Sequence record: OR983334.1
DNA: 64,000 nt
Direction: 5' to 3' (one strand)
Source of the DNA: Escherichia phage 1-6bf
Shown here: positions 1-64,000 of the stretch, one piece after another
Numbering within the stretch: position 1 is the stretch's first letter
How the letters are laid out: each line of letters starts with the position of its first letter
Program-made: the position numbers and the translations under genes
Notes under the pieces: generated by a model
Database searches by the model: none
What the model was told of the DNA's origin: nothing
What the model saw: only the letters and a program-made list of their open reading frames with translations

Positions 1-710
1 TGTGGTGCACTTGCCCTCTGAACTGTTTGAGAAGTAGGAGGTTTACCAGCAAGCATAGCAGCTACCCCTAATACTGCATTACCAAAGTTCTGTTGAGGCT
101 TCTGATCTTCCCCTTCTTGTGCTTCATCAGAGTAAAACTCTACTGGATTGCCACCTAAAGCACCAGTCTTAGAAGCAGCAATTTCTGCCTGAGTCGGAGC
201 TTGTGCGGCCTTCTCTCTATCTAATAAGTCAGGACTAAACTGATTGACTGGTTGAACAGCTTGCAAAGCTCCAACAGGGTTAGCAATCTGAGAAGCTGCA
301 TCACCATAAAAAGGAAGAAAGTGTTTGTTGTTCATTGAATCTAGAGCCTGAGGGGTAAATCCTTTCTTACCAGCGAACATCTGCTTAGCACCACCAGTTC
401 CCTCTGAGTAACCGACCATTGCCTTCTTAACGTCACCATTAAAAGCTTTCAGGTTGTCTCTGATGTAACGAGCACCCATGTCGATATTCTTTGCTGGATC
501 AAGTCTATCTTCTAGTTTGTAACCATAGTCTTTGGCTAACCCTTTACTGATCTGCATCAAACCGACAGGACCAGTTCCGGAAGCCACCTTAGGACGTCCG
601 CTAGACTCTCTTTGGATTACAGCATGAATCAAAGCAGCTGGGATTCCATACTTCTTTGAAGCCTGTTGAACCATCGGGTCTAGTTCTTCTATATCCATTC
701 TAATTGCCAT
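1..710 (-). CDS. Internal virion protein with N-terminal lytic transglycosylase (SLT) domain; 5' part only, gene continues beyond window start
   Basis: Minus-strand ATG at 708-710 preceded by AAGGAGAG; my translation begins MAIRMDIEELDP..ALIHAVIQRESSGRP..GLMQIS (SLT Glu-Ser and GLMQ motifs); frame open to position 1. Confidence 0.6.
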   Translation of the reverse strand, partial: MAIRMDIEELDPMVQQASKKYGIPAALIHAVIQRESSGRPKVASGTGPVGLMQISKGLAKDYGYKLEDRLDPAKNIDMGARYIRDNLKAFNGDVKKAMVGYSEGTGGAKQMFAGKKGFTPQALDSMNNKHFLPFYGDAASQIANPVGALQAVQPVNQFSPDLLDREKAAQAPTQAEIAASKTGALGGNPVEFYSDEAQEGEDQKPQQNFGNAVLGVAAMLAGKPPTSQTVQRASAP

Positions 711-719
711 AAGCTCTCC

Positions 720-1754
720 TTATTGTATGCTTCTAAAAATCTTCCTAGCATCTAGTACTGGAACCTGAAGGGAGATAGCCCCACCACCACCCATATCGTA
801 GTTTCTACTCCACTGGAACATATATCGACCATACCCTGTGCCAAAAGAAGACCCGTTCATTATATGAGATCTTGCGTGTTGGAAATACCAACTACCAGCT
901 TGGCCTCTAATTGAACCAGCCCCATTCGTCAGAGGAATCATAGGATAGGATAGTCCAGTGTCTCCTCCACTCATAGCCATAAAGCGATCAACCATAAAAG
1001 GTGTTCTGTAAGTAGAGAATACACATTGAGAACCATTAGGTGAGTAGATGTTCAATCCACCATTGTGAGTAGGAACACCAGCCCCATCACAGAACACTGC
1101 AACTCTCACATTGTTGATTGTACCTGTTTGGTTGTTGTTTCCATTGTCGTATGTTCTGTTTTGATAAACTCTGATATTACGACTCCCTGCATCGTACAGT
1201 AAACCTTGCCCTCCAGACCAGTTAGCAAACACAGAAGCTCTTGACATATCAAAACCACTGATGGCTGGTATTTGCATAGAACCATTAATGTTTCCTTCCC
1301 AAGCCCAAATACATTGACCAACAACCCCAGCATCTGATATAGAGAAGTAATCAGCTGTGTTTGAAAAGGTTATCCCGTAGTTTCTATTAGCTCTAGGCCA
1401 TATTTGATATACATTGAAAGCCACGTCAAACAATGGGTTACTTCCGGGATTCATATTTATGCTAACCCTAAAAGTTGAGTTATTCACAATACTTATGTTA
1501 TTTACAACATACACATCAGGGACAAGGTTAGGAGGGACTTCCCATTGCCAACACAAAGAGCCGGTTGGGACTACAACAATTTGGCCTGAGCCATCCCATC
1601 CAGAAATAGGGAAATCTCTACTACCTCCATTAAAGTTGTAATTACCACTGACCCTATTCTTGAATTGAGGGAAAGTGGAATTACTATCAATAAAAATCTC
1701 AGCCGGAGAAGCTGGTCCCGGTCCAACTGGCGTTGTCCATATTCCATATGCCAT
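720..1754 (-). CDS. Tail fiber / receptor-binding protein candidate (344 aa)
   Basis: ORF track; Gly/Asn/Ser-rich beta-type composition, adjacent to other fiber genes. Confidence 0.35.
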   Translation of the reverse strand: MAYGIWTTPVGPGPASPAEIFIDSNSTFPQFKNRVSGNYNFNGGSRDFPISGWDGSGQIVVVPTGSLCWQWEVPPNLVPDVYVVNNISIVNNSTFRVSINMNPGSNPLFDVAFNVYQIWPRANRNYGITFSNTADYFSISDAGVVGQCIWAWEGNINGSMQIPAISGFDMSRASVFANWSGGQGLLYDAGSRNIRVYQNRTYDNGNNNQTGTINNVRVAVFCDGAGVPTHNGGLNIYSPNGSQCVFSTYRTPFMVDRFMAMSGGDTGLSYPMIPLTNGAGSIRGQAGSWYFQHARSHIMNGSSFGTGYGRYMFQWSRNYDMGGGGAISLQVPVLDARKIFRSIQ

Positions 1755-1755
1755 A

Positions 1756-2790
1756 TTACCAACTCCCTATTCTGATACGGAGTGTACCACTTCCATCATA
1801 AAAATCTATCCTGTTCCCATTCATCCATAGCTGAGAACCACCAGTACCACCCATAACAAAATCACCACCAACAGTCAATCTCCAGTTTGTACCACTCATA
1901 GAACCAGCGGTAATTTTATTAGCAGACAAACTCTGAATCTGTGCGTTTGTGATGTTGACATTATCAATTTGTGCCCACTGTATTCTAGCGTCAGCAATCA
2001 TAGCAGTTGTAATGTTGACATTCTTTATGTCAGCAAACTCCATCTTCGCTCTACCGTTTTCAAAAACAAAAGGAGTGTTACCGGAGCTGCCATCACCAAC
2101 AATAAATTTGTTAGCTGTTACTTGGAATTGACTGTTTGTTCCGTTGTTAGTTAGCTTGACCCCAGCATATTTTCCGTTGATTGTAGAGTTAACACCCCAC
2201 GTAGCTTCATACTCAGAGAGTTTCATATACTGAGAAAGGCTTCCGTTGATATTTTGAATCTCTGTCTGAACTAAAGCGATCTCTTGACCTTGGTCGTTAA
2301 CAATCCCTTCTACCGTTTGAATCTTAGTTGTGTTACCTTCAATACTAGTTTTAAAGCCAGATACAGTGCTTTCTAATTTTACAGGAGGTTGAACAGAATT
2401 ATCCCAAATATCTTCAGTGGATAAGTTCCCCATCTGAGTTTGGATATCTGCAATAGCTGTCTCTATCTCTGTAGTAACTCTATTCTCAAGCTCATCAAAT
2501 TGTAGATTCATCGCATGAAGAGCTTTGATACGAACATCAATCTCATCGTGAATCTCATCAATAGCTTGGAACATTTGGTTAGTAGCTGTACTAACTTTCT
2601 GTAGCTCGTCATATACGGCTACGTTATATGTTTCTGTGTCCTGTACATTATTGAGAAACCCAACGTTGTACGGGAGTGTGGTGTTATTACGACCAGTGTT
2701 CTTACGAAAACCACCTGCACCCATAAGTTCCTCCAAAACAATAAAAGGGGCACGAAGCCCCTTGTTGTTATCTCCGTCCGCCAACAGCAA
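1756..2790 (-). CDS. Tail fiber protein candidate with central coiled coil (344 aa)
   Basis: ORF track; heptad-like central region (NLQFDELENRV..), Gly-rich C-terminus. Confidence 0.4.
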   Translation of the reverse strand: MLLADGDNNKGLRAPFIVLEELMGAGGFRKNTGRNNTTLPYNVGFLNNVQDTETYNVAVYDELQKVSTATNQMFQAIDEIHDEIDVRIKALHAMNLQFDELENRVTTEIETAIADIQTQMGNLSTEDIWDNSVQPPVKLESTVSGFKTSIEGNTTKIQTVEGIVNDQGQEIALVQTEIQNINGSLSQYMKLSEYEATWGVNSTINGKYAGVKLTNNGTNSQFQVTANKFIVGDGSSGNTPFVFENGRAKMEFADIKNVNITTAMIADARIQWAQIDNVNITNAQIQSLSANKITAGSMSGTNWRLTVGGDFVMGGTGGSQLWMNGNRIDFYDGSGTLRIRIGSW

Positions 2791-5779
2791 ACTCTATCGT
2801 TAACCCATTGATAGCAGCATTACTGTTAACATCATTATCTATAACATTATAGAAAAGGTATGGATGGTTCAGTCTCACCGAGACATGTCTGTCAACACCG
2901 ATTGTATAAGTCTTAGATGTGTGTGGGTGTCCATATTCATTTGAGAATTGACTACCTCCAGCTTCAAAGGTATAGGTGCCTGAGCCAGTTGTCTGAGGAC
3001 GGAATCTATTAACATGCTTCTGATTCCACTCATTCGTCACATTATCAAAATCTATACCAGTCCTCTCCAACCTCATTTCCAGAGGCTTCTCTATAACAGC
3101 ATCATTTAATCTGTCATAGAAATAGTCAAGAGCGCCTACATCCACTTGGTAGAATCCCCTCAAGAATGAACCTACTATCGTAATCCTCTGTCTGAAGTTT
3201 GTTGCATCCTTTCTCCAAACAAGCTCTTTGATCGATGGGTCATCCCAAGTGATTTCTTGGAAGTCAGCCCAAATTGGACCCCTTTCAAGGACAGGAGGAT
3301 CAACCAAACCAATACACTGAGCATATGGGATAGTACGGAAAGACCAAGTATCAAACTCGTAATTCCATACAGCAGCTTTAGTACAAGCATAACTTTCCTT
3401 AGGCTCTCCCGGACCTACATAAAGAATCCAAACCTCCTTTTTATCTTGATGTAAGTGAACTCTGGTAGCTAACGGGTTGACCAGACAGATCTCATTAATC
3501 AGCATGTTCTTGACACGGTTGGAAGCGATTGACTTCTTAGTTGCGCCGTTATGTAAGATCACATCGTTCTGAGTAACAACGAAATGGCTACCTTCTACTT
3601 CAACTGCACACTCAGGAGCAAGGATACCAGAGTCATTAAAGAGTTTCTTGAACATCAGTGGTTGATACGTGTTATTAGTCGGAGAACCAATGTACGTTTC
3701 AAACTCCGTGTAAACGAACAAGTAATCTTTAAGAGGTAGGATATCAATCAAGCTGCCATTGGAGTCTGCTAAATCAATGTAACCAGCATAACCATTTTCC
3801 AGAGCCTCAGTCTGCCCAACTATGTTCGAAGCTAAGTCAGATGTTACTAAACGATCATAGGCAAAGTCATCCCATAGTGTAGGAGCTTTGTTCTCATTAG
3901 CAAAATTAGACCAACGAAGACGAAGTGGGTAGTTAGTTGTAACGCCAGAAGCATTTGATTCCCTCATATTCAGGGCAAAGAGCCTGTTGTTAAAAGAACG
4001 AACTCTTTCACATTTCCAGTTGAACTTCTTAACTGAAGGATTCCCATCACTATCTACCACTGTTTGTTCTCCCCACCCCGGAAGATCAGTAAAATGTTCA
4101 GATTCGAATTCTTTTACTTGTGGTGTTTCATAGTGAGTTGTAGCAACTGCACAGTTTGATATAACAGCATGATACCAAGGATAGTCGTCAAACGCGTCAT
4201 AATCCCTTTGTGTCATTTGGCTGACAGAACATGTTATGTTAATCTCACCTTTGCGAAGAGCTGTAAGTTTAATAGATTTACCAGTTACTGAAGTAGTTGA
4301 GACATAGCCAGTTTTGTCTACAGACCATAAGTACGAGTAGTCACCCTCTGGAGACGCTGTAGCTGTAATAACGATCTCCTCTCCTACATCAAGAGAAGCA
4401 CTAACTACATCTAATGTTACAGAGTCTAAAGGAGTGGCAAAAAGAGAGGCTCTTGCAAAACCTTCCATGTCATCAACGTTTGAATAATCATAGAAGCTAT
4501 TTCCTTCAGACATTCCAGTAGTATCAATCCCAGAGGAGGGTGATGCAAAATATAAAACCTCTTCTGATTCAGGAACTACTACATCCTCGACCACTTCTGG
4601 AGCATCTGGTTCAGTAGAAGACTCAGCCATAAGAGAGGTTCTCATCATCCTTCCAGCCAAATCTACACGAACTGTACAGACAGCGGTTCTGTTGCCCTCT
4701 TGAGTAGTAGCAGTAATCTCAGTGAATCCAGCTGTAATTGCAGTGATGGTAGCCTCTGTGCTCGTACCAGACACTGTAGCAATATTCGGGTTAGAGGAAG
4801 TCCATGTTATATTTTTATTAGGAGCATTCGTTGGAGACACTGTAGCTGTGAGAATATATTGAACCCCTCTATTAATGGTAACATCTGTTTGACTCAGAGT
4901 AATACTATCAATCTGTGGGATTACATTAACAATACATGATGCAGTTTTTGTTCCATTGTCTGCTGTAACAGTTGCTGTCCCTTCTCCATTAGCTACAAGC
5001 ACTGCTGTGAGTGTGTTAGCATTAGGTGTTATAGAAATGATAGAGCCATTAGTAGTGGACCAACTTACAGAAGTTTTACCAGTCACCGCAGTTATGGTAG
5101 TATTTCCACCTTTACGGACAGTCAGAGTATCCTGACTCAAGAAAATACCTGAGTCTCCGTCAATAATATTGACAGCAATCTGAGCTGATACAGATTCATC
5201 TTTAGTCTGAACTGTAACTACGAGATTACCTTCTTTATTCAAAGACGTCAAAGAGGCTTTCTTAGAGTCAGTAGGGTCTACAGTGATCTGACCGTAAGAA
5301 GAGTTACTAACACTCCAAACAAGTTCAGGGTTATTAGCATCTTCTGGAGAGATTGTAACTTCTAGAGATTTAGTTTGGTTGAAGTTCATAGAAATAGTAG
5401 ACTCTTTAGGAGTAATCCTAGAGACTACAGGGTATATCTTGATATTAGCAGAAGCTTTTTTAGTGACCGTAGCAACTTTCCTGCTGATATCAGTTAAGCT
5501 TTCATCTGTTAGTTTATATAACTTCTTATTGGTTCCCACAATAAGAAAGCTATTACCTGCACTATAGTAATCGAAAGGCATAGATATGAAAGATAATGGG
5601 GTTAGATCCTTATCTTCATCTACGTAAGAAAGAGGGGCATTGCCCCCCGTCTTAAAAACTCTCTGCTCAACAAATCGAGCGTTTATAGCGTTAGTGAAAG
5701 CGTTAGGAGCTAAATCAGTAGGTGCTTGGTCAGCAATAACACCGACAGCACCGAGTGATTTTATTGGATACAACGCCAT
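2768..5779 (-). CDS. Large virion structural protein with tandem bacterial Ig-like (Big_2-type) domains (1003 aa)
   Basis: ORF track; repeated Thr/Ser/Val-rich segments (ITAVTGKTSVSWSTTNGSI..; VTISPEDANNPELVWSVSNSS..) typical of Big_2 domains. Confidence 0.5.
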   Translation of the reverse strand: MALYPIKSLGAVGVIADQAPTDLAPNAFTNAINARFVEQRVFKTGGNAPLSYVDEDKDLTPLSFISMPFDYYSAGNSFLIVGTNKKLYKLTDESLTDISRKVATVTKKASANIKIYPVVSRITPKESTISMNFNQTKSLEVTISPEDANNPELVWSVSNSSYGQITVDPTDSKKASLTSLNKEGNLVVTVQTKDESVSAQIAVNIIDGDSGIFLSQDTLTVRKGGNTTITAVTGKTSVSWSTTNGSIISITPNANTLTAVLVANGEGTATVTADNGTKTASCIVNVIPQIDSITLSQTDVTINRGVQYILTATVSPTNAPNKNITWTSSNPNIATVSGTSTEATITAITAGFTEITATTQEGNRTAVCTVRVDLAGRMMRTSLMAESSTEPDAPEVVEDVVVPESEEVLYFASPSSGIDTTGMSEGNSFYDYSNVDDMEGFARASLFATPLDSVTLDVVSASLDVGEEIVITATASPEGDYSYLWSVDKTGYVSTTSVTGKSIKLTALRKGEINITCSVSQMTQRDYDAFDDYPWYHAVISNCAVATTHYETPQVKEFESEHFTDLPGWGEQTVVDSDGNPSVKKFNWKCERVRSFNNRLFALNMRESNASGVTTNYPLRLRWSNFANENKAPTLWDDFAYDRLVTSDLASNIVGQTEALENGYAGYIDLADSNGSLIDILPLKDYLFVYTEFETYIGSPTNNTYQPLMFKKLFNDSGILAPECAVEVEGSHFVVTQNDVILHNGATKKSIASNRVKNMLINEICLVNPLATRVHLHQDKKEVWILYVGPGEPKESYACTKAAVWNYEFDTWSFRTIPYAQCIGLVDPPVLERGPIWADFQEITWDDPSIKELVWRKDATNFRQRITIVGSFLRGFYQVDVGALDYFYDRLNDAVIEKPLEMRLERTGIDFDNVTNEWNQKHVNRFRPQTTGSGTYTFEAGGSQFSNEYGHPHTSKTYTIGVDRHVSVRLNHPYLFYNVIDNDVNSNAAINGLTIEFAVGGRR

Positions 5780-5788
5780 AATTCCTCC

Positions 5789-6592
5789 TTAGCTAATACG
5801 TCTCCAAATGTGAGCCGCTCTGAATGGTGGCAAAGTGTTAATAGGTTGACGAGATATGTCATCACGTCCAAAACTAACAGAACCAGATATTGTGTGAGTA
5901 TGAGTATCAGATTCTGTTCTATGAGTAAACCCAGAACCGGGACTATACCAGTTAGGAGAACTATTGTGACCACTAGCATCCCCACGACCAAAGTTGATAT
6001 TGTGTGAATGGGTGTTACTGGAAACAGAGAAGCTAGAGCCATCAATAGTTATCAACGGTAAGTTCTCTGTCTGGACTGTATTGAAAATCCTACCACCAGT
6101 AGCTCCAGATGTAAACTCAACCCTAGAGGCATTAGGAACTGTACCATCAGGGTTGACCACACCAGTACCCATGATAACACCAGTAACTTTAGACCAAGAG
6201 CCAAACCCAAGAGAGATAGAGTCTCCGGGGTTGATATCCTCTTCAGTGATATAGTAAGAACCAATTCGATAAAGCTTATTCTCCATCCAGTTCTTCATGA
6301 ACGCTTCCATCTGGCCTTTAGTAACAACATCCTTGTCACCAGTTCCCGGAGTAACGTTCTTAATCATAAGACCGCCAACATCCATTGCATCACCAGTAAA
6401 CTTGAGCTTCTCTGACATGATCTTAAAGGTGTCGGAATCTATATCAACTGGCTCAGTTACATTAGGGAATGTGTTCTTTAGTGTTTGTTTAATGAGGCGG
6501 ATTTGGGCCGCCCCTTCGTAGATATAATCCCTATCTCTAGGATAGAGCGGGTTCAGGTCGGTAATCACGACCGCATTAGTTTCAATAGCCAA
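5789..6592 (-). CDS. Tail fiber / tail protein candidate (267 aa)
   Basis: ORF track; Gly/Ser/Thr/His-rich C-terminal part; position in tail gene block. Confidence 0.35.
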   Translation of the reverse strand: MAIETNAVVITDLNPLYPRDRDYIYEGAAQIRLIKQTLKNTFPNVTEPVDIDSDTFKIMSEKLKFTGDAMDVGGLMIKNVTPGTGDKDVVTKGQMEAFMKNWMENKLYRIGSYYITEEDINPGDSISLGFGSWSKVTGVIMGTGVVNPDGTVPNASRVEFTSGATGGRIFNTVQTENLPLITIDGSSFSVSSNTHSHNINFGRGDASGHNSSPNWYSPGSGFTHRTESDTHTHTISGSVSFGRDDISRQPINTLPPFRAAHIWRRIS

Positions 6593-6604
6593 AAGGAACC
6601 TCCA

Positions 6605-7096
6605 TTAATATTTACCTTCGGTATAAAGATCAGCTTCCGCAACCCTTCTGTTATGAAGACCCTGACTTCTCTGCTTCTCTCCCTTAACCGTAATTTTATC
6701 CCAACGTAGAAATTCTGAGTATATATCACCCTTAACCTCTCCATTGATAACTTTCCTTAGCTTAGATGTGCTCAGTGCCCCACTACCAACATTGAAGTTG
6801 AAAGAGGTGAGTGCATCGAACTCATGAACTAGCAAAGGAACCTTTATGTTCTTCTGAGTAGCACGAACAGAGTCTTGTGTGTCTCTATCTAGCAGAGCTA
6901 GACAATCCTCTATAGAATATGTTAATCCTTGCCTAACCGGATAACCATTCATATCGCGCGTAGCCCCTACACAAATCGTCCAGATGCCTGCGGAATCTTT
7001 ATAAGCTTTGGTTCTCATACCCTCATGCTTCATGATGAATTCCATTCCAGCTGGGCTTAAGTTTAGTTGTACAGGTGGCAATGCGACGTTATCCAT
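6605..7096 (-). CDS. Endolysin, T4-type lysozyme (GH24)
   Basis: EFIMKHEGMRTKAYKDSAGIWTICVGAT aligns by eye with the T4 lysozyme catalytic Glu/Asp/Thr triad region. Confidence 0.75.
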   Translation of the reverse strand: MDNVALPPVQLNLSPAGMEFIMKHEGMRTKAYKDSAGIWTICVGATRDMNGYPVRQGLTYSIEDCLALLDRDTQDSVRATQKNIKVPLLVHEFDALTSFNFNVGSGALSTSKLRKVINGEVKGDIYSEFLRWDKITVKGEKQRSQGLHNRRVAEADLYTEGKY

Positions 7097-7125
7097 TTCT
7101 AACCTCCTTTCATGGTCCCTTTAAA

Positions 7126-7344
7126 TTAAGGTAGTATCTTTCTCAGAGCGTTAGATTCAGCATCAGGGCAAATAACAACCAAATTGTTTTGAATGGTTCG
7201 CTGCTTGCATTGTGAACTGAGTTTCTCTACTGGAGCAGGAGTAGTGACTAAAGGGTGGACTGCATTAACAGGAACTGCTGTTGATACAACAACTCCAGCA
7301 CCTAAGCAAACTAAACCGTATGCAGCTTGTTTCATCATTTTCAT
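7126..7344 (-). CDS. Small secreted Pro-rich protein, lysis-accessory candidate
   Basis: N-terminal signal-peptide-like segment MKMMKQAAYGLVCLGAGVVVSTAVPVNA; lies directly upstream of the endolysin gene. Confidence 0.3.
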   Translation of the reverse strand: MKMMKQAAYGLVCLGAGVVVSTAVPVNAVHPLVTTPAPVEKLSSQCKQRTIQNNLVVICPDAESNALRKILP

Positions 7345-7397
7345 CTTAGTGTCTCCTATATATTAACCTTTCATTCATATTGAATTCATTATCTGTC

Positions 7398-7432
7398 TCA
7401 CCTAAATACTACTAAAACCCTCCGAAGAGGGT
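7398..7432 (-). terminator. Rho-independent terminator after tail fiber gene
   Basis: Minus-strand hairpin AACCCTCTTCGGAGGGTT followed by a T-rich run. Confidence 0.45.
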
Positions 7433-7484
7433 TATTAGATTTAGCTATAAGATGCATCAACTGCACAAGAAAAACAGTGACCAC

Positions 7485-10400
7485 TTATTTTTTCTCTAGC
7501 AGTTCCAGTCGCTTGATAATATCCTGCAAGCAAGACACTATCGGAGAGATGAACTCACCGTAGCGAAGACCAAGCTTACCGTCCTCACCTTCAACGTACC
7601 CACCGAAGTCGGAGATTCCCAACTTGTCTACGAGATCCTTAACTTCCTGTGCGATGAATCCATAGTGCGTACGTTTACCCGGTACTTCCGTAATAACTTG
7701 GCGAGTTTTAGGAACGGTTACTTTCTCCATCAACGGTGTTTTGATTGTTCCAATGACATTACCTAGCTCATCACGCAGATCAACCTCATGGAATACTGGA
7801 CGCTCTACTTCCTTGTCAACGAACTTACGGACGTAATAGACTTCATCTCCATCAACAACACGTTCGTGGACTTCTTCAGTTGAAACAACCTTTTCTACCA
7901 CCTGACGTTCAATCTCCTCTACACCATCTTCAATCTCTTCTACAATATTCCCACCAACAATGTTTTTGTAAGAAACAGGGTTTAGGCCCAGAATAAAGTC
8001 TGTAGATAGATTGGATCCTTGAACTTCGGTTTTTGTCGTCCCATCAGAAGTCTGGATAGTAGCGTTCGATGACCATATCTGTGACCACCTATTCCCAGAC
8101 TTACCACACGAATAGATGTTATCTACATATGGATACATCGCGGCGTTAACACCTACCTCGGAGTGGAACACAACCTTACCTGCACCTTTAGACTTAATAG
8201 TTAACGACGCATCCGGTGTAGATCCACCAGAGACTGTAACGGTGGCGTTGCCATTCCTGTTGTCCAGCATGATTTGTGGGTTAGAGGTTTGGCTATAGGG
8301 TACATATAACGGCCCGTTCCCGTAGTTACCACCGAGGGTTACATCTCCATTGGCTGCGGAGATAATGCTTCTTCGCATCTGCCCGTTATCTTCCCAACCA
8401 GATCCAATGTAGAGTGGATACTGCTCATTCGCTGGGTTACTAGCAGCAGCGTGCAATGCGTAATATCCACTATTATTGGCAATGAGACTAATATTTTCCT
8501 CAAAGCCAGCATCATTGATACGATGAACCCGAAGTGCACTGTTGAGGTTGTTAACTGTACCCCAGAATTTATATTCTGTTGATGCTGAATCCCCCGGAGC
8601 AGAACTAAGGGTAACATGCTGAGGGTCTGTAAAAGCCACTACGCGGTAGTCGACACCATTAATAGTCATTGTCTGAGGTACTGATGCGTCGGGAATCACA
8701 AACGGATCACCACTAATGCGGGTTACAGTAGTGCCGGATACACTGCATACACCACTGCCGTGGTAGTAACACAAGCTGTACGAGTGGGTTGCATTTGATC
8801 CCCAAGTAACAGGTGACCCATTGATATTTTTAACAGTAAAACCATCTGCTGTTACGGATGCTACAGTATAAAGTGCATCATAGATAGCAATAGGTTTACC
8901 GATCGCTTCAGATGTAATGCTAGCACCAGACAGGATTTTTACAGCATTGCTGCCTGAGATTGTCTGACATGACCCGGATTTAGAACTTGGATATATCGCC
9001 ATTTCTGTAGGGTGAGGCCATTTAGATGCACGAACACCTAACCACCCAGAACTACCATCGGTAAACATTCTAATACCATCAGCACCGTTATATGGCACAG
9101 CCCCACCAATCTGAATTCCGGTTGACGTCACTCCGTTATCACCGAAAACAGCAGATGTGGTCATCCTCTCAGTAGTTCCTGGCTTAGCCCATTGGGAAAC
9201 TTTAGTTGTCCCATCCGACATAATGCGATTTACAATAGCACCATAGAATTTACCAGCACCAGTAAATGTCACTGGTTCTTCAAATACGAAACGGCGACCG
9301 TAACATTCTACATTACTATTGAGGAGGTATGTCCCGCTTGGAACAATGATCTCACGACTTTTAGGTAGAAGTGTGTTGGCAGAAATAAAGGAACTTGCAG
9401 CATCCGTAGTGCCGTTGTATTTATCACCAAGAAAGTCAAGAATGCTACTGAATTGTGCATTTATGTCATGCTGAGTACGAGCCGCAGCGCCAGCGAAAGG
9501 AGCCTTGACCCCAATTAGTGCATCACCTTGAGCTACGTTAGACGTATTAGAAAGCTGAGCTGTTGGTACACGACTATCCGCATTAGTATTAGCAGCAGCA
9601 GCAGCATCTTTAGCTTCGTTAATCTTCGTTTCAAGTAATGCAGTTTCAGTAGACAGTTGACCGAGAGCTACTGGTTCGTTGTTAGCTACTGCATCAGGAA
9701 TCACTGGAGACTGCGTGAAAGTAACCTTGTTAGTCATTGAGGTTATATCAGAGTTAGCCCCACTTTTAGCAGCAACAAGAGACATACGCGCTGCATCTGC
9801 TGTTGTTGCCCCAGTGCCACCCTGTCCAACCCCTAACGGTATCCAACCTGTTCCAGTGCTGCTGCCCCATGCACCGTTATCCTGGATACGCAAGCGGTTG
9901 GAACCGTTGGCTGTAAGGAAATCGCTATAACTACCACCTTGTATTACGCGGTTGACACCGAGATTCTCTCTGGCACTGACCACCGTTGTTGCCCCCGTAC
10001 CTCCATTAACAATAGGTACAGTGTCCAAAGTAGAAATAGGTCCAAGTCCTAGATTAGTTCTTGCACCAGCAGCATCTCTTGCCCCTGTACCACCTTGATT
10101 TACTTTAAGAGCAATAGGTCCTGTACCTGTTGAGGAATAACACCCCCAAGTGTCGCCATCTTTGTTTACGTATAAAAAAGCGCTACCTGTTCCATTACGT
10201 AGCTGAGTTTCACCGCTAGTTAACTGAGTAAGACGGTCAACTGAGAGATTTATACGAGCATTAGCAGCATCTTTTGCCCCTGTACCACCTTGAGCTACAG
10301 ATAGGGCAGTAGTCAACCCACGAATCTGGTTAATATCGTTGTTAACGCCAGAAGCAGCTGCGCCAGTAACTTGACTTACTGTGTAGTCTCCAGCAGCCGG

Positions 10401-11081
10401 AATAACAGGACCAGTACGACCATTGAAACTAACAACTGCTGGAACAAGCTTAGCAATCTCACTCATTGGAGTTCGATACAAACCACCATTGTCTTTGTCC
10501 ACAAAGAACCCATAATCATCAGCTACAGGAGTGCTTATAGCTACATCCCCAATATCAGAGATTGTACCATCTGTTCCATCTTTACCGGGCTGGCCTTCAG
10601 GGATACCAAAGGAGAAAACACCTGTACTATTATCAAAACTCCCAGTTGCGGGTGCTCCCGGAGGAAGGGTTGTGGCAACAACCGACATATTAGAAACCTT
10701 ATCTAATTGAGTAAGAACATCTTGCACTGCTTGGTTGGCTCGATCTGTTGCTGCATTAGCTTCGCCAATAGCAGTATTAGTGTTGTCAACAGCTTCGACC
10801 GTTTGCTGAATAAGACCAAGAAGCATTTGGTTTTGGTTTTCAAAATCAAATTTGAGTTGTTCAATATCTTCTTTTAATAAACTACCTTCTGCATAGAGTC
10901 TTTCTACTTCCTTAAGAATTTCATCAATGCTGTTGTAGTTCTTTTGAGAAAGCATCGCCCAATACTTGGAATCAGCTGCGTATTCAGCTGCTGATTTGTA
11001 AGCACCGATAGAGCCTTCTGTAGCACCAAACTGACCTACATTATTAACTGCATTAGGTGCTGAGTTGTTGTAACTGATCAT
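7485..11081 (-). CDS. Tail fiber with internal QGGTGA repeats and C-terminal S74-type intramolecular chaperone domain (1198 aa)
   Basis: Four copies of QGGTGA..AA.AR.NL; C-terminal ..THYGFIAQEVKDLVDKLGISDFGGYVEGEDGKLGLRYGE resembles the auto-cleaving chaperone domain of phage fibers. Confidence 0.6.
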   Translation of the reverse strand: MISYNNSAPNAVNNVGQFGATEGSIGAYKSAAEYAADSKYWAMLSQKNYNSIDEILKEVERLYAEGSLLKEDIEQLKFDFENQNQMLLGLIQQTVEAVDNTNTAIGEANAATDRANQAVQDVLTQLDKVSNMSVVATTLPPGAPATGSFDNSTGVFSFGIPEGQPGKDGTDGTISDIGDVAISTPVADDYGFFVDKDNGGLYRTPMSEIAKLVPAVVSFNGRTGPVIPAAGDYTVSQVTGAAASGVNNDINQIRGLTTALSVAQGGTGAKDAANARINLSVDRLTQLTSGETQLRNGTGSAFLYVNKDGDTWGCYSSTGTGPIALKVNQGGTGARDAAGARTNLGLGPISTLDTVPIVNGGTGATTVVSARENLGVNRVIQGGSYSDFLTANGSNRLRIQDNGAWGSSTGTGWIPLGVGQGGTGATTADAARMSLVAAKSGANSDITSMTNKVTFTQSPVIPDAVANNEPVALGQLSTETALLETKINEAKDAAAAANTNADSRVPTAQLSNTSNVAQGDALIGVKAPFAGAAARTQHDINAQFSSILDFLGDKYNGTTDAASSFISANTLLPKSREIIVPSGTYLLNSNVECYGRRFVFEEPVTFTGAGKFYGAIVNRIMSDGTTKVSQWAKPGTTERMTTSAVFGDNGVTSTGIQIGGAVPYNGADGIRMFTDGSSGWLGVRASKWPHPTEMAIYPSSKSGSCQTISGSNAVKILSGASITSEAIGKPIAIYDALYTVASVTADGFTVKNINGSPVTWGSNATHSYSLCYYHGSGVCSVSGTTVTRISGDPFVIPDASVPQTMTINGVDYRVVAFTDPQHVTLSSAPGDSASTEYKFWGTVNNLNSALRVHRINDAGFEENISLIANNSGYYALHAAASNPANEQYPLYIGSGWEDNGQMRRSIISAANGDVTLGGNYGNGPLYVPYSQTSNPQIMLDNRNGNATVTVSGGSTPDASLTIKSKGAGKVVFHSEVGVNAAMYPYVDNIYSCGKSGNRWSQIWSSNATIQTSDGTTKTEVQGSNLSTDFILGLNPVSYKNIVGGNIVEEIEDGVEEIERQVVEKVVSTEEVHERVVDGDEVYYVRKFVDKEVERPVFHEVDLRDELGNVIGTIKTPLMEKVTVPKTRQVITEVPGKRTHYGFIAQEVKDLVDKLGISDFGGYVEGEDGKLGLRYGEFISPIVSCLQDIIKRLELLEKK

Positions 11082-11090
11082 AAAATCTCC

Positions 11091-11840
11091 TTATACTCTA
11101 GAGGTACGTATTCCATAAATATCTGGCAGGCTACTCTGAAGTCTGGTCATGTTGTTGGGTATCGCAATAGGAGAACCTGAGTACTCCTGTTTCTTATCTT
11201 GCTCAACCATCTCATCAAGAATAGCCTTACCTAACGCAGACCATTTTTGAACACCGTTATCATCCTGAACAAAAAGACATGCATGCCTAAGGGTAAAGTA
11301 TAGAAGAAGTTCTGGAGCAATCGTAAGTATTGCACTAGTATCTTCGTCTGCGTGAAACTCCGGAGGATCTGCATAATAGCTTAGAATTACAGAGTTCTCT
11401 GCTGGAATAGCAGGACTTCCATCTTCAGGGTAAACAGGGGTATCAGCATCAATCAGTGGATAGAACAAGAAACGACTTCCGAAACGAGCAAAATTAACAG
11501 GTTGATTATTCCAGTGAGAGGGGTTAATTGTGCCATGCTGTTTACGATAGCTTATCTCTTCTGGGGAAGTTACTTGGAATATTGCTCCATCTTTAGCTCT
11601 CATTATCCATTGAGCTTGCAAGTAGTCCGGTGGGATGAATGCTATACCATTCTTGATACTCAGATACACTTCCTTTTCCAGAGGAGGGATACGTAAGTTG
11701 CGATAAATCTCTTTCTCTGCAAAATTAATAAAGTTTGGAATTTGATTAACAAATTCGTCATCGTCCCTATCTGCCCAGAGGGCCACGGCTTTCTTTAGCC
11801 ACCCATAGGTATTGATGGGATATTGGACGTCAGGCATCAT
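11091..11840 (-). CDS. Virion structural protein (adaptor or tail tubular candidate)
   Basis: ORF track; position between capsid block and tail fiber; no motif recognised. Confidence 0.3.
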   Translation of the reverse strand: MMPDVQYPINTYGWLKKAVALWADRDDDEFVNQIPNFINFAEKEIYRNLRIPPLEKEVYLSIKNGIAFIPPDYLQAQWIMRAKDGAIFQVTSPEEISYRKQHGTINPSHWNNQPVNFARFGSRFLFYPLIDADTPVYPEDGSPAIPAENSVILSYYADPPEFHADEDTSAILTIAPELLLYFTLRHACLFVQDDNGVQKWSALGKAILDEMVEQDKKQEYSGSPIAIPNNMTRLQSSLPDIYGIRTSRV

Positions 11841-12342
11841 AATAAACCTCCTTCCAGTTTACGCCTTTAGTAATGAGAGATATTGTGCTTTTAGAGACCC
11901 CAAACTTTCTAGCTAAGGCTCTAGCTCCAAACTCTCTATCTCTCGGTTTGTAGTTCTCCAAACAAAAGAGAACTTGCTCTTTAGTGAGTTTGGAATTAGG
12001 GTTATCCTCAAGACTCCTAGGTGTTGAGAGGCCTGTTTCAAAAGCATGTGTACAATTTTCTTGTTGAGTACACCACTCTAGATTCTCAATCCTGTTATCG
12101 TCTTTTATTCCATTCTTATGGTTGACACAGTCCTTCCCTTCTACCTTAGGAAGAAAGAGTTCAGCTATGACCCTATGCTCTAAATATGATTTCTTTTTAA
12201 AAGTCACTTTACGATAACCTCTGTCGCCAATACACCCGGCACGTTGTCCTTTCTGCTTATTAAAGATGTTACTCATAGACCAGAAAAGATGCCCTGTATT
12301 TGGATCATAGGTAAAAGCTTCTCTGAAATCTGGCATTGCCAT
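11830..12342 (-). CDS. HNH homing endonuclease
   Basis: CVNHKNGIKDDNRIENLEWCTQQEN HNH motif plus C-terminal HTH-like segment. Confidence 0.75.
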   Translation of the reverse strand: MAMPDFREAFTYDPNTGHLFWSMSNIFNKQKGQRAGCIGDRGYRKVTFKKKSYLEHRVIAELFLPKVEGKDCVNHKNGIKDDNRIENLEWCTQQENCTHAFETGLSTPRSLEDNPNSKLTKEQVLFCLENYKPRDREFGARALARKFGVSKSTISLITKGVNWKEVYYDA

Positions 12343-12410
12343 AGGTTGTCCTCCTTGTTATATGTAGACAAAGAATATACATTACACACTAGCTTGTATA
12401 GGTCTTAAAA

Positions 12411-12438
12411 CGAAAAAACCCCGCCCGAAGGCAGGGTC
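12411..12438 (-). terminator. Rho-independent terminator downstream of capsid gene
   Basis: Minus-strand ACCCTGCCTTCGGGCGGGG hairpin followed by TTTTTTCG. Confidence 0.5.
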
Positions 12439-12443
12439 TAGTT

Positions 12444-12987
12444 TTAAGCAGGTGTTACACCAGTAAAAGTGCATGTTGCATTGATGGACGGGTCAGCTGT
12501 CAAACTTGCTTGAACAGTAACTTCGCCACTTGCAGCAGCATCTAAGGTTAACGCACCAGCGGCGCTTACTGTACCAGCTTCTATAGGAGTTACAACAAAC
12601 GTGTAATCCGCAGCAGCAGAATTAGTTACAGTAAACATGGTAGTGAAATTAGTGGAGGAACCACCAGTTTTACCCGTAATTGGACCCTTAGCTACAATAG
12701 TAGGAGCAGGAGCAACAATTTCAGAAATGGTTGCTGTACCAGAAACACCTTCTAAAGTTGCAGTAATGGATACATCAGTGGATTGAGACGCACTCGGAGC
12801 AGTATACAAACCCGACTGAGTGATAGAACCACCGCCTGTCACTGACCAAGTAAAGCCAGTTGTTTCGGTAGAACCATCACTTTTCTCCGCGCTTGCAGTG
12901 AACTGCCGAGTAGCCCCTGTCTCTAGACTTGATAAAGACGCAGGGCTAACAGTCACACTGTCTACTGTTACGCCGCCACCTTTCCCG
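12444..12987 (-). CDS. Ig-like (Big_2-type) C-terminal extension of the capsid protein, in the -1 frame
   Basis: -1 frame is open across the capsid stop codon; reads GKGGGVTVDS then an Ig-like domain (TVSPASLSSLETGATRQFTASA..). Confidence 0.5.
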
Positions 12988-14026
12988 CAGCAGTGAACAG
13001 AACGCCGGAAGCATACGGGTTGCGGTGACGCAGACCAACTTCCATTTCAATCATCCACTTCTCGTAAGAACCGTCTTTAGCCAGTTCAGTACGTTTCGGA
13101 GCACGCAGAACCATCTGAGTCCAGTCAGCGCTACGGAAGAAGTAAACTGCATCGGTAGGCATCCAACGGTTAACGATGATTTTGTAGCTCTGGCCCAGCG
13201 GGTCAGTGATGCTGTTAACTTCGTAGATGAACTGCTTGGTGTTCTCAAAGATACGCTTACGTGAACCCTGAGTATTTTCTTGCAGACCAGCGAAGATCTT
13301 AGCATGAGCTGGGTTAATCATGATGATATCTGCTTCAGAACCAGCGGTATACAGTTGCAGAGTCATATCAAAGATATCAGCTTCGTCAAAACCAATGTTA
13401 GTGGTCGGGTTAGAAGCATTCTGTGCAACTTTAACAGTTACTGCACCAGTATCTGGGTCAGCAGGACCATTCTTGGTCTTGTCAACAACACCACCAGCCA
13501 GACCGCCGTGAGCACACAGGAACTGGAATGCACCAGTCTTACGAGCTGCATGAGTGTCGTTCAGACCAACAGTTGCAGGATCAGTTGCAGAGTTAGTCAG
13601 GTACTGGTCAGCCAGAACGTCGGTACGAGCCTGACCGGATAGAAGGATTTTCTCGAGGTCACGCTTGATCTCTTTACCTTTCTTCTCCAGCTGATACATC
13701 AGTTCACGACCACGACCGTAGTTAGCGGTGGTGTTAGCAGTATCAGAAACGCGAACAACCTTACGCAGAATCTGAGTAACGTTAGATTTGATAACAGTCG
13801 GTTTCATTTCGCCGTCTTCAGCACGAGAGCCTTCGACGTGTGCGTTATTACCGTCAACGCTTGCCAGTGCATCGGTCTGCCAGCTAAAGATAGTCTGGTT
13901 AATAGACTCTTTACCGGTCATGGATACGAACGGGGTATCCTGAGGGGACAGAACAGAAATCCAGTTAGCAAAAGAAAGTTTTTTACCATTCTGGTCATAC
14001 GATACAAATAAAGTTGGATTAGCCAT
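12968..14026 (-). CDS. Major capsid protein (352 aa)
   Basis: Position after portal and scaffold, size, strong downstream terminator, frameshift-linked Ig extension. Confidence 0.6.
   Translation of the reverse strand: MANPTLFVSYDQNGKKLSFANWISVLSPQDTPFVSMTGKESINQTIFSWQTDALASVDGNNAHVEGSRAEDGEMKPTVIKSNVTQILRKVVRVSDTANTTANYGRGRELMYQLEKKGKEIKRDLEKILLSGQARTDVLADQYLTNSATDPATVGLNDTHAARKTGAFQFLCAHGGLAGGVVDKTKNGPADPDTGAVTVKVAQNASNPTTNIGFDEADIFDMTLQLYTAGSEADIIMINPAHAKIFAGLQENTQGSRKRIFENTKQFIYEVNSITDPLGQSYKIIVNRWMPTDAVYFFRSADWTQMVLRAPKRTELAKDGSYEKWMIEMEVGLRHRNPYASGVLFTAAGKVAA
12981..12987 (-). other. Candidate -1 programmed ribosomal frameshift site (slippery heptamer G_GGA_AAG)
   Basis: mRNA GCG GGA AAG GUG GCG GCG UAA; heptamer GGGAAAG fits X_XXY_YYZ, four codons before the capsid stop. 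Confidence 0.5.
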
Positions 14027-14067
14027 GTTATGTTAGCTCCTATACTATTAATAATTTAATTTGTCGA

Positions 14068-15144
14068 TTAATCTACGAGGAATTTGAATGCGTCTTCGTG
14101 ACTAACGCGACCCTCTGCGAATGCCTTGGCAACCTTAGCGTTGTCGGGCTTATTGGAAGTGCGAGACTTTGCAGCATCAGACTTCACAACCTTGCGTGGA
14201 GCACCGGGACGTTTAATCTTAGCCATCACCTGTTGCTTACCTTTATCAAATTGGTATGCTTTGTGGAGAGCTAGGAAAATAGACGGACGGTTTTCCTTCA
14301 ATACTTCTTCTTCAGTAGCACCTAAGTCAATTGCGTATTGCATTAAGTTTTGATATAAGTTTTCATCCCAATTTGGAATCTCACGTTTCAGAATATTAAC
14401 ACATTCAATACTCTTGGCTTGGAAAGCTTCCTGCTCTTTAGCTGCTGCTTCCTGCTTAATACGGACCTGAGCCTGTTCAAGCTGTTGACGGCGAGCTGTG
14501 TACTTCTCTAGGAAACGTTTGTTTTCAACATATGCTTGAGGATCTTCTACTGCAAGCTTGTCCCAATCAAAACCGTTATAATCTTCAATTACTCGGTCTG
14601 CTTCTAAAGACGCTAGTTCTAATACATCCTTCAAACCTACTACACGTTCCTCAAATGCTTCCATATGACGCTGAAGAGTAGTCTCTCGTTCCGTCATATC
14701 GGCACCAGTAAGATAGCCATTAGAAAGTTCTTCAATAGTCATCTCACGTCCGTCAGGAAGGGTGATAACGGTTTCGTAGTCTACATCAAAGACTTCACCT
14801 TCACCGTCAGCAGAATCATCTTCATATTCTGCATCGCTTGAATCTTCTTCCTCTTGCTCTTCTGCTTCAGAGGAGTCTTCTTCATCTTCTTCGACTTCGC
14901 CTTCCTCTTCACGATCTTCCCAACCATCTTCATCTTCGAACTTAAGCTCATCGCTTTCACCGAGAAGGTCGGTATCAAAGTCGAAATCGTCACCGTCTTT
15001 TTCCGGGAACTCATCGTCAATGTCCACTTCTGGTTCTTGTTCAGATTCTAATCGACCGAGTTCTTCTTTGAAAGAACCTTTCAGGTCATCCAGTTGGAGG
15101 AAAGATTTAAAATCGTTCGGGTCAATATAATTATCTTGTGGCAT
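14068..15144 (-). CDS. Scaffolding protein candidate
   Basis: Highly acidic N-terminal half and helical, charged C-terminal half; sits between portal and capsid genes. Confidence 0.45.
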   Translation of the reverse strand: MPQDNYIDPNDFKSFLQLDDLKGSFKEELGRLESEQEPEVDIDDEFPEKDGDDFDFDTDLLGESDELKFEDEDGWEDREEEGEVEEDEEDSSEAEEQEEEDSSDAEYEDDSADGEGEVFDVDYETVITLPDGREMTIEELSNGYLTGADMTERETTLQRHMEAFEERVVGLKDVLELASLEADRVIEDYNGFDWDKLAVEDPQAYVENKRFLEKYTARRQQLEQAQVRIKQEAAAKEQEAFQAKSIECVNILKREIPNWDENLYQNLMQYAIDLGATEEEVLKENRPSIFLALHKAYQFDKGKQQVMAKIKRPGAPRKVVKSDAAKSRTSNKPDNAKVAKAFAEGRVSHEDAFKFLVD

Positions 15145-15380
15145 TATGAAACATCTCCTGCACTATTGATAGCAGCTTTTATGACCTCTTTTAAGCTACC
15201 CACCATTTTATACTTTTGATAACAATCTTCGCGTTTCTTATTCTCATGAGGTTCTGTTTGAACTATCTCTGTCATGAGTCTTTCTTTCAATGCCTCTAAT
15301 GCTGCGTCAAGACTGCCGTTAAGGTTGAGAGCCGCCAAAGCGGCGGCGTGCTCTTTATTAAATTGATGTCTAATGTTCAT
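15144..15380 (-). CDS. Hypothetical protein (78 aa)
   Basis: ORF track; start overlaps scaffold gene end. Confidence 0.3.
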   Translation of the reverse strand: MNIRHQFNKEHAAALAALNLNGSLDAALEALKERLMTEIVQTEPHENKKREDCYQKYKMVGSLKEVIKAAINSAGDVS

Positions 15381-15389
15381 TCGACGTCC

Positions 15390-17633
15390 TTAGTTTTTAC
15401 TTCCAAGACGTTTGCCTGGAATCCGTGAATCTTTGAGAGAAGCTTGTTGCTCTTTCTTAGTTACATTAGCTTCTTTCTTTTGGAGTTCCAAAGTTTTATC
15501 CTGAACACGAGCTTGCTGAACAATCTTCTCTTGGTCTACCTGATGAGACATAACCATCTGCAATTCTTTCAGTACAGATTCATACTGACGGACCTGCTGT
15601 TGCATAAGAGCTAACTTGTGCTTAGCTTGTTCCAGAGTAGCATTGTTATCTTCTTTACGGTTTTCCAGAGTCATTGCATCTGCTGCATTTTCTTGCTTGA
15701 ATTGCAACTCTTCCTGACGCAGACTTAATTCATCCGCAGCTTTCTGCTGTTCGAATGTAGTACGTTCACGTTGGTCGAATGCATCAGCAATCATCTTCTG
15801 AGAAGAAGCCTGTACGTTCTCAACCTGTGCTTTAGTCATCTCGAGCTGGAGGATTTCCATCGGAGAAGGTTCTGGAGGCTGATACTGTTCCAGAGGCAGA
15901 AGGTATTTATGTGTGTCCTTAATGCCCATCAACTCAAAGATCTGTGCAGTCATGTAACGATCTTGCTCCAAACCAAAGAGAGGTGCTAACTGTGCATCTG
16001 CTGCAATCAGCTGCTTCAAGCTAATCAGTTTCTGTGCACGTTCTGCTTTCTCATTAGGAGAAATGGCTACAACAACTTGAAGGTTGTGACGAGCTGGCAA
16101 TTGTTTCGGATTTACCTGAATCATACCACGAGGGGTTTGTACCTCGATAGGAACTTCACCATTTTCTCTGATAAGATTGTAAATACCACGCATCAATTCA
16201 ACCATACCATTGTGAGCAATGTTACGACATACCATACGGAGACGGTTCTGTGCAGCATTCATCATCAAGCCTACGGTTGCATAAGCGTTATCATTCTTAA
16301 ACACATCAGGGTTGATACCCATGCCAAGTTTAGTTACACCTGTACGTGTCTCTTTAAGCTCCTCAGACATACCTAGGAGGCCATCAATACCTTGAGGTAA
16401 GTTATGGTATGGGAACAGGTCAATAGCGTCCTGACGTTCCATTTCAACCACTCCACCGGGACGGTTATCAAGCAGAGAGCGACGATCGTATGCACCAACA
16501 AGAGCTTTGTATCGACCATAGTTAGCATTGTTGACGTTATCAATATAACCACGAACTAACGCGGTACGTAAATCTTGAATATCTTTCGTAATGTCATAGA
16601 CCGATTGACCATAGAAGGAACCCGGAATCGGATACGGGCAGAAGGTTACAAACGGAATGTGAGTCACTTCTTCAGTGTGAAGGATATGCTCACCAGCTTG
16701 AATAACCTGATAGAGTTTAGACTCTTTATTCTTATCTAGAACACCAGTACGAATGTAGTGCTCATAAACCCAAACCATAGAAGCAATGTCTTCGGTATCT
16801 GTACCAATATCAGCATCAATATCCTGACGCCAGTCAGTACGAGACCAAGCAACTGTAGATTGAGTAGTGTCCATCGTGTCTGTCCAGTCGTTGAATGCTT
16901 CAATCTCATCTTTAGGGAAGCCCATGGCAACCAGATCTTCTTTAGAACGACGTACACGATGGCAGAAGTATTGTGCATCTGCAAAAGAGGTAGCATGTTC
17001 GTCAACAAAGATTTGCTCTGAAGGAACATATTCAACTTTCACACGTTTGACAGTTTGTTCGTAAGTAACTTTAACATCTACTGTACCATCTTCATTTTCT
17101 TCAGTGAAGATTTCCAGATTCTTGAGTCCACCAGCTTCTAGTCCCTGAACATATGCAGCCAATGCTTCCGGTGGTACACCTTCAGCCTCTTCAGTTTGAG
17201 TAGAAGTTTGCTCATCCCAATAATATTTGATAAAAGAGTTACGAGTAACCAGACATTCTTGTGCAGCAGAAGAGATAATATTGTATCCCGGATTATCACG
17301 CAGAAGAATTTGGTTAACTAATTTAGTTGCTACATCAGCAGCATCAGAATCCTGTTGGTTGTCAGCTACGAAAGTAACTGCTTCATCACCAGAACAGAAT
17401 ACGTTAATAATATCTTGCAATGTACCGTTAACAGATTCCCAAACAGTACGATCTACCCAACTAGAGCTGCCAGCAGTTACTGGTGCAGGTAAGTTACCAT
17501 AGAAATATTCCCAAGCTTCACGAGCATAGCCCTTAACAGCTGTGTCTACGTAGCCTTGAGCATAATTAAAACGACGTTGAAGGTCAACACGTAACTCGTC
17601 CAACACCTCTTCACTATATTTTTGCTTAGCCAT
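15390..17633 (-). CDS. Portal protein candidate (747 aa)
   Basis: Size and position immediately after terminase large subunit; C-terminal coiled-coil/charged tail. Confidence 0.5.
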   Translation of the reverse strand: MAKQKYSEEVLDELRVDLQRRFNYAQGYVDTAVKGYAREAWEYFYGNLPAPVTAGSSSWVDRTVWESVNGTLQDIINVFCSGDEAVTFVADNQQDSDAADVATKLVNQILLRDNPGYNIISSAAQECLVTRNSFIKYYWDEQTSTQTEEAEGVPPEALAAYVQGLEAGGLKNLEIFTEENEDGTVDVKVTYEQTVKRVKVEYVPSEQIFVDEHATSFADAQYFCHRVRRSKEDLVAMGFPKDEIEAFNDWTDTMDTTQSTVAWSRTDWRQDIDADIGTDTEDIASMVWVYEHYIRTGVLDKNKESKLYQVIQAGEHILHTEEVTHIPFVTFCPYPIPGSFYGQSVYDITKDIQDLRTALVRGYIDNVNNANYGRYKALVGAYDRRSLLDNRPGGVVEMERQDAIDLFPYHNLPQGIDGLLGMSEELKETRTGVTKLGMGINPDVFKNDNAYATVGLMMNAAQNRLRMVCRNIAHNGMVELMRGIYNLIRENGEVPIEVQTPRGMIQVNPKQLPARHNLQVVVAISPNEKAERAQKLISLKQLIAADAQLAPLFGLEQDRYMTAQIFELMGIKDTHKYLLPLEQYQPPEPSPMEILQLEMTKAQVENVQASSQKMIADAFDQRERTTFEQQKAADELSLRQEELQFKQENAADAMTLENRKEDNNATLEQAKHKLALMQQQVRQYESVLKELQMVMSHQVDQEKIVQQARVQDKTLELQKKEANVTKKEQQASLKDSRIPGKRLGSKN

Positions 17634-17658
17634 CGATTCTCTCCCTCGGTTGATAGCT

Positions 17659-17688
17659 TAAATAAAAGAAGGGAGGACAAACCTCCCC
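17659..17688 (-). terminator. Hairpin plus T-run between terminase and portal genes
   Basis: Minus-strand GGGAGGTTTGTCCTCCC followed by TTCTTTTATTT. Confidence 0.35.
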
Positions 17689-17694
17689 CTTACT

Positions 17695-19236
17695 TTAGTA
17701 ACTCTGATTCCATCTGCTTACGTTTGCCTCATACAGAGAAGCACTTCCGTAGCTAACATCATGTTTAGAGCGACCACGATGTGTAACAGAGCACGCTGAA
17801 TAGCGCATTGCATCCATTAAGTCATCATATTCTTTAATAATCTTACCAACCTTACGGTGATATCTAGCTTTCTCTTCGAATAGCTTAGCGTTAGCGGCTG
17901 TGTTAAAGATTTTAAAGCGTCCACTCATCATTCTTTCTCGGATATCTGTGATTCCCGGTTCTACAAAGAAGTTCTTTTTACCATCCATTCCAATTTTGTT
18001 GTAGAAGGTCTCACTCTGTACGTTAACTCCTGCATTCTTATAGAATTGAGCAACAGATGAGCCACTACCTTTCTCAATATTGTCCGCATCGTGCGGTAGG
18101 ATGACAGGAATCCACTGACCACGACCATTAATAGCTGGAGCATGATACACTGGAGTAAAGCCACCTTCTTTATATGAGTCGTAAACATAGATAGTATCCG
18201 TGTTTGCGTCGTAAGCTGTCCAAACAGCAGCAGTTGGGTGATCAATACCAATATCAATTGCACAGACACGTTTCCACGTATCGGGAATTTCGAATGGCTC
18301 ACATTTAATTGTGTCATCCGATACATCATATATCAAACCACTTCCTAACAATGGCATACCTTTCGAACGCATTTCTAATTGCCACGCTGGAATACCTTCA
18401 GTCATATCTTTTATATCTTGGTCAGTGATATGTCCACCTAGGTCTACATGAGCATCCCACCAAGAAGCATTCTGGAAATATAGAGAACCTGTGTTCTCAT
18501 CCCCTTCACCTTTCATAAATTTATCTACCAGTTCCGTTAAACCGTTCTCTGGTGTAGCTGTAATTGTAACTAGACCTTTAGTTGTGAGTGTACGTGTGAC
18601 GCACTGTGCGAATATAGCCATAGACTCGTATGGATCTTCTTCGTCTAACCAAATGTAGTCAACTGTCGCACCCATCAATGTGTGTTCACCCTGTTGGGTT
18701 GAACGGAATTCTAATGTACTTAAACCGTCAAACTCTCCTCTTTCATTTTGATGTTTGATTTGTACGATTTGAAGTTTGTTACCATCTCGTTCTATCGTGT
18801 CAATGACGATAGCATCACGAGGAATGACACCTGTCCCTAATAAGTTTGTATCCTTTCCGATAGGTGTACCAAACAATTCCTTTTGCAATACTTTCCTTGT
18901 GGAATCCCCTGTAATACCAACTGCCCATGCTAAGATAGGTCTTTTAAATTTATATCCTGTCCACCAAGTTGGGTAGCGACCTGTGACATGACAAGCAAAC
19001 TCGTATGCCTCGCTGTAAGATTTACCAACACGGTTCGCTGCACACAAGAATCTAAAGCGATGCTTCAATCCTGCTGCATAAAATTTCTTTTGGAAGTCGT
19101 ACGCCTTGAAAGACAAAATCCTATTATACTTCCTCCATTGGTCACGCTCTTTCAACATATTCAATAGTGCTTTCTTTTCGTCTACACTAAGGTTGTTACC
19201 AGTTAGAGCTTCATAAATTTGTTTATCTAATGACAT
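17695..19236 (-). CDS. Terminase large subunit
   Basis: Walker A-like CAANRVGKS, Walker B-like YIWLDEED, C-terminal acidic nuclease-like region AIDIGIDHP. Confidence 0.65.
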   Translation of the reverse strand: MSLDKQIYEALTGNNLSVDEKKALLNMLKERDQWRKYNRILSFKAYDFQKKFYAAGLKHRFRFLCAANRVGKSYSEAYEFACHVTGRYPTWWTGYKFKRPILAWAVGITGDSTRKVLQKELFGTPIGKDTNLLGTGVIPRDAIVIDTIERDGNKLQIVQIKHQNERGEFDGLSTLEFRSTQQGEHTLMGATVDYIWLDEEDPYESMAIFAQCVTRTLTTKGLVTITATPENGLTELVDKFMKGEGDENTGSLYFQNASWWDAHVDLGGHITDQDIKDMTEGIPAWQLEMRSKGMPLLGSGLIYDVSDDTIKCEPFEIPDTWKRVCAIDIGIDHPTAAVWTAYDANTDTIYVYDSYKEGGFTPVYHAPAINGRGQWIPVILPHDADNIEKGSGSSVAQFYKNAGVNVQSETFYNKIGMDGKKNFFVEPGITDIRERMMSGRFKIFNTAANAKLFEEKARYHRKVGKIIKEYDDLMDAMRYSACSVTHRGRSKHDVSYGSASLYEANVSRWNQSY

Positions 19237-19397
19237 ACTTCCTCCAGTTTAAAAATAGAAAAGGGAAAGTCCCTTCGTCAAAGAACCTCCCCTCTCCACT
19301 ACAAGGGTACACTGCAAAAGAACATCGTGGCAATAAAACTATAACAATCCTCAGATTATTAATCAGATGATCTTCGACAGCTCCCTGTTTCCTTTAC

Positions 19398-19871
19398 TTA
19401 ACTCTCGTCCGCTTCCTCCCCCTTTTCAGCGTCCTCAGAGTTGTCTTCTTCTGGAGGCATAACGTCGATACCAAGTGCTCCAGTCAAGAAGTCCTTGATT
19501 TGTGCATTCAATGATTCTTCGTTGATTACATTCTCTTCCTCAATCTTAACTTCAACAGAGGCCGCCTTAGGATATACCAGATCTGCAACTTTTGATGCAG
19601 CCTTGAATCTAAGATCGGGTGGAATATTAGGATCTTCGTAAATTTGAATTAACACTTCATCAGGAGACAAATGACTTGCAGCAACACGGTCCAACATTAA
19701 TTGTGTCAGTTTACCTCTACTACCTCTGGGTCGTCCGAATTTATTTCCCTTTTGAAACTTCCCATTGCTTGGGTTCATACCACGGCTTTCGAGTTCTTCC
19801 GTTACTCCGGGTAATCTTCCTGTAATCTCAGCTACCTGTGCAGGCGTGAGTTCTCCGTTTTCTCCAAACAT
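19398..19871 (-). CDS. Terminase small subunit candidate
   Basis: 157 aa ORF immediately upstream of the large subunit; basic N-terminal part, acidic tail. Confidence 0.35.
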   Translation of the reverse strand: MFGENGELTPAQVAEITGRLPGVTEELESRGMNPSNGKFQKGNKFGRPRGSRGKLTQLMLDRVAASHLSPDEVLIQIYEDPNIPPDLRFKAASKVADLVYPKAASVEVKIEEENVINEESLNAQIKDFLTGALGIDVMPPEEDNSEDAEKGEEADES

Positions 19872-19927
19872 TTTATACTCCTTCTACATTATCAACAACA
19901 CAAAAAGCCTCCCAATGGAGGCAAATA

Positions 19928-20611
19928 TTACTTACAATCACCAACGGACAGGTTAAACATCTTACCTAGAGCAATCGTCTCACCTTCCCACGGAAGTTCT
20001 ACACCCTTCTCTTCCTCTAAAAGAATAGAGCCGTCGACCAAAAATTTTTCGTAGTCTCGCAGTGCGTCGTCTACTAGCTCACTCTTGTGAATCCACGTAA
20101 TTGTTTCTGTACCATCCTCTTCGATTCGAACATCACGATGCCATTCATCTTTGGAGGTAATGTAATCATGGAGCATTTCATATTCAGCTTCTTCAATCAT
20201 CTCAATCATTGCACGAGCGTAGTCAGGGAGATGATCATGTTTAGTAGATTCGTATTCAACTACTTCCAGAGTGGACGGTGCTGATTTAGTTTTAGAATTA
20301 GGGCGAGTAGTATGAATCAAGTCTAACATGTTTTTGTTCTCCGTAATATTTGGTTTAAGAATGCTTCCACTATATAAATCTTGTACAGCCAGTCCTGAAA
20401 CATTTCCCATAGTTTCTAAATGTTGTAAGCTACAACCAGAACGACACAGCTGTGAATTATACTCGTTAAGGTCCATCGCTTTAGTGTGGAAAGGAGAACC
20501 AGAAGGGAAGCTACCTCCATAAACACCTTCCATATTAACTGCGATTATTTTATTATTCATCTGTCTCTCCCTTGCTGTAATCTTTAAATGTTTCATATTT
20601 GTACGATGCAA
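19928..20611 (-). CDS. Hypothetical protein (227 aa)
   Basis: ORF track. Confidence 0.3.
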   Translation of the reverse strand: MHRTNMKHLKITARERQMNNKIIAVNMEGVYGGSFPSGSPFHTKAMDLNEYNSQLCRSGCSLQHLETMGNVSGLAVQDLYSGSILKPNITENKNMLDLIHTTRPNSKTKSAPSTLEVVEYESTKHDHLPDYARAMIEMIEEAEYEMLHDYITSKDEWHRDVRIEEDGTETITWIHKSELVDDALRDYEKFLVDGSILLEEEKGVELPWEGETIALGKMFNLSVGDCK

Positions 20612-20819
20612 ATGCTCTGAAGAATAGCCAACCTAAACTGCTAACATCCATCGTAACATCAAAATCTGTTTCATCATCCAAGTCAACCAGACGACCAATA
20701 CAAGTGAGTTCCATAATCTCACCATCTCCATACTTATCAGAGGATTCTTTGATGAAGGCACATTTCTCCGTTCTGAACCGTGGAATCAACTCTGATAAAA
20801 AGTCTAATACTAAATTCAT
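20553..20819 (-). CDS. Hypothetical protein (88 aa)
   Basis: ORF track. Confidence 0.25.
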   Translation of the reverse strand: MNLVLDFLSELIPRFRTEKCAFIKESSDKYGDGEIMELTCIGRLVDLDDETDFDVTMDVSSLGWLFFRAFASYKYETFKDYSKGETDE

Positions 20820-21033
20820 AATTCTTCTCCTCTGAATAAGAGTATAAAGGGCACATCATAAGACCTACCCGTAAAGGCACCCTCACATTGACACCCGTGA
20901 GCATACCTGTATTCATTTTCGTAGTCTTCTTCAGAGAAGCTACCATATTCATCTTCAGTCATAAATCCCTCTGATAAAGTTAAGACATAAAGGGGACTTC
21001 ATGTTAAGGCACCCCCATAAAGGCCATGTCACG

Positions 21034-21240
21034 TTAAGGCTTATCCACCCACGTACTGAATCTCAACTTACCACATTCCTTACACTTCCATGTTGATAGA
21101 TACAAACCATGTATTCTTTCATCCCCGTAAGCTTTACGAAGAAGATAGTAATTGTGCTTACACTTCATCCGTCTAAATACTTTAATTAGATTCATTAAGT
21201 CCTCTCTTAAGCTTAAATCCACAACATAAAGTTGGGGCAT
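21034..21240 (-). CDS. Small Cys-rich protein (68 aa)
   Basis: CKHNYY..CKECGK pairs suggest a zinc ribbon. Confidence 0.3.
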   Translation of the reverse strand: MPQLYVVDLSLREDLMNLIKVFRRMKCKHNYYLLRKAYGDERIHGLYLSTWKCKECGKLRFSTWVDKP

Positions 21241-21379
21241 ATTCTTATATATAAGAGTTTAAAATTCTGATTTGGCCGAGTGGGGCTAGCCGCTTCCCGC
21301 GCGTTTCCTAAAAAGGGGGAGTCCTCATTTAAAAAAGGGTTATTGGCAATGCCTTTACCTTCCCTTTCAACGTTCCACC

Positions 21380-21860
21380 TTTCCCCGTGCCTACTCCCCG
21401 TAGTTATTCCCCCGTGTATACTACCCAATACATTACCTACCCGTTTATTTAGTTCCCCTTTAAAGGGTGAGAGAAAGGCTAGCACTGTATAAACTAGTAC
21501 AGGCACAACCATAACAGGTCTGATAATACCGTATTGTTACCGTTCCAATGGCAGCGTTAGCGTCGCATTCCCCCCACAGTTTGAGTGTAAATAGTTTCAA
21601 TAGTAATGATTATGAGTGCAATAATGATGTATGTATTAATTAAGTGGAAAGATAGTAATTAACAGTTATTATATTCTTTTATTACTTTCTTTTTTCAGCG
21701 TACATGAGCGTAGCGAATGGTCTTTGATGTTTGAGTTATACAATTATTTAAGTGGTATATTATTACCGCACTATCTTGCATGTTTCCCCGTGGTCTGTCC
21801 TGCGGTTGTTGTATCCCCGTTTGTCCTGGTCTGTTGGTCTGTTACCCGTAGTGTTATAAA
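21380..21860. repeat. Iteron-like cluster (CCCCGT x5, ACCCGT x2, GGTCTGT x3) flanking an AT-rich block
   Basis: Direct reading: ttccccgtgcc, ctccccgtag, tcccccgtgt, ctacccgttta, tttccccgtgg, tatccccgtttg, ttacccgtag; AT-rich stretch about 21590-21720. Confidence 0.5.
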
Positions 21861-21960
21861 GTAACAATAAGAAGTAAGCTGATTCTCTGAGTATGGAAAG
21901 TTTAGTAAATTAAATTCCTTTAGTTTTCAGTAGGATGCAAGAAAGTTAGAAAATAGATGG

Positions 21961-21988
21961 TTGACAGTCTTTTCCTTTAATATATAGT
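21961..21988 (+). promoter_or_regulatory. Sigma70-type promoter for rightward early genes
   Basis: TTGACA, 16 nt spacer, TATAGT; about 40 nt upstream of the 22027 gene. Confidence 0.5.
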
Positions 21989-22026
21989 TGTCGATAGTTG
22001 GTTGAATTTATCTAAGGAGTAACGAA

Positions 22027-22524
22027 ATGGCTAAAGCAATGCAGGTAGTTAATCTGGCAAGTTATGCACTAGTTGCAGCGATTGGTGTTAGTGCACTGGT
22101 CACATCTCTTTCTGATAAGGCTATCGCTAGTCCTACTCCTACTCCTGCAACTGATGCGGCTAGTGTCTTCTCTAGTTCCATCAATAAGGGTTGGATGATT
22201 TGTAACGGTGCTGATAGTGATGGCACTTCCATCGTGTTAAAGATGAAATTTAGCAACGTTACTAATGATGGTGTTCTCTTTCAATCTAAAACGCTAGATA
22301 ATCAGCCTAACAGTGATTTGGTGCTTAAGCGTACCGATAACGATATGGATATGGTGACATTTGGCACTGTACAACGTTATGAAGACGTTAAAGCCGTTAC
22401 TAATCTTGTGAGTTATGGTCCGGTTAATGAGTCGATGATCGCCACAACTGTTTACAATAACGCTGACAACGCTGTTTATACTGTTCACGTTAATTTAGCC
22501 AACTGCATTAAGGCTAGTAAGTGA
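22027..22524 (+). CDS. Secreted early protein (165 aa)
   Basis: N-terminal signal-peptide-like MAKAMQVVNLASYALVAAIGVSALVTS; GGAGT RBS. Confidence 0.45.
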   Translation: MAKAMQVVNLASYALVAAIGVSALVTSLSDKAIASPTPTPATDAASVFSSSINKGWMICNGADSDGTSIVLKMKFSNVTNDGVLFQSKTLDNQPNSDLVLKRTDNDMDMVTFGTVQRYEDVKAVTNLVSYGPVNESMIATTVYNNADNAVYTVHVNLANCIKASK

Positions 22525-22560
22525 ATAAATTAATTTGCCAATCTTTTGGGAGTATAAATA

Positions 22561-22812
22561 ATGGCTATTAAAGAAGTTGAATTATCTAACGACTTTTCTT
22601 GTTTTGTTGGCGATACTGCTATCATGTTTAATACGCTTGATGGTCAGCTTATCGTGCCTATTATCACTTTTTGCAAAATGGATTTTCAGTCAGCTAAAAA
22701 ATGGTTGAAATTTGCTGGCCTTGAAATTACCCGTGCTGATTTTCGTGACATCTATATCAAAGGTGATTTGTCACTGGCTAACCTGTTAAGTGAAAGATTG
22801 ATACATGACTAA
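22561..22812 (+). CDS. Hypothetical early protein
   Basis: ORF track. Confidence 0.35.
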   Translation: MAIKEVELSNDFSCFVGDTAIMFNTLDGQLIVPIITFCKMDFQSAKKWLKFAGLEITRADFRDIYIKGDLSLANLLSERLIHD

Positions 22813-23059
22813 AGAGCATAGCTTTACTATTCCGACTCACAATTATGGTGAGATTGATTTCTCATATACTGATGACTCTGACAAGTGTCTAATCTTGTTT
22901 ATTGTCGGCGATAATATTAAGACGGTGAGCTTTCCCGCTGTTGCTTTGATCATGGATACCCTCCTAGCTGGTCAGTATTTGGCGCAACGTCGGATTCTCT
23001 TATCGCTGGAAGAAATCGAACTGCTCAGAGTAGCACTATTTAAGGGTAAAGGCAACTAA
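22805..23059 (+). CDS. Hypothetical early protein
   Basis: ORF track; start overlaps upstream stop. Confidence 0.35.
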   Translation: MTKEHSFTIPTHNYGEIDFSYTDDSDKCLILFIVGDNIKTVSFPAVALIMDTLLAGQYLAQRRILLSLEEIELLRVALFKGKGN

Positions 23060-23258
23060 TGATTCATGATTATTTTTGGCGTTGCTTGTTCGTTGTTACA
23101 GTGGCGTTATTCGTCGCTGACATGCTTTATTCTTACGTTCTTTAAGGTCTGTTGTGCTGTTTTTGTTTTTTGTTTGTCGTGGGCTTCATTTCTTTAAACT
23201 ATTTACTGATTGTTGCCGCTCTCGATTTGCTTAATCTCAATATTAAAGGTTAATTGCT

Positions 23259-23624
23259 ATGTGGTTTATTAAATTCGTCGTTAAAACGATTGTAGGCTTC
23301 TTCCTTGTCGTTCTCCTGTTAGGTGTCCTGCTGTCAGCTATGGGTAGCGTTAAGGCTGCAACGTTCTCCCCTGCTACGGTTGACGGTTTACAGTGCACCT
23401 ATATTGTAGAAAACTATGACACTGGTAAAAAGTCACCTAAAGTTATTATTTTACATGTAAATGATTTCGATCATGTACAATCATATGATAAAACTATTCA
23501 ACTGGTAAATGAAACCACTGGTAAGCAAATTACGGTCGATCACTTGATGCGCTCATCGTTGACGCTCTTTGATGAGTCTATGAATGAAATGGCATCCGGT
23601 AACGGTCAATGTGTAAATCCATAG
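23259..23624 (+). CDS. Membrane-anchored early protein (121 aa)
   Basis: N-terminal hydrophobic segment FIKFVVKTIVGFFLVVLLLGVLLSAMG. Confidence 0.4.
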   Translation: MWFIKFVVKTIVGFFLVVLLLGVLLSAMGSVKAATFSPATVDGLQCTYIVENYDTGKKSPKVIILHVNDFDHVQSYDKTIQLVNETTGKQITVDHLMRSSLTLFDESMNEMASGNGQCVNP

Positions 23625-24007
23625 GCTTAATCTTTCTTCTGTATTGTGCCGTAGTCATGCCTATGGTCATAATCTATCTGATTCTCTAATCCTTCCTGTA
23701 AGCCTCCTAGTGAGGCTTTTCTCTTTTATGAGGTGAGTGTATGCCTTACTCCCTTTTAGCTCGTTGTGATGCGTTTTAGGCCGCTAAATATCGCTTTACA
23801 AGCCGTTTTCTATGATGTATCGCGTGCGCCTGCTCTTTTACCTTCCTATAGTGAAAAAGTTTAAAATAATTTGCTTTACCCTATTGCAATCTCATCTGAT
23901 TAGCGTATACTTCATTTCATCGGGTACGATGTAAAACATACAAGGCAAGAAATTGCCCCGCTCTTTAAAAATCAGGTTAGAAAGTGAAAATATTCTCAAA
24001 AAGAGTA

Positions 24008-24036
24008 TTGACACCGAAAACAGCCTGATATATAGT
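24008..24036 (+). promoter_or_regulatory. Strong sigma70-type promoter P1
   Basis: TTGACA, 17 nt, TATAGT, then GAGCAT; A-rich upstream element. Confidence 0.6.
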
Positions 24037-24139
24037 GAGCATAGTCAGCGATGACTTAAAAAATCCCGCTCTTTAAAAACTTATCATCTTGCCCTTTCGC
24101 ATAGATTCACGCGAGATAAGGGAAAGGAATTAAAAGAAG

Positions 24140-24274
24140 ATGATAAAAAGAGTTGCAAACGTGGTTAAAGTAGTCCATACTAACCACAAGTTAGCAGATA
24201 CACCGCTAACAAGTTCCCAAATCAACGTATCGCGGGAAAAGTGGCACATAGTGCAGCGAGTAGTTCGGGTGTAG
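24140..24274 (+). CDS. Candidate small basic ORF (44 aa) in leader region
   Basis: ATG preceded by GGAAAGGA; below the ORF-track size cutoff; weak support. Confidence 0.2.
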   Translation: MIKRVANVVKVVHTNHKLADTPLTSSQINVSREKWHIVQRVVRV

Positions 24275-24455
24275 GCGGCCCGTTAATGAATAAGTAAGCC
24301 TTAAATGTGACAGTGATTAGCAGACACTCTAAAAGGCTAACGCTCTTTAACAATATGAATCATAAGTTAAGCATCACCGCTTAATCTTCAATCAAATAAA
24401 GCTGATTGATATATCCTCCCAATAGCGGGAACGACGAAAAAAGATTAAAAAGCGG

Positions 24456-24484
24456 TTGACAGCGAAAACAACATGATTCATAAT
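24456..24484 (+). promoter_or_regulatory. Strong sigma70-type promoter P2 (duplicate of P1)
   Basis: TTGACA, 17 nt, CATAAT, then GAGCAT; spacer nearly identical to P1. Confidence 0.6.
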
Positions 24485-25404
24485 GAGCATCACTTAAGCA
24501 AATCACCGCTTAAGGAAAGCGTAACAACGGCTAACAGTTGCATAGTGTGAGAAAGCACACTGATAGATTTACCGCTCTTTAATAATTTAAACATTCTCCT
24601 ATATCGGTTGAATATGCTGGATGATAATAACCATCGGAAAGCATACCAGATAAAACGGCGTAAAACTCCCTAAATTATCAGGGTAAACAGTTTTACATTC
24701 CCTTACTGGAAACGTCACCACTGGTAAACGGATTCATTGAGTGCACGCAAAGGCTTAAGCTAATCGCCCACGGTTAAGGGTAGCGGCGGTCATCGCTAAC
24801 AAGGCGCTACAGTGAAAGAAGTTAATCAGGGTAGGCAATCCCGACGAATTAACGCCCAATTGAGGGCGGCGGGGAGTGGTTAAAAGTGGCAAATTGCTAT
24901 TTAACAATAAGGTTTAGTGTGAACGTTTACGATGTGAACGGCTTGAGATTCATCTTATGATGAAAGTACATAGTCGGGTAATGTAGTAAACTCGCTGAAA
25001 GATATAAAACGTCGGAATATTAGGCGGTTAGTGACTCTTTCGCAATAGTATCCCGTAGTGGGCGATGACTAGCGATAGAGAGCTGATATAAAAGGATAGG
25101 CGAGAGCGAAAGCAAAGTGGACGATATTGCCGACGGTTACAATAATGTAACTAATTAGAGTCGGACACACAGCCTTATTGTGATGATTGATCATCGCTAT
25201 CAGGTCGGCTTCGTTTATAGCGACTAATTAAAGATACCAGATGAAACATCACGGATAAGGGGGCGGCAAGGTTAACTCCTGATAAGACCGCCCCGCTTAC
25301 CTATAACTACTTAACAACGAGTGGTTATAGTTAAGTTAATAGTGACTTAAACAAGCTCATAGAGAGCGGGGCAATAGCGCCCTTACAATTGAAAGGTGAA
25401 TATC

Positions 25405-26304
25405 ATGGCTAAAATCTTTACTCTGGTTAACGAATCCGGTTTTAATGCTCTGGCTAACAACATTCGCAGTAATAACGCGGCGATCAAACAAGATGTTTCT
25501 AACTTCCTGTTAGGGCACTTACAGCACTTCCGCAGTAATGGTAAGAAGCTGGACGTATTGCAGGCGGCGGTTGACTTCTTGTTAACTGAACGTTTCCGTG
25601 ATATGGATGTTATTGCCACTGCAATTACTTTCTTAACTCCTATCAAGTTTAACACTGATGCGGCAAACGGTCGTAAAAAGTGGATTAATCTGGAAGGTGA
25701 AGCGAAAGCGAAAGAAGATGCGAAAGAAGCGCAAATTAAGGCCAAAATGGAACAAAATCGAGCTCGCTGGTCAAATGCTTTCGAAAATTTTGCCCTCGGT
25801 CGTGAAATTGAAGTCGATAACCCTAACTTTTACAAGGGTTGCAATGACAACGTAGCGGCACACCTGCAAATACCTGCGAAAAACAAGGAAGATTTTAATC
25901 AGGATATTTACGCTTTAGTTGAACGCTTGAATGCAATCCGTATCGAAGCCAAATTGCTGGCTGATGAGCGCAACGGCGCTACTAGCGATAATACTATCGC
26001 CTTAAGTGAAGAAGTCGGCAAGGTTAAAAAGTCTTTCGACTCACTCATCAAGAAAGTAACGGCCTCAACGGTAGCGATCTCCGATGACTATCTGATGAAC
26101 GCATCAAGCAAGGAATTAGAATCCCTCGATTCATACGCTGATGAAATGGAAAAGACTATCGCAGCTATGCAGGAGAAGTTAGAAGGACTGCGCAGTCGTA
26201 TCTCTTCAACGGTTGCTACCCGTACCGAACAAGCGGCGAAAGCAGAAGAGGAAGAAGTATTGCGTAAAGCGGCTGAAATTATGGCGGCACGCCAAGCGGC
26301 ATAA
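25405..26304 (+). CDS. Hypothetical early protein (about 300 aa, helical)
   Basis: ATG at 25405 with AGGTG RBS; ORF track frame. Confidence 0.45.
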   Translation: MAKIFTLVNESGFNALANNIRSNNAAIKQDVSNFLLGHLQHFRSNGKKLDVLQAAVDFLLTERFRDMDVIATAITFLTPIKFNTDAANGRKKWINLEGEAKAKEDAKEAQIKAKMEQNRARWSNAFENFALGREIEVDNPNFYKGCNDNVAAHLQIPAKNKEDFNQDIYALVERLNAIRIEAKLLADERNGATSDNTIALSEEVGKVKKSFDSLIKKVTASTVAISDDYLMNASSKELESLDSYADEMEKTIAAMQEKLEGLRSRISSTVATRTEQAAKAEEEEVLRKAAEIMAARQAA

Positions 26305-26338
26305 GTAAGACAATTCAAATAAGCATAAGGCGCTATCT

Positions 26339-26372
26339 TAACGGGTAGCGCCTTTTCTTTTATCAGTGCATT
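26339..26372 (+). terminator. Rho-independent terminator
   Basis: GGCGCTA..TAGCGCC hairpin followed by TTTTCTTTT. Confidence 0.5.
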
Positions 26373-26406
26373 GATTCAGTGCATTAATCAAAGAATCTAA
26401 TCAAAG

Positions 26407-26634
26407 GTGACGATCATGTTAATTACACATACCACGATCTATAGGAATCTTGTCAACGGTCAACATTACCGCCTATCTAAAAAGTATGGCGTTGAATGTA
26501 AATGTGTTATTACCGGTGAATGGTATCCGTCTCCAATGAAGATTGAGACGTTGGAACGTGAAGCGATCAGCTATATTATCACGCAAGAAACAACGTTAGG
26601 CCGTATCTTAAGAAAGTTGGGATTAAGAAAATGA
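26407..26634 (+). CDS. Hypothetical protein (75 aa)
   Basis: ORF track. Confidence 0.3.
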   Translation: MTIMLITHTTIYRNLVNGQHYRLSKKYGVECKCVITGEWYPSPMKIETLEREAISYIITQETTLGRILRKLGLRK

Positions 26635-26855
26635 TATTCAGTAGCAATTTTGGTAAGTGTCCTATTTGTGAGAAACATCGCAGCACGGGAAACCATCGCA
26701 AATGTAGTAAGATATTACAGCGCCAACGTGATGACAATCATTGGGATACTGTACACGCTAATCAGCGTAAAGAAGAAGTTAGAAAAATGGCTGTTAAAGC
26801 GTCCTTTGCTCAATCCACCCGTATTGAACACATCCAAAGGTATCAAGCATTATGA
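26631..26855 (+). CDS. Small Cys/His-containing protein (74 aa)
   Basis: ORF track; CPICEKHRSTGNHRKC. Confidence 0.3.
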   Translation: MIFSSNFGKCPICEKHRSTGNHRKCSKILQRQRDDNHWDTVHANQRKEEVRKMAVKASFAQSTRIEHIQRYQAL

Positions 26856-27061
26856 TCACTAATATTTCAGAGTTTAAGAAAGCTCCCTCCCGACTGTTAG
26901 GTCGTCGTGTTGTATATCTTTACAGCAACAAAGGTAAATGCACAACCGGACGAATTACAACGGTGAGTAGTGCCAATAAGAAACTACTAAAGTTGTGTGT
27001 AACTATGGATGACGGTACAATCCTTCTACGTAGTTGGAAATCGTTTAGTTTACTTGATTAA
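26852..27061 (+). CDS. Hypothetical protein (69 aa)
   Basis: ORF track. Confidence 0.3.
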   Translation: MITNISEFKKAPSRLLGRRVVYLYSNKGKCTTGRITTVSSANKKLLKLCVTMDDGTILLRSWKSFSLLD

Positions 27062-27130
27062 GTTATTTGTTCAAGCCTATCGCCTTGATGGGCTTGCCCG
27101 ATATAACTTATCACTGAAAGGAATAAGATT

Positions 27131-27574
27131 GTGGCTAAATCTAAAATCAGCATGAAGGGCGGTCGTTGTTTTTCTATTTCTGAATTGGAGAAAGAGAAGC
27201 CAAAGGCAACCAATCACGTTAGTAAGCGTAGTTTAAAACGTCGTGCTGCAAAGGCTGAAGCTGAATCCCATGTTCCTTCTAGTGTGGCAAAACGTGTAGG
27301 CCATCGTGTCCATCGTGCTGATGCGTTGTTGTTAGCTGATCATAAACGTTCTTTGTTACAGAGCGGGGGCGCTAAAACAGAAGAAGAGAAGAAGTTAGAA
27401 ATCTTCTGTAATGGTCGCACCCGTGGTAAGCAGAAGTTTAAAGGTAGCACGAAAGACCCGCAAGCATTCCCTAAGACAAGTCAGTGTGCGCCTGATGTTT
27501 TCTACGCAGATAGTAAACATAAATGGGGCGTTGAGAAATACATTGACCCCATCAAAGAGGCGAGGGTAAAATGA
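27131..27574 (+). CDS. Basic Lys/Arg-rich protein (147 aa)
   Basis: ORF track; strongly basic composition. Confidence 0.35.
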   Translation: MAKSKISMKGGRCFSISELEKEKPKATNHVSKRSLKRRAAKAEAESHVPSSVAKRVGHRVHRADALLLADHKRSLLQSGGAKTEEEKKLEIFCNGRTRGKQKFKGSTKDPQAFPKTSQCAPDVFYADSKHKWGVEKYIDPIKEARVK

Positions 27575-27744
27575 TTTATTCAGAGATTCTAAATAAAGTC
27601 AGAGAGATGCGGCAAGGTGATGCAGTAGTTGATGTTCTGGTCCATCTGGTAGCATCCTTGCAAGAAGAAAACGAATTGGTTAAACAAGAAAACAAGGCAT
27701 TAAGGAAGGCAATAAGTAACCTCTCCAATAGCCTCTCTTTTTAG
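27571..27744 (+). CDS. Small helical protein (57 aa)
   Basis: ATGA start/stop overlap with upstream gene; my translation MIYSEILNKVREMRQGD.. Confidence 0.3.
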   Translation: MIYSEILNKVREMRQGDAVVDVLVHLVASLQEENELVKQENKALRKAISNLSNSLSF

Positions 27745-27800
27745 TACTATGACGCTCTTTCTGTAGCGTCGTGCCCTCTCCCCATTTGAAGCTTCCGCAT

Positions 27801-27824
27801 AGCCGCCTTTGAGCGGCTTTTTGC
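27801..27824 (+). terminator. Rho-independent terminator (first of a tandem pair)
   Basis: AGCCGCCTTTGAGCGGCT followed by TTTTG. Confidence 0.45.
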
Positions 27825-27885
27825 GTTGCTGTAAGTGCATTTGCGAGTGTATTTATAGCAACGGTCATGTGTTGCTTTCAGGTTT

Positions 27886-27911
27886 GCCCCGGCTACGGCT
27901 GGGGCTTTTTT
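27886..27911 (+). terminator. Rho-independent terminator (second of the pair)
   Basis: GCCCCGGCTACGGCTGGGGC followed by TTTTTT. Confidence 0.55.
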
Positions 27912-27960
27912 ATGCCCGTAAAACAGGAGGTAGCAAGTTCTGATAACAACGGCCCAGCTA

Positions 27961-28350
27961 ATGTTGACATTGACTATTTATTATGAGGCAGGGAATCAGC
28001 CAACCGCATGTAAGGCTTTAGTTGCGGATACCGTGATAAATAGAATGGCCCAACGAAAACTGACCGCTGAACAGGTGATAAGACAAAAGAACCAGTTTGA
28101 GTGGATTCCGGTACTATTAAAACAGGAGAAACCTTATAAACGTTATGTAAAGCTGATTCGTGATAAAAATCCGATGACTAAACAAGCCATTGGAGAAAGC
28201 GAGCGGTTAGCTAAACGTGCCCTTAAGAAGAATTATGTTCCTCTGTATAGTGGGACTTACTTTCAGAGTAAGAGCGAAGGGGTGCCAAAATGGTATGCCA
28301 ATCCTATGTATTGTGGTGATTTAGTGTTCGATAATAGCTCTAGGGAATAA
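27961..28350 (+). CDS. Hypothetical protein (129 aa)
   Basis: ORF track. Confidence 0.35.
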   Translation: MLTLTIYYEAGNQPTACKALVADTVINRMAQRKLTAEQVIRQKNQFEWIPVLLKQEKPYKRYVKLIRDKNPMTKQAIGESERLAKRALKKNYVPLYSGTYFQSKSEGVPKWYANPMYCGDLVFDNSSRE

Positions 28351-28549
28351 TCACTAGTGCCAGATTTGACAAACTAAATTCCTTTATAAACCAACCACTT
28401 AGTAAATTTATTGAAAAAGATGGCAGTATTCTGGAACTATGGGTAATGCTCTGTATATAGACCCTTTGAAAATTTCTTAGAAAATAAGTTTACTAAATAT
28501 AACTTACTTAAATAATATTACTTTTAATCTCTGATAAAGGGTAAATAAT

Positions 28550-28846
28550 ATGACTTTAGAAGTATATAAATTCCTTTTTGTAAGCTGTTTAACTATCAGC
28601 GTTCTAGGATTTATTATTCTCAGAAACAAAGCAGCAAGCTGGGAGAGAATGTATAAATCCCTAGTTCGAGTGGATGAGATGTATAATGAGAAAGTTAAAG
28701 TAACACTTAACGATCTTATTATGCAAGTAGAGGACAGAAACAAGCGTCTTCAGAACCTCAACAATGAAGTATTACGCCTTGCTCGTGCTAATGAAGACTT
28801 GCGAGTAGCTATTGCTAAGCAGCAGGAGATTAACAATGAAGCATGA
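28550..28846 (+). CDS. Membrane-anchored coiled-coil protein (98 aa)
   Basis: N-terminal hydrophobic segment then heptad-like region (NKRLQNLNNEVLRLARANEDLRVAIAK). Confidence 0.35.
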   Translation: MTLEVYKFLFVSCLTISVLGFIILRNKAASWERMYKSLVRVDEMYNEKVKVTLNDLIMQVEDRNKRLQNLNNEVLRLARANEDLRVAIAKQQEINNEA

Positions 28847-29093
28847 TATTAATACAGCCCCTGTAGTCAAGCAGCTGAAAGATCTGAAGGTGGGAAGTGT
28901 TTTTGAAACTGTGCCACCTAAAAATAAATTATATCTTACAGTAAAGCTAGATTCCTCAACCGTTTATTCAGCTAGTTGGAAGTCTGATGAAAGGGTAGTA
29001 GTAGATCTCACTTCGGATAGAATAACAATGTTGAGAAAAGATACTGTTGTTCAGGTAGTTGATAATGCTCGACTTACCAATAAGGTGGATTAA
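28836..29093 (+). CDS. Small protein, paralog family A member 1
   Basis: ATG with AGGAG RBS; shares DLKxGxVF and downstream hydrophobic blocks with seven other ORFs. Confidence 0.45.
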   Translation: MKHDINTAPVVKQLKDLKVGSVFETVPPKNKLYLTVKLDSSTVYSASWKSDERVVVDLTSDRITMLRKDTVVQVVDNARLTNKVD

Positions 29094-29095
29094 AG

Positions 29096-29332
29096 ATGAA
29101 AGTTAATATTAAATCCGATCGTACAATGCTTCGCTTAAATAACATGAAGCCGGGGGTTCTGTTTGAGTCTAAAGGGTTCTTTTACATTAGAACTGACAGT
29201 CTATACGCAGAAAATTATGTGAACTGTGTTGATGTGGTAACTGGAAAGCTCATTCCTATTAAACGAGATGAAGTCTGCCAAGTACGCAGTGATCTCCACA
29301 TAACCAATATAGAGGCTAAAGATGAAGATTAA
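29096..29332 (+). CDS. Small protein, paralog family A member 2
   Basis: NMKPGVLFE..FYIRTD..VNCVDVVTGK. Confidence 0.45.
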   Translation: MKVNIKSDRTMLRLNNMKPGVLFESKGFFYIRTDSLYAENYVNCVDVVTGKLIPIKRDEVCQVRSDLHITNIEAKDED

Positions 29333-29579
29333 TCTTGAAGTAAAGGAACCGTCTTTGTGTGTTGGTGATCTCAAACTTGGAGATGTATTCCAAATCAGGG
29401 AAACACGAACAGATTTCTACATGGTTGTTCAGCTATTTACCCCACAGATTGAAGAGACCAAGCCTTCTGATGGTGGTTGTGTCGTCCTCAGTCTGACAAA
29501 TAAGCAAGTCCTTAAGCTTAGATCGAAAAGCAAGGTTGTTCTTCTTCATGATGTTATTATTACCAACAAGGGTAAGTAG
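29322..29579 (+). CDS. Small protein, paralog family A member 3
   Basis: DLKLGDVFQ..GGCVVLSLTNK. Confidence 0.45.
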   Translation: MKINLEVKEPSLCVGDLKLGDVFQIRETRTDFYMVVQLFTPQIEETKPSDGGCVVLSLTNKQVLKLRSKSKVVLLHDVIITNKGK

Positions 29580-29798
29580 ATGGAAATTAAAGTAGTTGAG
29601 ACTCCTAAATATGCAAATGTGGAAGATCTTAAAGGGGGAGATGTTTTCTCTTATGATCAAAAATTCTGGCTGATGCTAGATGATGATCTCTCTAATGGAC
29701 TACGCAGGGCTGCCAATCTAAGCACTGGTTATGTTGGTAATTTCAATCCATCAACCACTGTTATGCCTCGCCCTGATTTGTATTTGACTCAAAAGTAA
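29580..29798 (+). CDS. Small protein, paralog family A member 4
   Basis: DLKGGDVFS..FWLMLDDD..ANLSTGYV. Confidence 0.45.
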   Translation: MEIKVVETPKYANVEDLKGGDVFSYDQKFWLMLDDDLSNGLRRAANLSTGYVGNFNPSTTVMPRPDLYLTQK

Positions 29799-29935
29799 CA
29801 CCGACTTATAGCCCTTGTGTTTATCAGAGGGCTATGTGAGGGTGTTCCTCATTAACTTATTAATTCAGGCATATGCCACACCGCTAGGGAGAGCTTGCTC
29901 GAACATCCGGTGCTAGACTAAAACCTGTTAATTTT
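29796..29935 (+). repeat. Intergenic repeat element, copy 1
   Basis: Shares TAACACC..TATAGCC..AGGGCTATGTGAG..GCTAGGGAGAG..CTCGAACATCCG blocks with 35771-35900. Confidence 0.45.
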
Positions 29936-30156
29936 CGAAAGACTTTCTGATATGTAGGGGTACGTATTAGTTTGGGATTCAGGAGACTTCCTAGGGGTAG
30001 GGAGTCTTCACCAGTTGGAATAAGAGATAGCTCTAGAACCTGAACTCTTAGGCAGAGAAGGTCGGCAATGAGTACGCGGTCAGGATTAGTCTACTGACTA
30101 GGGCTATTCCTTATATCAACTGGCAATAATGCCTCCACTAACAAAGAGAGATAGGT

Positions 30157-30297
30157 ATGAAAGTATCAACCAAACGTATGAACCGCCCTGAACGTATGGA
30201 TGCAGTAGCTAACGGTGCTCTGAAACTGGAAGGCTTTTGGATTCATGCAATGTCAGCCATTCGTAACAAGCAAGGTGGTTGGACGTATAACAGTTAA
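30157..30297 (+). CDS. Candidate small ORF (46 aa) followed by a terminator
   Basis: ATG at 30157; MKVSTKRMNRPERMDAV..; below ORF-track cutoff. Confidence 0.3.
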   Translation: MKVSTKRMNRPERMDAVANGALKLEGFWIHAMSAIRNKQGGWTYNS

Positions 30298-30306
30298 TAA
30301 ATAAAA

Positions 30307-30335
30307 GGCTGCCTTCGGGCGGCCTTTGTTGTTTT
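30307..30335 (+). terminator. Rho-independent terminator
   Basis: GGCTGCCTTCGGGCGGCC followed by TTTGTTGTTTT. Confidence 0.6.
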
Positions 30336-30378
30336 AATTAAGGGACAACTCTTACTTAAACTAACAAGAGGTGCTTAT

Positions 30379-30723
30379 ATGAGACGCATGGTTAAAGATT
30401 GGGTCACTAAATCAGGTCTTCGTGCTGTGATTATGCACATGAACGACTCCCATTTTTGTGGATATGTAGAGCTACCAGACAGCTTAAAACATAAAAACTT
30501 CACCGGATATAACGGAAAGGAAAAGGTTTGTTATGTAAGTGTTCATGGTGGTGTCACATGGCAAGACACCCTTGAAGAGATGGGTGGTTTAAATACAATC
30601 GGATTTGATTGTGCCCATGCAGGTGATAAGACACGGTTCAACCCTAACGGGGTTCCAAGAACAGAAGCTTTCTGCATCAACGAATGCGAACAAATGGCTG
30701 AACAACTGAGAGATCTTGAATAA
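30379..30723 (+). CDS. Hypothetical protein (114 aa)
   Basis: ORF track. Confidence 0.35.
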   Translation: MRRMVKDWVTKSGLRAVIMHMNDSHFCGYVELPDSLKHKNFTGYNGKEKVCYVSVHGGVTWQDTLEEMGGLNTIGFDCAHAGDKTRFNPNGVPRTEAFCINECEQMAEQLRDLE

Positions 30724-30901
30724 AATGTCTAAGCAAACAATAAAACATACGCAAGCTGGTTACTCTTATGTCAACTCCCCTTGCTGCGGTGCTCGTATTA
30801 ATCTGGTTAAGGAAGAGGTTCGTATCGTTCAGCGTGGCGCTACTGTTGTTCGTTCATGCTGTGTCTGTGGTAATGATATTTTTATCAAAGGTAAAGTATG
30901 A
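30716..30901 (+). CDS. Small zinc-ribbon-like protein (61 aa)
   Basis: CCGAR..CCVCGND Cys pairs. Confidence 0.3.
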   Translation: MNKMSKQTIKHTQAGYSYVNSPCCGARINLVKEEVRIVQRGATVVRSCCVCGNDIFIKGKV

Positions 30902-31149
30902 AAAACTTTCAAGCTGCACCAATCACTAAAGTGATCGAAGTTGACGGTGTGATGATGACTGTTCCTCTGAACACTCGTTACATTGCAATTGACAAGATGG
31001 GTTATGTATGGGCTTGGAAGATTAAGCCTAGCTATAACGCATTGTTTGATGAGTTTGTTTGCACTGGTACGTACAGTCCTACATTCTTGGGTTTGTTTAG
31101 TGAGTTTGATGGTCAGTATAAAATCATCACTCTCCCTGCTTGTGCTTGA
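30898..31149 (+). CDS. Hypothetical protein (83 aa)
   Basis: ORF track. Confidence 0.3.
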   Translation: MKNFQAAPITKVIEVDGVMMTVPLNTRYIAIDKMGYVWAWKIKPSYNALFDEFVCTGTYSPTFLGLFSEFDGQYKIITLPACA

Positions 31150-31156
31150 GGTTAAT

Positions 31157-31318
31157 ATGTTCAAGTGGCTAAAGCGTGTCTTTCATTGTCATGATTGGAA
31201 GATTATTAATACTCGCCCTCTGGTCTATACAGATTCAGATGGGAATAACGACAAGGGCACACGTTACGTTATTCAGTGTAAGGTGTGTGGTGATGTTAGT
31301 CATCGTGATGTAATCTAA
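31157..31318 (+). CDS. Small protein, paralog family B member 1 (53 aa)
   Basis: MFKWLKRVFHCHDW..CKVCGD; below ORF-track cutoff, supported by paralogy. Confidence 0.4.
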   Translation: MFKWLKRVFHCHDWKIINTRPLVYTDSDGNNDKGTRYVIQCKVCGDVSHRDVI

Positions 31319-31327
31319 GGAATCATT

Positions 31328-31492
31328 ATGATCAAATGGTTCAAACGCTTCTTTCATTTCCATGAGTGGGAAGATCTTCATACTTATGAACTGACGATCA
31401 CAAATAAACTTACTGACAGAGAGCGACAAGGGTTGCGTATCTACTCTCGCTGTAAAGTGTGTGGTCTGCACAAGAAAACAGATCTGATCTAA
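31328..31492 (+). CDS. Small protein, paralog family B member 2 (54 aa)
   Basis: MIKWFKRFFHFHEW..CKVCGL. Confidence 0.4.
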   Translation: MIKWFKRFFHFHEWEDLHTYELTITNKLTDRERQGLRIYSRCKVCGLHKKTDLI

Positions 31493-31500
31493 GGGGTGTT

Positions 31501-31710
31501 ATGTTCTTTCGTAAGAAAAAGCCCGAAGATTCTGGATGTAAACACGAGTGGGTGATCACTGAGAACCTACATATCACCCACGCTAAAGACACTCCGGTCG
31601 AGAGAAAAGAATCTCGTGTATCTCGTATCTGTAAACACTGTTTGAAAATAGAACAGCATAAAGTTCCCGGTCATATTGGTCACGATGTAGCCATTCGTAT
31701 CTTTAGTTAA
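31501..31710 (+). CDS. Small protein, paralog family B member 3 (69 aa)
   Basis: CKHEW..ICKHCL shares the family B motif. Confidence 0.4.
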   Translation: MFFRKKKPEDSGCKHEWVITENLHITHAKDTPVERKESRVSRICKHCLKIEQHKVPGHIGHDVAIRIFS

Positions 31711-31733
31711 ACAAATCTAGCACCCTTAGCTCA

Positions 31734-32174
31734 ATGGAGGTGGTATTGAAAATAGAGTTGGAATACCCCTTCATCAATGACTGGAGGTTGGGGTATTTAA
31801 GGACAAGTAAGGATGGGAGGAGGCGTGTTGACCTATTCAATTCTAACACAGATAGGACTACGATCTCTTATGCAAGGTATTTAATGTCTTGCCATGTAGG
31901 GAGGTATCTTACTGCGGAGGAAGAGGTAGATCATGTTGATCAAAATCCAACCAATGATGAGATATCTAACCTTCAGATTCTAAGCACAAATGATCACCTA
32001 AAGAAGACCTTAGAGAACAGACCTAAGGGTGTGGTCATTACTTTGATTTGTAGTAATTGTGGCACATCTTTTGAGAGAAGGGGTAACAAGGTCCACAAAG
32101 AAAACCAAAACCATTTTTGTAGTAGGTCTTGCAACGGTAAGTATTACTGGAGCAAGGGTTTCAATAATAAATAA
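31734..32174 (+). CDS. HNH homing endonuclease
   Basis: EVDHVDQNPTNDEISNLQILSTNDH HNH motif plus C-terminal Cys-rich zinc-binding segment. Confidence 0.7.
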   Translation: MEVVLKIELEYPFINDWRLGYLRTSKDGRRRVDLFNSNTDRTTISYARYLMSCHVGRYLTAEEEVDHVDQNPTNDEISNLQILSTNDHLKKTLENRPKGVVITLICSNCGTSFERRGNKVHKENQNHFCSRSCNGKYYWSKGFNNK

Positions 32175-32277
32175 GAGCTTCTAGCGAGGATGTATCTTCC
32201 CCGCCTTCTAAGCGGTCGTTAAAGAAGTAATTGGAGTATGCAGGTTCGAACCCTGTCATCCTCGCTAGAGGCTCTTG
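32172..32277 (+). ncRNA. tRNA-like structured element (about 20 bp outer stem, internal UCU-loop hairpin and T-arm-like hairpin)
   Basis: Outer stem AGAGCTTCTAGCGAGGATG / CATCCTCGCTAGAGGCTCT; inner CCGC-CTTCTAA-GCGG and GCAGG-TTCGAAC-CCTGT; no canonical D-arm. Confidence 0.3.
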
Positions 32278-32287
32278 GAGGTGTGTT

Positions 32288-32569
32288 ATGTCATGGGGTG
32301 GTGTAATATCCTTAATCTGTATCTTCCTTGTCTGCATAGCCCTTACAGGCTGCGTACAGAGCCGTCCTGATGGATGGTGTGCAGTAGCAGTGGAAGGTGT
32401 TTGTGTTTCTCGCTGGCACAAAGGTGAGAAGGTTCCTTCTGGTGAAATTGATATGCGTTACAGTGGTATCTCATGCCTGAACGGTGCAGCAGTAGATGAG
32501 GAAACTAAAACCTTGTCAGATGCACAGTGGTGTGGTGGTTCTGTAACAACAACCGGTAAGGAGTGGTAA
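32288..32569 (+). CDS. Small lipoprotein candidate (superinfection-exclusion-type)
   Basis: MSWGGVISLICIFLVCIALTGCVQ: hydrophobic segment ending in LTGC lipobox, Cys-rich mature part. Confidence 0.4.
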   Translation: MSWGGVISLICIFLVCIALTGCVQSRPDGWCAVAVEGVCVSRWHKGEKVPSGEIDMRYSGISCLNGAAVDEETKTLSDAQWCGGSVTTTGKEW

Positions 32570-32570
32570 T

Positions 32571-32819
32571 ATGACAGCTCATTATTGGAATACAAAGAAG
32601 CTTCTTGAAGAGATGGCTGGAGGTAGTAGGGTACAGCTAATCTCCATGCTTCGAATGGATGCTCGCTCCTTACGCTTCCAAGTAAAGATTGGTAACTTCA
32701 GTGATGGCCTTTATTACACGCTGAAGGAAAGGATCAAGAAGACTCACTTCATCATGTACGGAATCAAACCGAGAACGTACGTTAACTACATGTATTGGAA
32801 TACATGCTACGATAATTGA
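32571..32819 (+). CDS. Hypothetical protein (82 aa)
   Basis: ORF track. Confidence 0.3.
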   Translation: MTAHYWNTKKLLEEMAGGSRVQLISMLRMDARSLRFQVKIGNFSDGLYYTLKERIKKTHFIMYGIKPRTYVNYMYWNTCYDN

Positions 32820-32826
32820 GGTTATT

Positions 32827-33048
32827 ATGAAACTAGACTCTAAGCAGTCACTTAAAACCGCTGAACTGTCCACGCTGCCAAACGGAAGTATCTTTGGTCA
32901 TGATAAACACTTCTGGATTAAAACAGACATCATAGACGATGGGTATATTACCTGTGTCAACCTTTGGAATGGTTCAGTGGATGGTTATCGCCCTAGCGCA
33001 AAGGTAGTCCCTCAGCCCGATGCAAAGGCTATAGGTTTAGTTTACTAA
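32827..33048 (+). CDS. Small protein, paralog family A member 5
   Basis: TLPNGSIFG..FWIKTDIIDDGYITCVNLWNGSV. Confidence 0.45.
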   Translation: MKLDSKQSLKTAELSTLPNGSIFGHDKHFWIKTDIIDDGYITCVNLWNGSVDGYRPSAKVVPQPDAKAIGLVY

Positions 33049-33057
33049 GGAGCCTGT

Positions 33058-33231
33058 ATGAGTTGTTTTGGTGGCGGTGAAGTAGATGACGATGATGACA
33101 TGGAATCAAACGGCACATGTCCTGATTGTGGGTGTGAGACATGGGATGGGGTTTCTGTCTACCCTGCCTGTAGTTATTCACCAGTAATTTGTAAAACATG
33201 CGGTGATCAGCCGTGTGACCAGTCTTGCTAA
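33058..33231 (+). CDS. Candidate small Cys-rich acidic protein (57 aa)
   Basis: MSCFGGGEVDDDDD..CPDCGCE..CKTCGDQPCDQSC; below ORF-track cutoff. Confidence 0.3.
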   Translation: MSCFGGGEVDDDDDMESNGTCPDCGCETWDGVSVYPACSYSPVICKTCGDQPCDQSC

Positions 33232-33844
33232 GAGAATATTATGACTGAAGAATTTTTAAAGTGGTTTGGTGATACCTTCAAAGAGTATCTATTCTCTCCA
33301 GAAGACTTTGAAGAACTGAAAACCTACACTTGGTTGGCTTGGAGAGATAGCCGACGAGAGATGAATAAGTAATATCGTGAAGGATTCTTACGAGAGTCCT
33401 TTGAGATAGGACTTCAGATCTCCTATCAAACTAACATTCATGTAACTAGCCCATAAGGGCGTTACCCTTTAATAACCCAGCCCACTAAGGGGGCGGGAGT
33501 TTAGTGCTGGATTAGCATAACGCTTATTCCTACAAAGGCAACCGATTGTTAGATCTTACATGCAATACTAATTAATAGGATAAGGGAGGATTCGTCCCCT
33601 CCCCCTATTTATAAATTATCAGGAGAGTACTCTAGCTGATTAGCTGTAGAAGGGAGGCCGATATCTACGGCGTGGCCCAGAGCTAGTGTACTCTCCTGAT
33701 GAGGCACCTCCTCATCGTGGTAAGCTGTGGAATAATCTTTACAGCAGTTACTTGAAGTAGCCTGTACGGCCCTCAGCAAAGAGTCCGGACGATATCTGAG
33801 TGACTTTAAAAACAGATGGAGCCAGGTGGAATCCCTGGCAATTA

Positions 33845-33992
33845 GTTACAGGTATAGCTTATGAGGCTCACTAATGCAGAGCCTACGGTAAAGCAGTCGC
33901 CCGTGGTCAAATGACCGTATGCCCATTGGATGCATTCCTTTGGTGATGGCTAGGGAGTCCGAGCGTAGGTTCGAATCCTACACCTGTAACCA
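33845..33992 (+). ncRNA. tRNA-like element with canonical T-arm, acceptor 3' strand, discriminator and encoded CCA; 5' acceptor partner 139 nt upstream
   Basis: GTAGG-TTCGAAT-CCTAC then ACCTGTA-A-CCA at 33965-33992; complementary TACAGGT at 33847-33853; intervening region forms several hairpins but not a standard cloverleaf. Confidence 0.35.
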
Positions 33993-34020
33993 AATCGAAT
34001 AATATCTAATTGGAGGATGT

Positions 34021-34332
34021 ATGAAAGCACGAAGAACTATATGGACTCCGATGCAGATTGAAAATCTTCGGAGACTAATCAAAGAGTACTCGGTTAAAGA
34101 AGTTGCTCAGATTATGAATGTAACGGAGAATGCAGTTAATACAGCTTGCACTAAATTCGGAATATCAAGAGCTTCAATCCGAGTTAAATGGTCTGAAGAA
34201 GAAGACCAGTTCCTTATCCGTAATGCTGGGTTCATGTCTATTCAGAGAATGGCTGACATGCTCGGTAGAAGCTATGCTGCTGTACAGAACAGGGCATGTA
34301 TGCACCTTAATATTAGCCTCAAACTTAAATAG
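34021..34332 (+). CDS. Putative DNA-binding protein with two HTH-like repeats (103 aa)
   Basis: Two W..E..L.. helix-turn-helix-like units (TIWTPMQIENLRRL.. and VKWSEEEDQFLIRN..). Confidence 0.35.
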   Translation: MKARRTIWTPMQIENLRRLIKEYSVKEVAQIMNVTENAVNTACTKFGISRASIRVKWSEEEDQFLIRNAGFMSIQRMADMLGRSYAAVQNRACMHLNISLKLK

Positions 34333-34340
34333 GAATCAAT

Positions 34341-34589
34341 ATGAAGATTACTCACAAGAAAGAAGAAGTGACCACGGTTGATATCAACTCCCTTCCCAGC
34401 GGAGCAGTATTTAAATTCCCTGAGAGTGCTACTCTCTATGTTAAAGGGTCTGTGTCTGAAAGTCCTAATGTAACCGTTAACTCTGATCGAGCAATTACCC
34501 TTCGTTTATCCGATGGTAACGTAACAGCACCTTCTATCTGGTGCCGAGTTGTTCCTGTGTCAGCAGAACTTTTGGTGGATAACACATAA
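34341..34589 (+). CDS. Small protein, paralog family A member 6
   Basis: SLPSGAVFKF.. Confidence 0.4.
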   Translation: MKITHKKEEVTTVDINSLPSGAVFKFPESATLYVKGSVSESPNVTVNSDRAITLRLSDGNVTAPSIWCRVVPVSAELLVDNT

Positions 34590-34834
34590 TGAAGATCCTT
34601 CCCAAGATTAAAGATAAAACTGTTTCACTGGATACAATTATTCCCGGAAACCCTTTCGTAATCCAACAAGGTTTAGCATCGCCTCAGTATTATATGCGAG
34701 TTACCAATGTATCCAATAAGATCTCTGTCGAAGAAGGTTGGATTACTACAGTTAATCTTATGACTGGTGTTCTGGGTGTTATGAAAAGTGATACTCAGGT
34801 TGAAATGATTCGTATGTCAGTGGTTCAGGAGTAA
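34589..34834 (+). CDS. Small protein, paralog family A member 7
   Basis: IIPGNPFVIQ..WITTVNLMTGVLGV. Confidence 0.4.
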   Translation: MKILPKIKDKTVSLDTIIPGNPFVIQQGLASPQYYMRVTNVSNKISVEEGWITTVNLMTGVLGVMKSDTQVEMIRMSVVQE

Positions 34835-34836
34835 TT

Positions 34837-35085
34837 ATGAGCACTATTCATATTAAAGTTAAGAGCAAAGAGGAAACAGTCCTCCGTGTTAAAGATCTAA
34901 ACATGTCAGATGTGTTCACTCTCCAAGAGTGCCATCTTCAAAAGATTTACATGCTGACAGCTAAGAGCATAGGTTGTCAACCTGCTGGAGCTGTTAACTT
35001 AGGAACTGGAGAAGTTCGTCCTGTGTCTGGAGATATGGTTGTTGGTGAGAAGTTTATTAAGGCTGAGATTATTTTAACTTCATAG
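34837..35085 (+). CDS. Small protein, paralog family A member 8
   Basis: DLNMSDVFTL..GAVNLGTGEVRPV. Confidence 0.4.
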   Translation: MSTIHIKVKSKEETVLRVKDLNMSDVFTLQECHLQKIYMLTAKSIGCQPAGAVNLGTGEVRPVSGDMVVGEKFIKAEIILTS

Positions 35086-35092
35086 GTGATCT

Positions 35093-35305
35093 ATGACTCA
35101 AGAAGAGAAAGATATACTCATCCAGAATGCATACCTACTGTTCTCCTCTGAGGAAGTATTGTTCAACCAACTTTCTAAGTTGTGGAAAGTGTCTGAGGAA
35201 GAAGCTAAAGAGAAGTTTTATTCTGACATAACAGAAGATTACAAATCTTTTCTTGGTGAGGTGCTGAGAGATCGGCATGTGTATCTAAGTAACTACGCCT
35301 GTTAA
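35093..35305 (+). CDS. Hypothetical protein (70 aa)
   Basis: ORF track. Confidence 0.3.
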   Translation: MTQEEKDILIQNAYLLFSSEEVLFNQLSKLWKVSEEEAKEKFYSDITEDYKSFLGEVLRDRHVYLSNYAC

Positions 35306-35539
35306 TAGGAAAACAAATGAGACGTAAAGCATATTCTTATGACGATATGATTAACCAGAAAGGCTTCGGTCAACGACAGCCTGATGGTTCAATTATCTGG
35401 TTCGTAAATGGACAGAAAAAGGTAGCTAAATAAGCCTTCTTCTCTCCTCCTTTTAGTACTATGACGCCTCTCTGTGGGCGGCCCAATTTGCGTAGGGAAT
35501 TCCCTCTACGCAGCCATGACTTTTTAAGGAATTTCCCCT

Positions 35540-35773
35540 ATGTCTAAAGTAAGCGCAATTGATGCAATCCGTCAACCATTCCAGTTCCAATCTAAATCAA
35601 CCCAAACCTTCAGTGAGCCTAAGCAAATTCGCTTGGGCGGCACAGAGAAGACTGTGTTTGATCTGGCTAAAAACAAGAGCGTTACTGTAGTTGAAGGTGG
35701 CACTCTGGTTAACGTTTCACACCGCATCCGCACTGGCAAGACTGCCAAAGACCGTGCTAAGAAAGGCGAGTAA
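35540..35773 (+). CDS. Hypothetical protein (77 aa)
   Basis: ORF track. Confidence 0.35.
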   Translation: MSKVSAIDAIRQPFQFQSKSTQTFSEPKQIRLGGTEKTVFDLAKNKSVTVVEGGTLVNVSHRIRTGKTAKDRAKKGE

Positions 35774-35900
35774 CACCTATAGCCTTCTTCGGAGGGCTAT
35801 GTGAGTTATTCTGACTCAACTAACCTAATCTTAATATATTTCCCGTATGGGGCCGATGCTAGGGAGAGGAACATTCCTCGAACATCCGTCGGATAGATAT
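35771..35900 (+). repeat. Intergenic repeat element, copy 2
   Basis: Same conserved blocks as 29796-29935. Confidence 0.45.
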
Positions 35901-36154
35901 TTTAAGAGCAGGTTATCCACAGATATTGGGTAATATCTTTTTGTATTTAAAGCTTGACTCTTTTCGGAGAGTCCTTTTTTAAATTCAACGAGAGGAAATA
36001 TGTCTAAATTAGATTTAAAACTGCTAGCAGCAGCGGTAGTGATTTGTGCACTAGCACTGGTAACGCAGAGAACATCTGGATTTATTCAGTGTTTCTTTTC
36101 TGGGCAATCCACTTATCAGTGGGTTATTGACGAGTGTAAACAACAGGAGTAAGT

Positions 36155-36517
36155 ATGAATACACGTCCCATCAAGGGCAACGTTAATATTGAAACTCTGA
36201 ACAAGGTTGCATCAAACCTCGGTGGAATGTCCAACGATGAGCTTGAGCAAGAACTTGCTTGGATTGCAAATGGTATCAAAGTTGCTAAAGGTAAGATTGC
36301 TCGTGAGCAAAGTAATATGAAAGCTCACAAGTATATCATCCGTCGTGCAAATATGTTACCGGAGCGGGTTGTACATCTTGCCCGTAAGAACTACGAAGGT
36401 GCTAAAGAAGCCCTGCTTGAAGCAGAGTTCCAGAAGCATCAATTTATGAACAACTATCGAAACTTCCGAGATATTCTCTATATCCGTAAATCGATTGAGT
36501 TGATTAAAAACCAATAG
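36155..36517 (+). CDS. Hypothetical protein (120 aa)
   Basis: ORF track. Confidence 0.35.
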   Translation: MNTRPIKGNVNIETLNKVASNLGGMSNDELEQELAWIANGIKVAKGKIAREQSNMKAHKYIIRRANMLPERVVHLARKNYEGAKEALLEAEFQKHQFMNNYRNFRDILYIRKSIELIKNQ

Positions 36518-36528
36518 AGGTTGGTATA

Positions 36529-37728
36529 ATGTTTCCAGTAACATTAGAAGATACTGAAGGTAATGTTTTAACGGTCAACCCTCCTTGTTATGGGTTCCTT
36601 CAGCTACGCAATTATAACGGGGGCGTTGAGGAAGAGGATGAAGAATATGATGAGTATTACGAACCTAACATGTATGAGGCAACTCATGGATGGAATATGC
36701 ACGTTCGAGTGTGGCATGAAGAAGCTAACGTTCGTAGTGCTGATGGGGAAGAATTCCGATTAAGCAGAGAGATGGATATGTGTAAAATCAAGCATATCTG
36801 GAACTCTGGAACTCATATGAAAATGTTAGGTTTTAGACGTTGGCGCGATGAAAAGCATGTAGCTGAAGCTTTAAGTTGGTGTTCGTATGAAGATGAAGAC
36901 ACGCCCCCTAAGAATAACATTGAACGTTGGAACGACAAAAACCCTGAACATCGAACCACACCTCGTGCTGTACTGGAAGCTATGGAAGCATTTGTGGACA
37001 AAGATCGTCCCTCCTGTTTACGCTGGCACGATAAAGGTTTTATGGGGGTAGCAACTGAGAACATCCCTGCTGATCGTTGTCTGTTCTATTTGATGTTAGA
37101 TCGAACCTTCTATTGTGAAGATGAAGAGAGTCAAGTTGAAACCTTCCTTCATAAATGGTTGGTTGAAGGCTGGACAATCCTTCAGGCTTATGTTTACTCA
37201 CGAATGGTTAGTACCTACACTAACCTCTTGGGGGAAACGAAAGCAACTCTGGTTGGTAATGATTGGGATGCTTGTATCTTCCCAGCGTCGCTGTTTACAG
37301 TCGGCATGGCTGATAAATATGCTGAAGCATTTCAAGTGCCATGGCGTCAACAGTCGTACAGAGATGGCTGTGGTCACTTCCGTGATGAAGATTTTAAGTG
37401 GATTCATTATGAGAATGATGAAACAGCAGAATTACGAGTTAATAACTCAATGTTCTTGCCAGTGATGCACCCCGATCTAGTAGAGAGTGAATCAGAAATC
37501 CTGAAATGTGATAACCTTTTGGTTAACTTTGCTCGTCGTGTCTCTAAAGATGAAAGAACAGCAAATAAATTAGTATATGGCATTCGTGCTGAGACTAAAG
37601 ACCTGTTCAACATCTATAACATTGTTCAGCGATTTAGTAGTGGAACTCTGGACCAAAGTTCGGAGTATTCAGTGATTCCATCCTCTGAGTGGGATGGTGT
37701 TATGAGCGGATTATTTTTAGGAAAATAA
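36529..37728 (+). CDS. Hypothetical protein (399 aa), first gene of amidoligase cluster
   Basis: ORF track; Trp/acidic-rich; no motif recognised. Confidence 0.4.
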   Translation: MFPVTLEDTEGNVLTVNPPCYGFLQLRNYNGGVEEEDEEYDEYYEPNMYEATHGWNMHVRVWHEEANVRSADGEEFRLSREMDMCKIKHIWNSGTHMKMLGFRRWRDEKHVAEALSWCSYEDEDTPPKNNIERWNDKNPEHRTTPRAVLEAMEAFVDKDRPSCLRWHDKGFMGVATENIPADRCLFYLMLDRTFYCEDEESQVETFLHKWLVEGWTILQAYVYSRMVSTYTNLLGETKATLVGNDWDACIFPASLFTVGMADKYAEAFQVPWRQQSYRDGCGHFRDEDFKWIHYENDETAELRVNNSMFLPVMHPDLVESESEILKCDNLLVNFARRVSKDERTANKLVYGIRAETKDLFNIYNIVQRFSSGTLDQSSEYSVIPSSEWDGVMSGLFLGK

Positions 37729-37738
37729 AAGGTTAGTT

Positions 37739-38710
37739 ATGTCAATCTCCACAACGATCGTACCTCTTAACCTTCAACAGGATTTAGGGGAACAGAAGTT
37801 CTTAGGTCGTGGGTGTTTCGGTATCCACAACTACATGCAAGGCCAGTGTGTAAATGACATTAATGGTGAAGTTATCACGGAAGAAGGGCGCTATCGTCGC
37901 TTCAACCGTGATATCAACTTGCAACTGGAGATGTTGAATTACTGGACTCACTCTTTTCATGGTCATGTTACATCTGATATTGAAAAGAATTTGGTTGAAA
38001 CAGCAGACATTATGAACTCCATGTCTTGCTATCGTGACGTATTTACGATCACTTCAGCGAATAGTGTTGCTGTCAACCTTCGTGAGCATCCAGCAGATCA
38101 GATCTTCACAGGACTTATGCTCTTTCGTAGTATTCTGGAAGGGCAATATCGTGGAATGGATTTCCTAGCAGAAGGAATTGAAGACAGGGAAGAGTGGCTG
38201 AAGCGTAAACGCATCGGCATCGCTCTAGTGTTAGCTGGGTTGGGTCGTGACTTCTTCGGTGGATGGTCTCAACGAGGAAGAGCTAATGGGAGTAGCGAAA
38301 GCACCTCTATTGTTATTAACAACAATATGTCAGCAGCAGCATTCCTTCCTTTGGTTGTAGACTCTGATGAATACACGAAGCAAGTATGGGTTCAAAACCC
38401 CTTCGGTGTTGGCGACAACGAGAATGGTTATGTTCGTAACCATAACCAAGATGCCTTACGAAGATTTGCTCGTGCTAAAGATCAAGACCCGGACGAGTAT
38501 GAAACAATGTCAGAGTGGTTAAGACTCTGGTCCAACTGTTATGGTCACAAACGTGAATCAATAGACGACAAGTTGGGAAACATTACAGTACAAAACTTTA
38601 CATCCCGACTGATTCAAAGAACTGGAGCAGATTCCGGTCTTACTCTTGAAGAAGTTGGTAACACAATCTCATCTCTCTTTTCTGAACTAGTGGAGTATTA
38701 CAATGACTAA
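37739..38710 (+). CDS. Hypothetical protein (323 aa), amidoligase cluster
   Basis: ORF track; no motif recognised. Confidence 0.4.
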   Translation: MSISTTIVPLNLQQDLGEQKFLGRGCFGIHNYMQGQCVNDINGEVITEEGRYRRFNRDINLQLEMLNYWTHSFHGHVTSDIEKNLVETADIMNSMSCYRDVFTITSANSVAVNLREHPADQIFTGLMLFRSILEGQYRGMDFLAEGIEDREEWLKRKRIGIALVLAGLGRDFFGGWSQRGRANGSSESTSIVINNNMSAAAFLPLVVDSDEYTKQVWVQNPFGVGDNENGYVRNHNQDALRRFARAKDQDPDEYETMSEWLRLWSNCYGHKRESIDDKLGNITVQNFTSRLIQRTGADSGLTLEEVGNTISSLFSELVEYYND

Positions 38711-39509
38711 GCGCAAATTCCTCATCGGCTCTGACCCTGAAATGTTCGTTCGTACTAGCAATGGTATCATCACTTCTGTAGCCGGTTTATTAGGCTGCTC
38801 TAAGGACGATAAAATCGCTCTGGCTAAGGATGTTCGTCTCCAAGAGGACAATGTACTGGCTGAGTTTGATATTGACCCACAGAGCGGTTTTGAAGCGTTT
38901 AACGATAACATGCAACGTGGTATTGATCTCACCAATAATGTCCTGAACAAACTGGACATGGAAACAGCTCCTGGTGTTAGCTCTCACATCTTCACTGAAG
39001 AAGAGATGAAGACCTTTAATGAATCAGCGTTCATCTTCGGGTGCACTCCTGATTTCAACGCCTTCACTGGTCAGAAAAACCCATCCCCGACTTCTCAGAA
39101 TAAGGGACTTCGTACTGCCGGTGGTCACGTACATCTTGGCGTAGTTGGTGCTTTGGATATCACTCTGCAAACTCAGATGATGCTTGGTGTGCTGTGTGAC
39201 TACTTCCTATCCCTCCCAGCAGTAATTATGGACAAAGATACTCGCCGTAAAGAACTCTACGGTAAAGCATCTGCAATCCGTTATAAAGACTATGGTATTG
39301 AATACCGTTCTCTGTCTAACTTCTGGATTAGTGATCGTGAAAACCGTAAGTTTGTTTACGATCAGGTTGACAAGGTTGTTCAGCAATGTGATATGTCCAC
39401 TCTGATGGCATTGCACTCTCGCCTTCCGATTGAGAAGCTTCATGAAATCATTAACGGGAACAATGTTAAAGAAGCTGACCAGCAGATCAAACTCCTTCAG
39501 GTAGCATAA
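38703..39509 (+). CDS. Divergent amidoligase / GCS2-like COOH-NH2 ligase candidate (268 aa)
   Basis: LIGSDPEMFV .. GGHVHLGV .. YGIEYRS pattern parallels the neighbouring amidoligase; start overlaps upstream gene. Confidence 0.4.
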   Translation: MTKRKFLIGSDPEMFVRTSNGIITSVAGLLGCSKDDKIALAKDVRLQEDNVLAEFDIDPQSGFEAFNDNMQRGIDLTNNVLNKLDMETAPGVSSHIFTEEEMKTFNESAFIFGCTPDFNAFTGQKNPSPTSQNKGLRTAGGHVHLGVVGALDITLQTQMMLGVLCDYFLSLPAVIMDKDTRRKELYGKASAIRYKDYGIEYRSLSNFWISDRENRKFVYDQVDKVVQQCDMSTLMALHSRLPIEKLHEIINGNNVKEADQQIKLLQVA

Positions 39510-39518
39510 GAGGTTATC

Positions 39519-40136
39519 GTGAGCTTAGTAGCTGATTTTTCTCATTACTATAATGGTACATGGATTGCTAAACGAGCAGGTAATATCAACCTTCCATGTT
39601 TTGTGATTGGTGTTGAGCAGAGCGGTAACTTCCGCAGTGATGACTTCTCTCACGAAGCAGAGCAGGCTCTGTACTTTGTTGTAGAGCAGTGGTACAAGAA
39701 CGAGCAAGGGCATCTTCGAAACACTACGATGAATATCCCAGTGTTCGACCCAACCCTGATTCTTGAATCACCTGACGTTGGTTATCTGTTCCATAACGGT
39801 AACACTGTAAGCTGGACTCATATTAACCCTGTTCGCCAGAGAGCAAAGGGCTTAATGGGTAATAAGATTCGAAATGCTCCGGGTGTTGGTCGTGCTATCT
39901 CCGGAGAGATGGTTTACAGTCTGTTCAATCCTGAATTCGAAGGATTGGTTACTCGTTATATTTACATCAACCCTACAGATGGTAAGGTGCATTATAAAGG
40001 TGCACTGGTAGGACAAGTAGATCTGGAAGCACCTCGTGACTCTTACGGTCAGCAACCGATGCGACTTCTGGAACATTTTCATCACATTTCTGAAAACCTT
40101 AGCAATTACAATATTACGTTGGTGGATTCGTTATGA
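39519..40136 (+). CDS. Hypothetical protein (205 aa), amidoligase cluster
   Basis: ORF track. Confidence 0.4.
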   Translation: MSLVADFSHYYNGTWIAKRAGNINLPCFVIGVEQSGNFRSDDFSHEAEQALYFVVEQWYKNEQGHLRNTTMNIPVFDPTLILESPDVGYLFHNGNTVSWTHINPVRQRAKGLMGNKIRNAPGVGRAISGEMVYSLFNPEFEGLVTRYIYINPTDGKVHYKGALVGQVDLEAPRDSYGQQPMRLLEHFHHISENLSNYNITLVDSL

Positions 40137-41236
40137 CAACTGTAGCGCAAACTTTTGGATATCGAGAAGGTCGTTTAACTGAGGCGCATAGTTCAATTGC
40201 ACTTCAGTGCGGTGTCGGTATTGAACTTGAACTCGAAGGTTCCGATCATATCGAAGCAGATATGTGGGATTGTACAGAGGATGGTTCCCTGCGTAATGGT
40301 TGTGAAATGGTATGTTCACGACCTTACAACGGACAGGAGTTGTTAGACGCTATCAACAACCTGAGTGAAGCAGTAGCTGAATCGCACGCCGAGGGGACTT
40401 GGCGTTGCTCTACTCACGTTCATATGGATATGAGGGATGCTGATAGTAATATCCTCAAGAAAACCATTCTCGCTTGGACCTTCTACGAAAAGATGTTGTT
40501 CAAGTGCTCAGGCTACCATCGTTACCGTAGCAATTTCTGCCCTGCGTTTGCAGTGGTACAAGCACAGGTAATGAATGCCTCTGACGCATTTAACTACGAT
40601 GGTGAAGAGTTCTTCAACCGTCTGGTTCGTTCATGGGATAAGTATACATCCCTGAACCTTCTGCCACTTGCCCAATACGGTTCGATTGAGTTCCGTATCA
40701 GCGAGCCTAAGTGGAAACGTGGTCAACTTCTCAATCTGGTTAACCGCTTCTTGATGCTGAAGAAGCTGGCTTTAGATAACGCAGATATGAGCAACGATCA
40801 GTTTGTTGAGCATTTAAATACTGTACGATTTGCCCCAATGCTTCCTTACCTTCCTCTGGATTACAATCTGGATGAATCGGATTTGCATTCAGGTTATTGT
40901 ATGGCCCGTGATGTTTTGTATTGTCGTTCTCATGAAGTAGAACAGTCTGGTCGTATTCGTTTACGTCGAACCAACTCCAACGGAGATGTTCTTGTTGACT
41001 TGCGTCTTATGTCAGACTTCTATGGATTCCTTGGTTATGTCCGAGGGAACGCTAACAACTTGTATCAAGAGATTTTGGTTATGCTTCGTACAGCAGACCT
41101 ATCTCAAGTAAGACACGCTCCAGAACAACGTATCCGTGCTATTTTTGACTTACTACGTGAGTCAGGTCACAGTGATAGCAATATCACAGGGTACATTCCA
41201 GACCATCTGGAAAATCAGTTAGAACAAGCGCTGTAA
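40133..41236 (+). CDS. Amidoligase (glutamine-synthetase-fold COOH-NH2 ligase) (367 aa)
   Basis: CGVGIELELEG .. STHVHMDMRD .. YGSIEFRISE blocks; ATGA overlap with upstream gene. Confidence 0.55.
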   Translation: MTTVAQTFGYREGRLTEAHSSIALQCGVGIELELEGSDHIEADMWDCTEDGSLRNGCEMVCSRPYNGQELLDAINNLSEAVAESHAEGTWRCSTHVHMDMRDADSNILKKTILAWTFYEKMLFKCSGYHRYRSNFCPAFAVVQAQVMNASDAFNYDGEEFFNRLVRSWDKYTSLNLLPLAQYGSIEFRISEPKWKRGQLLNLVNRFLMLKKLALDNADMSNDQFVEHLNTVRFAPMLPYLPLDYNLDESDLHSGYCMARDVLYCRSHEVEQSGRIRLRRTNSNGDVLVDLRLMSDFYGFLGYVRGNANNLYQEILVMLRTADLSQVRHAPEQRIRAIFDLLRESGHSDSNITGYIPDHLENQLEQAL

Positions 41237-41282
41237 TCAATGGGTGCCTCTGACAAAGGGGCACAATTTAAAGGTTAATTAG

Positions 41283-41312
41283 ATGAAAGGGTTTACCCTT
41301 CAGGTGGATTAG
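41283..41312 (+). other. Nine-codon upstream ORF (MKGFTLQVD) ending in TAG, in frame with the glutamine amidotransferase
   Basis: ATG at 41283 with AAAGG RBS; TAG at 41310-41312; in-frame AGGTGG lies 8 nt before ATT 41316. Confidence 0.35.
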
Positions 41313-41315
41313 AAA

Positions 41316-43346
41316 ATTTGTGGCATCGTATTAGCTGGCGGTAATCTGTCAAGCACTGATTTAGACGTATTCAACCAACTCTTTTATGCTGGAGTATTCC
41401 GAGGACAACATTCCTCCGGTATCTTTGGTCAGCGTAAAAGCACTAAGGAAGTCTTCACTTATAAAGAAGCTCTTCCTTCTTTCGCATTCATCCTACAAGA
41501 TGAGTACAAGAAGCACACCACTGGTGAAACAGCTTACACTGTAGCACCTTCATGGATTGTTGGTCACAGTCGTCATGCAACGAAAGGTGCAGTTAACGCC
41601 AAGAACGCCCATCCTTTCCAACATGGTAACATCACTCTGGTTCATAATGGAACCTTGATGGACCAAGATCTGTTACCTGACAGCAAAAGCTTCGAGGTAG
41701 ACAGCGAGAACATCTGCCACTCTATTAACACTATCGGTGCAGCAGAGACTATTCAAAAGCTGGATGGTGCTTTCACCTTAATCTGGCATGATGCTTCTGA
41801 TAACCGCCTTCATATCATTCGTAACGAAGAGCGTCCTTTCCACCTCGCACGTTGTAACAGAGATTGGTTTGGTGCTTCTGAAGAAGATATGTTGATGTGG
41901 ATTCTGAAGCGTTCTAAGTCTCATAAGAACCGTATTGACGAGCATTTTGAATGTAAAGTTGGTACAGAGTATATCTTTGATATGTCAAACAACGGCATGA
42001 CTCTGGTTGAAGAGGTCGCCCACGAGCTTCCGGTTTTTACGGTAGCCAATCGTTGGGGCAGTTATTACTCGAACAACTACAGCCAAAGCAACTATCAAAG
42101 TTCCTCAAAAAGCAGTACAAGCAATCCCTACGACACGAAGCCGGGAGTGACAGCGGCAGATGTTCGTCGAAGAAACGCAGTGGTAAGTCAAAACAAAATC
42201 GCAAGTGATCGAAACATTGATATTCGCCGCGATATGACTGTGGAAATCACTCCGCATGAGTTTGTTCCTTATGCAACTGCTGGTGCTGTTCCTTCTCGTG
42301 GTAAGATGATTGGTTATATCTACGATGAGAAATCTCAAGAGTATATCGAAGGTGATGTCCATAACGTAGATATTAAGGCTTATCAGGATGCCCTGAAAGA
42401 CCCTAAAATTGTTTACCGTGGGACAGTATCCTGTATCTCCGAAGTTAATGCTATGGTTCGCTTAGTGATCACAGCAGGTCGTTTTGTTGACCCATCTCTG
42501 GAGAAAAAGGAGCCTGAGTCTACTACTGCTGACTTTGATGATGATATCCCTTTTGACATGAATGATAGTTTCGTCAACAAGAATGGCGTTACTATCACTC
42601 GTAAATTCTGGGAAGCACATTCTCATGGTGATTGTGGTGGTTGTGACAAACACATTGATTGGAAGGATGCACCTAAAGCAGTCTTCGCATATCAGTGCTA
42701 CTGGCATCCTGAATGTCTGGAAGGTTTGACTAAACCTAAAGAGGAAGAAGAGGAGGAGACTCCTATTGGTGTTTGTGAAATCTGTGGTGAAGTTAAAACA
42801 GAGAATGAGTTCGATGATGAACTTAGTCGTCTTCGCGGTGAAGATATCTGTAAAGCCTGCGCTGTAGAGGTAAAGAAGAAAGTATCTAATGCTACGATCA
42901 AAGATGGTTATGTATGGATTAAAGCAACAGATACAACAAACGCCCGTCGTCCTGAGTTTGCTTTACGTGTAACTGAAGATATGATTGGTCGTATGACTGT
43001 ATTACCTTCCTCAGCGAAACAGACAGGCATCACTCTGGAGGATGTTGTTGATGCTTATGTTGAGAAACGTAGCAACAGTATTTTTGCAATCTCAACTAAG
43101 CCAAAAAAGGAGGAACCTGCTGAGAAAGCAGGTGTGTTTCCTGAATCACGAACAACTCTCCGCAAAACTGTTGTCAGCTTCGACGGAAACCGAAGCACTG
43201 ACTTCACCAAAGCCATGTGGTCAACCCTTGGATACTGCTCAGAGTGTTTTAAGCAGATTCCGTGGCGCGATGCTGAAAGTTGTACGCTTGGTTCTATGAA
43301 TCAAGTTTATTGTAATTCTCCTAAATGTTCATTGAATAGAGGTTAA
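41316..43346 (+). CDS. Class II (Ntn) glutamine amidotransferase domain fused to a ~430 aa Cys-rich C-terminal region; start codon uncertain (ATT or readthrough)
   Basis: Frame reads K-I-CGIVLAGG..VFRGQHSSGIFG..VGHSRHATKGAVNAKNAHPF..LVHNGTL, matching PurF/GlmS-type N-terminal motifs; C-terminal part has several CxxC pairs. Confidence 0.55.
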   Translation: MCGIVLAGGNLSSTDLDVFNQLFYAGVFRGQHSSGIFGQRKSTKEVFTYKEALPSFAFILQDEYKKHTTGETAYTVAPSWIVGHSRHATKGAVNAKNAHPFQHGNITLVHNGTLMDQDLLPDSKSFEVDSENICHSINTIGAAETIQKLDGAFTLIWHDASDNRLHIIRNEERPFHLARCNRDWFGASEEDMLMWILKRSKSHKNRIDEHFECKVGTEYIFDMSNNGMTLVEEVAHELPVFTVANRWGSYYSNNYSQSNYQSSSKSSTSNPYDTKPGVTAADVRRRNAVVSQNKIASDRNIDIRRDMTVEITPHEFVPYATAGAVPSRGKMIGYIYDEKSQEYIEGDVHNVDIKAYQDALKDPKIVYRGTVSCISEVNAMVRLVITAGRFVDPSLEKKEPESTTADFDDDIPFDMNDSFVNKNGVTITRKFWEAHSHGDCGGCDKHIDWKDAPKAVFAYQCYWHPECLEGLTKPKEEEEEETPIGVCEICGEVKTENEFDDELSRLRGEDICKACAVEVKKKVSNATIKDGYVWIKATDTTNARRPEFALRVTEDMIGRMTVLPSSAKQTGITLEDVVDAYVEKRSNSIFAISTKPKKEEPAEKAGVFPESRTTLRKTVVSFDGNRSTDFTKAMWSTLGYCSECFKQIPWRDAESCTLGSMNQVYCNSPKCSLNRG

Positions 43347-43348
43347 GT

Positions 43349-43582
43349 ATGGAAATTCGTAAGATGATGCTGGATAACGTTGTAACTACTCGACGTATCC
43401 CGATGACGAGCACAGGATGTGATAACCTTCGTGCAATCCAAAAGTGGATGCAAGCTGGTATTGGTCAAGTACTTGAAACACAGGTTGAGGTTCCTTTCCC
43501 AACGGTGATCAACAACGTGCTTGCTGATTATGTAAAAATCAAAGGCATTAAGGTAGAACCTCATGTCAAATCTGGTTCCTAA
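43349..43582 (+). CDS. Hypothetical small protein (77 aa)
   Basis: ORF track. Confidence 0.35.
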   Translation: MEIRKMMLDNVVTTRRIPMTSTGCDNLRAIQKWMQAGIGQVLETQVEVPFPTVINNVLADYVKIKGIKVEPHVKSGS

Positions 43583-43787
43583 GAAACCAAAGATCACTCT
43601 CCTACAGTATTATATGGGAGTTCATATCGAATTAGTAACGGAGCAGCGAAAGCTGTATCCGTTCGCTTTCGGTCTGATTGATGCACCATCCGATGAAGTA
43701 GAGAACGATGCGTTCAACGACTACTTCGAAATTGAAGCTCAGATTCAAAAAACTCGTAACGAAATTCTTAAACTTAAAGGTATCTAA
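43563..43787 (+). CDS. Hypothetical small protein (74 aa)
   Basis: ORF track. Confidence 0.35.
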   Translation: MSNLVPKKPKITLLQYYMGVHIELVTEQRKLYPFAFGLIDAPSDEVENDAFNDYFEIEAQIQKTRNEILKLKGI

Positions 43788-43789
43788 CA

Positions 43790-44986
43790 ATGACTACTCG
43801 TATCCGTGTTCTTCCTTATGGCCCTTCCGATTCAGTTCGTGAACTTACTTCTGCAATTAATACTAAGATTCAGGAACTCCGCTTAAATGCTAACGTAATG
43901 TCTTTGGTATCAGAAGGCTCTCGTTATCGTTCTCGAGCTGGTGATATTGTTGTAAACTATGGCAACCGCCGTTATGATGCTTCTTTCTTTGGTGGTGCAA
44001 CCGTATTGAACCCTGTTGAAGCTCTGAACCGAGCGGCTAACAAGATTGCAGCGTTCAACGCATTGCGTTTGGCTGAAGTTAAGACTGTTGAATACACTAT
44101 CGATCACGAATTAGCTCTGAACTGGAACCGAACCGAAATTGTTTATGAACGTGCAACCTTAACTGGTCACTCTGGTGAAGGTATCACCGTTCGTCTTCCG
44201 GGAGAAGGTGTTGCAAGTGCTCCTCTGTATACGAAAGGTATTCAAGGCCCACGTCGTGAATGGCGTGTTCATGTGTTTGAAGGTGTTATCACTTACGTTC
44301 AGAAGAAGATTCGTCGTAATGGATATCGTGAACTGGAAAGCTACCGTGAAGATATTCGTAACCATCACACTGGTTGGGTTTATTCTAACGCATTCACTGA
44401 AGCTCCTCCTGATCAAGTTCTGATTCAAGCTCACAAAGCTGTATCTGCTCTGGGCTTAAACTTCGGTGCTGTTGATCTGATTAGTAAAGGGAATAACGCT
44501 TGGGTTCTGGAAGTAAATACAGCTCCGGGACTGACTGGTACAACTCTGGAGACTTACACTCACAATATCGTTGAGTTTGTTAAGAGCTTCTCTGGTGTTG
44601 AACCTGACTATCGTGTTGCTTACCAACTGCCTGTTGAAGAAGTGGAAGAAGAATTTGCTGAATCAGCAGATGATGAGAACTTTGCATTAACAGCTGAGCC
44701 AGTTGCTGAAGAATCTTCGGAACCTGTTCCTGAAACGATGCAAGTTGAAGAGCAAGGGTTAGAGATCACCCCGATCACCCGTCGTAATCTGCGTCGTGGT
44801 TATTACATCGCTAACATCAAGCATCCTGAAAACGGTTCAACTGTAGCAAGTAACGTAATTGTTTTCTTCTGCGGTCGTAACTTCTACCGCTCTGGCTGGA
44901 ATGCTCCAATTAGTGATCGTCAGCTTGGTCGTGTGTTGCAGATTAATAGCATTACCCTGAATGATGGCACTGTTGTAAACTACTAA
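43790..44986 (+). CDS. ATP-grasp ligase (RimK-like) with acidic C-terminal region (398 aa)
   Basis: TLTGHSGEGITV Gly-rich loop, EWRVHVFEGV, FGAVDLI..WVLEVNTAPGL Mg/ATP-binding block. Confidence 0.6.
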   Translation: MTTRIRVLPYGPSDSVRELTSAINTKIQELRLNANVMSLVSEGSRYRSRAGDIVVNYGNRRYDASFFGGATVLNPVEALNRAANKIAAFNALRLAEVKTVEYTIDHELALNWNRTEIVYERATLTGHSGEGITVRLPGEGVASAPLYTKGIQGPRREWRVHVFEGVITYVQKKIRRNGYRELESYREDIRNHHTGWVYSNAFTEAPPDQVLIQAHKAVSALGLNFGAVDLISKGNNAWVLEVNTAPGLTGTTLETYTHNIVEFVKSFSGVEPDYRVAYQLPVEEVEEEFAESADDENFALTAEPVAEESSEPVPETMQVEEQGLEITPITRRNLRRGYYIANIKHPENGSTVASNVIVFFCGRNFYRSGWNAPISDRQLGRVLQINSITLNDGTVVNY

Positions 44987-44992
44987 GGATAT

Positions 44993-45241
44993 ATGGATAT
45001 GTTTTCATTGGAAGATCTAGTACAAAATGGAATGATGGAACAAAAAGAGCCTCTGACTGTAGGCTCTCGTAAAGAGTTGCGTAAGTTGTGTGAAGAATGG
45101 GGTATTACTAATCAGCGAATGATTGGTAATCAGTTCTCTGCAATTGTAACTTTCCTGAAACGTGGTGATAAGTATTCTATGGAATGTGTAGAACGTATCA
45201 TCACTGAAGCACAACAAGACAAGGGAGTGACCTATCTGTGA
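44993..45241 (+). CDS. Hypothetical protein (82 aa)
   Basis: ORF track. Confidence 0.3.
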   Translation: MDMFSLEDLVQNGMMEQKEPLTVGSRKELRKLCEEWGITNQRMIGNQFSAIVTFLKRGDKYSMECVERIITEAQQDKGVTYL

Positions 45242-45423
45242 ATAAGTATAAAGTTCTGTTTAAAGATACCAATACCGCTGGTGAAATGCGAGCTATGGAC
45301 CTCGATGCTGATATGTTTAACTTCACTGATGGCAAAGTGGCCTTCTTTCAAGGAAGTGAAGCTATTGCAGTGTTTGAAAGTGCAGCGATCTGTGGCGTAA
45401 TCAAAATCTTTATTACAGAGTAA
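45238..45423 (+). CDS. Hypothetical protein (61 aa)
   Basis: ORF track. Confidence 0.3.
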   Translation: MNKYKVLFKDTNTAGEMRAMDLDADMFNFTDGKVAFFQGSEAIAVFESAAICGVIKIFITE

Positions 45424-45492
45424 TCTGCTTTAGCCTCTTCGAAAGAGGAGGCTAGTTCGGATAAACTAAACAAACCAACAAAGGTATAGATA

Positions 45493-45912
45493 ATGTCAGA
45501 AGTAATTTACGTAGCAACTTATGGTTCTCTTCGTCGTGGTCAAGCTAACTATTTAGTTAATGACCGAGCTGGTGCTAAGTCAATTGGTGAAGGTTGGACT
45601 GAAGACAACTTCGATCTGTTCCGTTATGGTGGTTCCTACTTCCCAAGCATCTCTCTCACACACAGCAATAATAATAAGCCTGTTCGTGTAGAAGTGTTTG
45701 CTACTGACAAAGCAGGTCTGGAAGGTCCGTATGACCGTCTGGAAGGTTACAACAAACATAGCCCTGAAGACAGCTTCTATCAGCGTACTCAGATTGCTGT
45801 TAAGATGGACTCAGGTGAAACTGTTATCGCTTGGATTTATCACATCGACAAAGAACAAGACGTTCTGGTTGAATCTGGCGACTGGTCAGAGTATCTGAAA
45901 AGTGAATCTTGA
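45493..45912 (+). CDS. Gamma-glutamyl cyclotransferase-like (AIG2/GGCT family) protein (139 aa)
   Basis: N-terminal VATYGSLRRGQANY and later YDRLEGY, matching the YGSL / catalytic-Glu pattern. Confidence 0.5.
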   Translation: MSEVIYVATYGSLRRGQANYLVNDRAGAKSIGEGWTEDNFDLFRYGGSYFPSISLTHSNNNKPVRVEVFATDKAGLEGPYDRLEGYNKHSPEDSFYQRTQIAVKMDSGETVIAWIYHIDKEQDVLVESGDWSEYLKSES

Positions 45913-46105
45913 GAAAAGGCAGGCTCTTCGGAGACTTGAAGCCAAGTATTTAATGCTACGGTGCAAAATCAACCGACATGAACGTTTCGTTGAAGCTGCA
46001 CAAACCAAAAACTTTGAATCATCAGTGGAGATGTTCAAGACACAACTTTCTTTTTATAGGAAAGAACAGGAACAAGTGTGGGATGAAATTCGTTCGTTCT
46101 ACTAA
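45902..46105 (+). CDS. Hypothetical protein (67 aa)
   Basis: ORF track. Confidence 0.3.
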   Translation: MNLEKRQALRRLEAKYLMLRCKINRHERFVEAAQTKNFESSVEMFKTQLSFYRKEQEQVWDEIRSFY

Positions 46106-46131
46106 GCTCAAGGATTCCAAGGAGGAAGAGC

Positions 46132-47922
46132 ATGTCAAAGATCATTTTGGGAGACACAGGTTGTAAGGAATGTATCTCTCATGGTCGTGATAAAACCCAC
46201 AACCACATGATTCTCTTCCGTAACGAAGAGACAGGTGAGGAGTGGGGAAGTTGTAACCGTTGTGGGAATTACGAAGTGTTCGAAAAGGGCACTACACCTA
46301 CTCCAAACGAGAGAAAAGAGTTATCCCCTGAAGAGTTGAGAGAAGTCTTAGATGATTGCTTAGAGCTTCCTCAGGGAGAGCTTACTCGACGTTTAATCCC
46401 CAAAGCTGTATCAGAGCGTTTTGAGTGTCGCATCGGTCTAAGCCAGACTGATGGGCAGACTCCAGACAGCTACTTCTTTCCTCGTGAACGTGATGGAAAC
46501 ATTGTTGGTTACGAGGTTAAGCTGCTAGATAGTAAGAAGTTTTATTATGTCGGCAGTGTGAAAGAAGCAGATTTATTTGGTATGGCACAAGCTCAACGTG
46601 GAGATGTGTACAACAAGAAGCTCTTCATTTTTGAAGACCCGCTATCTTGTATGTCTGGTTTCCATGTCCTCACAGCTTTTACAAATGCAACAAACATTAA
46701 ACCAGCATGTGTTTCTTTACCGTTCGGTGCAGGTTCAATCTCTTCTGTGTTGTCTCGTAACCGAGACTTCGTAAATGGTTTTGAGGAGGTTGTGCTCTGC
46801 ATGGACAACGATGATGCAGGTGAGATAGCTTTAACAAAAGGTCGTTCTTTATTCCCTCATGTTAAGTTTGCTCGTATTCCTAAAGGAACTTTCCCATACA
46901 ACGGTGTGGAGAAAGAGATTAAGGATGCGAATGACATGCTTCTGTCTGGTCGTGGTCAAGAGTTATTCAACATTCTCAAGTACTCAGCAAAGCGGGAATC
47001 TCCTGCTGGAGCTGTAACAATCTTTGATTGCCTTGATGATGCTCTGAAGAAAGCGGAGTGGGGTATCCCATATCCGTGGAAGACTCTGAATGAGATGACC
47101 TTCGGTATTCGATGGGGAGAGGTGGTAGCAATTGGTGGTGGAGTAGGGAGTGGTAAAACACTCATTGCTCACGAGCTGGTTGCCCATCTGTGCTTAGAGC
47201 ATGGTTTTAATGGAGGTGGCTTCTTCTTGGAAGAGAAGGTAGGCATGTCTGTTAAGAACATTGCTGGTAAGTCAGCATCAATTCCTTTCCACCGACCTGA
47301 TGTTGAATATGATGAGGAGGATTTGCGTAATGAAGCACTTCGTTATGCAGACAAATTCTTCTTGTATGACAACTTCGGACAGAACGAATGGGAAGACATT
47401 AAACAGTGTATCCGTTTCTGGGTAGTTGAAAACCAGTGTAAGTTCATCATCCTTGATAACATTACCGCTCTGGTGTCTCATTTAACACCTTCAGAGATTA
47501 ACACTGAAATCAGTAAGATTGCTTCCGAGCTTGCTGGTATGTGTAAAGAATTAGACTTTACCGCTTTCGTGCTATCTCACCTTAATGCTCCGGCAGGTGG
47601 TGCTCCTCATGAAGAAGGTGGACAGGTACGTGAAGTACAGTTCACTGGCTCTCGTTCTCTTATGCGTTGGTGTCAGTGTATCATTGGCTTTGAGCGTGAC
47701 AAGCAAGCTGATGGCTTAGCTAAGAACATCTCAGTCATTCGATTGCTGAAAGAGCGTAACTATGGTCAGACTGGTGTCTGTTATACTAAGTATATCAGTG
47801 AAACCGGTAGGCTTGTAGAAAGGGAAGACTTTGAAGTCGATGAAGATAATCCATTCGTTTTAACTAATGGAGAGGATGCAGCTTCTCTCGTCAACCAAGC
47901 AGATGGAGCTTCACCGTGGTAA
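46132..47922 (+). CDS. DNA primase-helicase (T7 gene 4-like)
   Basis: N-terminal zinc ribbon CKEC..CNRCGN, central primase region, helicase Walker [10 protein letters not shown] and Walker B-like IILDNIT. Confidence 0.7.
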
Positions 47923-48473
47923 AGAAAAAGAAGAAAGTGTTTGCATTCGATATCGAGAGTAATGCACTGTACGATGACATAACTAAAGTATGGTGTATTT
48001 ATATCTTCGATGTTGAAACTGGTGAAAGGTGGGGCTATCGGCCTCACCAAATCGAAGACGGGATTCGTAAACTGACAGAAGCAGATGTGCTCGTGGGTCA
48101 TAATATTATTGACTTCGACTTACCTGCTCTGAAGAAGATGTATCCCTCTTTGATTAAATATAATTTTAACGTCTTTGACACTTTATGTCTTAGTCGATAT
48201 CTTAAACCTGACCGTATTGGTGACAGTCCTGAGTATCCGAAAGGCGACCCTAGACGTGGCCCAAGGGGTCATGGCTTGAAGCAGTGGGGTGAGTTCTTAG
48301 GAGAACTTAAGGGCGATTATGGTGAGCAAGAGGAAGCATGGGATGCTTTCACTGAAGATATGTTTACTTATTGTGAACAGGACGTTAACTTAACTGTTAA
48401 GGTTTATCTTTTCTTGTGTGAAATCACAGGATTTGACCCTTACGACCCACCTTCATTATATTGGAAAATGTAA
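47916..48473 (+). CDS. DNA polymerase 3'-5' exonuclease domain as a separate gene (185 aa)
   Basis: FDIESNAL (Exo I), [43 protein letters not shown] align by eye with the T7 DNA polymerase N-terminal domain. Confidence 0.7.
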
Positions 48474-48474
48474 A

Positions 48475-49824
48475 ATGATTGTTATCCCGATTAACCGAAT
48501 TGAAGATAAGGTTGCTCAACAACCTGATATCACTGTTGGTCGTCACTTCATTGAACAGCTGATTAACAACAACTTGATTCCAGACTGTATTTGTCCTATC
48601 ATCACTGGTGGGGCTATTCGTGATGCTGTGCTTAATAACACAGCTCCGCATGACATTGATATCTTTATTGTCAGAGGACAGGCCCCAAGAACTCGAAATA
48701 CTTTCATCCGTCATGAGCAGTGGCAAGATCTCGGACGAGAAGTTGAAAGTAACGTTAAAGAGTGGCTTGAGTCTCAAGATATTGAATATGCATCACTTCT
48801 TGCTGAAGCTACAAACGAATCCTATGCTGGGGGTTCTCAATTAACATTCACTGATATTATTGAGTTTCAGTGGAATGGGGTTCGTATCCAATTCATGTTT
48901 AATTATCCTACTTCTATCGAAGAGGTATTGGATAACTTTCCTATGATGTGCCGTGGTGCGATGACTCTTGACAACTTATTCATGACTTCTCACGGATACT
49001 TGGCTATGACTGCCCCTTGTCCAGTGGTTGTTTCTAGTCGTGAAATCAGGTATGTTCACAAGAAGTGGCCTAATTCACAAGTGTTGAGATTTTCCTCTCC
49101 AGCAGTTGCACATCAATACATGGCCCAAACTCGATATCTTCCCACACCTCAGCCAGTTAGTCACCTAGTCAATGGATTAGGTCAGGTTTCTCTTATTGAA
49201 GATACAACAAGTGCTCTATATTGTGTTAACCGAGACATGAGTCTATTCTTTGGAATCCCTTATGAAGAGATTCAGATTATGTCTAGTCTTCACGGTTCCG
49301 GTCAGATTCATGCGTATTGGTCTGAAGGGTTGACAAATTTAACGACTAATACAGGAGGAGATCTACTTGGTCGAGAAGAAGAGCCTAGTCGTCATAACGC
49401 AATCGAAGGGGTGTTTGTAGCCCCTACAAGACGCCGAGCAAACGAAGCACGAAATATAAGCTCTACTCGTAGAACATCTTTTGAAGAAGCTCTTGGTATT
49501 ACAAGTGATTCTATGGAGAGATGGATGGCTAGTCCTTCTCGTGGTCGACCAAACGGCTTCAATGTTAGTGCACGTCAGTTCTCTGGTCAGGGTTTCGCTG
49601 TTGGTGATATCAACGCTCCTTCTCGTGTTATCTGGACTGATGAAGGCGTGGCTCAAGATGTGGTAGGTAGTCTCTCCGATCTTGATATTCCTTCTCATGA
49701 CGAACTCGCTGAGACTGTCAGCCGCAGTCTCGCTGATCGGTTTGTTGCCAACAATCCTGAAGTATTAGAGCCTCAGGTTGGTGGAGAACTGGACCACTTA
49801 ATAAATTCACAAAACATTCGCTAA
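48475..49824 (+). CDS. Pol-beta-type nucleotidyltransferase with CCA-adding-enzyme-like head motif (about 450 aa)
   Basis: ITGGAIRDAVLNNTAPHDIDIF matches the GGxVRD..DxD head motif; rest divergent; ATG at 48475 right after exonuclease stop. Confidence 0.45.
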   Translation: MIVIPINRIEDKVAQQPDITVGRHFIEQLINNNLIPDCICPIITGGAIRDAVLNNTAPHDIDIFIVRGQAPRTRNTFIRHEQWQDLGREVESNVKEWLESQDIEYASLLAEATNESYAGGSQLTFTDIIEFQWNGVRIQFMFNYPTSIEEVLDNFPMMCRGAMTLDNLFMTSHGYLAMTAPCPVVVSSREIRYVHKKWPNSQVLRFSSPAVAHQYMAQTRYLPTPQPVSHLVNGLGQVSLIEDTTSALYCVNRDMSLFFGIPYEEIQIMSSLHGSGQIHAYWSEGLTNLTTNTGGDLLGREEEPSRHNAIEGVFVAPTRRRANEARNISSTRRTSFEEALGITSDSMERWMASPSRGRPNGFNVSARQFSGQGFAVGDINAPSRVIWTDEGVAQDVVGSLSDLDIPSHDELAETVSRSLADRFVANNPEVLEPQVGGELDHLINSQNIR

Positions 49825-49836
49825 TAAGGAAAAAGA

Positions 49837-50370
49837 ATGAGTTTACTAGGAAGTATTGAACTGCACGATGTAATTGACAATGGTTATCTGGATGCGGAGC
49901 ATAAGTATGTTAACGCTGCTAGTGTGGATATCCGTATTGGTGATACTATCCTTGTTGAAGAACAGGCTGATGGCATCGTTGATATTGATGCGAAAGAAAA
50001 TCTTCAGTGGAAGGAAGTAAAGATTCCTGAAGAGGGTTTGGTTATCACTCCGGGTCAGTTCTTCTTGGCTCACTCTATGGAGGAGTTTAATCTTCCAGAT
50101 AACATCTCAAGTCTGTTTGTTCTGCGTTCATCTATGGCTCGTTGTGGTTTGAACCACCTCCATGCTGGTTGGGCTGATGCAGGATTTAATAGTAGTAAGC
50201 TGACATTTGAATTCCACAACGTAACCAAGCACCATAGCTTACGAGTTCGTGCTGGTATGCGTGTTGGTCAAATGGTTATGTTCGAGCACTCTCATGCAGG
50301 GGAACACTCCTATGCAGTGAAGGGTCGTTATAATAACTCTGAAGGTGTAGTTTCATCTAAAGGTGTGTAA
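49837..50370 (+). CDS. dcd: dCTP deaminase family protein
   Basis: VDIRIGD .. SSMARCGL .. GRYNNSEG align by eye with dCTP deaminase / dUTPase-fold blocks. Confidence 0.65.
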   Translation: MSLLGSIELHDVIDNGYLDAEHKYVNAASVDIRIGDTILVEEQADGIVDIDAKENLQWKEVKIPEEGLVITPGQFFLAHSMEEFNLPDNISSLFVLRSSMARCGLNHLHAGWADAGFNSSKLTFEFHNVTKHHSLRVRAGMRVGQMVMFEHSHAGEHSYAVKGRYNNSEGVVSSKGV

Positions 50371-50568
50371 ATGAAAAAGTGGATTGTTCGTGTACATGAT
50401 AACACGACTGGAGAGTTAGTAGCTGTAGATTTTGTTAAGACTCGAGAGCACGCACGTAGGGTCAAAAATCAATACAAGTCTACTTTTAGACTTAACAAGG
50501 TTACATTAGGAAGAGCTATCGTGAGTAGTGAAGGTGCTTTTATGGCAAATAGTAAGGTTTATTACTAA
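50371..50568 (+). CDS. Small protein, paralog family C member 1 (65 aa)
   Basis: MKKWIVRV..KVYY. Confidence 0.4.
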   Translation: MKKWIVRVHDNTTGELVAVDFVKTREHARRVKNQYKSTFRLNKVTLGRAIVSSEGAFMANSKVYY

Positions 50569-50777
50569 TGAGACCGATCACCATGAGACAGTTTTGGTTA
50601 GCGAAGATTAAGTGGGCATCAGGCGGGATGACTATGACTGCACTGCCCACCCGTCAACAAGCTCGAGAGTTTAAAAAGTCTATGTTCAATGTAGACTTAA
50701 CTAAGAATATTAGCATTCACAAGGCCAGAGAATATTCCTCTGGTCGTGTTTATATCAGCGGAAAGGTACATTACTAA
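50568..50777 (+). CDS. Small protein, paralog family C member 2 (69 aa)
   Basis: ..ARE..KVHY; same length class and C-terminal motif. Confidence 0.4.
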   Translation: MRPITMRQFWLAKIKWASGGMTMTALPTRQQAREFKKSMFNVDLTKNISIHKAREYSSGRVYISGKVHY

Positions 50778-50986
50778 TGAAAAAGATGTGGGCTGTTCGT
50801 GTTGTTTGGGAACAGAAGCAACACTTAGGTAAAGATAATATCAAACTGTTTAACACTCGCAAAGAGGCTCGTGTCGCTAAAAAGAACATGAAAGCTCTAA
50901 TAGGAACTGTTAAAAGTGCTGACATTCATCGCTGGTATGAAGACCCTAGCTCGGGTTCTTTTATGTCTAAAGTAATTTACTACTGA
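50777..50986 (+). CDS. Small protein, paralog family C member 3 (69 aa)
   Basis: MKKMWAVRV..KVIYY. Confidence 0.4.
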   Translation: MKKMWAVRVVWEQKQHLGKDNIKLFNTRKEARVAKKNMKALIGTVKSADIHRWYEDPSSGSFMSKVIYY

Positions 50987-51059
50987 TTGGTAGTAGATAT
51001 GGTAACTCTCAAATGTATATAGAGTACAATAAGAATTTGTATTTTTACAGGAGAGAGTT

Positions 51060-51389
51060 ATGTTAGATTTGAGTAAAGTGGCCCCGCCCACTGAAGAGAT
51101 TACAAAATCCAAGGTGATGCAACAGTTTTATCATCGTGATATGCTTGGTCGCTTTATCAAGAATCGTGATGTTGTTGCTTGGTCTATTGGGAATCAGGGA
51201 TATCTGTTGAAGGTTCTTCAGGTTACAGGTTCAACTGCTAAGCGAGTTAAGGTGTATGACCCTGAAATGGGGCGTTCTAAGTCAGTAGACCCACAGAACT
51301 GCATCGTAATTACCCAGCAGGTAATGGATAATATTGCACGTAACGTTGCTAACTCAGTTGAACTGGATGGAGAAAACCCAAATGCATAA
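51060..51389 (+). CDS. Hypothetical protein (109 aa)
   Basis: ORF track. Confidence 0.35.
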   Translation: MLDLSKVAPPTEEITKSKVMQQFYHRDMLGRFIKNRDVVAWSIGNQGYLLKVLQVTGSTAKRVKVYDPEMGRSKSVDPQNCIVITQQVMDNIARNVANSVELDGENPNA

Positions 51390-51945
51390 GAATGTTTTTG
51401 ATTTACCTGAGATCGGTCGTGACAGTTATAGCATGTTAGACCGGTCCGACCTATCAATCTCTCGCCTTGAAACAATGCAGGGTATGATTAGTGGAAACAG
51501 CCTAGAACACATCCTGAGCTGCTTACAAGCTAACATGGAACTCTTGCATATCAAAGCTAAAAACTACCACTGGAACGTCTCTGGTGCAGGATTTCAAGGT
51601 GTTCATGGTATGTTTGATGAGCTGGAAGATTACGCACGACAGGTAGGAGATCGTATTGCTGAACGTATGCGTTACCACTGTGTTAAAGTGGATGCTACAG
51701 CAGCTAACTATCTCTCTCATGCTTGGTTCTCAGAGGGTAATGCTGATCTAGACATGGACGGTATGCTCTCTGATATGTGCATGACCTTGATGTGTATTAT
51801 TGAGAAGATGGATGAGTTTGATGGTGATTTAGCCACCTACCCTGTCGATCAGAGTATGCTTCAAGAAATTAATGAAGGTCTTGGCAAGTATTGCTACTTC
51901 GTCAAGAGCAACATGTCCCATTCAAGTGGTGACGTGTCTTACTAA
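51382..51945 (+). CDS. Dps-like ferritin-fold protein
   Basis: LHIKAKNYHWNVSGAGFQGVHGMFDELEDY matches the Dps signature (HWN..G..F..H..FDE); start taken at ATG 51382. Confidence 0.6.
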   Translation: MHKNVFDLPEIGRDSYSMLDRSDLSISRLETMQGMISGNSLEHILSCLQANMELLHIKAKNYHWNVSGAGFQGVHGMFDELEDYARQVGDRIAERMRYHCVKVDATAANYLSHAWFSEGNADLDMDGMLSDMCMTLMCIIEKMDEFDGDLATYPVDQSMLQEINEGLGKYCYFVKSNMSHSSGDVSY

Positions 51946-52005
51946 AACCTCCGCCCTGTCTCCTAACCCGAGGTGGGGCGAACTTATTTATAAGGATATA
52001 GATAT

Positions 52006-52185
52006 ATGTTATCAGCAATCGTATGGGGTATTTGGGCTATCTTTATTGGTGGTGGTATTTATTGGGCTTCTGGTAAGCTTATTGAAGAAACTCCTGATAA
52101 GAAAGGTGAGATTCAAACAGCATCAACTATTATGGTTGTCGTAGCTGTTGTTATCCCATTCCTGCTTCACCTCCTGACTGCATAA
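52006..52185 (+). CDS. Small membrane protein (59 aa), paralog family E
   Basis: MLSAIVWGIWAIFIGGGIYWASGKL..; preferred over the overlapping ORF 51872-52144. Confidence 0.35.
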   Translation: MLSAIVWGIWAIFIGGGIYWASGKLIEETPDKKGEIQTASTIMVVVAVVIPFLLHLLTA

Positions 52186-52194
52186 GGATTTGAT

Positions 52195-52380
52195 ATGATT
52201 TCACTGATTGTGTGGGCCGTGTGGTCGTTAATAGTTGGTACTGTTATATATAAAGCTCGAAATTTAGCAATTAAAGAAAACCCAGCAGAAGAGGATGTTA
52301 AAGCTATCAAGCTAGGTAGTGTTGTTCTGGTACATTTTGCTATAACACTACCTCTTGTTATTATTCTTTGTATGCTATAA
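52195..52380 (+). CDS. Small membrane protein (61 aa), paralog family E
   Basis: MISLIVWAVWSLIVGTVIYKARNL.. plus second hydrophobic segment. Confidence 0.4.
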   Translation: MISLIVWAVWSLIVGTVIYKARNLAIKENPAEEDVKAIKLGSVVLVHFAITLPLVIILCML

Positions 52381-52570
52381 GGAATCCAAAGAGTGAAACT
52401 AAACCTACCTGAAGAATTACAAGCACATGCCATTATCGTTAGTGGCTGTGTGATGGGTCTTGGTCAGACAAAGAAGATTGCTCATGACCTAGCAAAAGGT
52501 CAGTATAAATCTTTTATTGTTGTTCCTGCTACCCAGCGTCATATCAACCTGTTTATTAACAAGGAATAGA

Positions 52571-52846
52571 ATGAGTAAAGTAATTAAGTTTTATAGTGAT
52601 CAGTGTGCTCCATGTAAAGCAATGGCTCCTACCTTTGAGAAGGTTGTTAAGGAGTTTGATGTAGAAGTGGAAGAGATTAACATCCTTGAAGGTGATGGTC
52701 GTGAGCAAGCTGTTAAGTATGGTGTACGAAGCATCCCTGCTTTCGTTGTGCCTGACCGTAACAGTGGTGCACACTACAGCCTCTCTGGTATGCAGACTGA
52801 AGCAAACCTGAAAGCATTTTTGGACACAGCCCTGAGCAATAAATAA
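52571..52846 (+). CDS. Thioredoxin-like protein
   Basis: ATG at 52571 with AAGGAA RBS; KFYSDQCAPCKAMAP CxxC active-site context. Confidence 0.6.
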   Translation: MSKVIKFYSDQCAPCKAMAPTFEKVVKEFDVEVEEINILEGDGREQAVKYGVRSIPAFVVPDRNSGAHYSLSGMQTEANLKAFLDTALSNK

Positions 52847-52861
52847 TAAGGATATTCACGG

Positions 52862-53518
52862 ATGAATGAACAACTACAAGCAACATTAATCGAAGCTATG
52901 GGAAGTGACAAATCTGTAGTCAATGCAGCTAGAGTATCTTTCGGTGTTGTTCGAGAAGGTGACTTAAATGAGAGAGACACAAAACTTATCAACTTCCTTG
53001 CACGGGAAAAACACTGTACTCCATTCCGACACCCGCAAGTCAGTTTCCGATGCAAAGCACCTATCGCAATTGCGAGACAGCTGGGAAAGCATCAGGTTGG
53101 ATTCTCGTGGAACGAAATGTCCCGGCGGTATAAAGATGGAGCAGTTGAAGTCTTCATCCCTAAAGAGATTTTTGCGAGACCTTCGGACCTCCATGCAGGT
53201 TCAGGGATTCAACTCATCGACGGAGAGCGAGCTGAAGCATTAATGTTGATTAATGATGCATATGAAGCTTCTTTAGCAGCATATGATAAGTTGATTGAAT
53301 TTATTGCACCAGAGCAAGCTCGATTTGTTCTTCCTCAGGGGATGATCACTGAGTGGGTGTGGACTGGTTCTTTGTATGGCTGGTTTGAGTTGTGCCGTCA
53401 GCGACTATCCTCTCACGCTCAATATGAAGTTCGAGTGTTTGCTAAATCCGTAGATGAAGAGATGGCTAAGCTCTACCCAATCTCGTGGGCAGCTCTGAAG
53501 AAAACTTTGGAGAATTAA
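52862..53518 (+). CDS. ThyX-like flavin-dependent thymidylate synthase homolog with non-canonical KHQ in place of RHR
   Basis: VNAARVSFG, TPFRH, KAPIAIARQLGKHQVGFSWNEMSRRY, LSSHAQYE align by eye with ThyX blocks; RHR replaced by KHQ. Confidence 0.55.
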   Translation: MNEQLQATLIEAMGSDKSVVNAARVSFGVVREGDLNERDTKLINFLAREKHCTPFRHPQVSFRCKAPIAIARQLGKHQVGFSWNEMSRRYKDGAVEVFIPKEIFARPSDLHAGSGIQLIDGERAEALMLINDAYEASLAAYDKLIEFIAPEQARFVLPQGMITEWVWTGSLYGWFELCRQRLSSHAQYEVRVFAKSVDEEMAKLYPISWAALKKTLEN

Positions 53519-53519
53519 A

Positions 53520-53762
53520 ATGGTTAGGAAGAATATTTGGATTCTGAGTCGTGTTGAGGATGCAGACAGAGGAGAGGATACAGAAATTCTTTGCTCTTTC
53601 ACTGACTATCCTACAAAGCAGCAGCTTGAGGATGTTGGAGTAGAAGAGGATGTTTCTCAATCCCTTTTTGATAAAATGGTTTCCAACTTAACAGCCAAAC
53701 CCTTTGGTTACTCCTACTACATGCTTGACTGTGTGGAATTATTCTCACCCAACAACATTTAA
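53520..53762 (+). CDS. Hypothetical acidic protein (80 aa)
   Basis: ORF track. Confidence 0.3.
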   Translation: MVRKNIWILSRVEDADRGEDTEILCSFTDYPTKQQLEDVGVEEDVSQSLFDKMVSNLTAKPFGYSYYMLDCVELFSPNNI

Positions 53763-53777
53763 ATTTAAGGTTGTGAA

Positions 53778-53981
53778 ATGAAAACTTTGTGGACTCTTGG
53801 TTGCCAAGACGATGACGGATATTTTTGGACTTGGAAAAGATTTCCAAAGAAGCCAACACCTGATAATCCTGCTTTAGATTGTGCTTCAGATGAAGATGCT
53901 AAGAAATTGGTAAATGGAGAAAAGGTTTGGTCTCCGGATAATGAAGTTCAGCACTCTTTAACAGAACGGGAATTTTCGTAA
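53778..53981 (+). CDS. Hypothetical protein (67 aa)
   Basis: ORF track. Confidence 0.3.
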   Translation: MKTLWTLGCQDDDGYFWTWKRFPKKPTPDNPALDCASDEDAKKLVNGEKVWSPDNEVQHSLTEREFS

Positions 53982-54304
53982 TGATTGACAGTAATACATT
54001 TAGGACTTCAAATGGAAGTGAGATAAGTCCCGCTGAAGTAATTAATCGGCACAGAAGGCAATTGATCATCCATTCCTATTTGTATTACTGGTTGGATGAC
54101 CCTATCTGGTCTGACGATAAATGGCAACAAGTTGCTAACGATCTAGTGGAGCTGCAAGCTCTGTATCCAGAGCCTACCGGAGTCTTTGACAGTGAGTTCA
54201 AAGATTGGGATGGTTCTACAGGGATGCACCTCCCACACAACGAGGCTGTTGCTTGCATGGCGACAGCTATTTATAGACTTCATAAAGAGGCTAATGTCGC
54301 ATGA
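53981..54304 (+). CDS. Standalone protein resembling the N-terminal Ia domain of NAD-dependent DNA ligase (107 aa)
   Basis: RHRRQLIIHSYLYYWLDDPIWSDDKW..LVELQALYPEP parallels the LigA block [35 protein letters not shown]. Confidence 0.4.
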   Translation: MIDSNTFRTSNGSEISPAEVINRHRRQLIIHSYLYYWLDDPIWSDDKWQQVANDLVELQALYPEPTGVFDSEFKDWDGSTGMHLPHNEAVACMATAIYRLHKEANVA

Positions 54305-54501
54305 GTGTAGTTTATGTGCTTGAGGAGTTTTCTGATGATGGTAATAACATTGTTGCCATATTCAAACATGTTCCAGATGTTGAGGATATCTTGAATGTAA
54401 CTCACTTGACTGATGTTGATAAAATCAAAGATCTCATCCGACATGACAACACCCACATAGGGGACTCTCTGTGGTCCCTTACTGAATGGACATTGTGGTA
54501 A
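54301..54501 (+). CDS. Hypothetical protein (66 aa)
   Basis: ORF track. Confidence 0.3.
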   Translation: MSVVYVLEEFSDDGNNIVAIFKHVPDVEDILNVTHLTDVDKIKDLIRHDNTHIGDSLWSLTEWTLW

Positions 54502-54507
54502 GGAGTT

Positions 54508-54753
54508 TTGATGCAATATAGAACATTCGAAGGATGGGCCAAAAAAGGAAAAGTGGTTAAGAAAGGAGAAAAATCTTCTGCTAGGACTTCTGAAGGGGTT
54601 CACCTTTTCTCTTCTAGTCAAGTAACGAACATAACCAAAGGCAAAACTGTTCCTGGAAAACCTCACTACGAAGATTTCGGATTAAAGCGCCGATATCTTA
54701 ATAGCTCAGATTATGGGTTTGATTCTCTTGATTATGACCTTTATAATTTCTGA
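54508..54753 (+). CDS. Hypothetical protein (81 aa)
   Basis: ORF track. Confidence 0.3.
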   Translation: MMQYRTFEGWAKKGKVVKKGEKSSARTSEGVHLFSSSQVTNITKGKTVPGKPHYEDFGLKRRYLNSSDYGFDSLDYDLYNF

Positions 54754-54761
54754 GGTAAATA

Positions 54762-54947
54762 ATGAAGTGCTCTAAATGTGAAGGAACAAACCTTCATTTA
54801 AGTAACAAGGTTATCAGAGAGCTTGCCAAAGGCTCTCCAACCAAAGGGAAGAACAAACGATTTACTAACGTCAGGGTTTATACAGCAATCTGTAAAGACT
54901 GTTTAACTACTGAGTGTCATTACGAAGAAATTGGAGAGCGTAAATGA
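54762..54947 (+). CDS. Small zinc-ribbon-like protein (61 aa)
   Basis: CSKCEG..CKDCL. Confidence 0.3.
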   Translation: MKCSKCEGTNLHLSNKVIRELAKGSPTKGKNKRFTNVRVYTAICKDCLTTECHYEEIGERK

Positions 54948-55684
54948 GTCGTCGTCAATCACGGAAAGAATCACGGAAAGACCTTCGTCGGGAAGCACTT
55001 GTTACTCGTAAAGGTAAGCGAGAGTATGAAGAGGTGGTTTTAGCAAAGCCTGTAGTCCCTCAGAACCAGTTTCAGTCTGAGCTACTCAATGCTATTAAGA
55101 CTAAACAAGTTGTGTTCACAGACGCTCCTGCGGGCTGTGGTAAGACCTTTGTAATCACTTCCACGGTTATTGATGCACTGAAGAGCGGTAAGATTCAGAA
55201 GATCATTCTGAGTCGTCCTTCGGTTGGCATGGGCAATTCTCTTGGGTTACTTCCGGGGGGAATGCGTGAGAAGTTTGAACCATACCTGATGCCTATTATT
55301 GATGTTATTACTCAGCGATACGGTAAGGGGTTCTATGAATGCCAAATCGGAAATGGTAACATTGAATTCGTACCTCTGGAATATCTCCGTGGTCGTTCTT
55401 TCAATGATGCTATTGTTATCGTAGATGAGTTCCAGAACACAACTAAGGATGAAGCCTTCTCCATCATGACTCGATTGGGAGAAACCTCTCAGCTGTTTTG
55501 CATGGGTGATACAAACCAGCATGATATGCGTGGTCGTGAGAGTGGCCTAACTTGGGCTACTAATTTTATTGATGAACATGATCTGTATGAGTTCGCTGAG
55601 ATTGTAGACGGCGAATCGGATGACATTGTTCGTTCTGGTTTCTGTAAAGCCATTGTTAAAGCAATGGAAAAGGTAAACAGTTAA
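54944..55684 (+). CDS. phoH: PhoH-like ATPase
   Basis: Walker A FTDAPAGCGKTF, Walker B IVIVDEFQN, GD.NQ.D block (CMGDTNQHD). Confidence 0.7.
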   Translation: MSRRQSRKESRKDLRREALVTRKGKREYEEVVLAKPVVPQNQFQSELLNAIKTKQVVFTDAPAGCGKTFVITSTVIDALKSGKIQKIILSRPSVGMGNSLGLLPGGMREKFEPYLMPIIDVITQRYGKGFYECQIGNGNIEFVPLEYLRGRSFNDAIVIVDEFQNTTKDEAFSIMTRLGETSQLFCMGDTNQHDMRGRESGLTWATNFIDEHDLYEFAEIVDGESDDIVRSGFCKAIVKAMEKVNS

Positions 55685-55978
55685 TGAAAATCGGTATTAT
55701 AGTTCGTGAGTGTTATGATGGTAGTGCAGCTCTTAATTTTTATAAAGATATTGATAAAGCTCGCTGGCTTTTAGGTTTTGGCGAGCGTACCTACCTGAGT
55801 GATGATGTAGAGGTTCTGGATGTTCAAGAAAATTTTGAACCACCGGGAGGGTGGAGTGATTAGTACTCAAAAGTCAATGATAGAAGAGGGTTTTATTTAC
55901 ACTGAGTAGGGGGTCCAAATAGCAACCTACCACAAGGAATGTGAAACCTGTAAGGTACCATTTGTAACGAAGTATATA

Positions 55979-56308
55979 ATGCAGAGGTTTTGCAATGACT
56001 CGTGTAGATGGGCCGACCCAGGAAATAGAGATAAGAGAAAGGCAGATAACGAGAGAAGAAGAGTTAGGCAACTAGCTTTTATTCGTAGAGTTAAAACATT
56101 CTATGGATGCTCTGAGTGTGGCTTTAAGGGTCACGCATCTGCTCTTCAGTTTGATCATTTAAATCCATTAACTAAGTCATTCGAACTCTCCAAAGGGCAC
56201 ACCAGATCTTTATCTCAAGTAAAAGAAGAGATGAGGAAGTGCAGGATATTGTGTGCTAATTGCCACGCCATCCACACCTTTAATCAAAGAGAATCAGGAG
56301 AAATCTAA
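55979..56308 (+). CDS. HNH endonuclease (109 aa)
   Basis: CSECGF..LQFDHLNPL..CANCH His-Me finger pattern. Confidence 0.65.
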   Translation: MQRFCNDSCRWADPGNRDKRKADNERRRVRQLAFIRRVKTFYGCSECGFKGHASALQFDHLNPLTKSFELSKGHTRSLSQVKEEMRKCRILCANCHAIHTFNQRESGEI

Positions 56309-56335
56309 TGGCAGATCATGTAGGAAAAAGAGATT

Positions 56336-56614
56336 ATGCACAAGAAAGAAGGACTGCGATCAAGCGCGGTGAAACGGGAATTGGGAGCAAGAGCGGAGAT
56401 GCTCAGCGCCACCGTGCACGTCGCATCGTTGAAAAGCGCGATGGAAAAGCTGCTGTCAGAGGTAAAGACGTTGGACACAAACGAGCTGTCAAGTCTGGAG
56501 GTTCTAATGCGTCAAGCAACTTACGTGTTGAATCAGTCAGCTCAAACCGTTCAAACGGCGGCAAAAGTGGTGATCGAGCTGGAAAAGCAGCTGGAGCACG
56601 CAAAGGAGCTTTAA
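56336..56614 (+). CDS. Coiled-coil protein (92 aa)
   Basis: Preferred over the overlapping low-complexity frame 56308-56625. Confidence 0.3.
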   Translation: MHKKEGLRSSAVKRELGARAEMLSATVHVASLKSAMEKLLSEVKTLDTNELSSLEVLMRQATYVLNQSAQTVQTAAKVVIELEKQLEHAKEL

Positions 56615-56629
56615 GCTCATCATAACATG

Positions 56630-56658
56630 AGGCTACCCAAATGGGTGGCCTTTTCATT
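56630..56658 (+). terminator. Rho-independent terminator
   Basis: GGCTACCCAAATGGGTGGCC followed by TTTTCATT. Confidence 0.55.
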
Positions 56659-56671
56659 AAAGGGCAATTAG

Positions 56672-56857
56672 ATGAAGAGAGAAATTATCAATTTTATCAA
56701 CCCTGGAAATTGCTGCCCCGGTCATGACAAATATCCGTGTGACAAATACAAAAACAGGCGTTCAGTTCGACAGCGTGCTCTCGGTATTAAAAAAGAGCAT
56801 AGATATGTGAGAAGAGTTGTCCGTCAGAAGTTGTTATTAAATGTCATCGAAGAGTAA
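56672..56857 (+). CDS. Small basic protein (61 aa)
   Basis: ORF track. Confidence 0.3.
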   Translation: MKREIINFINPGNCCPGHDKYPCDKYKNRRSVRQRALGIKKEHRYVRRVVRQKLLLNVIEE

Positions 56858-56874
56858 TCCAGTTCTAGTACAAT

Positions 56875-56906
56875 AGGCTGCCCACTTGGGTGGCCTTTTC
56901 TTTTAT
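56875..56906 (+). terminator. Rho-independent terminator (near-duplicate of 56630 hairpin)
   Basis: GGCTGCCCACTTGGGTGGCC followed by TTTTCTTTT. Confidence 0.55.
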
Positions 56907-56938
56907 ATAAACCAAATTAAACTTCTTAGGTAATAATT

Positions 56939-57196
56939 ATGTCTATTGTAAAAACCGTAACTATCATTGATGTTTGGACTAACCGTCTGGCTAAGTGGAA
57001 ATTCACTAATAACCATGATGTCAAACACAACATCAGCCTAATTGCAAACCAGATTGGTCATAATCCAAAAACAGCTCGTACTAATGTAATCCTCCGTGGG
57101 GCTGATGGGAAATTCATTTCTTATAAGAATAAAGATGTAGAGAAAGAATATCGTGTTGCAGTAGAAAACCTCATCCCATTCCCTAAAGGAGTTTAA
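56939..57196 (+). CDS. Small protein, paralog family D member 1 (85 aa)
   Basis: ..ARTNVILRGADGKFISYKNKD..ENLIPFPKGV. Confidence 0.4.
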   Translation: MSIVKTVTIIDVWTNRLAKWKFTNNHDVKHNISLIANQIGHNPKTARTNVILRGADGKFISYKNKDVEKEYRVAVENLIPFPKGV

Positions 57197-57197
57197 C

Positions 57198-57473
57198 ATG
57201 AATAAGTTAGCTATGGTACAGATTCGAGACACATACCCCAACCATCCAGAGCAGACTTGGTCTTATTTGTTAACTGAAAGCAAAACTATTGACAGATGTT
57301 CTGTAGGGATTGATACTATCCCAACCAGTATTACATTACTCCCTCATTTAACAGCCAGAACTAATGTGATGTTACGTGATACCAAAGGTAAGTTTATCTC
57401 TTATCGTGACTCACGAATCAATAACGAAATTAAATCTGCTATGGAATCTTTAGTGCCATTCCCAAAAGGTTGA
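57198..57473 (+). CDS. Small protein, paralog family D member 2 (91 aa)
   Basis: ..ARTNVMLRDTKGKFISYRDSR..ESLVPFPKG. Confidence 0.4.
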   Translation: MNKLAMVQIRDTYPNHPEQTWSYLLTESKTIDRCSVGIDTIPTSITLLPHLTARTNVMLRDTKGKFISYRDSRINNEIKSAMESLVPFPKG

Positions 57474-57476
57474 GTT

Positions 57477-57899
57477 ATGCCATTACCAGCTAGACACCAA
57501 AACCGTTTCTTAGTTCTTAAGTGGGATGATATCGAAATGAATCTCACTGAGCACGAACTAGATCTGTTCCATGAATTATTATCGGAGATTCGATCTGGTA
57601 TTCCTGAACGTCAATATGTGGTTATCAGTGATAAACACCCTCAAGAGTTTGAAGAAGCTTGGGGTATGAAGCTGGCTTACATCCAAAGAGCTATCCGAGA
57701 AAGAGAAGAAGTCGCTAACCAAAGGGTTGTGGCTCATTTAGTACGAGAGCAACCTCGTGAAGCTAGGGCTAACCATGCACCACCTCCACCTCCTCCTTGG
57801 ACAGTTGTCAACGGGACGGTTAGGGCTTATAGTGATGAAGCCACCATGTTGAATGTAGTAGAAGATAACCAAGCATTTACAGATTTACTTTACCAATAA
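57477..57899 (+). CDS. Hypothetical protein with poly-Pro tract (140 aa)
   Basis: ORF track; PPPPPPW. Confidence 0.35.
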   Translation: MPLPARHQNRFLVLKWDDIEMNLTEHELDLFHELLSEIRSGIPERQYVVISDKHPQEFEEAWGMKLAYIQRAIREREEVANQRVVAHLVREQPREARANHAPPPPPPWTVVNGTVRAYSDEATMLNVVEDNQAFTDLLYQ

Positions 57900-57915
57900 T
57901 TTAAAGGAGTATAAA

Positions 57916-59616
57916 GTGAGCAACCCGGACGCTCTTCCATTTTTGACAGAGATGACTGTCGCTGATATAATCTCTAAGCAAGCAAAGCACGGAGTGAGTT
58001 TCAACCGAAGAAATGCTCGGTGGTATGTTCACCTCCTTAAAGAGATTATTGTTAATATTGACAGAGAGTTGATTCCTCTCTTACCTAAGATGAGATTAGA
58101 TGGCTCTACTTATATGAAGCCGTTTAAGAAGTCTGGAGCTTTGCAGAAGTGGCCTCAAGCCTATTGTGATAGAGTTGGGCTGAAGAGAGAAGACATTGGT
58201 GGAGCTTTCACCTGTGTCGAATACGTAGACTTTGACCCATCGAAAGATGCACGAGTTAAAGAAGCTCTTATGGATGAGGGCTTTCTTCCTCCAGAGTTTA
58301 ACGTATCTAAGAAGCCTTGGAATACTTTCGAAATTAAGAAAGATATGAGAAAGTATGGAACATACCAAGCATGGTATACTGCTTGGATGCGAGGAAATGC
58401 TAAGCAGAAGCAGACAGCCGAGATGGTTGACGCTGATATTAAGAAGTTCTTAGAAAAGCATTTTAGGTTTAAAACTAAGAACTATATGAAGGCTTACGTG
58501 TTTGGTTTGGGATTAAACCCGAATCGACGTAATCCTGTAACGTTTGATGAGATTAAGAAAGCACTAGCCACTTCAAACAAGTGGCCTACAGCTCCTACAA
58601 ACCTCGAGGAGACTCTTGAAGAAGGGTTAGGGGGTGAGCTAGGGAGTGTCGGAAGTTTGCTTAAGAGACGCGTTGTAGCGGCTCACAGGCTAGGTCTTAT
58701 CAGTGGACTCATAGCAAAGGAACGCGAAGATGGTAAACTTTCGGCAGAAGCTAACAGCTGCGCTACGCCGACTTTTCGATTCAAACATCGTATCGTGGTT
58801 AATATTCCCTCCCGTGGTTTGTTTGGTCACGAGTGTCGCAGTTTGTTTGAGTCTGACTATAACTCAGACAGTGATCATTCTCGTCCTTTCGTTATTACTA
58901 ACGTTGTTCCTGATGGTTGTTATATACGAAAAGGTACTAACGTAATTTATGAGAAAGGTAAACCGGGGAAGAAAGACAAACCTGTAGGTGCTTACAAATA
59001 TTACATACCCGCTGGTAAAGAAGTATTCTTAGGGTATGATGGTTCTGGGCTTGAACTTCGTATGCTCGCTCACTACCTCATTAAAGAGTGTAGGGATATG
59101 CTTGCTGAGGCAATTGAAGAGAACAACCCAGCTAAGAAAGCTCTGGCAGAACGTGGTTTAGCTTCTGCTATTATGTATCGTGATATTCTCCTTGAAGGTG
59201 ATATCCACTCCCACAACCAGAAACTTGCTGGTCTTCCTACTCGTGACAACGCTAAAACGTTTATCTATGCATTCAACTACGGTGCTGGCGATGCTAAGCT
59301 TGGTTCAATTGTAGGTGGTGGGGCTGACGAAGGTTCAGTGATGCGAGCACGTTTCTTGGCAGAGAACCCATGTATTGCAATCCTCATTGATCGTATGACA
59401 GAAAAGGCTGCTCAAGGGTACTTGATTGGTGTTGATGGTCGTAAGATTACAATGAGACGAGATGCCACTGGTAAAGTTATGGTTCATAAAGCCCTTAACA
59501 CACTCCTGCAATGTGCTGGTGCTGTTGTTATGAAATACGCTATGATGTTCCTTAACAAGTGGATTGAGAGGGATGGGGTTCGTTGTGCTAAGGTAATTGA
59601 TATGCATAAACTTCAT
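57916..59616 (+). CDS. Family A DNA polymerase, polymerase domain (exon 1; 3' boundary uncertain, ORF track frame runs to 59637)
   Basis: GTG start with AAGGAG RBS; motif A LGYDGSGLELRMLAHY, motif B RDNAKTFIYAFNYGAGDAKLG, GVDGRKI..ALNTLLQCAGA; aligns by eye with T7 DNA polymerase. Confidence 0.7.
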
Positions 59617-60214
59617 TGTGCATGTAAAAGTTGGTGAACTCGGTGAAACCCGACCATTAAGTTGAGGGCAATACCGAGCTAAGCTATTAGGAGGTGATAT
59701 GGCTAAGAAAGATCTAGTGCTAGAAACAACTAGCACAGGATGTATCATCCCTATCTCACACAAACTAAATAAAGATGGTTACTTTCGAAAAATGATAAAT
59801 GGCAAATGGGTCATGTATCACAGATACGTCATGGAAGAGAAATTTGGAAACATCCCTGACGGTTATGAAGTTAACCATAAATGCAAGAATAGAGCTTGTT
59901 GCAATACTGACCATCTAGAAATCTTAGAAGGTAGTGCACATGCTATCGAGTCAAACACTGGCAGAAACAGAGAAAGACAGAATGCTGCTAAAGAGTTCTG
60001 GCTTAACAATGAATGCACTGGTGTTGCTCTTGCAGAAAGGTTTGGTGTGAGCTTTGGAATCGCTTGTAGATGGATTCGAAAGTGGAAAGTGTAGAGACTA
60101 TCCTGCGGGAGTAGGGGGTTAACAGGGAAACCCTCGAAGCGCCAACAACAGCAAATTAGCTATGCTGTTATGATATAGTCCGATACCCGAAGTAATTTGG
60201 GAATAACATAAATG
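59617..60214 (+). mobile_element. Candidate group I intron carrying an HNH endonuclease ORF, interrupting the polymerase before motif C
   Basis: Exon 1 frame stops before motif C; downstream reading DEGQ..GLNWMHTH supplies motif C and the conserved C-terminus right after a G at 60214; HNH ORF lies between. Confidence 0.45.
59699..60094 (+). CDS. HNH homing endonuclease (intron-encoded candidate)
   Basis: GYEVNHKCKNRACCNTDHLEI HNH motif; AGGAGG RBS. Confidence 0.7.
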   Translation: MAKKDLVLETTSTGCIIPISHKLNKDGYFRKMINGKWVMYHRYVMEEKFGNIPDGYEVNHKCKNRACCNTDHLEILEGSAHAIESNTGRNRERQNAAKEFWLNNECTGVALAERFGVSFGIACRWIRKWKV

Positions 60215-60366
60215 GATGAGGGCCAGTTCTCAGTTAATCGTAACGATGTACAGAAACTCAAAGAGCACACTGAGCTTTGCGTTAAGAAAGCTGGTGAGTA
60301 CTTGAACATGGAATGTCCTCTGGCATCTGATTGTCAGATTGGACTTAACTGGATGCATACGCACTA
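60215..60366 (+). CDS. DNA polymerase C-terminal segment (exon 2) with motif C Asp-Glu
   Basis: DEGQFSVN..ECPLASDCQIGLNWMHTH parallels the T7 polymerase end HDEIQVGC..LLDTEGKMGPNWAICH. Confidence 0.45.
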
Positions 60367-60375
60367 AGGTGGGTT

Positions 60376-60567
60376 ATGAGTGTTCGTGATTATTATAAAT
60401 CTTGGGCCATCTTCAGTGGTGGCTCCACTATTACCGCGCTGAATAGTCAATTCTGTATCTTTGAAACAGAGAACTTAGCAATTAGCAAAGCAGCGGAGCT
60501 AGTTCGAAAGTTTCCAGACAAAGCATTCACAATTAAGAGATTAGAGATACCTGCATTGGCAGAGTGA
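60376..60567 (+). CDS. Hypothetical protein (63 aa)
   Basis: ORF track. Confidence 0.3.
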   Translation: MSVRDYYKSWAIFSGGSTITALNSQFCIFETENLAISKAAELVRKFPDKAFTIKRLEIPALAE

Positions 60568-60723
60568 ATAAATAAGACGAATGAACTATTCTTATTGATT
60601 GGTTCGTAACAAGGAGATTGAAGTGGAAGAGATGCCATCGGATTGGTGTTATCGTCAAAGCGCCATCTGTAGTGAACAAGGACGTGCTGATGAAGCACAA
60701 TATTATTTAGAACTGGCTGAATT

Positions 60724-60921
60724 ATGGAAAGAGAGAGAAAAAGAATGACTGCAACTGAACTGAAAGAAACCATATCCACTGAAGAAGGTAAAGCTTTCTT
60801 CTTATCTCAAGTACACTCTATGGGTAAAGATGCCCTTCGCCAAGCAGTCGTTGAGCTTACTGGTGTAGTGATTGACTTGAGTATTGAAAATGAAACACTT
60901 GAAGCTAAAGTGAATAGTTAA
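60724..60921 (+). CDS. Hypothetical protein (65 aa)
   Basis: ORF track. Confidence 0.3.
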   Translation: MERERKRMTATELKETISTEEGKAFFLSQVHSMGKDALRQAVVELTGVVIDLSIENETLEAKVNS

Positions 60922-60925
60922 ATAA

Positions 60926-60952
60926 GAAGCTGCCTTCGGGCGGCTTTTCTTG
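60926..60952 (+). terminator. Rho-independent terminator
   Basis: AAGCTGCCTTCGGGCGGCTT followed by TTCTT. Confidence 0.5.
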
Positions 60953-60968
60953 TCTAAAGGGTTTAGAT

Positions 60969-61361
60969 ATGAATATTGGTTTAGATTACGATGACACTTA
61001 CACCTCAAATAAAAAGCTGTGGCGCTCTGTGGTGGCATTAATGCAAGCCGAAGGTTATGATGTACGCTTTGTAACCTATCGCTTTGCAGAGCCTAATGGG
61101 TACGATAATCACGACATTAAGATTGATGCAGAGTGTTTGCAGATTCCTATAATCTTTTGCAATGGTGTACAGAAGGATGAGGTATGTCGGCAGCTAGGTT
61201 TCTTTGTAGATATCTGGATTGACGACTTCCCTGTTGGAATCCCCCAAAAGGACCACCTAGATGGGATGCTGAAGGGTGTAAGACTTAATGACCTTAGGGC
61301 AGCACCTCCTGTAGAAATAGCCGCTCCTGTGTACTCTGAGGAGCCTTTGGTGATTCGATGA
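60969..61361 (+). CDS. Putative HAD-like phosphatase / nucleotidase (130 aa)
   Basis: N-terminal hydrophobic-DxDxT pattern (NIGLDYDDT); weak. Confidence 0.3.
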   Translation: MNIGLDYDDTYTSNKKLWRSVVALMQAEGYDVRFVTYRFAEPNGYDNHDIKIDAECLQIPIIFCNGVQKDEVCRQLGFFVDIWIDDFPVGIPQKDHLDGMLKGVRLNDLRAAPPVEIAAPVYSEEPLVIR

Positions 61362-61534
61362 AGAAGATAATTCTTTGGGCTTTAGGTCTAGCTCTATTCC
61401 TGTATCTGGTTGATATCGGAGGGGATGCCAGTAGAGAAGACTGTGAAGTGAGACTGTCTCAAGAATTTAAGTCAGAGACAAAGTGGGTTAACGGTCGATG
61501 CTATGTAAAAGATTGGGGAAGAACTTCTCGATGA
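61358..61534 (+). CDS. Candidate small secreted/membrane protein (58 aa)
   Basis: MKKIILWALGLALFLYLVDIGG..; ATGA overlaps with both neighbours; below ORF-track cutoff. Confidence 0.3.
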   Translation: MKKIILWALGLALFLYLVDIGGDASREDCEVRLSQEFKSETKWVNGRCYVKDWGRTSR

Positions 61535-61698
61535 AGAAATATAGTGTATGGTTTAACGAAGAAGAGGAAGGTTTTGATGAAGTTGGAGGGTGGGTGAACA
61601 TCCTAAACACTGACGACATAGAAGAGGCTGAGAAGTGCGCCCTAAACTACAACTCTGGATATTATGAAAGAAATTGGGAATATGAGGAAGAAGTATGA
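61531..61698 (+). CDS. Hypothetical acidic protein (55 aa from internal ATG)
   Basis: ORF track frame 61498-61698; ATG 61531 coupled to upstream stop. Confidence 0.3.
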   Translation: MKKYSVWFNEEEEGFDEVGGWVNILNTDDIEEAEKCALNYNSGYYERNWEYEEEV

Positions 61699-61853
61699 TT
61701 TGGATTCACACTTATAAGATTGGAAAGAAAGAGATCACCGTTGTACATCACTCTGAGGAAAGTGCAAATGCTTCTCAGGAAGTCTTGAAAGGTGAAGTTA
61801 AAACATACGTCGAAGTAAAAGCTAAATCTTGGTCATAATTAATAGGAGTAAAA

Positions 61854-62069
61854 ATGGAATACATTGATAAATATTCAAGTGAAGATTCAACAGACGCTGA
61901 AGTTTTATTTATACTAAAAACAGACTGTCTTGAACATGGTCAACTTATCAATTTCATTGAGTTGGCAAAACTTAAAGAAGAGATTGATCAACTATATAGT
62001 GATGAGCAATCCAGATTACTTTCCCTATCCCTGCTAGGTGACTTAACTTGTGATGGGTGTACTATCTAA
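61854..62069 (+). CDS. Hypothetical protein (71 aa)
   Basis: ORF track; AGGAG RBS. Confidence 0.35.
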   Translation: MEYIDKYSSEDSTDAEVLFILKTDCLEHGQLINFIELAKLKEEIDQLYSDEQSRLLSLSLLGDLTCDGCTI

Positions 62070-62078
62070 GAGGTCTTT

Positions 62079-62582
62079 ATGGCTGAAGTTTATTTTGCAG
62101 GAGATGGTCACTTAGGTCATCGCAACATCTGTAGTTTTCGTAAGCAATTTAAAACCATCGAAGAACATGACAAAGCAATTCTAGCTGCATTTGATCATGT
62201 AACTAAGCGAGACAAAATATTCTTTACCGGTGATTGGGTGTTTGAAAAGTATGCCCTTGATATCATCGCTGAAGTAAAAGGAGAGAAGCATCTAGTCTTA
62301 GGGAACCATGACAGGTTAGAACTTCTCCCTGATATGATGAAAGTCTTCCGTAGAATCTCTGGTGATTATAAATATAAAGAGTTTTGGGTAACTCATATTC
62401 CTATTCACACTGATGAAATGAGAGGGAAGTTTAATATTTATGCTCATACCCATAATCATGTAATTGATGATTGGAGATATTTCTGTACATCAATGGAGCA
62501 AATTAATTATAAAGCTGTTTCTCTGCAAGAGATTAGGAAGGTTTTCGATGAAAGAAGAAAAGAACAAGATCTCATTATTTAA
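62079..62582 (+). CDS. Calcineurin-like metallophosphoesterase
   Basis: GDGHLGH, FTGDWV, LGNHD, AHTHNH metal-binding motifs. Confidence 0.6.
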   Translation: MAEVYFAGDGHLGHRNICSFRKQFKTIEEHDKAILAAFDHVTKRDKIFFTGDWVFEKYALDIIAEVKGEKHLVLGNHDRLELLPDMMKVFRRISGDYKYKEFWVTHIPIHTDEMRGKFNIYAHTHNHVIDDWRYFCTSMEQINYKAVSLQEIRKVFDERRKEQDLII

Positions 62583-63128
62583 AGAACCTGTAGTTTATAA
62601 AGACTCTATCAGAGATAAATATAATGAGATGTTAAAGAAACAAGCTGATTCTAGTCTTCACTATCAGAGGATAGTAGAACAATCTAACTTTAAAGGTTTA
62701 CTTGAATGGTAACTTATATCCTTTACTTTTTAGCTTTCTTAGGAATAATCTTTTTATCTATTGTTCTTGAATTTGGTTTAAGTAAGTTAGTTAATTATTT
62801 AGGTAATAAGTAATTAATATTCTTTTAAATAGAGAATCAAAGTCCCTAGGAGTCCCTACAACCTAAATCAAGGATTCCTTAATTCTCTATTTTTATCTCG
62901 CAGGTGGCTCCTGCCCTTCGGTACTTGCAAGGGATTCTGTGAATTGCCCAATATACAAGCCTGCAATAACTTTATCAGCTATACAATATATACATTACTA
63001 GTGTGTTATATCTACTACCAAAGATACTTATATTATATAGTACTCTTATCGGTATAAGCGTAATGTATACTATACATAACCGCTCAAAGAGAGCAACAAT
63101 CTTTCAAATTAAATAAGGAAATTAAAAT

Positions 63129-63875
63129 ATGTCTATGATTCCAACTATCGCAACTTCTTCCCGTAAATCCAACTACGATGTAATCCCTGATGGTGAGTAC
63201 GAAGCACGTATCGTTCGTGTAGTAGGTTTGGGTGTTCACAATCGTGACCCTTGGATTGACCCGAAGACCAAAGCAGTAACTCCTAAGAATCCGGCTTTCC
63301 GTATGGATTTAGCTTTCGAGCTGATTGGTGTTGATGCTACTGGTAAAGATTCCGATGGTAAGGCATTAGAACCACGTCCGGCTTGCCAGTTCAAGAGCTA
63401 TGATGTAAACCCACGAGCTAAGAACTCTGGTATTCTTGATCTTTGCAAGATGATTGACCCAAGTATTCAAGCACTGAAAGGTGATCTGTCTTGGTTCAAG
63501 GATGTTCTGTTAGGTCAGCCTGTTAACATTCTGGTTAACTCTTACACTAACAAAGCTGGTGAAGTTAAAAACTCCATCAAGACCATTTCTCCAATCCCAA
63601 CCAAATATCGTGCAGCAGTTGGTGAAGCTCGTAGTCCTCTGGTATTCTTCGAACCGTATGCTGAAACCGATGAGAACGTAGCATCCTATCAACTGATGTT
63701 CCCGTTCCAGCGCAACCTGCTTACTCAAGCTAATGACGCTAAGAACATGCCTCTGGCTGGTCGTGAAATTACTCGTGCTTCTGAAACAGATCAGAAAGAA
63801 GCTACTCCTTCAATCCCTACGATTGATAAAGAGCCTGCTTCTACTTATGAAGACGACAACGATAGCCCATTCTAA
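63129..63875 (+). CDS. Single-stranded DNA-binding protein candidate (T7 gp2.5-like) with acidic C-terminal tail ending in Phe
   Basis: Strong AAGGAA RBS after AT-rich leader; C-terminus ..TYEDDNDSPF; followed by a strong terminator. Confidence 0.45.
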   Translation: MSMIPTIATSSRKSNYDVIPDGEYEARIVRVVGLGVHNRDPWIDPKTKAVTPKNPAFRMDLAFELIGVDATGKDSDGKALEPRPACQFKSYDVNPRAKNSGILDLCKMIDPSIQALKGDLSWFKDVLLGQPVNILVNSYTNKAGEVKNSIKTISPIPTKYRAAVGEARSPLVFFEPYAETDENVASYQLMFPFQRNLLTQANDAKNMPLAGREITRASETDQKEATPSIPTIDKEPASTYEDDNDSPF

Positions 63876-63895
63876 TAACTCTCCTTGTTATAGCT

Positions 63896-63921
63896 TAGCC
63901 ACCTCCGGGTGGCTTTTTTCG
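63896..63921 (+). terminator. Rho-independent terminator
   Basis: AGCCACCTCCGGGTGGCT followed by TTTTTTCG. Confidence 0.6.
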
Positions 63922-64000
63922 TTGGAGACAACATGCAAAACACATTAAGTGATAACTTAGGGTTTATCGTTTTCTCAGCTCTTGTGTTCTTTGGTGGTAT

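Follow-up and report, generated by a model that had tools for sequence, protein, structure and literature searches.

Arrays of small, predicted SH3-like barrel proteins in the early region of a Kuravirus belong to a widespread phage family

The early genes of virulent phages mostly have no function assigned, and they are a source of newly found counter-defence and host-manipulation proteins. The stretch of phage DNA analysed here (64,000 nucleotides; the window) poses this problem in a compact form: are eight short and highly divergent genes in its early region one family, and, if so, why does a single phage carry so many versions of it? The phage, a phiEco32-like podophage, belongs to Kuravirus and is not N4-like; its identity to Escherichia phage 1-6af is 99.9%. 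All eight ORFs lie where the preliminary description had placed them, on the + strand, with four in tandem (array 1), one solo and three in tandem (array 2; Table 1). In GenBank, the nearest record (OR983333) carries all eight as annotated CDS, each listed as hypothetical. The arrays are tightly packed and apparently translationally coupled, with intergenic junctions of 2, −11 and 0 nt in array 1 and −1 and 2 nt in array 2.

Table 1. Members of the family and neighbouring features of the window, in order of position (E values after 'LOO' are from leave-one-out HMMs)
Feature	Positions	Strand	Length (aa)	Remarks
Near-consensus sigma70-type promoter	21961-21988	+		Consensus scan, 11/12 matches
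Near-consensus sigma70-type promoter	24008-24036	+		Consensus scan, 11/12 matches
Near-consensus sigma70-type promoter	24456-24484	+		Consensus scan, 11/12 matches
Cell-wall hydrolase (Hydrolase_2)	27961-28350			~500 nt upstream of array 1
S8 member	28836-29093	+	85 (93 from upstream TTG at 28812)	Array 1, gene 1; LOO E 7.8e-8; matches phrog_9955; variable, in 5/11 genomes compared
S4 member	29096-29332	+	78	Array 1; LOO E 5e-8; phrog_16423 E 1e-47; omega 0.22
S5 member	29322-29579	+	85	Array 1; LOO E 5.4e-9; phrog_9955 E 7e-37; 11-nt overlap with preceding S4 gene; omega 0.22, median dN 0.34
S6 member	29580-29798	+	72	Array 1, last gene; LOO E 3.5e-8; phrog_6570; omega 0.30
Putative terminator-like GC-rich hairpin and T-run	30304-30327	+		Consensus scan; ~500 nt downstream of array 1
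S1 member	32827-33048	+	73	Solo copy
Small HTH/sigma70-region-4-like regulator	34021-34332	+	103	Pfam Sigma70_r4_2 E 1e-7; not a family member
S7 member	34341-34589	+	82	Array 2, gene 1; LOO E 2.1e-4; phrog_7832 E 8e-28; A3 profile match E 1.8e-17
S2 member	34589-34834	+	81	Array 2; LOO E 5.9e-7; phrog_7431; omega 0.21; ATGA start/stop overlap with preceding S7 gene; in 10/10 Kuravirus/Nieuwekanaalvirus genomes
S3 member	34837-35085	+	82	Array 2, last gene; most divergent of the eight

Pairwise identity among the eight proteins is 18-26%, and phmmer finds significant pairwise similarity only between S8 and S5 (genes at 28836 and 29322; E 1e-5), S6 and S1 (29580 and 32827; 6e-10) and S4 and S1 (29096 and 32827; 5e-4). 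Profiles connect them all. When seven members are used to build a profile, the eighth ranks next after the seven among the 416 ORFs of the window, at E 2e-4 for the gene at 34341 and 6e-7 to 6e-10 for the others, the best non-member standing at 0.03. Comparison of independent orthologue alignments with hhalign links all eight, from S8 as the hub (47-99% probability against the profiles of the seven remaining subfamilies) to S3 as the weakest (47%, E 2e-4), with eight early proteins serving as controls reaching at most 5.6% probability. Moreover, PHROG models of different members match one another, and broad family profiles pick out these eight ORFs of the window and no others, all at E <= 1e-13, the next best hit lying at E > 0.1. 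Together with a common predicted fold, the leave-one-out HMMs and profile-profile comparisons identify the eight ORFs as true paralogues. The preliminary description had offered to give up the family should the shared blocks prove insignificant and no common fold be predicted; the blocks are significant and a fold is shared, and hence that ground for abandoning it falls away. The motifs it quoted are real but degenerate: in G..(V/I)F the F is invariant and the G present in seven of the eight; the VNL.TG block appears as ANLSTG, VNLWNG, VNLMTG, VNLGTG, VDVVTG, VDLTSD, LSLTNK and LRLSDG; and the MK start holds for six members but not for the other two.

Two AlphaFold models (pLDDT ~84) display the same small beta-barrel of the SH3-like/Tudor/KOW type, whose five strands match multiple solved SH3-like, Tudor and KOW domains; in the second model, conserved N-terminal (MKIxIK) and C-terminal strands flank the core. 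Solved barrels with a like fold include the uL2 C-domain, EF-P domain I, SMN Tudor, Spt5/NusG KOW, HspQ/YccV, VapX, the UvrD/PcrA C-terminal domain and CarD, from which the family differs in having 0-19% sequence identity to solved SH3-like, Tudor and KOW barrels and, in the second model, the extra terminal strands. This likeness is at the level of the fold only and supports no specific functional inference, and the fold is generic and equally common among nucleic-acid binders. Pfam SH3, Tudor, KOW and DUF7244 models gave no matches to the eight members (E <= 1) or to 142 diverse family members (E <= 0.01), and the PADLOC anti-phage defence models none at E <= 0.1. A VapX-type antitoxin role was checked through gene context: no VapD toxin is adjacent, the neighbours being other members, the HTH gene and small hypotheticals. 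The conserved columns of the family alignment comprise G, F, L, G, V and turn residues, with no conserved catalytic-type residues, and the conserved aromatics are just F23 and one near position 29-30, to be set beside the aromatic cage with which Tudor domains bind methylated Lys/Arg. Variation within orthologue groups is concentrated at residues ~6-16, in a length-variable loop between core strands 2 and 3, and in the loop following the VNL.TG turn.

The family, whose members have about 75 aa, extends well beyond this phage: it comprises at least 635 clusters at 50% identity, and its conservation was also seen in 174 phage records. It has no Pfam family and no solved structure. The eight members are full-length members of phrog_9955, 16423, 6570, 7832, 7431 and 12612 (and 8365), at E 1e-13 to 1e-47; in PHROGs these are at least seven separate families, all of 'unknown function', where their unity, fold and array behaviour go unrecorded. 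N4 gp21, PaP3 ORF65 and LUZ24 gp7 are also members, with full-length profile matches (E 3.5e-17, 2.2e-10 and 5.4e-14, respectively) and the same length and predicted fold as the eight. These three are single-copy (Enquatrovirus, Bruynoghevirus) and none of them extends beyond its own phage lineage, in contrast to the Gordonclarkvirinae, which have 3-11 copies per genome falling into at least 17 subfamilies in the 11 genomes compared. The Kuravirus arrays are a lineage-specific expansion within this widespread family, which is usually single-copy and occurs that way in many other phage lineages. An independent array, with at least five members in 2.5 kb, is present on a 190-kb contig of an unrelated large phage.

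Within the Gordonclarkvirinae, gain, loss and replacement of cassettes take place at fixed array junctions. Slots S1-S3 are occupied in all 10 Kuravirus/Nieuwekanaalvirus genomes (S1 being duplicated in three of them) and S4-S6 in nine of the 10, and turnover falls on S7-S13. The S7 slot is empty in some relatives or occupied by S11/S12, and the gene at this slot in Bas91 is just 26% identical to S7. Phage LAMP, which is viable with a reduced genome, lacks array 1 and S7, that is, five of the eight members. Median dN is 0.08-0.35 in the family, compared with 0.007-0.04 for nine neighbouring genes; dS is 0.67-1.47 in the family and mostly 0.08-0.38 in the neighbours. The accessory, diversifying character suggested in the preliminary description is borne out by copy number, subfamily count, junction turnover and an amino-acid divergence ~10x that of flanking genes. 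Its proposed dN/dS comparison confirmed deep diversity but not positive selection: pairwise omega is 0.12-0.30, indicating purifying selection, and values below 1 demonstrate no positive selection. High diversity accompanied by a 3-5x higher dS points instead to old alleles shuffled by recombination. On these genome comparisons, the member genes are dispensable and interchangeable among related phages, with copies gained, lost and swapped as accessory host-interaction or counter-defence genes are.

That these are early genes, as previously supposed, agrees with the Kuravirus literature, which assigns the block holding them to the sigma70-driven early class, and with the homologue PaP3 ORF65, which lies within an experimentally defined, chloramphenicol-insensitive early block; LUZ24 gp7 likewise sits in an early operon. 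The strong sigma70-type promoters predicted at 21961-24484, upstream of the arrays, are the probable source of rightward early transcription through them, and they agree with the arrangement in SU10, where the early region opens with one promoter and a cluster of three. Matches to the gp36-type promoter occur at chance level. The HTH regulator gene lies 8 nt upstream of array 2, while array 1 and the solo copy have no such gene; its homologues in relatives are annotated 'transcriptional regulator', and the module of regulator, S2 and S3 is kept in all Kuraviruses examined, LAMP included.

We tentatively favour the reading, to which we give nearly an even chance, that the paralogues are early, small, non-enzymatic binding modules directed against different non-essential host proteins, most probably components of immunity. 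The proteins would be made at the start of infection, and the variable loops, together with a face of the barrel, would bind a host protein and neutralise or redirect it, each paralogue having its own target. The arrays would then amount to a combinatorial, accessory arsenal, reshuffled by recombination between phages that circulate together so as to match the strains of the host, and array 2 may be under the control of the adjacent HTH gene, by analogy with the Aca proteins of anti-CRISPR operons. In favour of this proposal stand the lack of conserved catalytic-type residues, the early context, the accessory turnover, the deep diversity under purifying selection, the variable loops on a conserved scaffold and the recurrence of arrays. 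Several facts temper it. The conservation of S1-S3 in all Kuravirus/Nieuwekanaalvirus genomes examined is more in keeping with a housekeeping function in the phage than with an arms race, and neutral drift on a small barrel would likewise yield a constant scaffold and variable loops. Remarkable resistance to restriction-modification systems, for which no inhibitor is known, is reported for the Gordonclarkvirinae and would suit the proposal, but BASEL-II tentatively ties this resistance to possible DNA modification rather than to small proteins. A bolder version, which we think unlikely, would see an unrecognised, widespread superfamily of SH3-like phage 'adaptors' serving as a modular counter-defence toolkit, each paralogue disabling a different immune effector or sensor, with the arrays reshuffled at conserved gene-start microhomologies; if true, this would explain the efficient plating of Gordonclarkvirinae across strains and their resistance to restriction and most tested defence systems.

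The barrels could alternatively be small nucleic-acid-binding proteins, like KOW, Sso7d-like, uL2 or EF-P domains, that bind DNA or RNA of phage or host and so protect the incoming genome or tune early transcription, translation or RNA stability. We regard this as rather unlikely: member pI spans 4.8-9.3 and basic positions are not conserved, the loops are the most variable parts, and eight or more diverged copies under free gain and loss are ill-suited to one generic ligand. Host takeover was among the functions raised in the preliminary description; its classical form, in which each paralogue would inhibit one essential host machine (RNA polymerase, replisome, division or proteases), is in our view improbable. 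In published work, LUZ24 gp7, the sole homologue tested, caused no growth inhibition when expressed in PAO1, PA14 or E. coli, and gp36 and gp79 were all that was bound to the RNA polymerase of phiEco32-infected cells. Both observations speak against a toxic takeover role; the losses tolerated by LAMP tell against it too, and the rpoS link is a mere correlation. The same non-toxicity favours the counter-defence reading, though it comes from one distant homologue in another host.

Could the members instead be partners or substrates of the amidoligase/COOH-NH2 ligase/ATP-grasp/glutamine amidotransferase module encoded just downstream, perhaps carrying or receiving a modification of the peptide type? 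Early-operon members are paired, in Kuravirus as in Bruynoghevirus (PaP3, LUZ24), with the same downstream ligase cluster, and an R2K ATP-grasp gene lies 6 kb from the array of the 190-kb contig. We nonetheless judge such a partnership very improbable, since no such cluster accompanies N4 gp21 within the 14 kb examined, copy number varies against a constant ligase cluster, and the unrelated C-termini of the eight (…NKVD, …KDED, …NKGK, …LTQK, …GLVY, …VDNT, …VVQE and …ILTS) indicate no common acceptor. It is scarcely tenable that they are stand-alone SH3b-type cell-wall-binding helpers of the Hydrolase_2 enzyme encoded upstream of array 1: the SH3-like fold and the precedent of DUF7244 beside T1-like lysis cassettes suit this idea, but the Pfam SH3 and DUF7244 searches were negative, a signal-peptide- or anchor-like hydrophobic segment is absent (GRAVY <= 0.12), the context is early rather than late, the neighbours of the N4 and LUZ24 homologues include no annotated hydrolase, and eight copies would be superfluous. 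Functionless or selfish filler ORFs, whose likeness would stem only from common composition or from a beta-rich sequence that is trivial to design, would accord with the low identity and hypothetical annotations but are effectively refuted by leave-one-out recovery and hhalign scores far above within-genome controls, the omega values, the confident common fold and the breadth of conservation.

The analysis merges at least seven 'unknown' PHROGs with N4 gp21, PaP3 ORF65 and LUZ24 gp7 into one fold-defined superfamily, shows that it has repeatedly expanded into arrays, and sorts its slots into fixed and turnover classes. The outcome is a set of eight genes, few enough to be tested, from phages whose restriction resistance is unexplained. 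If the counter-defence reading is true, one scaffold would have yielded many specificities, of use for immune-system discovery and therapeutic phage engineering; if it is false, the family is still a clean example of the evolution of small accessory arrays in phages.

Among known systems, DUF7244 of T1-like phages is likewise a free-standing coliphage SH3-fold protein, differing in its Pfam SH3-clan membership, its single copy and its tie to the lysis cassette. The acr-aca operons and other counter-defence clusters parallel the arrays as runs of small, fast-diverging early genes (non-toxic, to judge from LUZ24 gp7) near a small HTH regulator, with a content that differs between close relatives. 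Members of acr loci are usually unrelated proteins, whereas all those here belong to one fold family, and the HTH gene precedes array 2, whereas in acr-aca operons it follows. The counter-defence protein Nip of Bacillus phage phi3T, which binds and inhibits the TIR NADase SpbK, comes from another host and phage type and is larger (279 aa, with two predicted SH3-like domains and an HU-like dimerisation domain); the likeness is one of fold, and homology is not claimed. Nonetheless, as an early-expressed protein with predicted SH3-like domains that blocks an effector of immunity and whose gene clusters with a second counter-defence gene, Nip provides a fold-level precedent for the role that we tentatively propose.

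The eight small early genes of the window (28836, 29096, 29322, 29580, 32827, 34341, 34589 and 34837) are paralogues. All eight ORFs of the preliminary description are present, the same eight being annotated by GenBank in Escherichia phage 1-6af, and its proposal of a single family in tandem arrays holds under several independent lines of comparison. In a MAFFT alignment the members are just 18-26% identical; the Phe of G..(V/I)F never varies, and the VNL.TG block is degenerate. Because pairwise phmmer was significant for three pairs and no others, stricter homology tests were run. Leave-one-out HMMs were run on the 416 ORFs of 40 aa or more in the window, and the left-out member always ranked right behind the seven training sequences (E = 2e-4 when it was 34341, otherwise 6e-7 to 6e-10), with the top non-member at 0.03. 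PHROG models for different members match one another, and hhalign of eight independent orthologue alignments links all members through the hubs 28836 and 32827 (84-99%), the weakest being 34837 at 47% (E 2e-4), as against at most 5.6% for eight control early proteins. With broad family profiles, these eight and no other ORF of the window score below E = 0.1; the ORFs at 18491-18658 and 26852-27061, which narrow profiles placed at E 0.03-0.06, were rejected at E > 0.1 with the broad ones. The Kuravirus papers examined do not mention paralogy among these genes, and as far as the searchable literature shows it is so far undescribed. The family is already clustered in PHROGs, but in split pieces without annotation; we found no sequence relative in PDB and no match in Pfam or PADLOC. 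It is a new fold-defined superfamily, predicted to adopt an SH3-like/Tudor/KOW-type small beta-barrel, at a locus that behaves like a known kind, namely the variable early accessory gene arrays.

Beyond the window, 1.84 billion representatives were searched exhaustively with the profile, which yielded 635 clusters at E <= 1e-3. Nearly all consist of stand-alone proteins, 67-91 aa long and matched over their full length, and a few of two-domain tandem fusions; a word-indexed protein search with a diverse profile gave only 14 matches. Two multi-repeat candidates from the exhaustive search, the 3353-aa T/A/G/V-rich repeat protein P0121 and the RCC1 propeller P0128, are repeat artefacts without a match to the broader family profile A3. 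Foldseek against viral models retrieved relatives of the same size in N4 (gp21) and PaP3 (ORF65), and in Proteus, Erwinia, Yersinia, Vibrio, Morganella and Klebsiella phages. The sequence profile confirms N4 gp21 (E 3.5e-17), PaP3 ORF65 (2.2e-10) and LUZ24 gp7 (5.4e-14), each restricted to its own phage lineage. The sole clearly cellular, multidomain relative found is the product of a Bacteroidota chromosomal gene (P0127; 3583-5019 in locus L019 and 8001-9437 in L020) with SusC/SusD, LpxK and RF-1 genes nearby, in which a SprT-like metalloprotease precedes five lysine/arginine-rich repeats of the family barrel domain (each iE 1e-6 to 1e-9). GenBank names can mislead here: a family homologue in EcoN5 is a 'DNA helicase', a name that several other records also carry over this region, members or their neighbours appear as 'putative two-domain glycosyltransferase' in NJ01, and an EcoN5 homologue is named 'Endolysin'.

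An independent array occurs on a 190.8-kb metagenomic phage-like contig (L021), whose products include a Pol III alpha-like polymerase, SSB, Dam, and DNA and RNA ligases. Five genes clearly of the family, one a two-domain fusion, lie within 2.5 kb (9738-12284), with two weaker ones nearby, and between them stand the polymerase, SSB and both ligase genes and genes for glycosyltransferases. The large phage is unrelated, and the family is therefore one that forms arrays recurrently. An R2K ATP-grasp gene is found 6 kb upstream of the contig's array.

Between 28.5 and 35.4 kb the window shares 99.9% identity with Escherichia phage 1-6af (OR983333) and matches 174 phage records, mostly of 76-79 kb Escherichia phages. 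The closest record's taxonomy is Gordonclarkvirinae; Kuravirus (phiEco32-like prolate podophages), and not the N4/G7C-like affiliation to which genome size and strand layout would point. The first 21 kb or so carry leftward late genes, and from about 22 kb on the genes run rightward, with three near-consensus sigma70-type promoters whose placement agrees with the published early-region description of SU10 and phiEco32. In that literature, the small hypothetical genes that form a block at this genome end belong to the early class: the host's sigma70 RNA polymerase transcribes them, and gp79 later shuts this off. Matches to the phage-sigma (gp36) promoter stay at chance level in the window. Junctions inside the arrays measure -11 to +2 nt, a tight, operon-like packing.

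Features of the window around the family genes
Feature	Position	Strand	Basis or remark
Near-consensus sigma70-type promoters (three)	21961, 24008, 24456	+	consensus scan
Cell-wall hydrolase gene	27961-28350	+	Pfam Hydrolase_2, E 2e-7
Array 1 (S8-S4-S5-S6)	28836-29798	+	four family genes
Second small paralogous family	31157-31318, 31328-31492, 31501-31710	+	phmmer and shared patterns
Degenerate tRNA-like gene	32186-32264	+	29.7 bits against Rfam gathering score 29
Solo family gene (S1)	32827-33048	+	
ORF-free gap, 650 nt	33373-34021	+	upstream of HTH gene and array 2
Small HTH / sigma70-region-4-like gene	34021-34332	+	array 2 directly follows
Array 2 (S7-S2-S3)	34341-35085	+	three family genes
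COOH-NH2 ligase / amidoligase genes	38703-39509, 40133-41236 (block 36529-44986)	+	Pfam matches; downstream of arrays

When eleven Gordonclarkvirinae genomes were scanned with the profile in their early regions, there were three copies in LAMP, six in ECBP2, eight in the window/1-6af, Bas91 and MN05, 9-10 in phiEco32, KBNP1711, NJ01, YW01 and Ptacy1532, and 11 in EP335, falling into 17 subfamilies by single-linkage clustering at 40% identity. S1 (32827), S2 (34589) and S3 (34837) are present in 10/10 Kuravirus and Nieuwekanaalvirus genomes and S4-S6 in 9/10, while S7 (34341), S8 (28836) and S9-S13 are gained, lost or mutually replaced at fixed junctions. Array 1 thus reads S8-S4-S5-S6 in the window, S4-S5-S9-S6 in Bas91 and S4-S8-S5-S9-S6 in Ptacy1532; EP335 has an array S12-S11-S7-S2-S3, and in three phages a tandem pair occupies the solo site. 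LAMP (MG673519; 68.5 kb), of the 67-69 kb Kuravirus clade, retains S1, S2 and S3 only, having neither S7 nor array 1 (the phiEco32 gp113-115 equivalents). Because array 1 is absent in its entirety, it is dispensable for viability, and LAMP is a natural deletion mutant useful for functional tests. Searched for DNA repeats, the paralogues proved to share no long ones, only microhomologies of 16-24 nt, some at gene starts. Two such pairs (29091-29113 / 29317-29339 and 29319-29334 / 34338-34353; 16-23 nt, 83-88% identical) cover the stop-start junction and first codons (ATGAAGATTAAT...) of different paralogues. Junction microhomologies of this kind could be substrates for cassette exchange between phages.

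Nei-Gojobori estimates from orthologues of at least 50% identity were obtained for seven members, none being available for 28836. Omega lies at 0.12-0.30, which marks these seven as real, constrained genes. Median dN among them is 0.08-0.35, compared with 0.007-0.04 in nine neighbouring early genes, and dS is raised too (0.67-1.47 against 0.08-0.38 in controls, with one control at 1.09). The diversification envisaged in the preliminary description is borne out in the raised dN and dS, with omega values that are purifying; we read the high dN and dS as old allelic lineages swapped by recombination rather than as demonstrated positive selection. Inside orthologue groups the scaffold positions are invariant, and variation is concentrated at residues ~6-16, in the length-variable loop between core strands 2 and 3, and in the loop that follows the VNL.TG turn.

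Several other loci of the window merit record. The hydrolase gene is an early-region gene that precedes array 1 by about 500 nt and is remote from the late lysis genes. Two adjacent 53-54 aa proteins of the second family are homologous (phmmer E ~1e-10), sharing (F/I)KW(L/F)KR.FH.H(D/E)W ... CKVCG, and the third (69 aa) has only a CKHEW ... CKHC pattern in common (E ~0.3); they may be zinc-ribbon-like. The tRNA-like gene has the anticodon loop CUUCUAA (UCU, Arg), its D-arm is truncated and its variable region long, and a 20-nt inverted repeat (32173-32192 / 32257-32276) flanks it; ARAGORN calls no tRNA anywhere in the window, and relatives annotate tRNA-Arg at this position, adjoining an HNH endonuclease gene. 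The ORF-free gap holds GTAGGTTCGAATCCTACACCTGTAACCA (33965-33992), which resembles a tRNA T-arm plus acceptor strand and CCA and may be an unrecognised RNA or what is left of a tRNA, as well as a 20-nt inverted repeat (33618-33637 / 33681-33700); it has no Rfam match at E <= 1, and its local fold is no better than shuffles (z = -0.9). In relatives, glutamine amidotransferase and ATP-grasp-type genes are annotated in the ligase block.

Taken together, the single fold family, early context, tight packing, purifying selection, dispensability, cassette turnover, recurrent arrays and non-toxicity of one homologue, each supported by our analysis or by published data, lead us to propose tentatively that each paralogue would be a non-enzymatic binding scaffold, whose variable loops may direct it to a target of its own, a non-essential host protein and most plausibly a component of immunity. 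Nucleic-acid binding by the family proteins is unlikely; their pI runs from 4.8 to 9.3. A toxic role in host takeover is unlikely too. RNA polymerase purified from phiEco32-infected cells is reported to have carried gp36 and gp79 only (PMC12276001). LUZ24 gp7 (YP_001671880) was one of the 13 early genes whose expression was tried in P. aeruginosa (PAO1, PA14) and in E. coli; gp4, gp6, gp9 and gp11 alone inhibited growth (PMC4635203), so gp7 did not. PaP3 ORF65 belongs to the chloramphenicol-insensitive early genes ORF57-71, and its expression anticorrelates with rpoS at 5 min, which its authors regard as speculative (PMC4707531). Functional linkage to the downstream amidoligase / COOH-NH2 ligase module is highly improbable; Kuravirus has this ligase/amidotransferase/ATP-grasp block in common with the Bruynogheviruses PaP3 and LUZ24, which also carry a family member in the early operon, and this synteny suggests common ancestry of the early/middle block. 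SH3b-type cell-wall binding is scarcely credible, the T1-type stand-alone SH3 (Pfam DUF7244) being unrelated to the family by sequence, and so is the notion that these constrained genes have no function. GRAVY of the window members is at most 0.12, with no hydrophobic segment suggesting a membrane anchor.

In the BASEL-II survey, Gordonclarkvirinae are remarkably resistant to restriction-modification systems without a known inhibitor, and Kuravirus is affected by Fun/Z only (PMC11990801). Were counter-defence activity demonstrated for the putative binding scaffolds, the significance of the family would climb sharply. At the level of fold, a precedent exists in Nip of phi3T, an SH3-containing counter-defence protein, and the placement of array 2 directly after the small HTH / sigma70-region-4-like gene is reminiscent of the arrangement of acr-aca operons.

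Follow-up and report, generated by a model that had tools for sequence, protein, structure and literature searches.

The window analysed here, 64,000 nucleotides of Escherichia phage 1-6bf (OR983334.1), comes from a Kuravirus, a coliphage of the phiEco32/SU10 type; its + strand carries the early genes in sense orientation, with sigma-70 early promoters at 24008-24036 and 24456-24484. A sequence-only reading had described a hairpin-containing intergenic module that is conserved and follows two stop codons, and this description was borne out: the five shared blocks that it placed in copies A and B are all found at the coordinates that it gave for them, and each copy does start at the TAA of the preceding ORF (29580-29798 for A, 35540-35773 for B). 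It also suggested looking for further copies in the same genome, and a third one, C, was found, which is partial and includes the 5′ half only (about 33370-33460). Copies A, C and B lie in series on the same strand, at 29.8, 33.4 and 35.8 kb; the repeat occupies two or three sites among some 40 early genes, and copy B adjoins the border between the hypervariable early genes and the conserved block that runs from amidoligase/amidotransferase to replication. Additionally, the conserved non-coding blocks outrun the ends first assigned to the copies, reaching about 30156 after A and the terminator at 35956-35982 after B. The features are as follows.

29796-29798, + strand: TAA stop of ORF 29580-29798 (phiEco32 gp113 homologue), first bases of A; conserved AGUAAC
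29796-29913, + strand: copy A, whole element
29807-29836, + strand: A, helix H1, UAUAGCCCU / AGGGCUAUG, 12-nt loop
29838-29850, + strand: A, helix H1b, GAGG-GUGUU-CCUC
29851-29867, + strand: A, conserved AUUAAC motif and G-free A/U/C linker
29868-29877, + strand: A, helix H2, GGC-AUAU-GCC
29878-29913, + strand: A, 3′ domain, with P1 ACACCG/CGGUGC, internal loop CUAGGGA / GAACAUC and P2 GAGCUUGCUC
29914-30156, + strand: A, conserved structured non-coding tail, up to the start of the 46-aa gp112 homologue
29950-29967, + strand: A, tail hairpin with GGGG loop
29982-30009, + strand: A, tail hairpin with a loop containing CUAGGGGUA
30304-30337, + strand: strong intrinsic terminator, the first intergenic one after A (about 395 nt downstream)
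33370-33460, + strand: partial copy C, after the TAA of ORF 33241-33372 (R2 20.2 bits, E 0.021)
33379-33402, + strand: C, helix H1, UACG loop
33405-33427, + strand: C, helix H1b
33584-33613, + strand: weaker terminator-like hairpin 3′ of C
35771-35773, + strand: TAA stop of ORF 35540-35773, first bases of B
35771-35892, + strand: copy B, whole element
35778-35801, + strand: B, helix H1, UAUAGCCUUC-UUCG-GAGGGCUAUG
35803-35817, + strand: B, helix H1b, GAGU-UAUUCUG-ACUC
35818-35841, + strand: B, AACUAAC motif and G-free linker
35842-35851, + strand: B, helix H2, CCC-GUAU-GGG
35853-35892, + strand: B, 3′ domain, with P1 CCGAUG/CGUCGG, internal loop CUAGGGA / GAACAUC and P2 GAGGAACAUUCCUC
35900-35941, + strand: B, tail of 42 nt, antisense-like to the E. 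coli nrdD 5′ leader (36/42 identical)
35913-35921: DnaA box inside the B tail, the only perfect one in the window
35956-35982, + strand: intrinsic terminator GACUCU-UUUCGG-AGAGUC with U-run, about 65 nt 3′ of B

The repeat goes beyond its sequence blocks, as the copies share a five-helix RNA structure of 120-150 nt in a fixed order: stop codon, H1, H1b, a UAAC motif with the linker, H2, and P1 enclosing a 7x7 internal loop and P2. The linker is a G-free, single-stranded A/U/C segment of 18-31 nt, with structure on both sides in every lineage. The ATAGCC..GGCTAT hairpin noticed earlier is real and corresponds to H1, which has 8-10 bp and, in B, a UUCG loop. Copy C, which has a homologue at the same place in phiEco32, contains the CAAACUAAC motif and an H2 of the form CCC-AUAA-GGG and lacks the P1/P2 domain. 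The single short blocks are not significant alone, but their ordered combination, together with the shared fold, is; for instance, GCTAGGGAGAG-N(2-12)-CTCGAACATCCG has exactly two matches in the window (29883-29909 and 35858-35888) and none in 100 dinucleotide shuffles.

The same helices were obtained from independent MFE folds of 12 representatives of five lineages. In the MAFFT alignment A3, 99.6% of the cells pair and nine of the 23 pairs show compensatory changes; its covariation score was reached by none of 500 shuffles, and slid controls pair in only 33-47%. When Citrovirus-like members were added (alignment A5), 98.6% of the cells pair and the compensatory changes extend to 13/23 pairs. 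The stem of H1b appears, depending on the lineage, as GAGG/CCUC, GAGU/ACUC, GAGC/GCUC or GAGUUA/UAACUC, GC/CG swaps are found at two of the three pairs of H2, and one internal-loop pair is limited to A.G (23), C.A (14) and A.A (2) among 39 distinct sequences. Read from the opposite strand, the U.G pairs of H1 and P1 would turn into A.C mismatches and, because the G.U pairs fit the + strand only, the element is RNA. Moreover, the covariance model R2 recovers the CVT22 copy, which was absent from its training set. A, B and the half-copy C thus form, with high confidence, a conserved structured RNA family on the + (early mRNA sense) strand. No Rfam family was matched: Rfam 15, searched over the whole window at gathering thresholds, returned only a weak tRNA at 32186-32264, and permissive scans of 29700-30400, 35700-36050 and 33350-34040 gave chance-level matches far below gathering scores, the best of which (E 0.054) is the terminator at 30275-30341, off the element. 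The element, an RNA of five hairpins that had not been catalogued before, belongs to the early transcripts of phiEco32-like and related phages.

Homologues are found in Suseptimavirus, in Moazamivirus (Salmonella phage 7-11) and in Citrovirus-like phages. Copy A is present in 98 records and copy B in 97 plus six Salmonella phages, the neighbouring gp88 gene being found in 97 records; across about 100 genomes, and also in another phage family, A and B keep fixed syntenic places. Together with its terminator, the B block matches 7-11 (positions 50000-89916) at 69.5% over 233 nt, an identity comparable to that of core enzyme genes, and it is the sole non-coding nucleotide-level match to those positions; the terminator at 35956-35982 is conserved jointly with B in 7-11, where it is annotated as such. 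No match was obtained in the regions searched of GAP52 (35000-76631) and Pecta (32000-49573). Tail hairpins resembling those of copy A are seen in L065 and Klyazma, and Klyazma and CVT22 have a reduced internal loop. The flanking genes vary across strains and genera: those beside the Citrovirus copies are unrelated, the neighbour genes gave no function with Pfam or PHROG, and the gp112 homologue (small and basic, with a KRMNRP motif) follows the Kuravirus A copy only and is absent beside the Citrovirus copies, near which there is no strong terminator either. That the RNA persists next to differing flanking genes fits a role for the whole operon rather than for a particular gene.

The element probably controls the fate of the transcript or of the polymerase. 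Since an untranslated stretch and the next intergenic terminator come after each copy, we tentatively propose, as an explanation taken as a whole, that the module is a cis-acting antitermination-type element on the nascent early transcript. The starts of all three copies lie 0-9 nt past a stop codon (in L065, as much as 17 nt), the copies open ORF-free stretches of 358, 648 and 226 nt, and the three intergenic terminator-like sites between 28 and 36 kb are each 70-400 nt downstream of a copy. In this model, the element would fold once the ribosome leaves at the stop codon and would then engage the host RNA polymerase during elongation, or a factor that moves along with it. Transcription from the sigma-70 promoters would, in this way, survive the untranslated stretch, read through the intrinsic terminator 3′ of each copy (30304, 33584 and 35956) and be carried onward into the conserved downstream gene block, a function akin to that of HK022 putL/putR or lambda nutL/nutR performed by an unrelated fold. 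In 7-11, only two early promoters have been validated, both at the far right end, and the antitermination strategy was said to “remain to be defined” (PMC8948821); with the promoters so placed, transcription must pass the terminator after the B homologue to reach the sigma gene. Counting against the proposal, strong + strand terminators at 26327 and 27801/27886, upstream of copy A, have no element before them, and the layout of B (structured 5′ part, host-antisense stretch, A/U-rich region, terminator and U-tail) fits a small RNA equally well. Other points against it are that the Citrovirus copies lack a strong terminator nearby, that Klyazma and CVT22 show only a reduced internal loop, that the regions searched of GAP52 and Pecta gave no match, and that no homology to put was found and the likeness to boxA is weak.

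Known antitermination RNAs offer partial parallels. The put RNAs act in cis, without protein factors, through the zinc-binding domain of the beta′ subunit of RNA polymerase. Like them, the element is a multi-hairpin RNA of early phage operons, with more than a single paralogous copy, similar in structure and diverged in sequence, downstream of sigma-70 early promoters (24008, 24456) and upstream of terminators (30304, 33584, 35956), with no dedicated partner protein evident. A put homologue was nevertheless ruled out, as no sequence or structure homology was found in the HK022 immunity region: R1 (filters off) and R2, run on HK022 24000-31000, which presumably holds PL/PR and the put sites, gave a best score of 7.7 bits (E 0.76), Rfam being without a put model and homology being tested in the direction from R1/R2 to HK022. 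The HK022 put RNA has about 70 nt and two stem-loops forming a V (PMC9378689). By contrast, our element has 120-150 nt, five helices and a long single-stranded linker, and its copies are 1.3-11 kb from strong early promoters, in series on one strand. In lambda, nutR is found directly after the cro stop codon, before tR1, and must be ribosome-free; the element shares this position directly 3′ of a stop codon and before a terminator. A resemblance to boxA, whose consensus is GCUCUUUAACAA in rrn operons and CGCUCUUA in lambda, is seen in the segment 3′ of H1b (CCUCAUUAAC in A, UUAACAAU in CVT22). By inspection, however, the match is weak (8/12 in Kuravirus A, 5/10 in B-type copies, 9/10 in Klyazma and 8/9 in CVT22 over the 3′ part only), and by our estimate an A/U-rich 130-mer should contain such a match by chance. 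Conservation does not extend to the 5′ GCUC: its critical G is missing, and CUC belongs to the paired, covarying 3′ strand of H1b. Furthermore, the element lacks a boxB-like 15-nt hairpin, and no N-like protein conserved beside it was found among its neighbours. The boxA of rrn leaders is linear and G-poor and comes after a hairpin, and long untranslated RNAs are shielded from Rho by boxA systems (PMC7665894).

Among the alternatives, the two DNA-level ones offered by the sequence-only reading, a cassette of terminator and promoter or a small mobile repeat, are very improbable. Although the hairpin immediately after the stop codon, the A/T-rich linker with -10-like hexamers (including TATAAT in the Suseptimavirus A copy) and a 9/12 sigma-70-like match in B (35811-35840) agree with them, sigma-70-like sites number 16 against 21.8 expected from the shuffled background, the match in B is no better than this background, and its -35 lies inside H1b, where CTGACT changes to CTGGCT along with GAGT to GAGC, an RNA-compensatory change. 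The sequences 3′ of H1 and H1b are GUGAG and AACUAAC rather than U-runs, and the scan called neither helix as an intrinsic terminator, the real ones being separate, at 30304 and 35956. The phage promoter motif tAATGTAtA was absent from the element sequences by inspection; this gp36 sigma motif lies 6-8 nt upstream of the start, and mapped gp36 promoters precede genes 6, 13, 26, 40, 58 and 68 (PMC8948821). A miniature mobile element was also rejected, as the 2.5 copies are syntenic (A and B being near-universal) and no terminal repeats or target duplications are found in their sequences; the comparison with related phages revealed no presence or absence polymorphism, essentially all of the ~97 Kuravirus/Suseptimavirus records being syntenic and no closely related genome with an empty site being found among these and Moazamivirus. 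The third function put forward, a protein-binding site, is possible at the level of RNA, given that the compensatory changes and strand-specific G.U pairs show selection of the + strand RNA fold. An RNA-level alternative, which we consider unlikely, is an intercistronic processing or stability element, in which RNase E (or RNase III) would cut the linker or the P1-loop-P2 helix, leaving an upstream mRNA that ends in the protective H1 and H1b and a downstream RNA that begins with H2/P1/P2. It would work like the RNase III sites of the T7 early genes, stems interrupted by a conserved internal loop, which are also repeated intercistronic RNAs of an early polycistronic transcript. The stable UUCG- or UACG-capped hairpins immediately 3′ of the stop codon, the unstructured G-free linker between structured parts in every lineage and the position between cistrons fit this idea, but five covarying helices are more than a simple processing site needs, and so is an internal loop that is conserved, with isosteric changes, across phage families. 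Additionally, the sites number only two or three among some 40 early genes, and the element differs from the T7 sites in this low copy number, in its extra hairpins and linker and in its shorter helices, typical RNase III substrates being longer.

Quite unlikely, in our view, is a regulated attenuator, in which a small ligand, or an early protein of the phage or a protein of the host, would bind the element and decide the fate of the downstream terminator, especially that at 35956, as a timed switch from immediate-early to delayed-early genes. The conserved internal loop resembles a binding pocket, the aptamer-then-terminator order of B is kept from Kuravirus to 7-11, and B lies where the hypervariable early genes give way to the conserved block; against this, no alternative pairing was seen between the element and the terminator stem, about 62 nt apart, the genes downstream of different copies are unrelated, and no co-occurring RNA-binding protein was found among the neighbours of the copies. 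The main rival, a possible but rather doubtful one, is that stable noncoding RNAs are cut from, or terminated in, the early transcript as 3′-UTR-derived sRNAs, the repeat being a scaffold (e.g., a chaperone-binding or 5′-end-protecting domain) and the variable tails the effectors. The RNA of B would then have roughly 215 nt (fewer if the linker is cut), its 3′ end at 35956-35982 and a tail that pairs with the nrdD mRNA leader. The element is always in a 3′ UTR, the A and Citrovirus copies have different conserved tails, and B shows the classical sRNA 3′ layout of an A/U-rich stretch, a terminator hairpin and a U-run. Its positions 35900-35941 match the antisense strand of the E. coli nrdD leader at 36 of 42 (positions -14 to -55 relative to the ATG, in 5423/5426 E. 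coli genomes), the predicted duplex, which extends to the Shine-Dalgarno region, has -55.1 kcal/mol vs -24.9 +/- 4.1 for shuffles, and the core CTGTGGATAACCTGTTCT is kept in the tails of Kuravirus and Moazamivirus as well as in five nrdD leaders from enterobacteria. Unlike 3′-UTR-derived sRNAs, however, the repeated module is not the seed, and the tails of A and the Citrovirus copies do not end in a terminator. A search with 29796-33790 (the A tail and part of the region after C) gave no host match, a scaffold role alone leaves the conserved internal loop unexplained, and the nrdD-like stretch could work at the DNA level because it holds the perfect DnaA box.

Returning to antitermination, the element may belong to a new class of phage antiterminator RNA, with a fold unrelated to put and nut, to which copy B adds its nrdD-leader tail as an antisense RNA or as a decoy for DnaA or another regulator, a combination that we regard as fairly improbable. 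If it were true, host RNA polymerase would run tens of kilobases from a few sigma-70 promoters at the end of the genome, by a mechanism that the authors of the 7-11 study left to be defined and that would extend to phiEco32-like, 7-11-like and Citrovirus phages. The copy B tail, which would be a copy of part of the nrdD leader of the host, would act on the host's anaerobic ribonucleotide reductase operon.

The five ordered blocks that the sequence-only reading had attributed to two intergenic repeats are present in both, at the coordinates it gave. The combination GCTAGGGAGAG-N(2-12)-CTCGAACATCCG occurs exactly twice in the window (29883-29909 and 35858-35888) and in none of 100 shuffles; single short blocks, taken alone, are not unusual there. 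The repeats do begin at the preceding stop codon, as copies A and B open at the TAA of the ORFs 29580-29798 and 35540-35773, and the ATAGCC/GGCTAT hairpin described in them is real. A generic repeat finder run on the window missed the element, since indels separate its copies. The covariance model R1, derived from 20 distinct homologues, recovered two full copies, exactly A and B, with E values of about 1e-25 to 1e-30, and a weak match at 33363-33476. This partial third copy, C, obtained 20.2 bits (E 0.021) with a broader model (R2), and its equivalent is also present in phiEco32, after gp101.

Copies of the element in the window, and the helices of its RNA from 5' to 3'
29796-29913, + strand: copy A, full
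35771-35892, + strand: copy B, full
33363-33486: copy C, partial, with the stop codon, H1 (UACG loop), H1b, CAAACUAAC and H2, without the domain of P1, internal loop and P2
H1: helix of 8-10 bp, with a UUCG tetraloop in copy B
H1b: helix 1-2 nt 3' of H1, followed by a UAAC-containing motif and a G-free linker of 17-24 nt
H2: mini-hairpin of 3 bp
P1: 6-bp stem around a symmetric 7x7 internal loop (5' CUAGGGA, 3' GAACAUC) and the hairpin P2

Over 29000-36600, the identity is 99.6% with Escherichia phage 1-6af and approximately 90-93% with phiEco32, SU10, NJ01 and other Kuravirus genomes. As these Kuravirus matches run in reverse orientation, it is the + strand of the window that carries the early gene cluster in the sense direction. 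When the genes are numbered as in phiEco32, copy A separates gp113 from gp112, and copy B separates gp91 from gp90.

On the + strand, copies A and B adopt the same fold, and the minus strand of the element does not fold more stably than shuffles do (z -0.4 to -1.4). Given a plain MAFFT alignment, RNAalifold recovered H1, H2, P1 and P2; in this alignment, 99.6% of the cells pair, compared with 85.5% in shuffles and 33-47% when the partners are slid. Compensatory double changes affect 9 of the 23 pairs in this alignment, and its covariation score (0.381 versus 0.132) was reached by none of 500 shuffles. When the divergent copies of contig L065 and of the Klebsiella phage Klyazma are included, 98.6% of the cells pair and 13 of 23 pairs show compensation, in an alignment that was fitted to the model and is, hence, biased towards the structure. 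For instance, P1 appears as ACACCG/CGGUGU, UCACCG/CGGUGA, GCACCG/CGGUGU, CCGAUG/CGUCGG, UCGGUG/CGCCGA and AUAGCG/CGCUAU, and in Citrovirus as CAGCG/CGCUG or CAACG/CGUUG. Similarly, H1b, which MAFFT misaligned, is found as GAGG/CCUC, GAGU/ACUC, GAGC/GCUC, GAGUUA/UAACUC, GGGA/UCCC and AUAGGA/UCCUAU. The U.G pairs of H1 and P1 would be A.C mismatches if read on the opposite strand. Among 39 distinct sequences from several lineages, the two internal-loop positions adjoining P2 are only A.G (23), C.A (14) or A.A (2), a pattern that, in our interpretation, a non-Watson-Crick pair should show; the remaining loop positions were fixed by the search patterns, so that their invariance is no independent evidence. 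The internal loop differs in Klyazma (CUAGGAA/UCUCCAUC) and in CVT22 (CUAC/CUC). That the element is a real RNA family with a covariation-backed structure is strongly supported, and we class it as a phage cis-regulatory or non-coding RNA.

By BLAST, copy A occurs in 98 phage records, copy B in 103 and the neighbouring gene gp88 in 97, and both copies are present in essentially every Kuravirus and Suseptimavirus genome. Counted among the records of copy B is the 7-11 group (Moazamivirus, in another family), with six Salmonella phages; that this genus has copy B only refers to the part of 7-11 that was searched, 50000-89916. Against that part, the copy B block and its terminator show 69.5% identity across 233 nt, a level similar to that of core enzyme genes, and are the sole non-coding match of the window at the nucleotide level. 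Scanning viral, metagenome and genome collections for patterns, with the model as a filter, added Kuravirus- and Moazamivirus-like contigs and the copy of L065, a 48.7-kb contig assigned to a Flavobacterium MAG bin, yet with proteins related to those of Citrobacter phage CVT22. Most scan matches outside known phage groups (L010, L011, L014 and most of L019-L072) were chance occurrences that the covariance model rejected. A search of Citrovirus genomes yielded the Klyazma copy (33.5 bits with R1, 66.4 with R2) and that of CVT22, which was absent from the training of R2 (29.8 bits with R2). No copy was found in GAP52 (35000-76631), Pecta (32000-49573) or the immunity region of HK022 (24000-31000). 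The genes beside the copies vary between strains and genera; L065 encodes, at 1900-5700, at least six paralogues of a small early protein, each with a (D/E)EENE ending. No Rfam family matches the element at gathering or permissive thresholds, and a literature search found no description of it. It is apparently an undescribed RNA family of the early operons of sigma-factor-encoding podophages from three taxonomic groups.

Two of the functions that the sequence-only reading had considered for the repeat, a terminator/promoter cassette and a small mobile element, are not supported. Neither H1 nor H1b carries a U-tract or is a terminator; the true terminators lie apart from them. The sole sigma-70-like match in copy B is at background level, with its -35 within the covarying H1b; moreover, the phage sigma motif tAATGTAtA is not in the element, and phage-sigma promoters, as mapped, lie elsewhere (PMC8948821). 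Mobility is unsupported because related phages show no presence/absence polymorphism and the copies have no terminal repeats.

Several other features were observed around the copies. The tail of copy A (29950-30009) contains two conserved hairpins with G-rich loops, AUAUGUA-GGGG-UACGUAU and one with a CUAGGGGUA-containing loop, whose stems show compensatory changes in Suseptimavirus; similar, UAGGGGUA-type loops are found in the copy tails of L065 and Klyazma. Between this tail and a strong terminator, 30157-30297 encodes a 46-aa basic protein (MKVSTKRMNRPERMD...) that is conserved in gp135 of 7-11 (KRMNRP..M..NGALK) and belongs to PHROG 13305/35232, without known function. A tRNA/tmRNA search of the window called none. 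At 32186-32264 there is a borderline tRNA (Rfam 29.7 bits versus a gathering score of 29, no ARAGORN call) whose counterpart in relatives is annotated as tRNA-Arg. The long ORF-free stretch 33600-34020, for which neither ARAGORN nor Rfam gave a call, has a tRNA-like 3' part, with a T-arm (GTAGG-TTCGAAT-CCTAC) and, between 33846-33855 and 33981-33990, an acceptor-like pairing that is followed by A; GCTAGGGAG recurs in it, and its segment 33782-33857 has matches in N4-like coliphages and in Klebsiella phages, sometimes under the annotation tRNA-Undet or tRNA-Cys.

The transcription signals of the early strand are the following.

Promoters and terminator-like intergenic sites
24008-24036, + strand: near-consensus strong sigma-70 promoter (TTGACA-17-TATAGT)
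24456-24484, + strand: near-consensus strong sigma-70 promoter (TTGACA-17-CATAAT)
26327 and 27801/27886, + strand: first two or three terminator-like sites, preceded by no element
30304, 33584 and 35956, + strand: terminator-like sites 70-400 nt 3' of copies A, C and B, respectively

The two promoters are probably the main early promoters. They match the early promoters described for phiEco32 and SU10 (spacer near the genome end), the mapped phiEco32 promoters being cited second-hand (PMC4281155, PMC8948821). ORF-free stretches of 358, 648 and 226 nt begin at the copies. In 7-11, the only validated early promoters are two at the far right end, and its authors infer antitermination by a strategy "that remains to be defined" (PMC8948821). 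Early transcription of this phage must cross an annotated terminator located approximately 45 nt downstream of the copy B homologue. Separately, a terminator module (GGCTGCC-TTCG-GGCGGCC) is duplicated in the window at 30298-30337 and 60919-60958, with flanks 85% identical over 40 nt.

The tail of copy B has a host counterpart. Of 5426 E. coli genomes, 5423 match 35900-35941 at one site, directly 5' of nrdD, where 36 of 42 nt agree with the leader, from -14 to -55, in antisense orientation. The predicted duplex between the phage + strand RNA and this leader reaches -55 kcal/mol, versus -24.9 +/- 4.1 in shuffles, and extends to the Shine-Dalgarno region. The core, CTGTGGATAACCTGTTCT, is kept in four other enterobacterial nrdD leaders, obtained via NrdD homologues, as well as in the tails from Kuravirus and Moazamivirus; among the nrdD leaders compared, the flanks of the Kuravirus tail are shared with E. 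coli only. The same segment holds the only perfect DnaA box of the window (35913-35921). A replication-origin reading of this box was rejected, as GC skew has a single sign switch at ~22 kb, the site of divergent transcription, and no change near 35.9 kb. NrdR boxes were also discarded, since the published NrdR-box oligonucleotide lies outside the nrdD-like stretch. Judging from these matches, 35900-35941 could serve either as an antisense RNA to host nrdDG or, at the DNA level, as a decoy that would draw DnaA or some other regulator.

The fold of the RNA, and the fact that it is conserved, are observations, and it is the function of the element that we infer. Our first-ranked proposal, a tentative one, is a cis-acting role of the antitermination type, in which departure of the ribosome at the stop codon would let the nascent RNA fold, and this RNA would then keep RNA polymerase able to cross the untranslated stretch and then the next terminator. 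The HK022 put RNAs and the nut sites are proposed as functional analogues, but the element belongs to neither family: it has no homology to put, and its resemblance to boxA is weak and, on structural grounds, implausible, its critical bases being paired and variable. Against antitermination, moreover, some terminators 5' of copy A lack an element, and no strong terminator lies near the Citrovirus copies. An N-like protein (the 46-aa basic gp112 homologue) was also considered and rejected; it is not beside the Citrovirus copies and has no family annotation.

The main rival, also doubtful, is that copy B gives rise to an sRNA derived from a 3'-UTR, for which the repeated module would be a scaffold; the nrdD-antisense tail, together with a terminator and U-tail, is consistent with it, but 29796-33790, which spans the copy A tail, gave no host match in a search. 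A processing or stability element seems unlikely, and an attenuator under the control of a factor or ligand is less probable still. Readings at the DNA level are very improbable.

To our knowledge, few RNAs act directly on elongating bacterial RNA polymerase, the known cases being put and, with their factors, nut/boxA. How phiEco32-like phages carry early transcription past many terminators is an acknowledged open question, for which the element is a precise and mutable candidate, with natural variants and a supported structure to guide mutagenesis. Even if the mechanism is different (e.g., an sRNA scaffold or a processing signal), it remains a well-supported new RNA family, common to three taxonomic groups of phages with hosts in Escherichia, Salmonella, Klebsiella and Citrobacter; several of these phages serve in phage therapy work. 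Additionally, through an unexpected link to nrdDG, copy B may tie early transcription of the phage to the dNTP supply of the host.

Follow-up and report, generated by a model that had tools for sequence, protein, structure and literature searches.

The DNA analysed here, referred to as the window, is a 64 kb (64,000 nt) stretch of the genome of Escherichia phage 1-6bf (OR983334.1). Its plus strand corresponds to the minus strand of the record of Escherichia phage 1-6af (OR983333.1; Gordonclarkvirinae, Kuravirus). Three consecutive plus-strand genes encoding proteins of 53, 54 and 69 aa lie at 31157-31710, and both the coordinates and the sizes given for them in the preliminary description are correct. 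We denote these genes p1, p2 and p3 (Table 1). The 2 kb around the triplet are 100% identical to phage 1-6af and share 85-99% identity with about 90 further Kuravirus-like phages. The genes are separated by 9 nt (p1/p2) and 8 nt (p2/p3), and the sequence upstream of p1, tgcttgtgcttgaggttaat, is conserved among the compared kuraviruses. All three products are basic (pI about 9-9.4), single-domain proteins of 6-8 kDa. A strong terminator-like hairpin, AAAGGCTGCC-TTCG-GGCGGCCTTT followed by a T-rich tail, is found at 30304-30327, directly 5' of a tightly packed gene run (30379-31710) whose last genes are the triplet; this hairpin may delimit a transcription unit.

Table 1. The gene triplet of the window, with translation signals and predicted metal-site spans.
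Feature	Position	Strand	Description
p1	31157..31318	+	53 aa; phrog_8294 member; MFKWLKRVFHCHDW...CKVCG...; CDS 16af_00102, hypothetical protein
p2	31328..31492	+	54 aa; phrog_8294 paralogue; MIKWFKRFFHFHEW...CKVCG...; CDS 16af_00101
p3	31501..31710	+	69 aa; phrog_13426 member; C-terminal extension predicted helical; CDS 16af_00100
Shine-Dalgarno GAGG, p1	31148..31151	+	5 nt 5' of ATG; overlaps stop of upstream 83-aa core gene
Shine-Dalgarno AAGGA, p2	31317..31321	+	ahead of ATG; overlaps p1 stop codon
Shine-Dalgarno AAGGGG, p3	31491..31496	+	ahead of ATG; overlaps p2 stop codon
p1 predicted metal-site span	31184..31288	+	H10-x-H12 ... C41-x-x-C44
p2 predicted metal-site span	31355..31462	+	H10-x-H12 ... 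C42-x-x-C45
p3 predicted metal-site span	31537..31641	+	C13-x-H15 ... C44-x-x-C47

Using orthologues taken from 12 Kuravirus-like loci, we calculated dN/dS (Nei-Gojobori) and counted the variable sites in the first, second and third codon positions. The dN/dS values were 0.03-0.08 for p1 (7 kuraviruses), 0.31-0.41 for p2, where the comparison was with the divergent ECBP2 allele, and 0.08-0.14 for p3; the corresponding numbers of variable sites were 3/0/11, 11/6/16 and 8/4/27. Because the genes have Shine-Dalgarno sites, low dN/dS and an excess of variation in third positions, we conclude that p1, p2 and p3 are real coding genes, read in the plus frame and subject to purifying selection. The p1-p3 ORFs are very short, and minus-strand ORFs of 78 and 60 aa overlap them, which could be taken to mean that they are spurious and that the region is non-coding or coding on the other strand. 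We regard this reading as extremely improbable and effectively refuted: the third positions of the plus frame hold most of the variation, dN/dS is well below 1, Shine-Dalgarno sequences are located upstream, the PHROG matches span the full length of the products, and 127 homologous clusters have the same length. The overlapping minus-strand ORFs are excluded by the codon-position pattern together with dN/dS. It should be noted that virion proteomics of phage SU10 identified 34 proteins, with the homologue gp105 not among them; the sample was PEG-precipitated phage without further purification, in which early and middle proteins were also detectable, and the absence of gp105 is uninformative because it is a small early protein.

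The preliminary description expected the shorter genes to be missed by routine ORF calling. This is wrong for OR983333.1, because all three genes are already annotated there as CDSs, and they are annotated in most relatives as well, but the remark does apply to some relatives. For example, p2 is unannotated in SU7 and the first copy is unannotated in ECBP2, and there is no feature under the match in the records E20-1, NC-B, PGN6866 and EcK-vB. In addition, ECBP2_0103 is a truncated call of p3, and p1 of Bas91 is annotated with an upstream extension.

A common N-terminus, M(F/I)KW(L/F)KR(V/F)FH(C/F)H(D/E)W, had been ascribed to all three proteins. It describes p1 and p2 but not p3, which starts MFFRKKKPEDSGCKHEW; the MxKWxKR helix is absent from p3, and the part that it has in common with p1 and p2 consists of the C/H-x-H-E-W core and the CKHC knuckle. 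The second proposed motif, C-K-(V/H)-C-(G/L), was indeed found in all three proteins, at a distance from the C-terminus of 6-9 residues in p1 and p2 and of 22 residues in p3. We searched the six-frame translation of the window with the regular expression [HC].H[DE]W.{20,35}CK.C and obtained three matches, which are p1, p2 and p3 only, compared to no matches in 200 shuffles.

Comparison of p1 and p2 by BLASTP gave E=8e-13, and both proteins match the family HMM of phrog_8294, p1 with E=8.1e-25 (residues 1-53 on profile positions 1-56) and p2 with E=1.5e-17 (residues 1-54). By these sequence comparisons, p1 and p2 are clear, old paralogues. A recent tandem duplication was rejected because the two proteins are merely 39% identical; furthermore, the distance from p2 to every position-1 allele is about the same. 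The position of p3 is different: it gives no direct match to the phrog_8294 profile, and its match is to phrog_13426 (E=3.9e-36, residues 2-69 on profile positions 3-74 of 78). The pairwise similarity between p2 and p3 is weak (E=1e-3). A family profile of 125 relatives, from which p3 was left out, nevertheless scored p3 at 19.7 bits (E=2.9e-5), third among the 1006 ORFs of the window. When a nine-sequence alignment of the p3 family was compared to the alignment of the p1/p2 family by hhalign, the probability was 83% (E=9e-6), and C13/H15/C44/C47 fell in the same register as H10/H12/C42/C45. With moderate confidence, we consider p3 a distant relative of p1 and p2, and all three members of one superfamily. 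The proposal of a single small-protein family is thus retained in a modified form, with two close paralogues (p1 and p2) and one distant, extended relative (p3). Both phrog_8294, to which p1 and p2 belong, and phrog_13426, to which p3 belongs, are listed as 'unknown function' in PHROGs; they are unlinked in that database, whereas the profile-profile comparison links them.

A word-indexed search yielded 11 close relatives, and an exhaustive HMMER search of 1.84 billion cluster representatives yielded 127 at E<=1e-3, nearly all of them 46-70 aa long; these 127 family clusters are representatives at 50% identity. The phrog_8294 profile was also matched by 125 of the 126 collected relatives. The family consensus can be written as MxxWLKRLFHxHxWE..(about 20)..GxRYxLxCKxCGxxKKRDLI. 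No Pfam family was detected at the gathering threshold, the best scores being those of PHD_4 (14.2 bits, cut-off 30.6) and DUF7848 (13.5 bits, cut-off 24.5), and no Pfam family was common to more than 3 of the 126 relatives. No sequence relative was found in PDB, and the sole match to the PADLOC defence HMMs was a chance-level Cas10 fragment (E=0.028).

Several other small proteins were encountered in these searches. The metagenomic relative P0130 (77 aa) combines two modules in one chain, a short CKHKY...CTKCG unit and, C-terminal to it, a complete CNHHWE...CKHCG unit, which suggests that the family module can duplicate internally. The early block that holds the triplet also contains a 58-aa Cys-rich ORF (CC...CC.C; 30725-30901) and a 57-aa ORF with about 9 Cys and an acidic run (33058-33231); their matches to the family profile are not significant (E=0.29 and 0.51, respectively), and the 58-aa ORF has no Pfam match. 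A second set of small paralogous genes, of 72-93 aa, includes a tandem run of four (28812-29798) and a dispersed copy (32827-33048). Pairwise BLASTP E-values within this set range from 8e-12 to 4e-2, so that it is a weak but real family, probably 'family A'.

We examined the conservation of the putative metal ligands in 126 family sequences. Variation at the four ligand positions is very small. The residue two positions before the conserved His is H in 101 of these sequences and C in 18, W occupies the second position after this His in 113, and all but one (125/126) contain CxxC; the median net charge is +4. In the p3 family (20 sequences), H15, C44 and C47 never vary; the upstream Cys is found at -2, -3 or -6. 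Interchange of H and C at one ligand, with the other three invariant, is the pattern expected of a tetrahedral zinc site. On the strength of the sequences and the structural models, p1-p3 probably bind zinc.

The AlphaFold model of p1 (pLDDT 79) contains a helix (3-8) and three strands (14-25, 31-41 and 47-52), with H10/H12 preceding strand 1 and C41-C44 located between strands 2 and 3. The model of p3 (pLDDT 83.5) contains strands 17-27, 35-44 and 50-56, and a C-terminal helix (61-68). The two models have the same predicted topology, i.e., a knuckle, a beta-hairpin, a CxxC knuckle and a third strand, which agrees with the distant relationship of p3 to p1, and in both of them a three-stranded antiparallel sheet carries the knuckles where they are expected in a zinc ribbon. 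The second knuckle has the form CxxC(G) in 125 of 126 sequences, and the first element, [H/C]xH, has a non-canonical one-residue spacing. No significant structural similarity to solved zinc ribbons was found. Weak structural or sequence echoes pointed to NrdR, the GTP cyclohydrolase II Zn site, ZPR1, LEF5_C-like proteins, eS26, bL32 and uS14, all of which are zinc ribbons, and a Foldseek search of BFVD returned solely uncharacterised small phage proteins, including the CR3 homologue of p3 and the entries 'LEF5_C-like' and 'NrdR-N-like'. Judging from the models, zinc-ribbon-like is the most fitting description of the fold, whose first ligand pair is non-canonical. The classical zinc ribbons (the NrdR N-terminal domain, the TFIIS/LEF-5 C-terminal ribbon and the bL32/uS14/eS26 type) are the nearest known fold group, to which p1-p3 may belong. 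The small zinc-binding fold suggested in the preliminary description is therefore still the best reading as far as ligand conservation and AlphaFold topology are concerned, with zinc binding itself a prediction.

Essentially all of the Kuravirus-like records (about 90) contain at least one phrog_8294-type gene. Orthologues at 90% identity or more were detected in 34 records for p1, 32 for p2 and 47 for p3. Vequintavirinae myoviruses of Cronobacter, Pectobacterium, Enterobacter, Serratia and E. coli carry p3 homologues with 33-50% identity, and Bruynoghevirus podoviruses, which infect Pseudomonas, encode distant members of the family in their early region. One of the latter, FJK gp12 (40.5 bits against the family profile), is a true homologue located in the early region of an unrelated podovirus group; it differs in its identity of about 36% and in having the first ligand Cys at -5. 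In LUZ24 gp12 (L026 701-1360, 220 aa), the first ~41 residues are homologous to the 55-aa FJK gp12 (L025 2498-2665); beyond this point the CxxC knuckle is lost and the frame reads on into what are separate genes in FJK, gp13 and gp14, which is either a frameshift/sequencing error or a real fusion in the reference record. LUZ24 gp12 is not among the four early proteins reported to inhibit growth (gp4, gp6, gp9 and gp11), and this absence tells little about the family. Weaker family matches were obtained in large Synechococcus phages and an Acinetobacter phage, and the metagenomic members that could be placed are on phage contigs with terminase, tail fibre or RtcB genes. Wherever the source of a family member is visible, it is a phage or viral contig. 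A DNA search of 5,426 complete E. coli genomes gave no match, nor did a tblastn search of 72,556 plasmids with one divergent member (P0023). A degenerate DNA pattern gave 120 loci on genome contigs, mostly by chance, and the single true member among them is on a phage-like contig binned into a MAG.

Comparison of the kuravirus, Vequintavirinae, Bruynoghevirus and metagenomic loci showed nothing in common except the family gene. Because there are no conserved neighbours across phage groups, function cannot be assigned through guilt by association. An 88-kb uncultivated phage contig has a gene for an RtcB-type tRNA ligase (L009 887-2158) ~4 kb from its family member; together with the tRNA-Arg gene adjacent to the family genes in kuraviruses, this is a loose hint, without statistical support, of a tRNA-related neighbourhood.

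Within the kuraviruses, the locus is highly variable. The arrangement p1-p2-p3 is found in 1-6af, SGF2, EcoN5, CHD5UKE1, TH43 and Bas91, and with divergent alleles in ECBP2; NJ01 has p1-p3 and SU7 has p2-p3, and a single, different allele is present in SU10, YF01 and two IMG/VR genomes. Between 1-6af and SU10, the position-1 gene shows only 44% identity, compared to 96% for the 83-aa gene directly upstream, and the 20 nt located 5' of the position-1 start codon are nearly the same in the two phages. In the published pangenome list of 63 core proteins, YF01 gp103 is included and its neighbour gp102, a family member, is not. Thus, the slot of the triplet is always occupied while its content is exchanged, and purifying selection acts inside each allele lineage. 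The segment 31150-32290 forms a kuravirus plasticity zone between the core genes 30898-31149 and 32288-32569. These flanks, the 83-aa gene and a Phage_lipoprotein gene (Pfam E=1.7e-36), both belong to the published core proteome. The zone contains one or two phrog_8294 genes, sometimes phrog_13426, HNH and variants of tRNA-Arg; some genomes have additional small ORFs there (NJ01_0121, ECBP2_0102).

The sequence 3' of p3 carries a homing-endonuclease cassette inside the only tRNA gene of the phage (window positions 31718-31738, 31734-32174 and 32186-32264). In SGF2, EcoN5 and SU7, an intact tRNA-Arg(UCU) is found directly 3' of p3. In 1-6af, the tRNA-Arg is reduced to its first ~20 nt (gcacccttagctcaatgga), and a 146-aa HNH ORF (Pfam HNH_3, 24.7 bits, E=1.8e-5) has its ATG within the former D-loop; Bas91 has an identical junction, followed by a different, proper tRNA-Arg. 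The downstream tRNA copy of 1-6af is aberrant, with a UCU anticodon arm and a T arm, no D arm and a 20-nt variable insert; it is closed by a 21-bp stem and reaches an Rfam tRNA score of 29.7 bits (cut-off 29) with an MFE z-score of -4.8. ARAGORN found no tRNA in the whole window. Dependence of the triplet on the HNH gene was ruled out because family genes occur without HNH in SGF2, EcoN5 and SU7 (p2-p3).

The early genes have been delineated as CDS 69-125 in SU10 (PMC4281155) and as gp82-122 in YF01 (PMC9965538), both classes being assigned by analogy with the experimentally classified phiEco32. The function of kuravirus early genes is mostly unknown and is likely to be in host takeover (PMC8948821). 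The triplet locus lies in a long block of small same-strand genes, and its syntenic counterparts, SU10 gp105 and YF01 gp102, fall within the clusters called early. By synteny, p1-p3 are thus likely to be early genes themselves.

We propose that p1-p3 are stoichiometric, zinc-stabilised binders of a host macromolecule that act during takeover. Each protein would form a three-stranded antiparallel sheet clamped by one tetrahedral zinc site, with [H/C]xH placed just before strand 1 and the CxxC(G) knuckle between strands 2 and 3, and p3 would add a C-terminal helix to this zinc-ribbon-like mini-fold. The proteins would be made in the first minutes of infection and would bind stoichiometrically, presenting as a docking surface the zinc-stabilised sheet, the conserved basic residues (K6/R7, GxRY, CK and the KKRD tail) and the conserved Trp. 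The host macromolecule targeted would probably be a nucleic acid or else a protein that handles nucleic acids, and docking would help host takeover. We infer stoichiometric binders because the proteins have ~55 residues and no catalytic motif. The binder role is suggested because the genes belong to the early cluster of virulent phages, are near-universal within one genus yet allelically variable, and move as single genes, and the charge and type of fold make us favour a target associated with nucleic acids. LUZ24 gp4 Mip and phiEco32 gp79 are likewise small early or regulatory phage proteins that bind a host factor; however, they have no sequence or fold relation to p1-p3 and are not metal-dependent, so that the parallel is an analogy only. 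Taken as a whole, and with the genuine early expression of the genes included, we give this proposal about an even chance of being correct. Against it, one can cite the lack of conserved neighbours across phage groups and the fact that LUZ24 gp12, a relative in a screened phage, is not one of the four growth-inhibitory proteins.

In addition, a variable target, for instance a defence system, would account for the sharp allelic variation no less well than a housekeeping target. The mini-proteins could inhibit or decoy a variable component of bacterial immunity, in which case the tandem copies and deep alleles would reflect an arms race at an accessory 'hot spot'. This role is possible although rather unlikely, and it stays alive because of the variable-slot pattern: a position-1 gene that has diverged far more than the adjacent upstream core gene, a copy number that ranges from the triplet through p1-p3 and p2-p3 to a single gene, the omission of YF01 gp102 from the core list that has its neighbour, homing endonuclease and tRNA-Arg variants in the same stretch, and a gene that moves alone among unrelated phage groups. 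Conversely, the retention of at least one phrog_8294 copy in essentially every one of about 90 Kuravirus-like records is more typical of a core function, PADLOC shows no similarity to a known defence component, and each allele lineage is under purifying selection. A regulatory role within the phage, in which the switch from early to middle expression is tuned by binding of the proteins to DNA or RNA of the phage or to the RNA polymerase/sigma machinery, appears somewhat more doubtful. It would agree with a basic, zinc-ribbon-like fold of a type common among binders of nucleic acids and RNA polymerase, with the near-universality of the family in the genus, and with an early-cluster location in a phage that relies on small transcription factors, e.g., gp79, for its programme (PMC8948821). 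However, single members are found in unrelated phages with other transcription strategies (Bruynoghevirus, Vequintavirinae and cyanophages), and the alleles have diverged much further than the transcription machinery, which is conserved in kuraviruses.

The location next to a homing-endonuclease insertion in 1-6af, Bas91 and YF01, together with the variable presence of p2 and p3, might indicate selfish or near-neutral cargo that is carried with the mobile HNH/tRNA cassette region and contributes little to fitness. We consider this quite improbable in view of the strong purifying selection, the family genes without HNH in SGF2, EcoN5 and SU7, and the maintenance of the family over 127 divergent clusters. 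A broader version of the counter-defence reading can also be formulated, in which phrog_8294 and phrog_13426 would constitute an unrecognised superfamily of zinc-clamped inhibitors of defence or of variable host factors. These would be single-gene cassettes swapped at a fixed hot spot between core genes, beside the homing endonuclease and tRNA-Arg, and spread by single-gene transfer to Bruynoghevirus, Vequintavirinae and cyanophages. We put this version forward tentatively, as an unlikely one.

The p1-p3 genes are an ordinary case of phage "dark matter", because databases already list their products as hypothetical proteins and PHROGs has clusters for them. Small ORFans that contain Cys and His are frequently seen in the early regions of phages, and the finding is of little importance in its present form. 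The modest gains are that two PHROG families are joined in one predicted metal-binding superfamily with the signature [H/C]xHxW...CxxCG; that this family, for which Pfam has no model, comprises at least 127 clusters at 50% identity, with phages and viral contigs as the only sources seen here; and that in kuraviruses highly conserved core genes flank a slot whose family-gene content varies sharply. If p1-p3 are indeed effectors of takeover or counter-defence, the family would annotate many small phage genes that are now blank.
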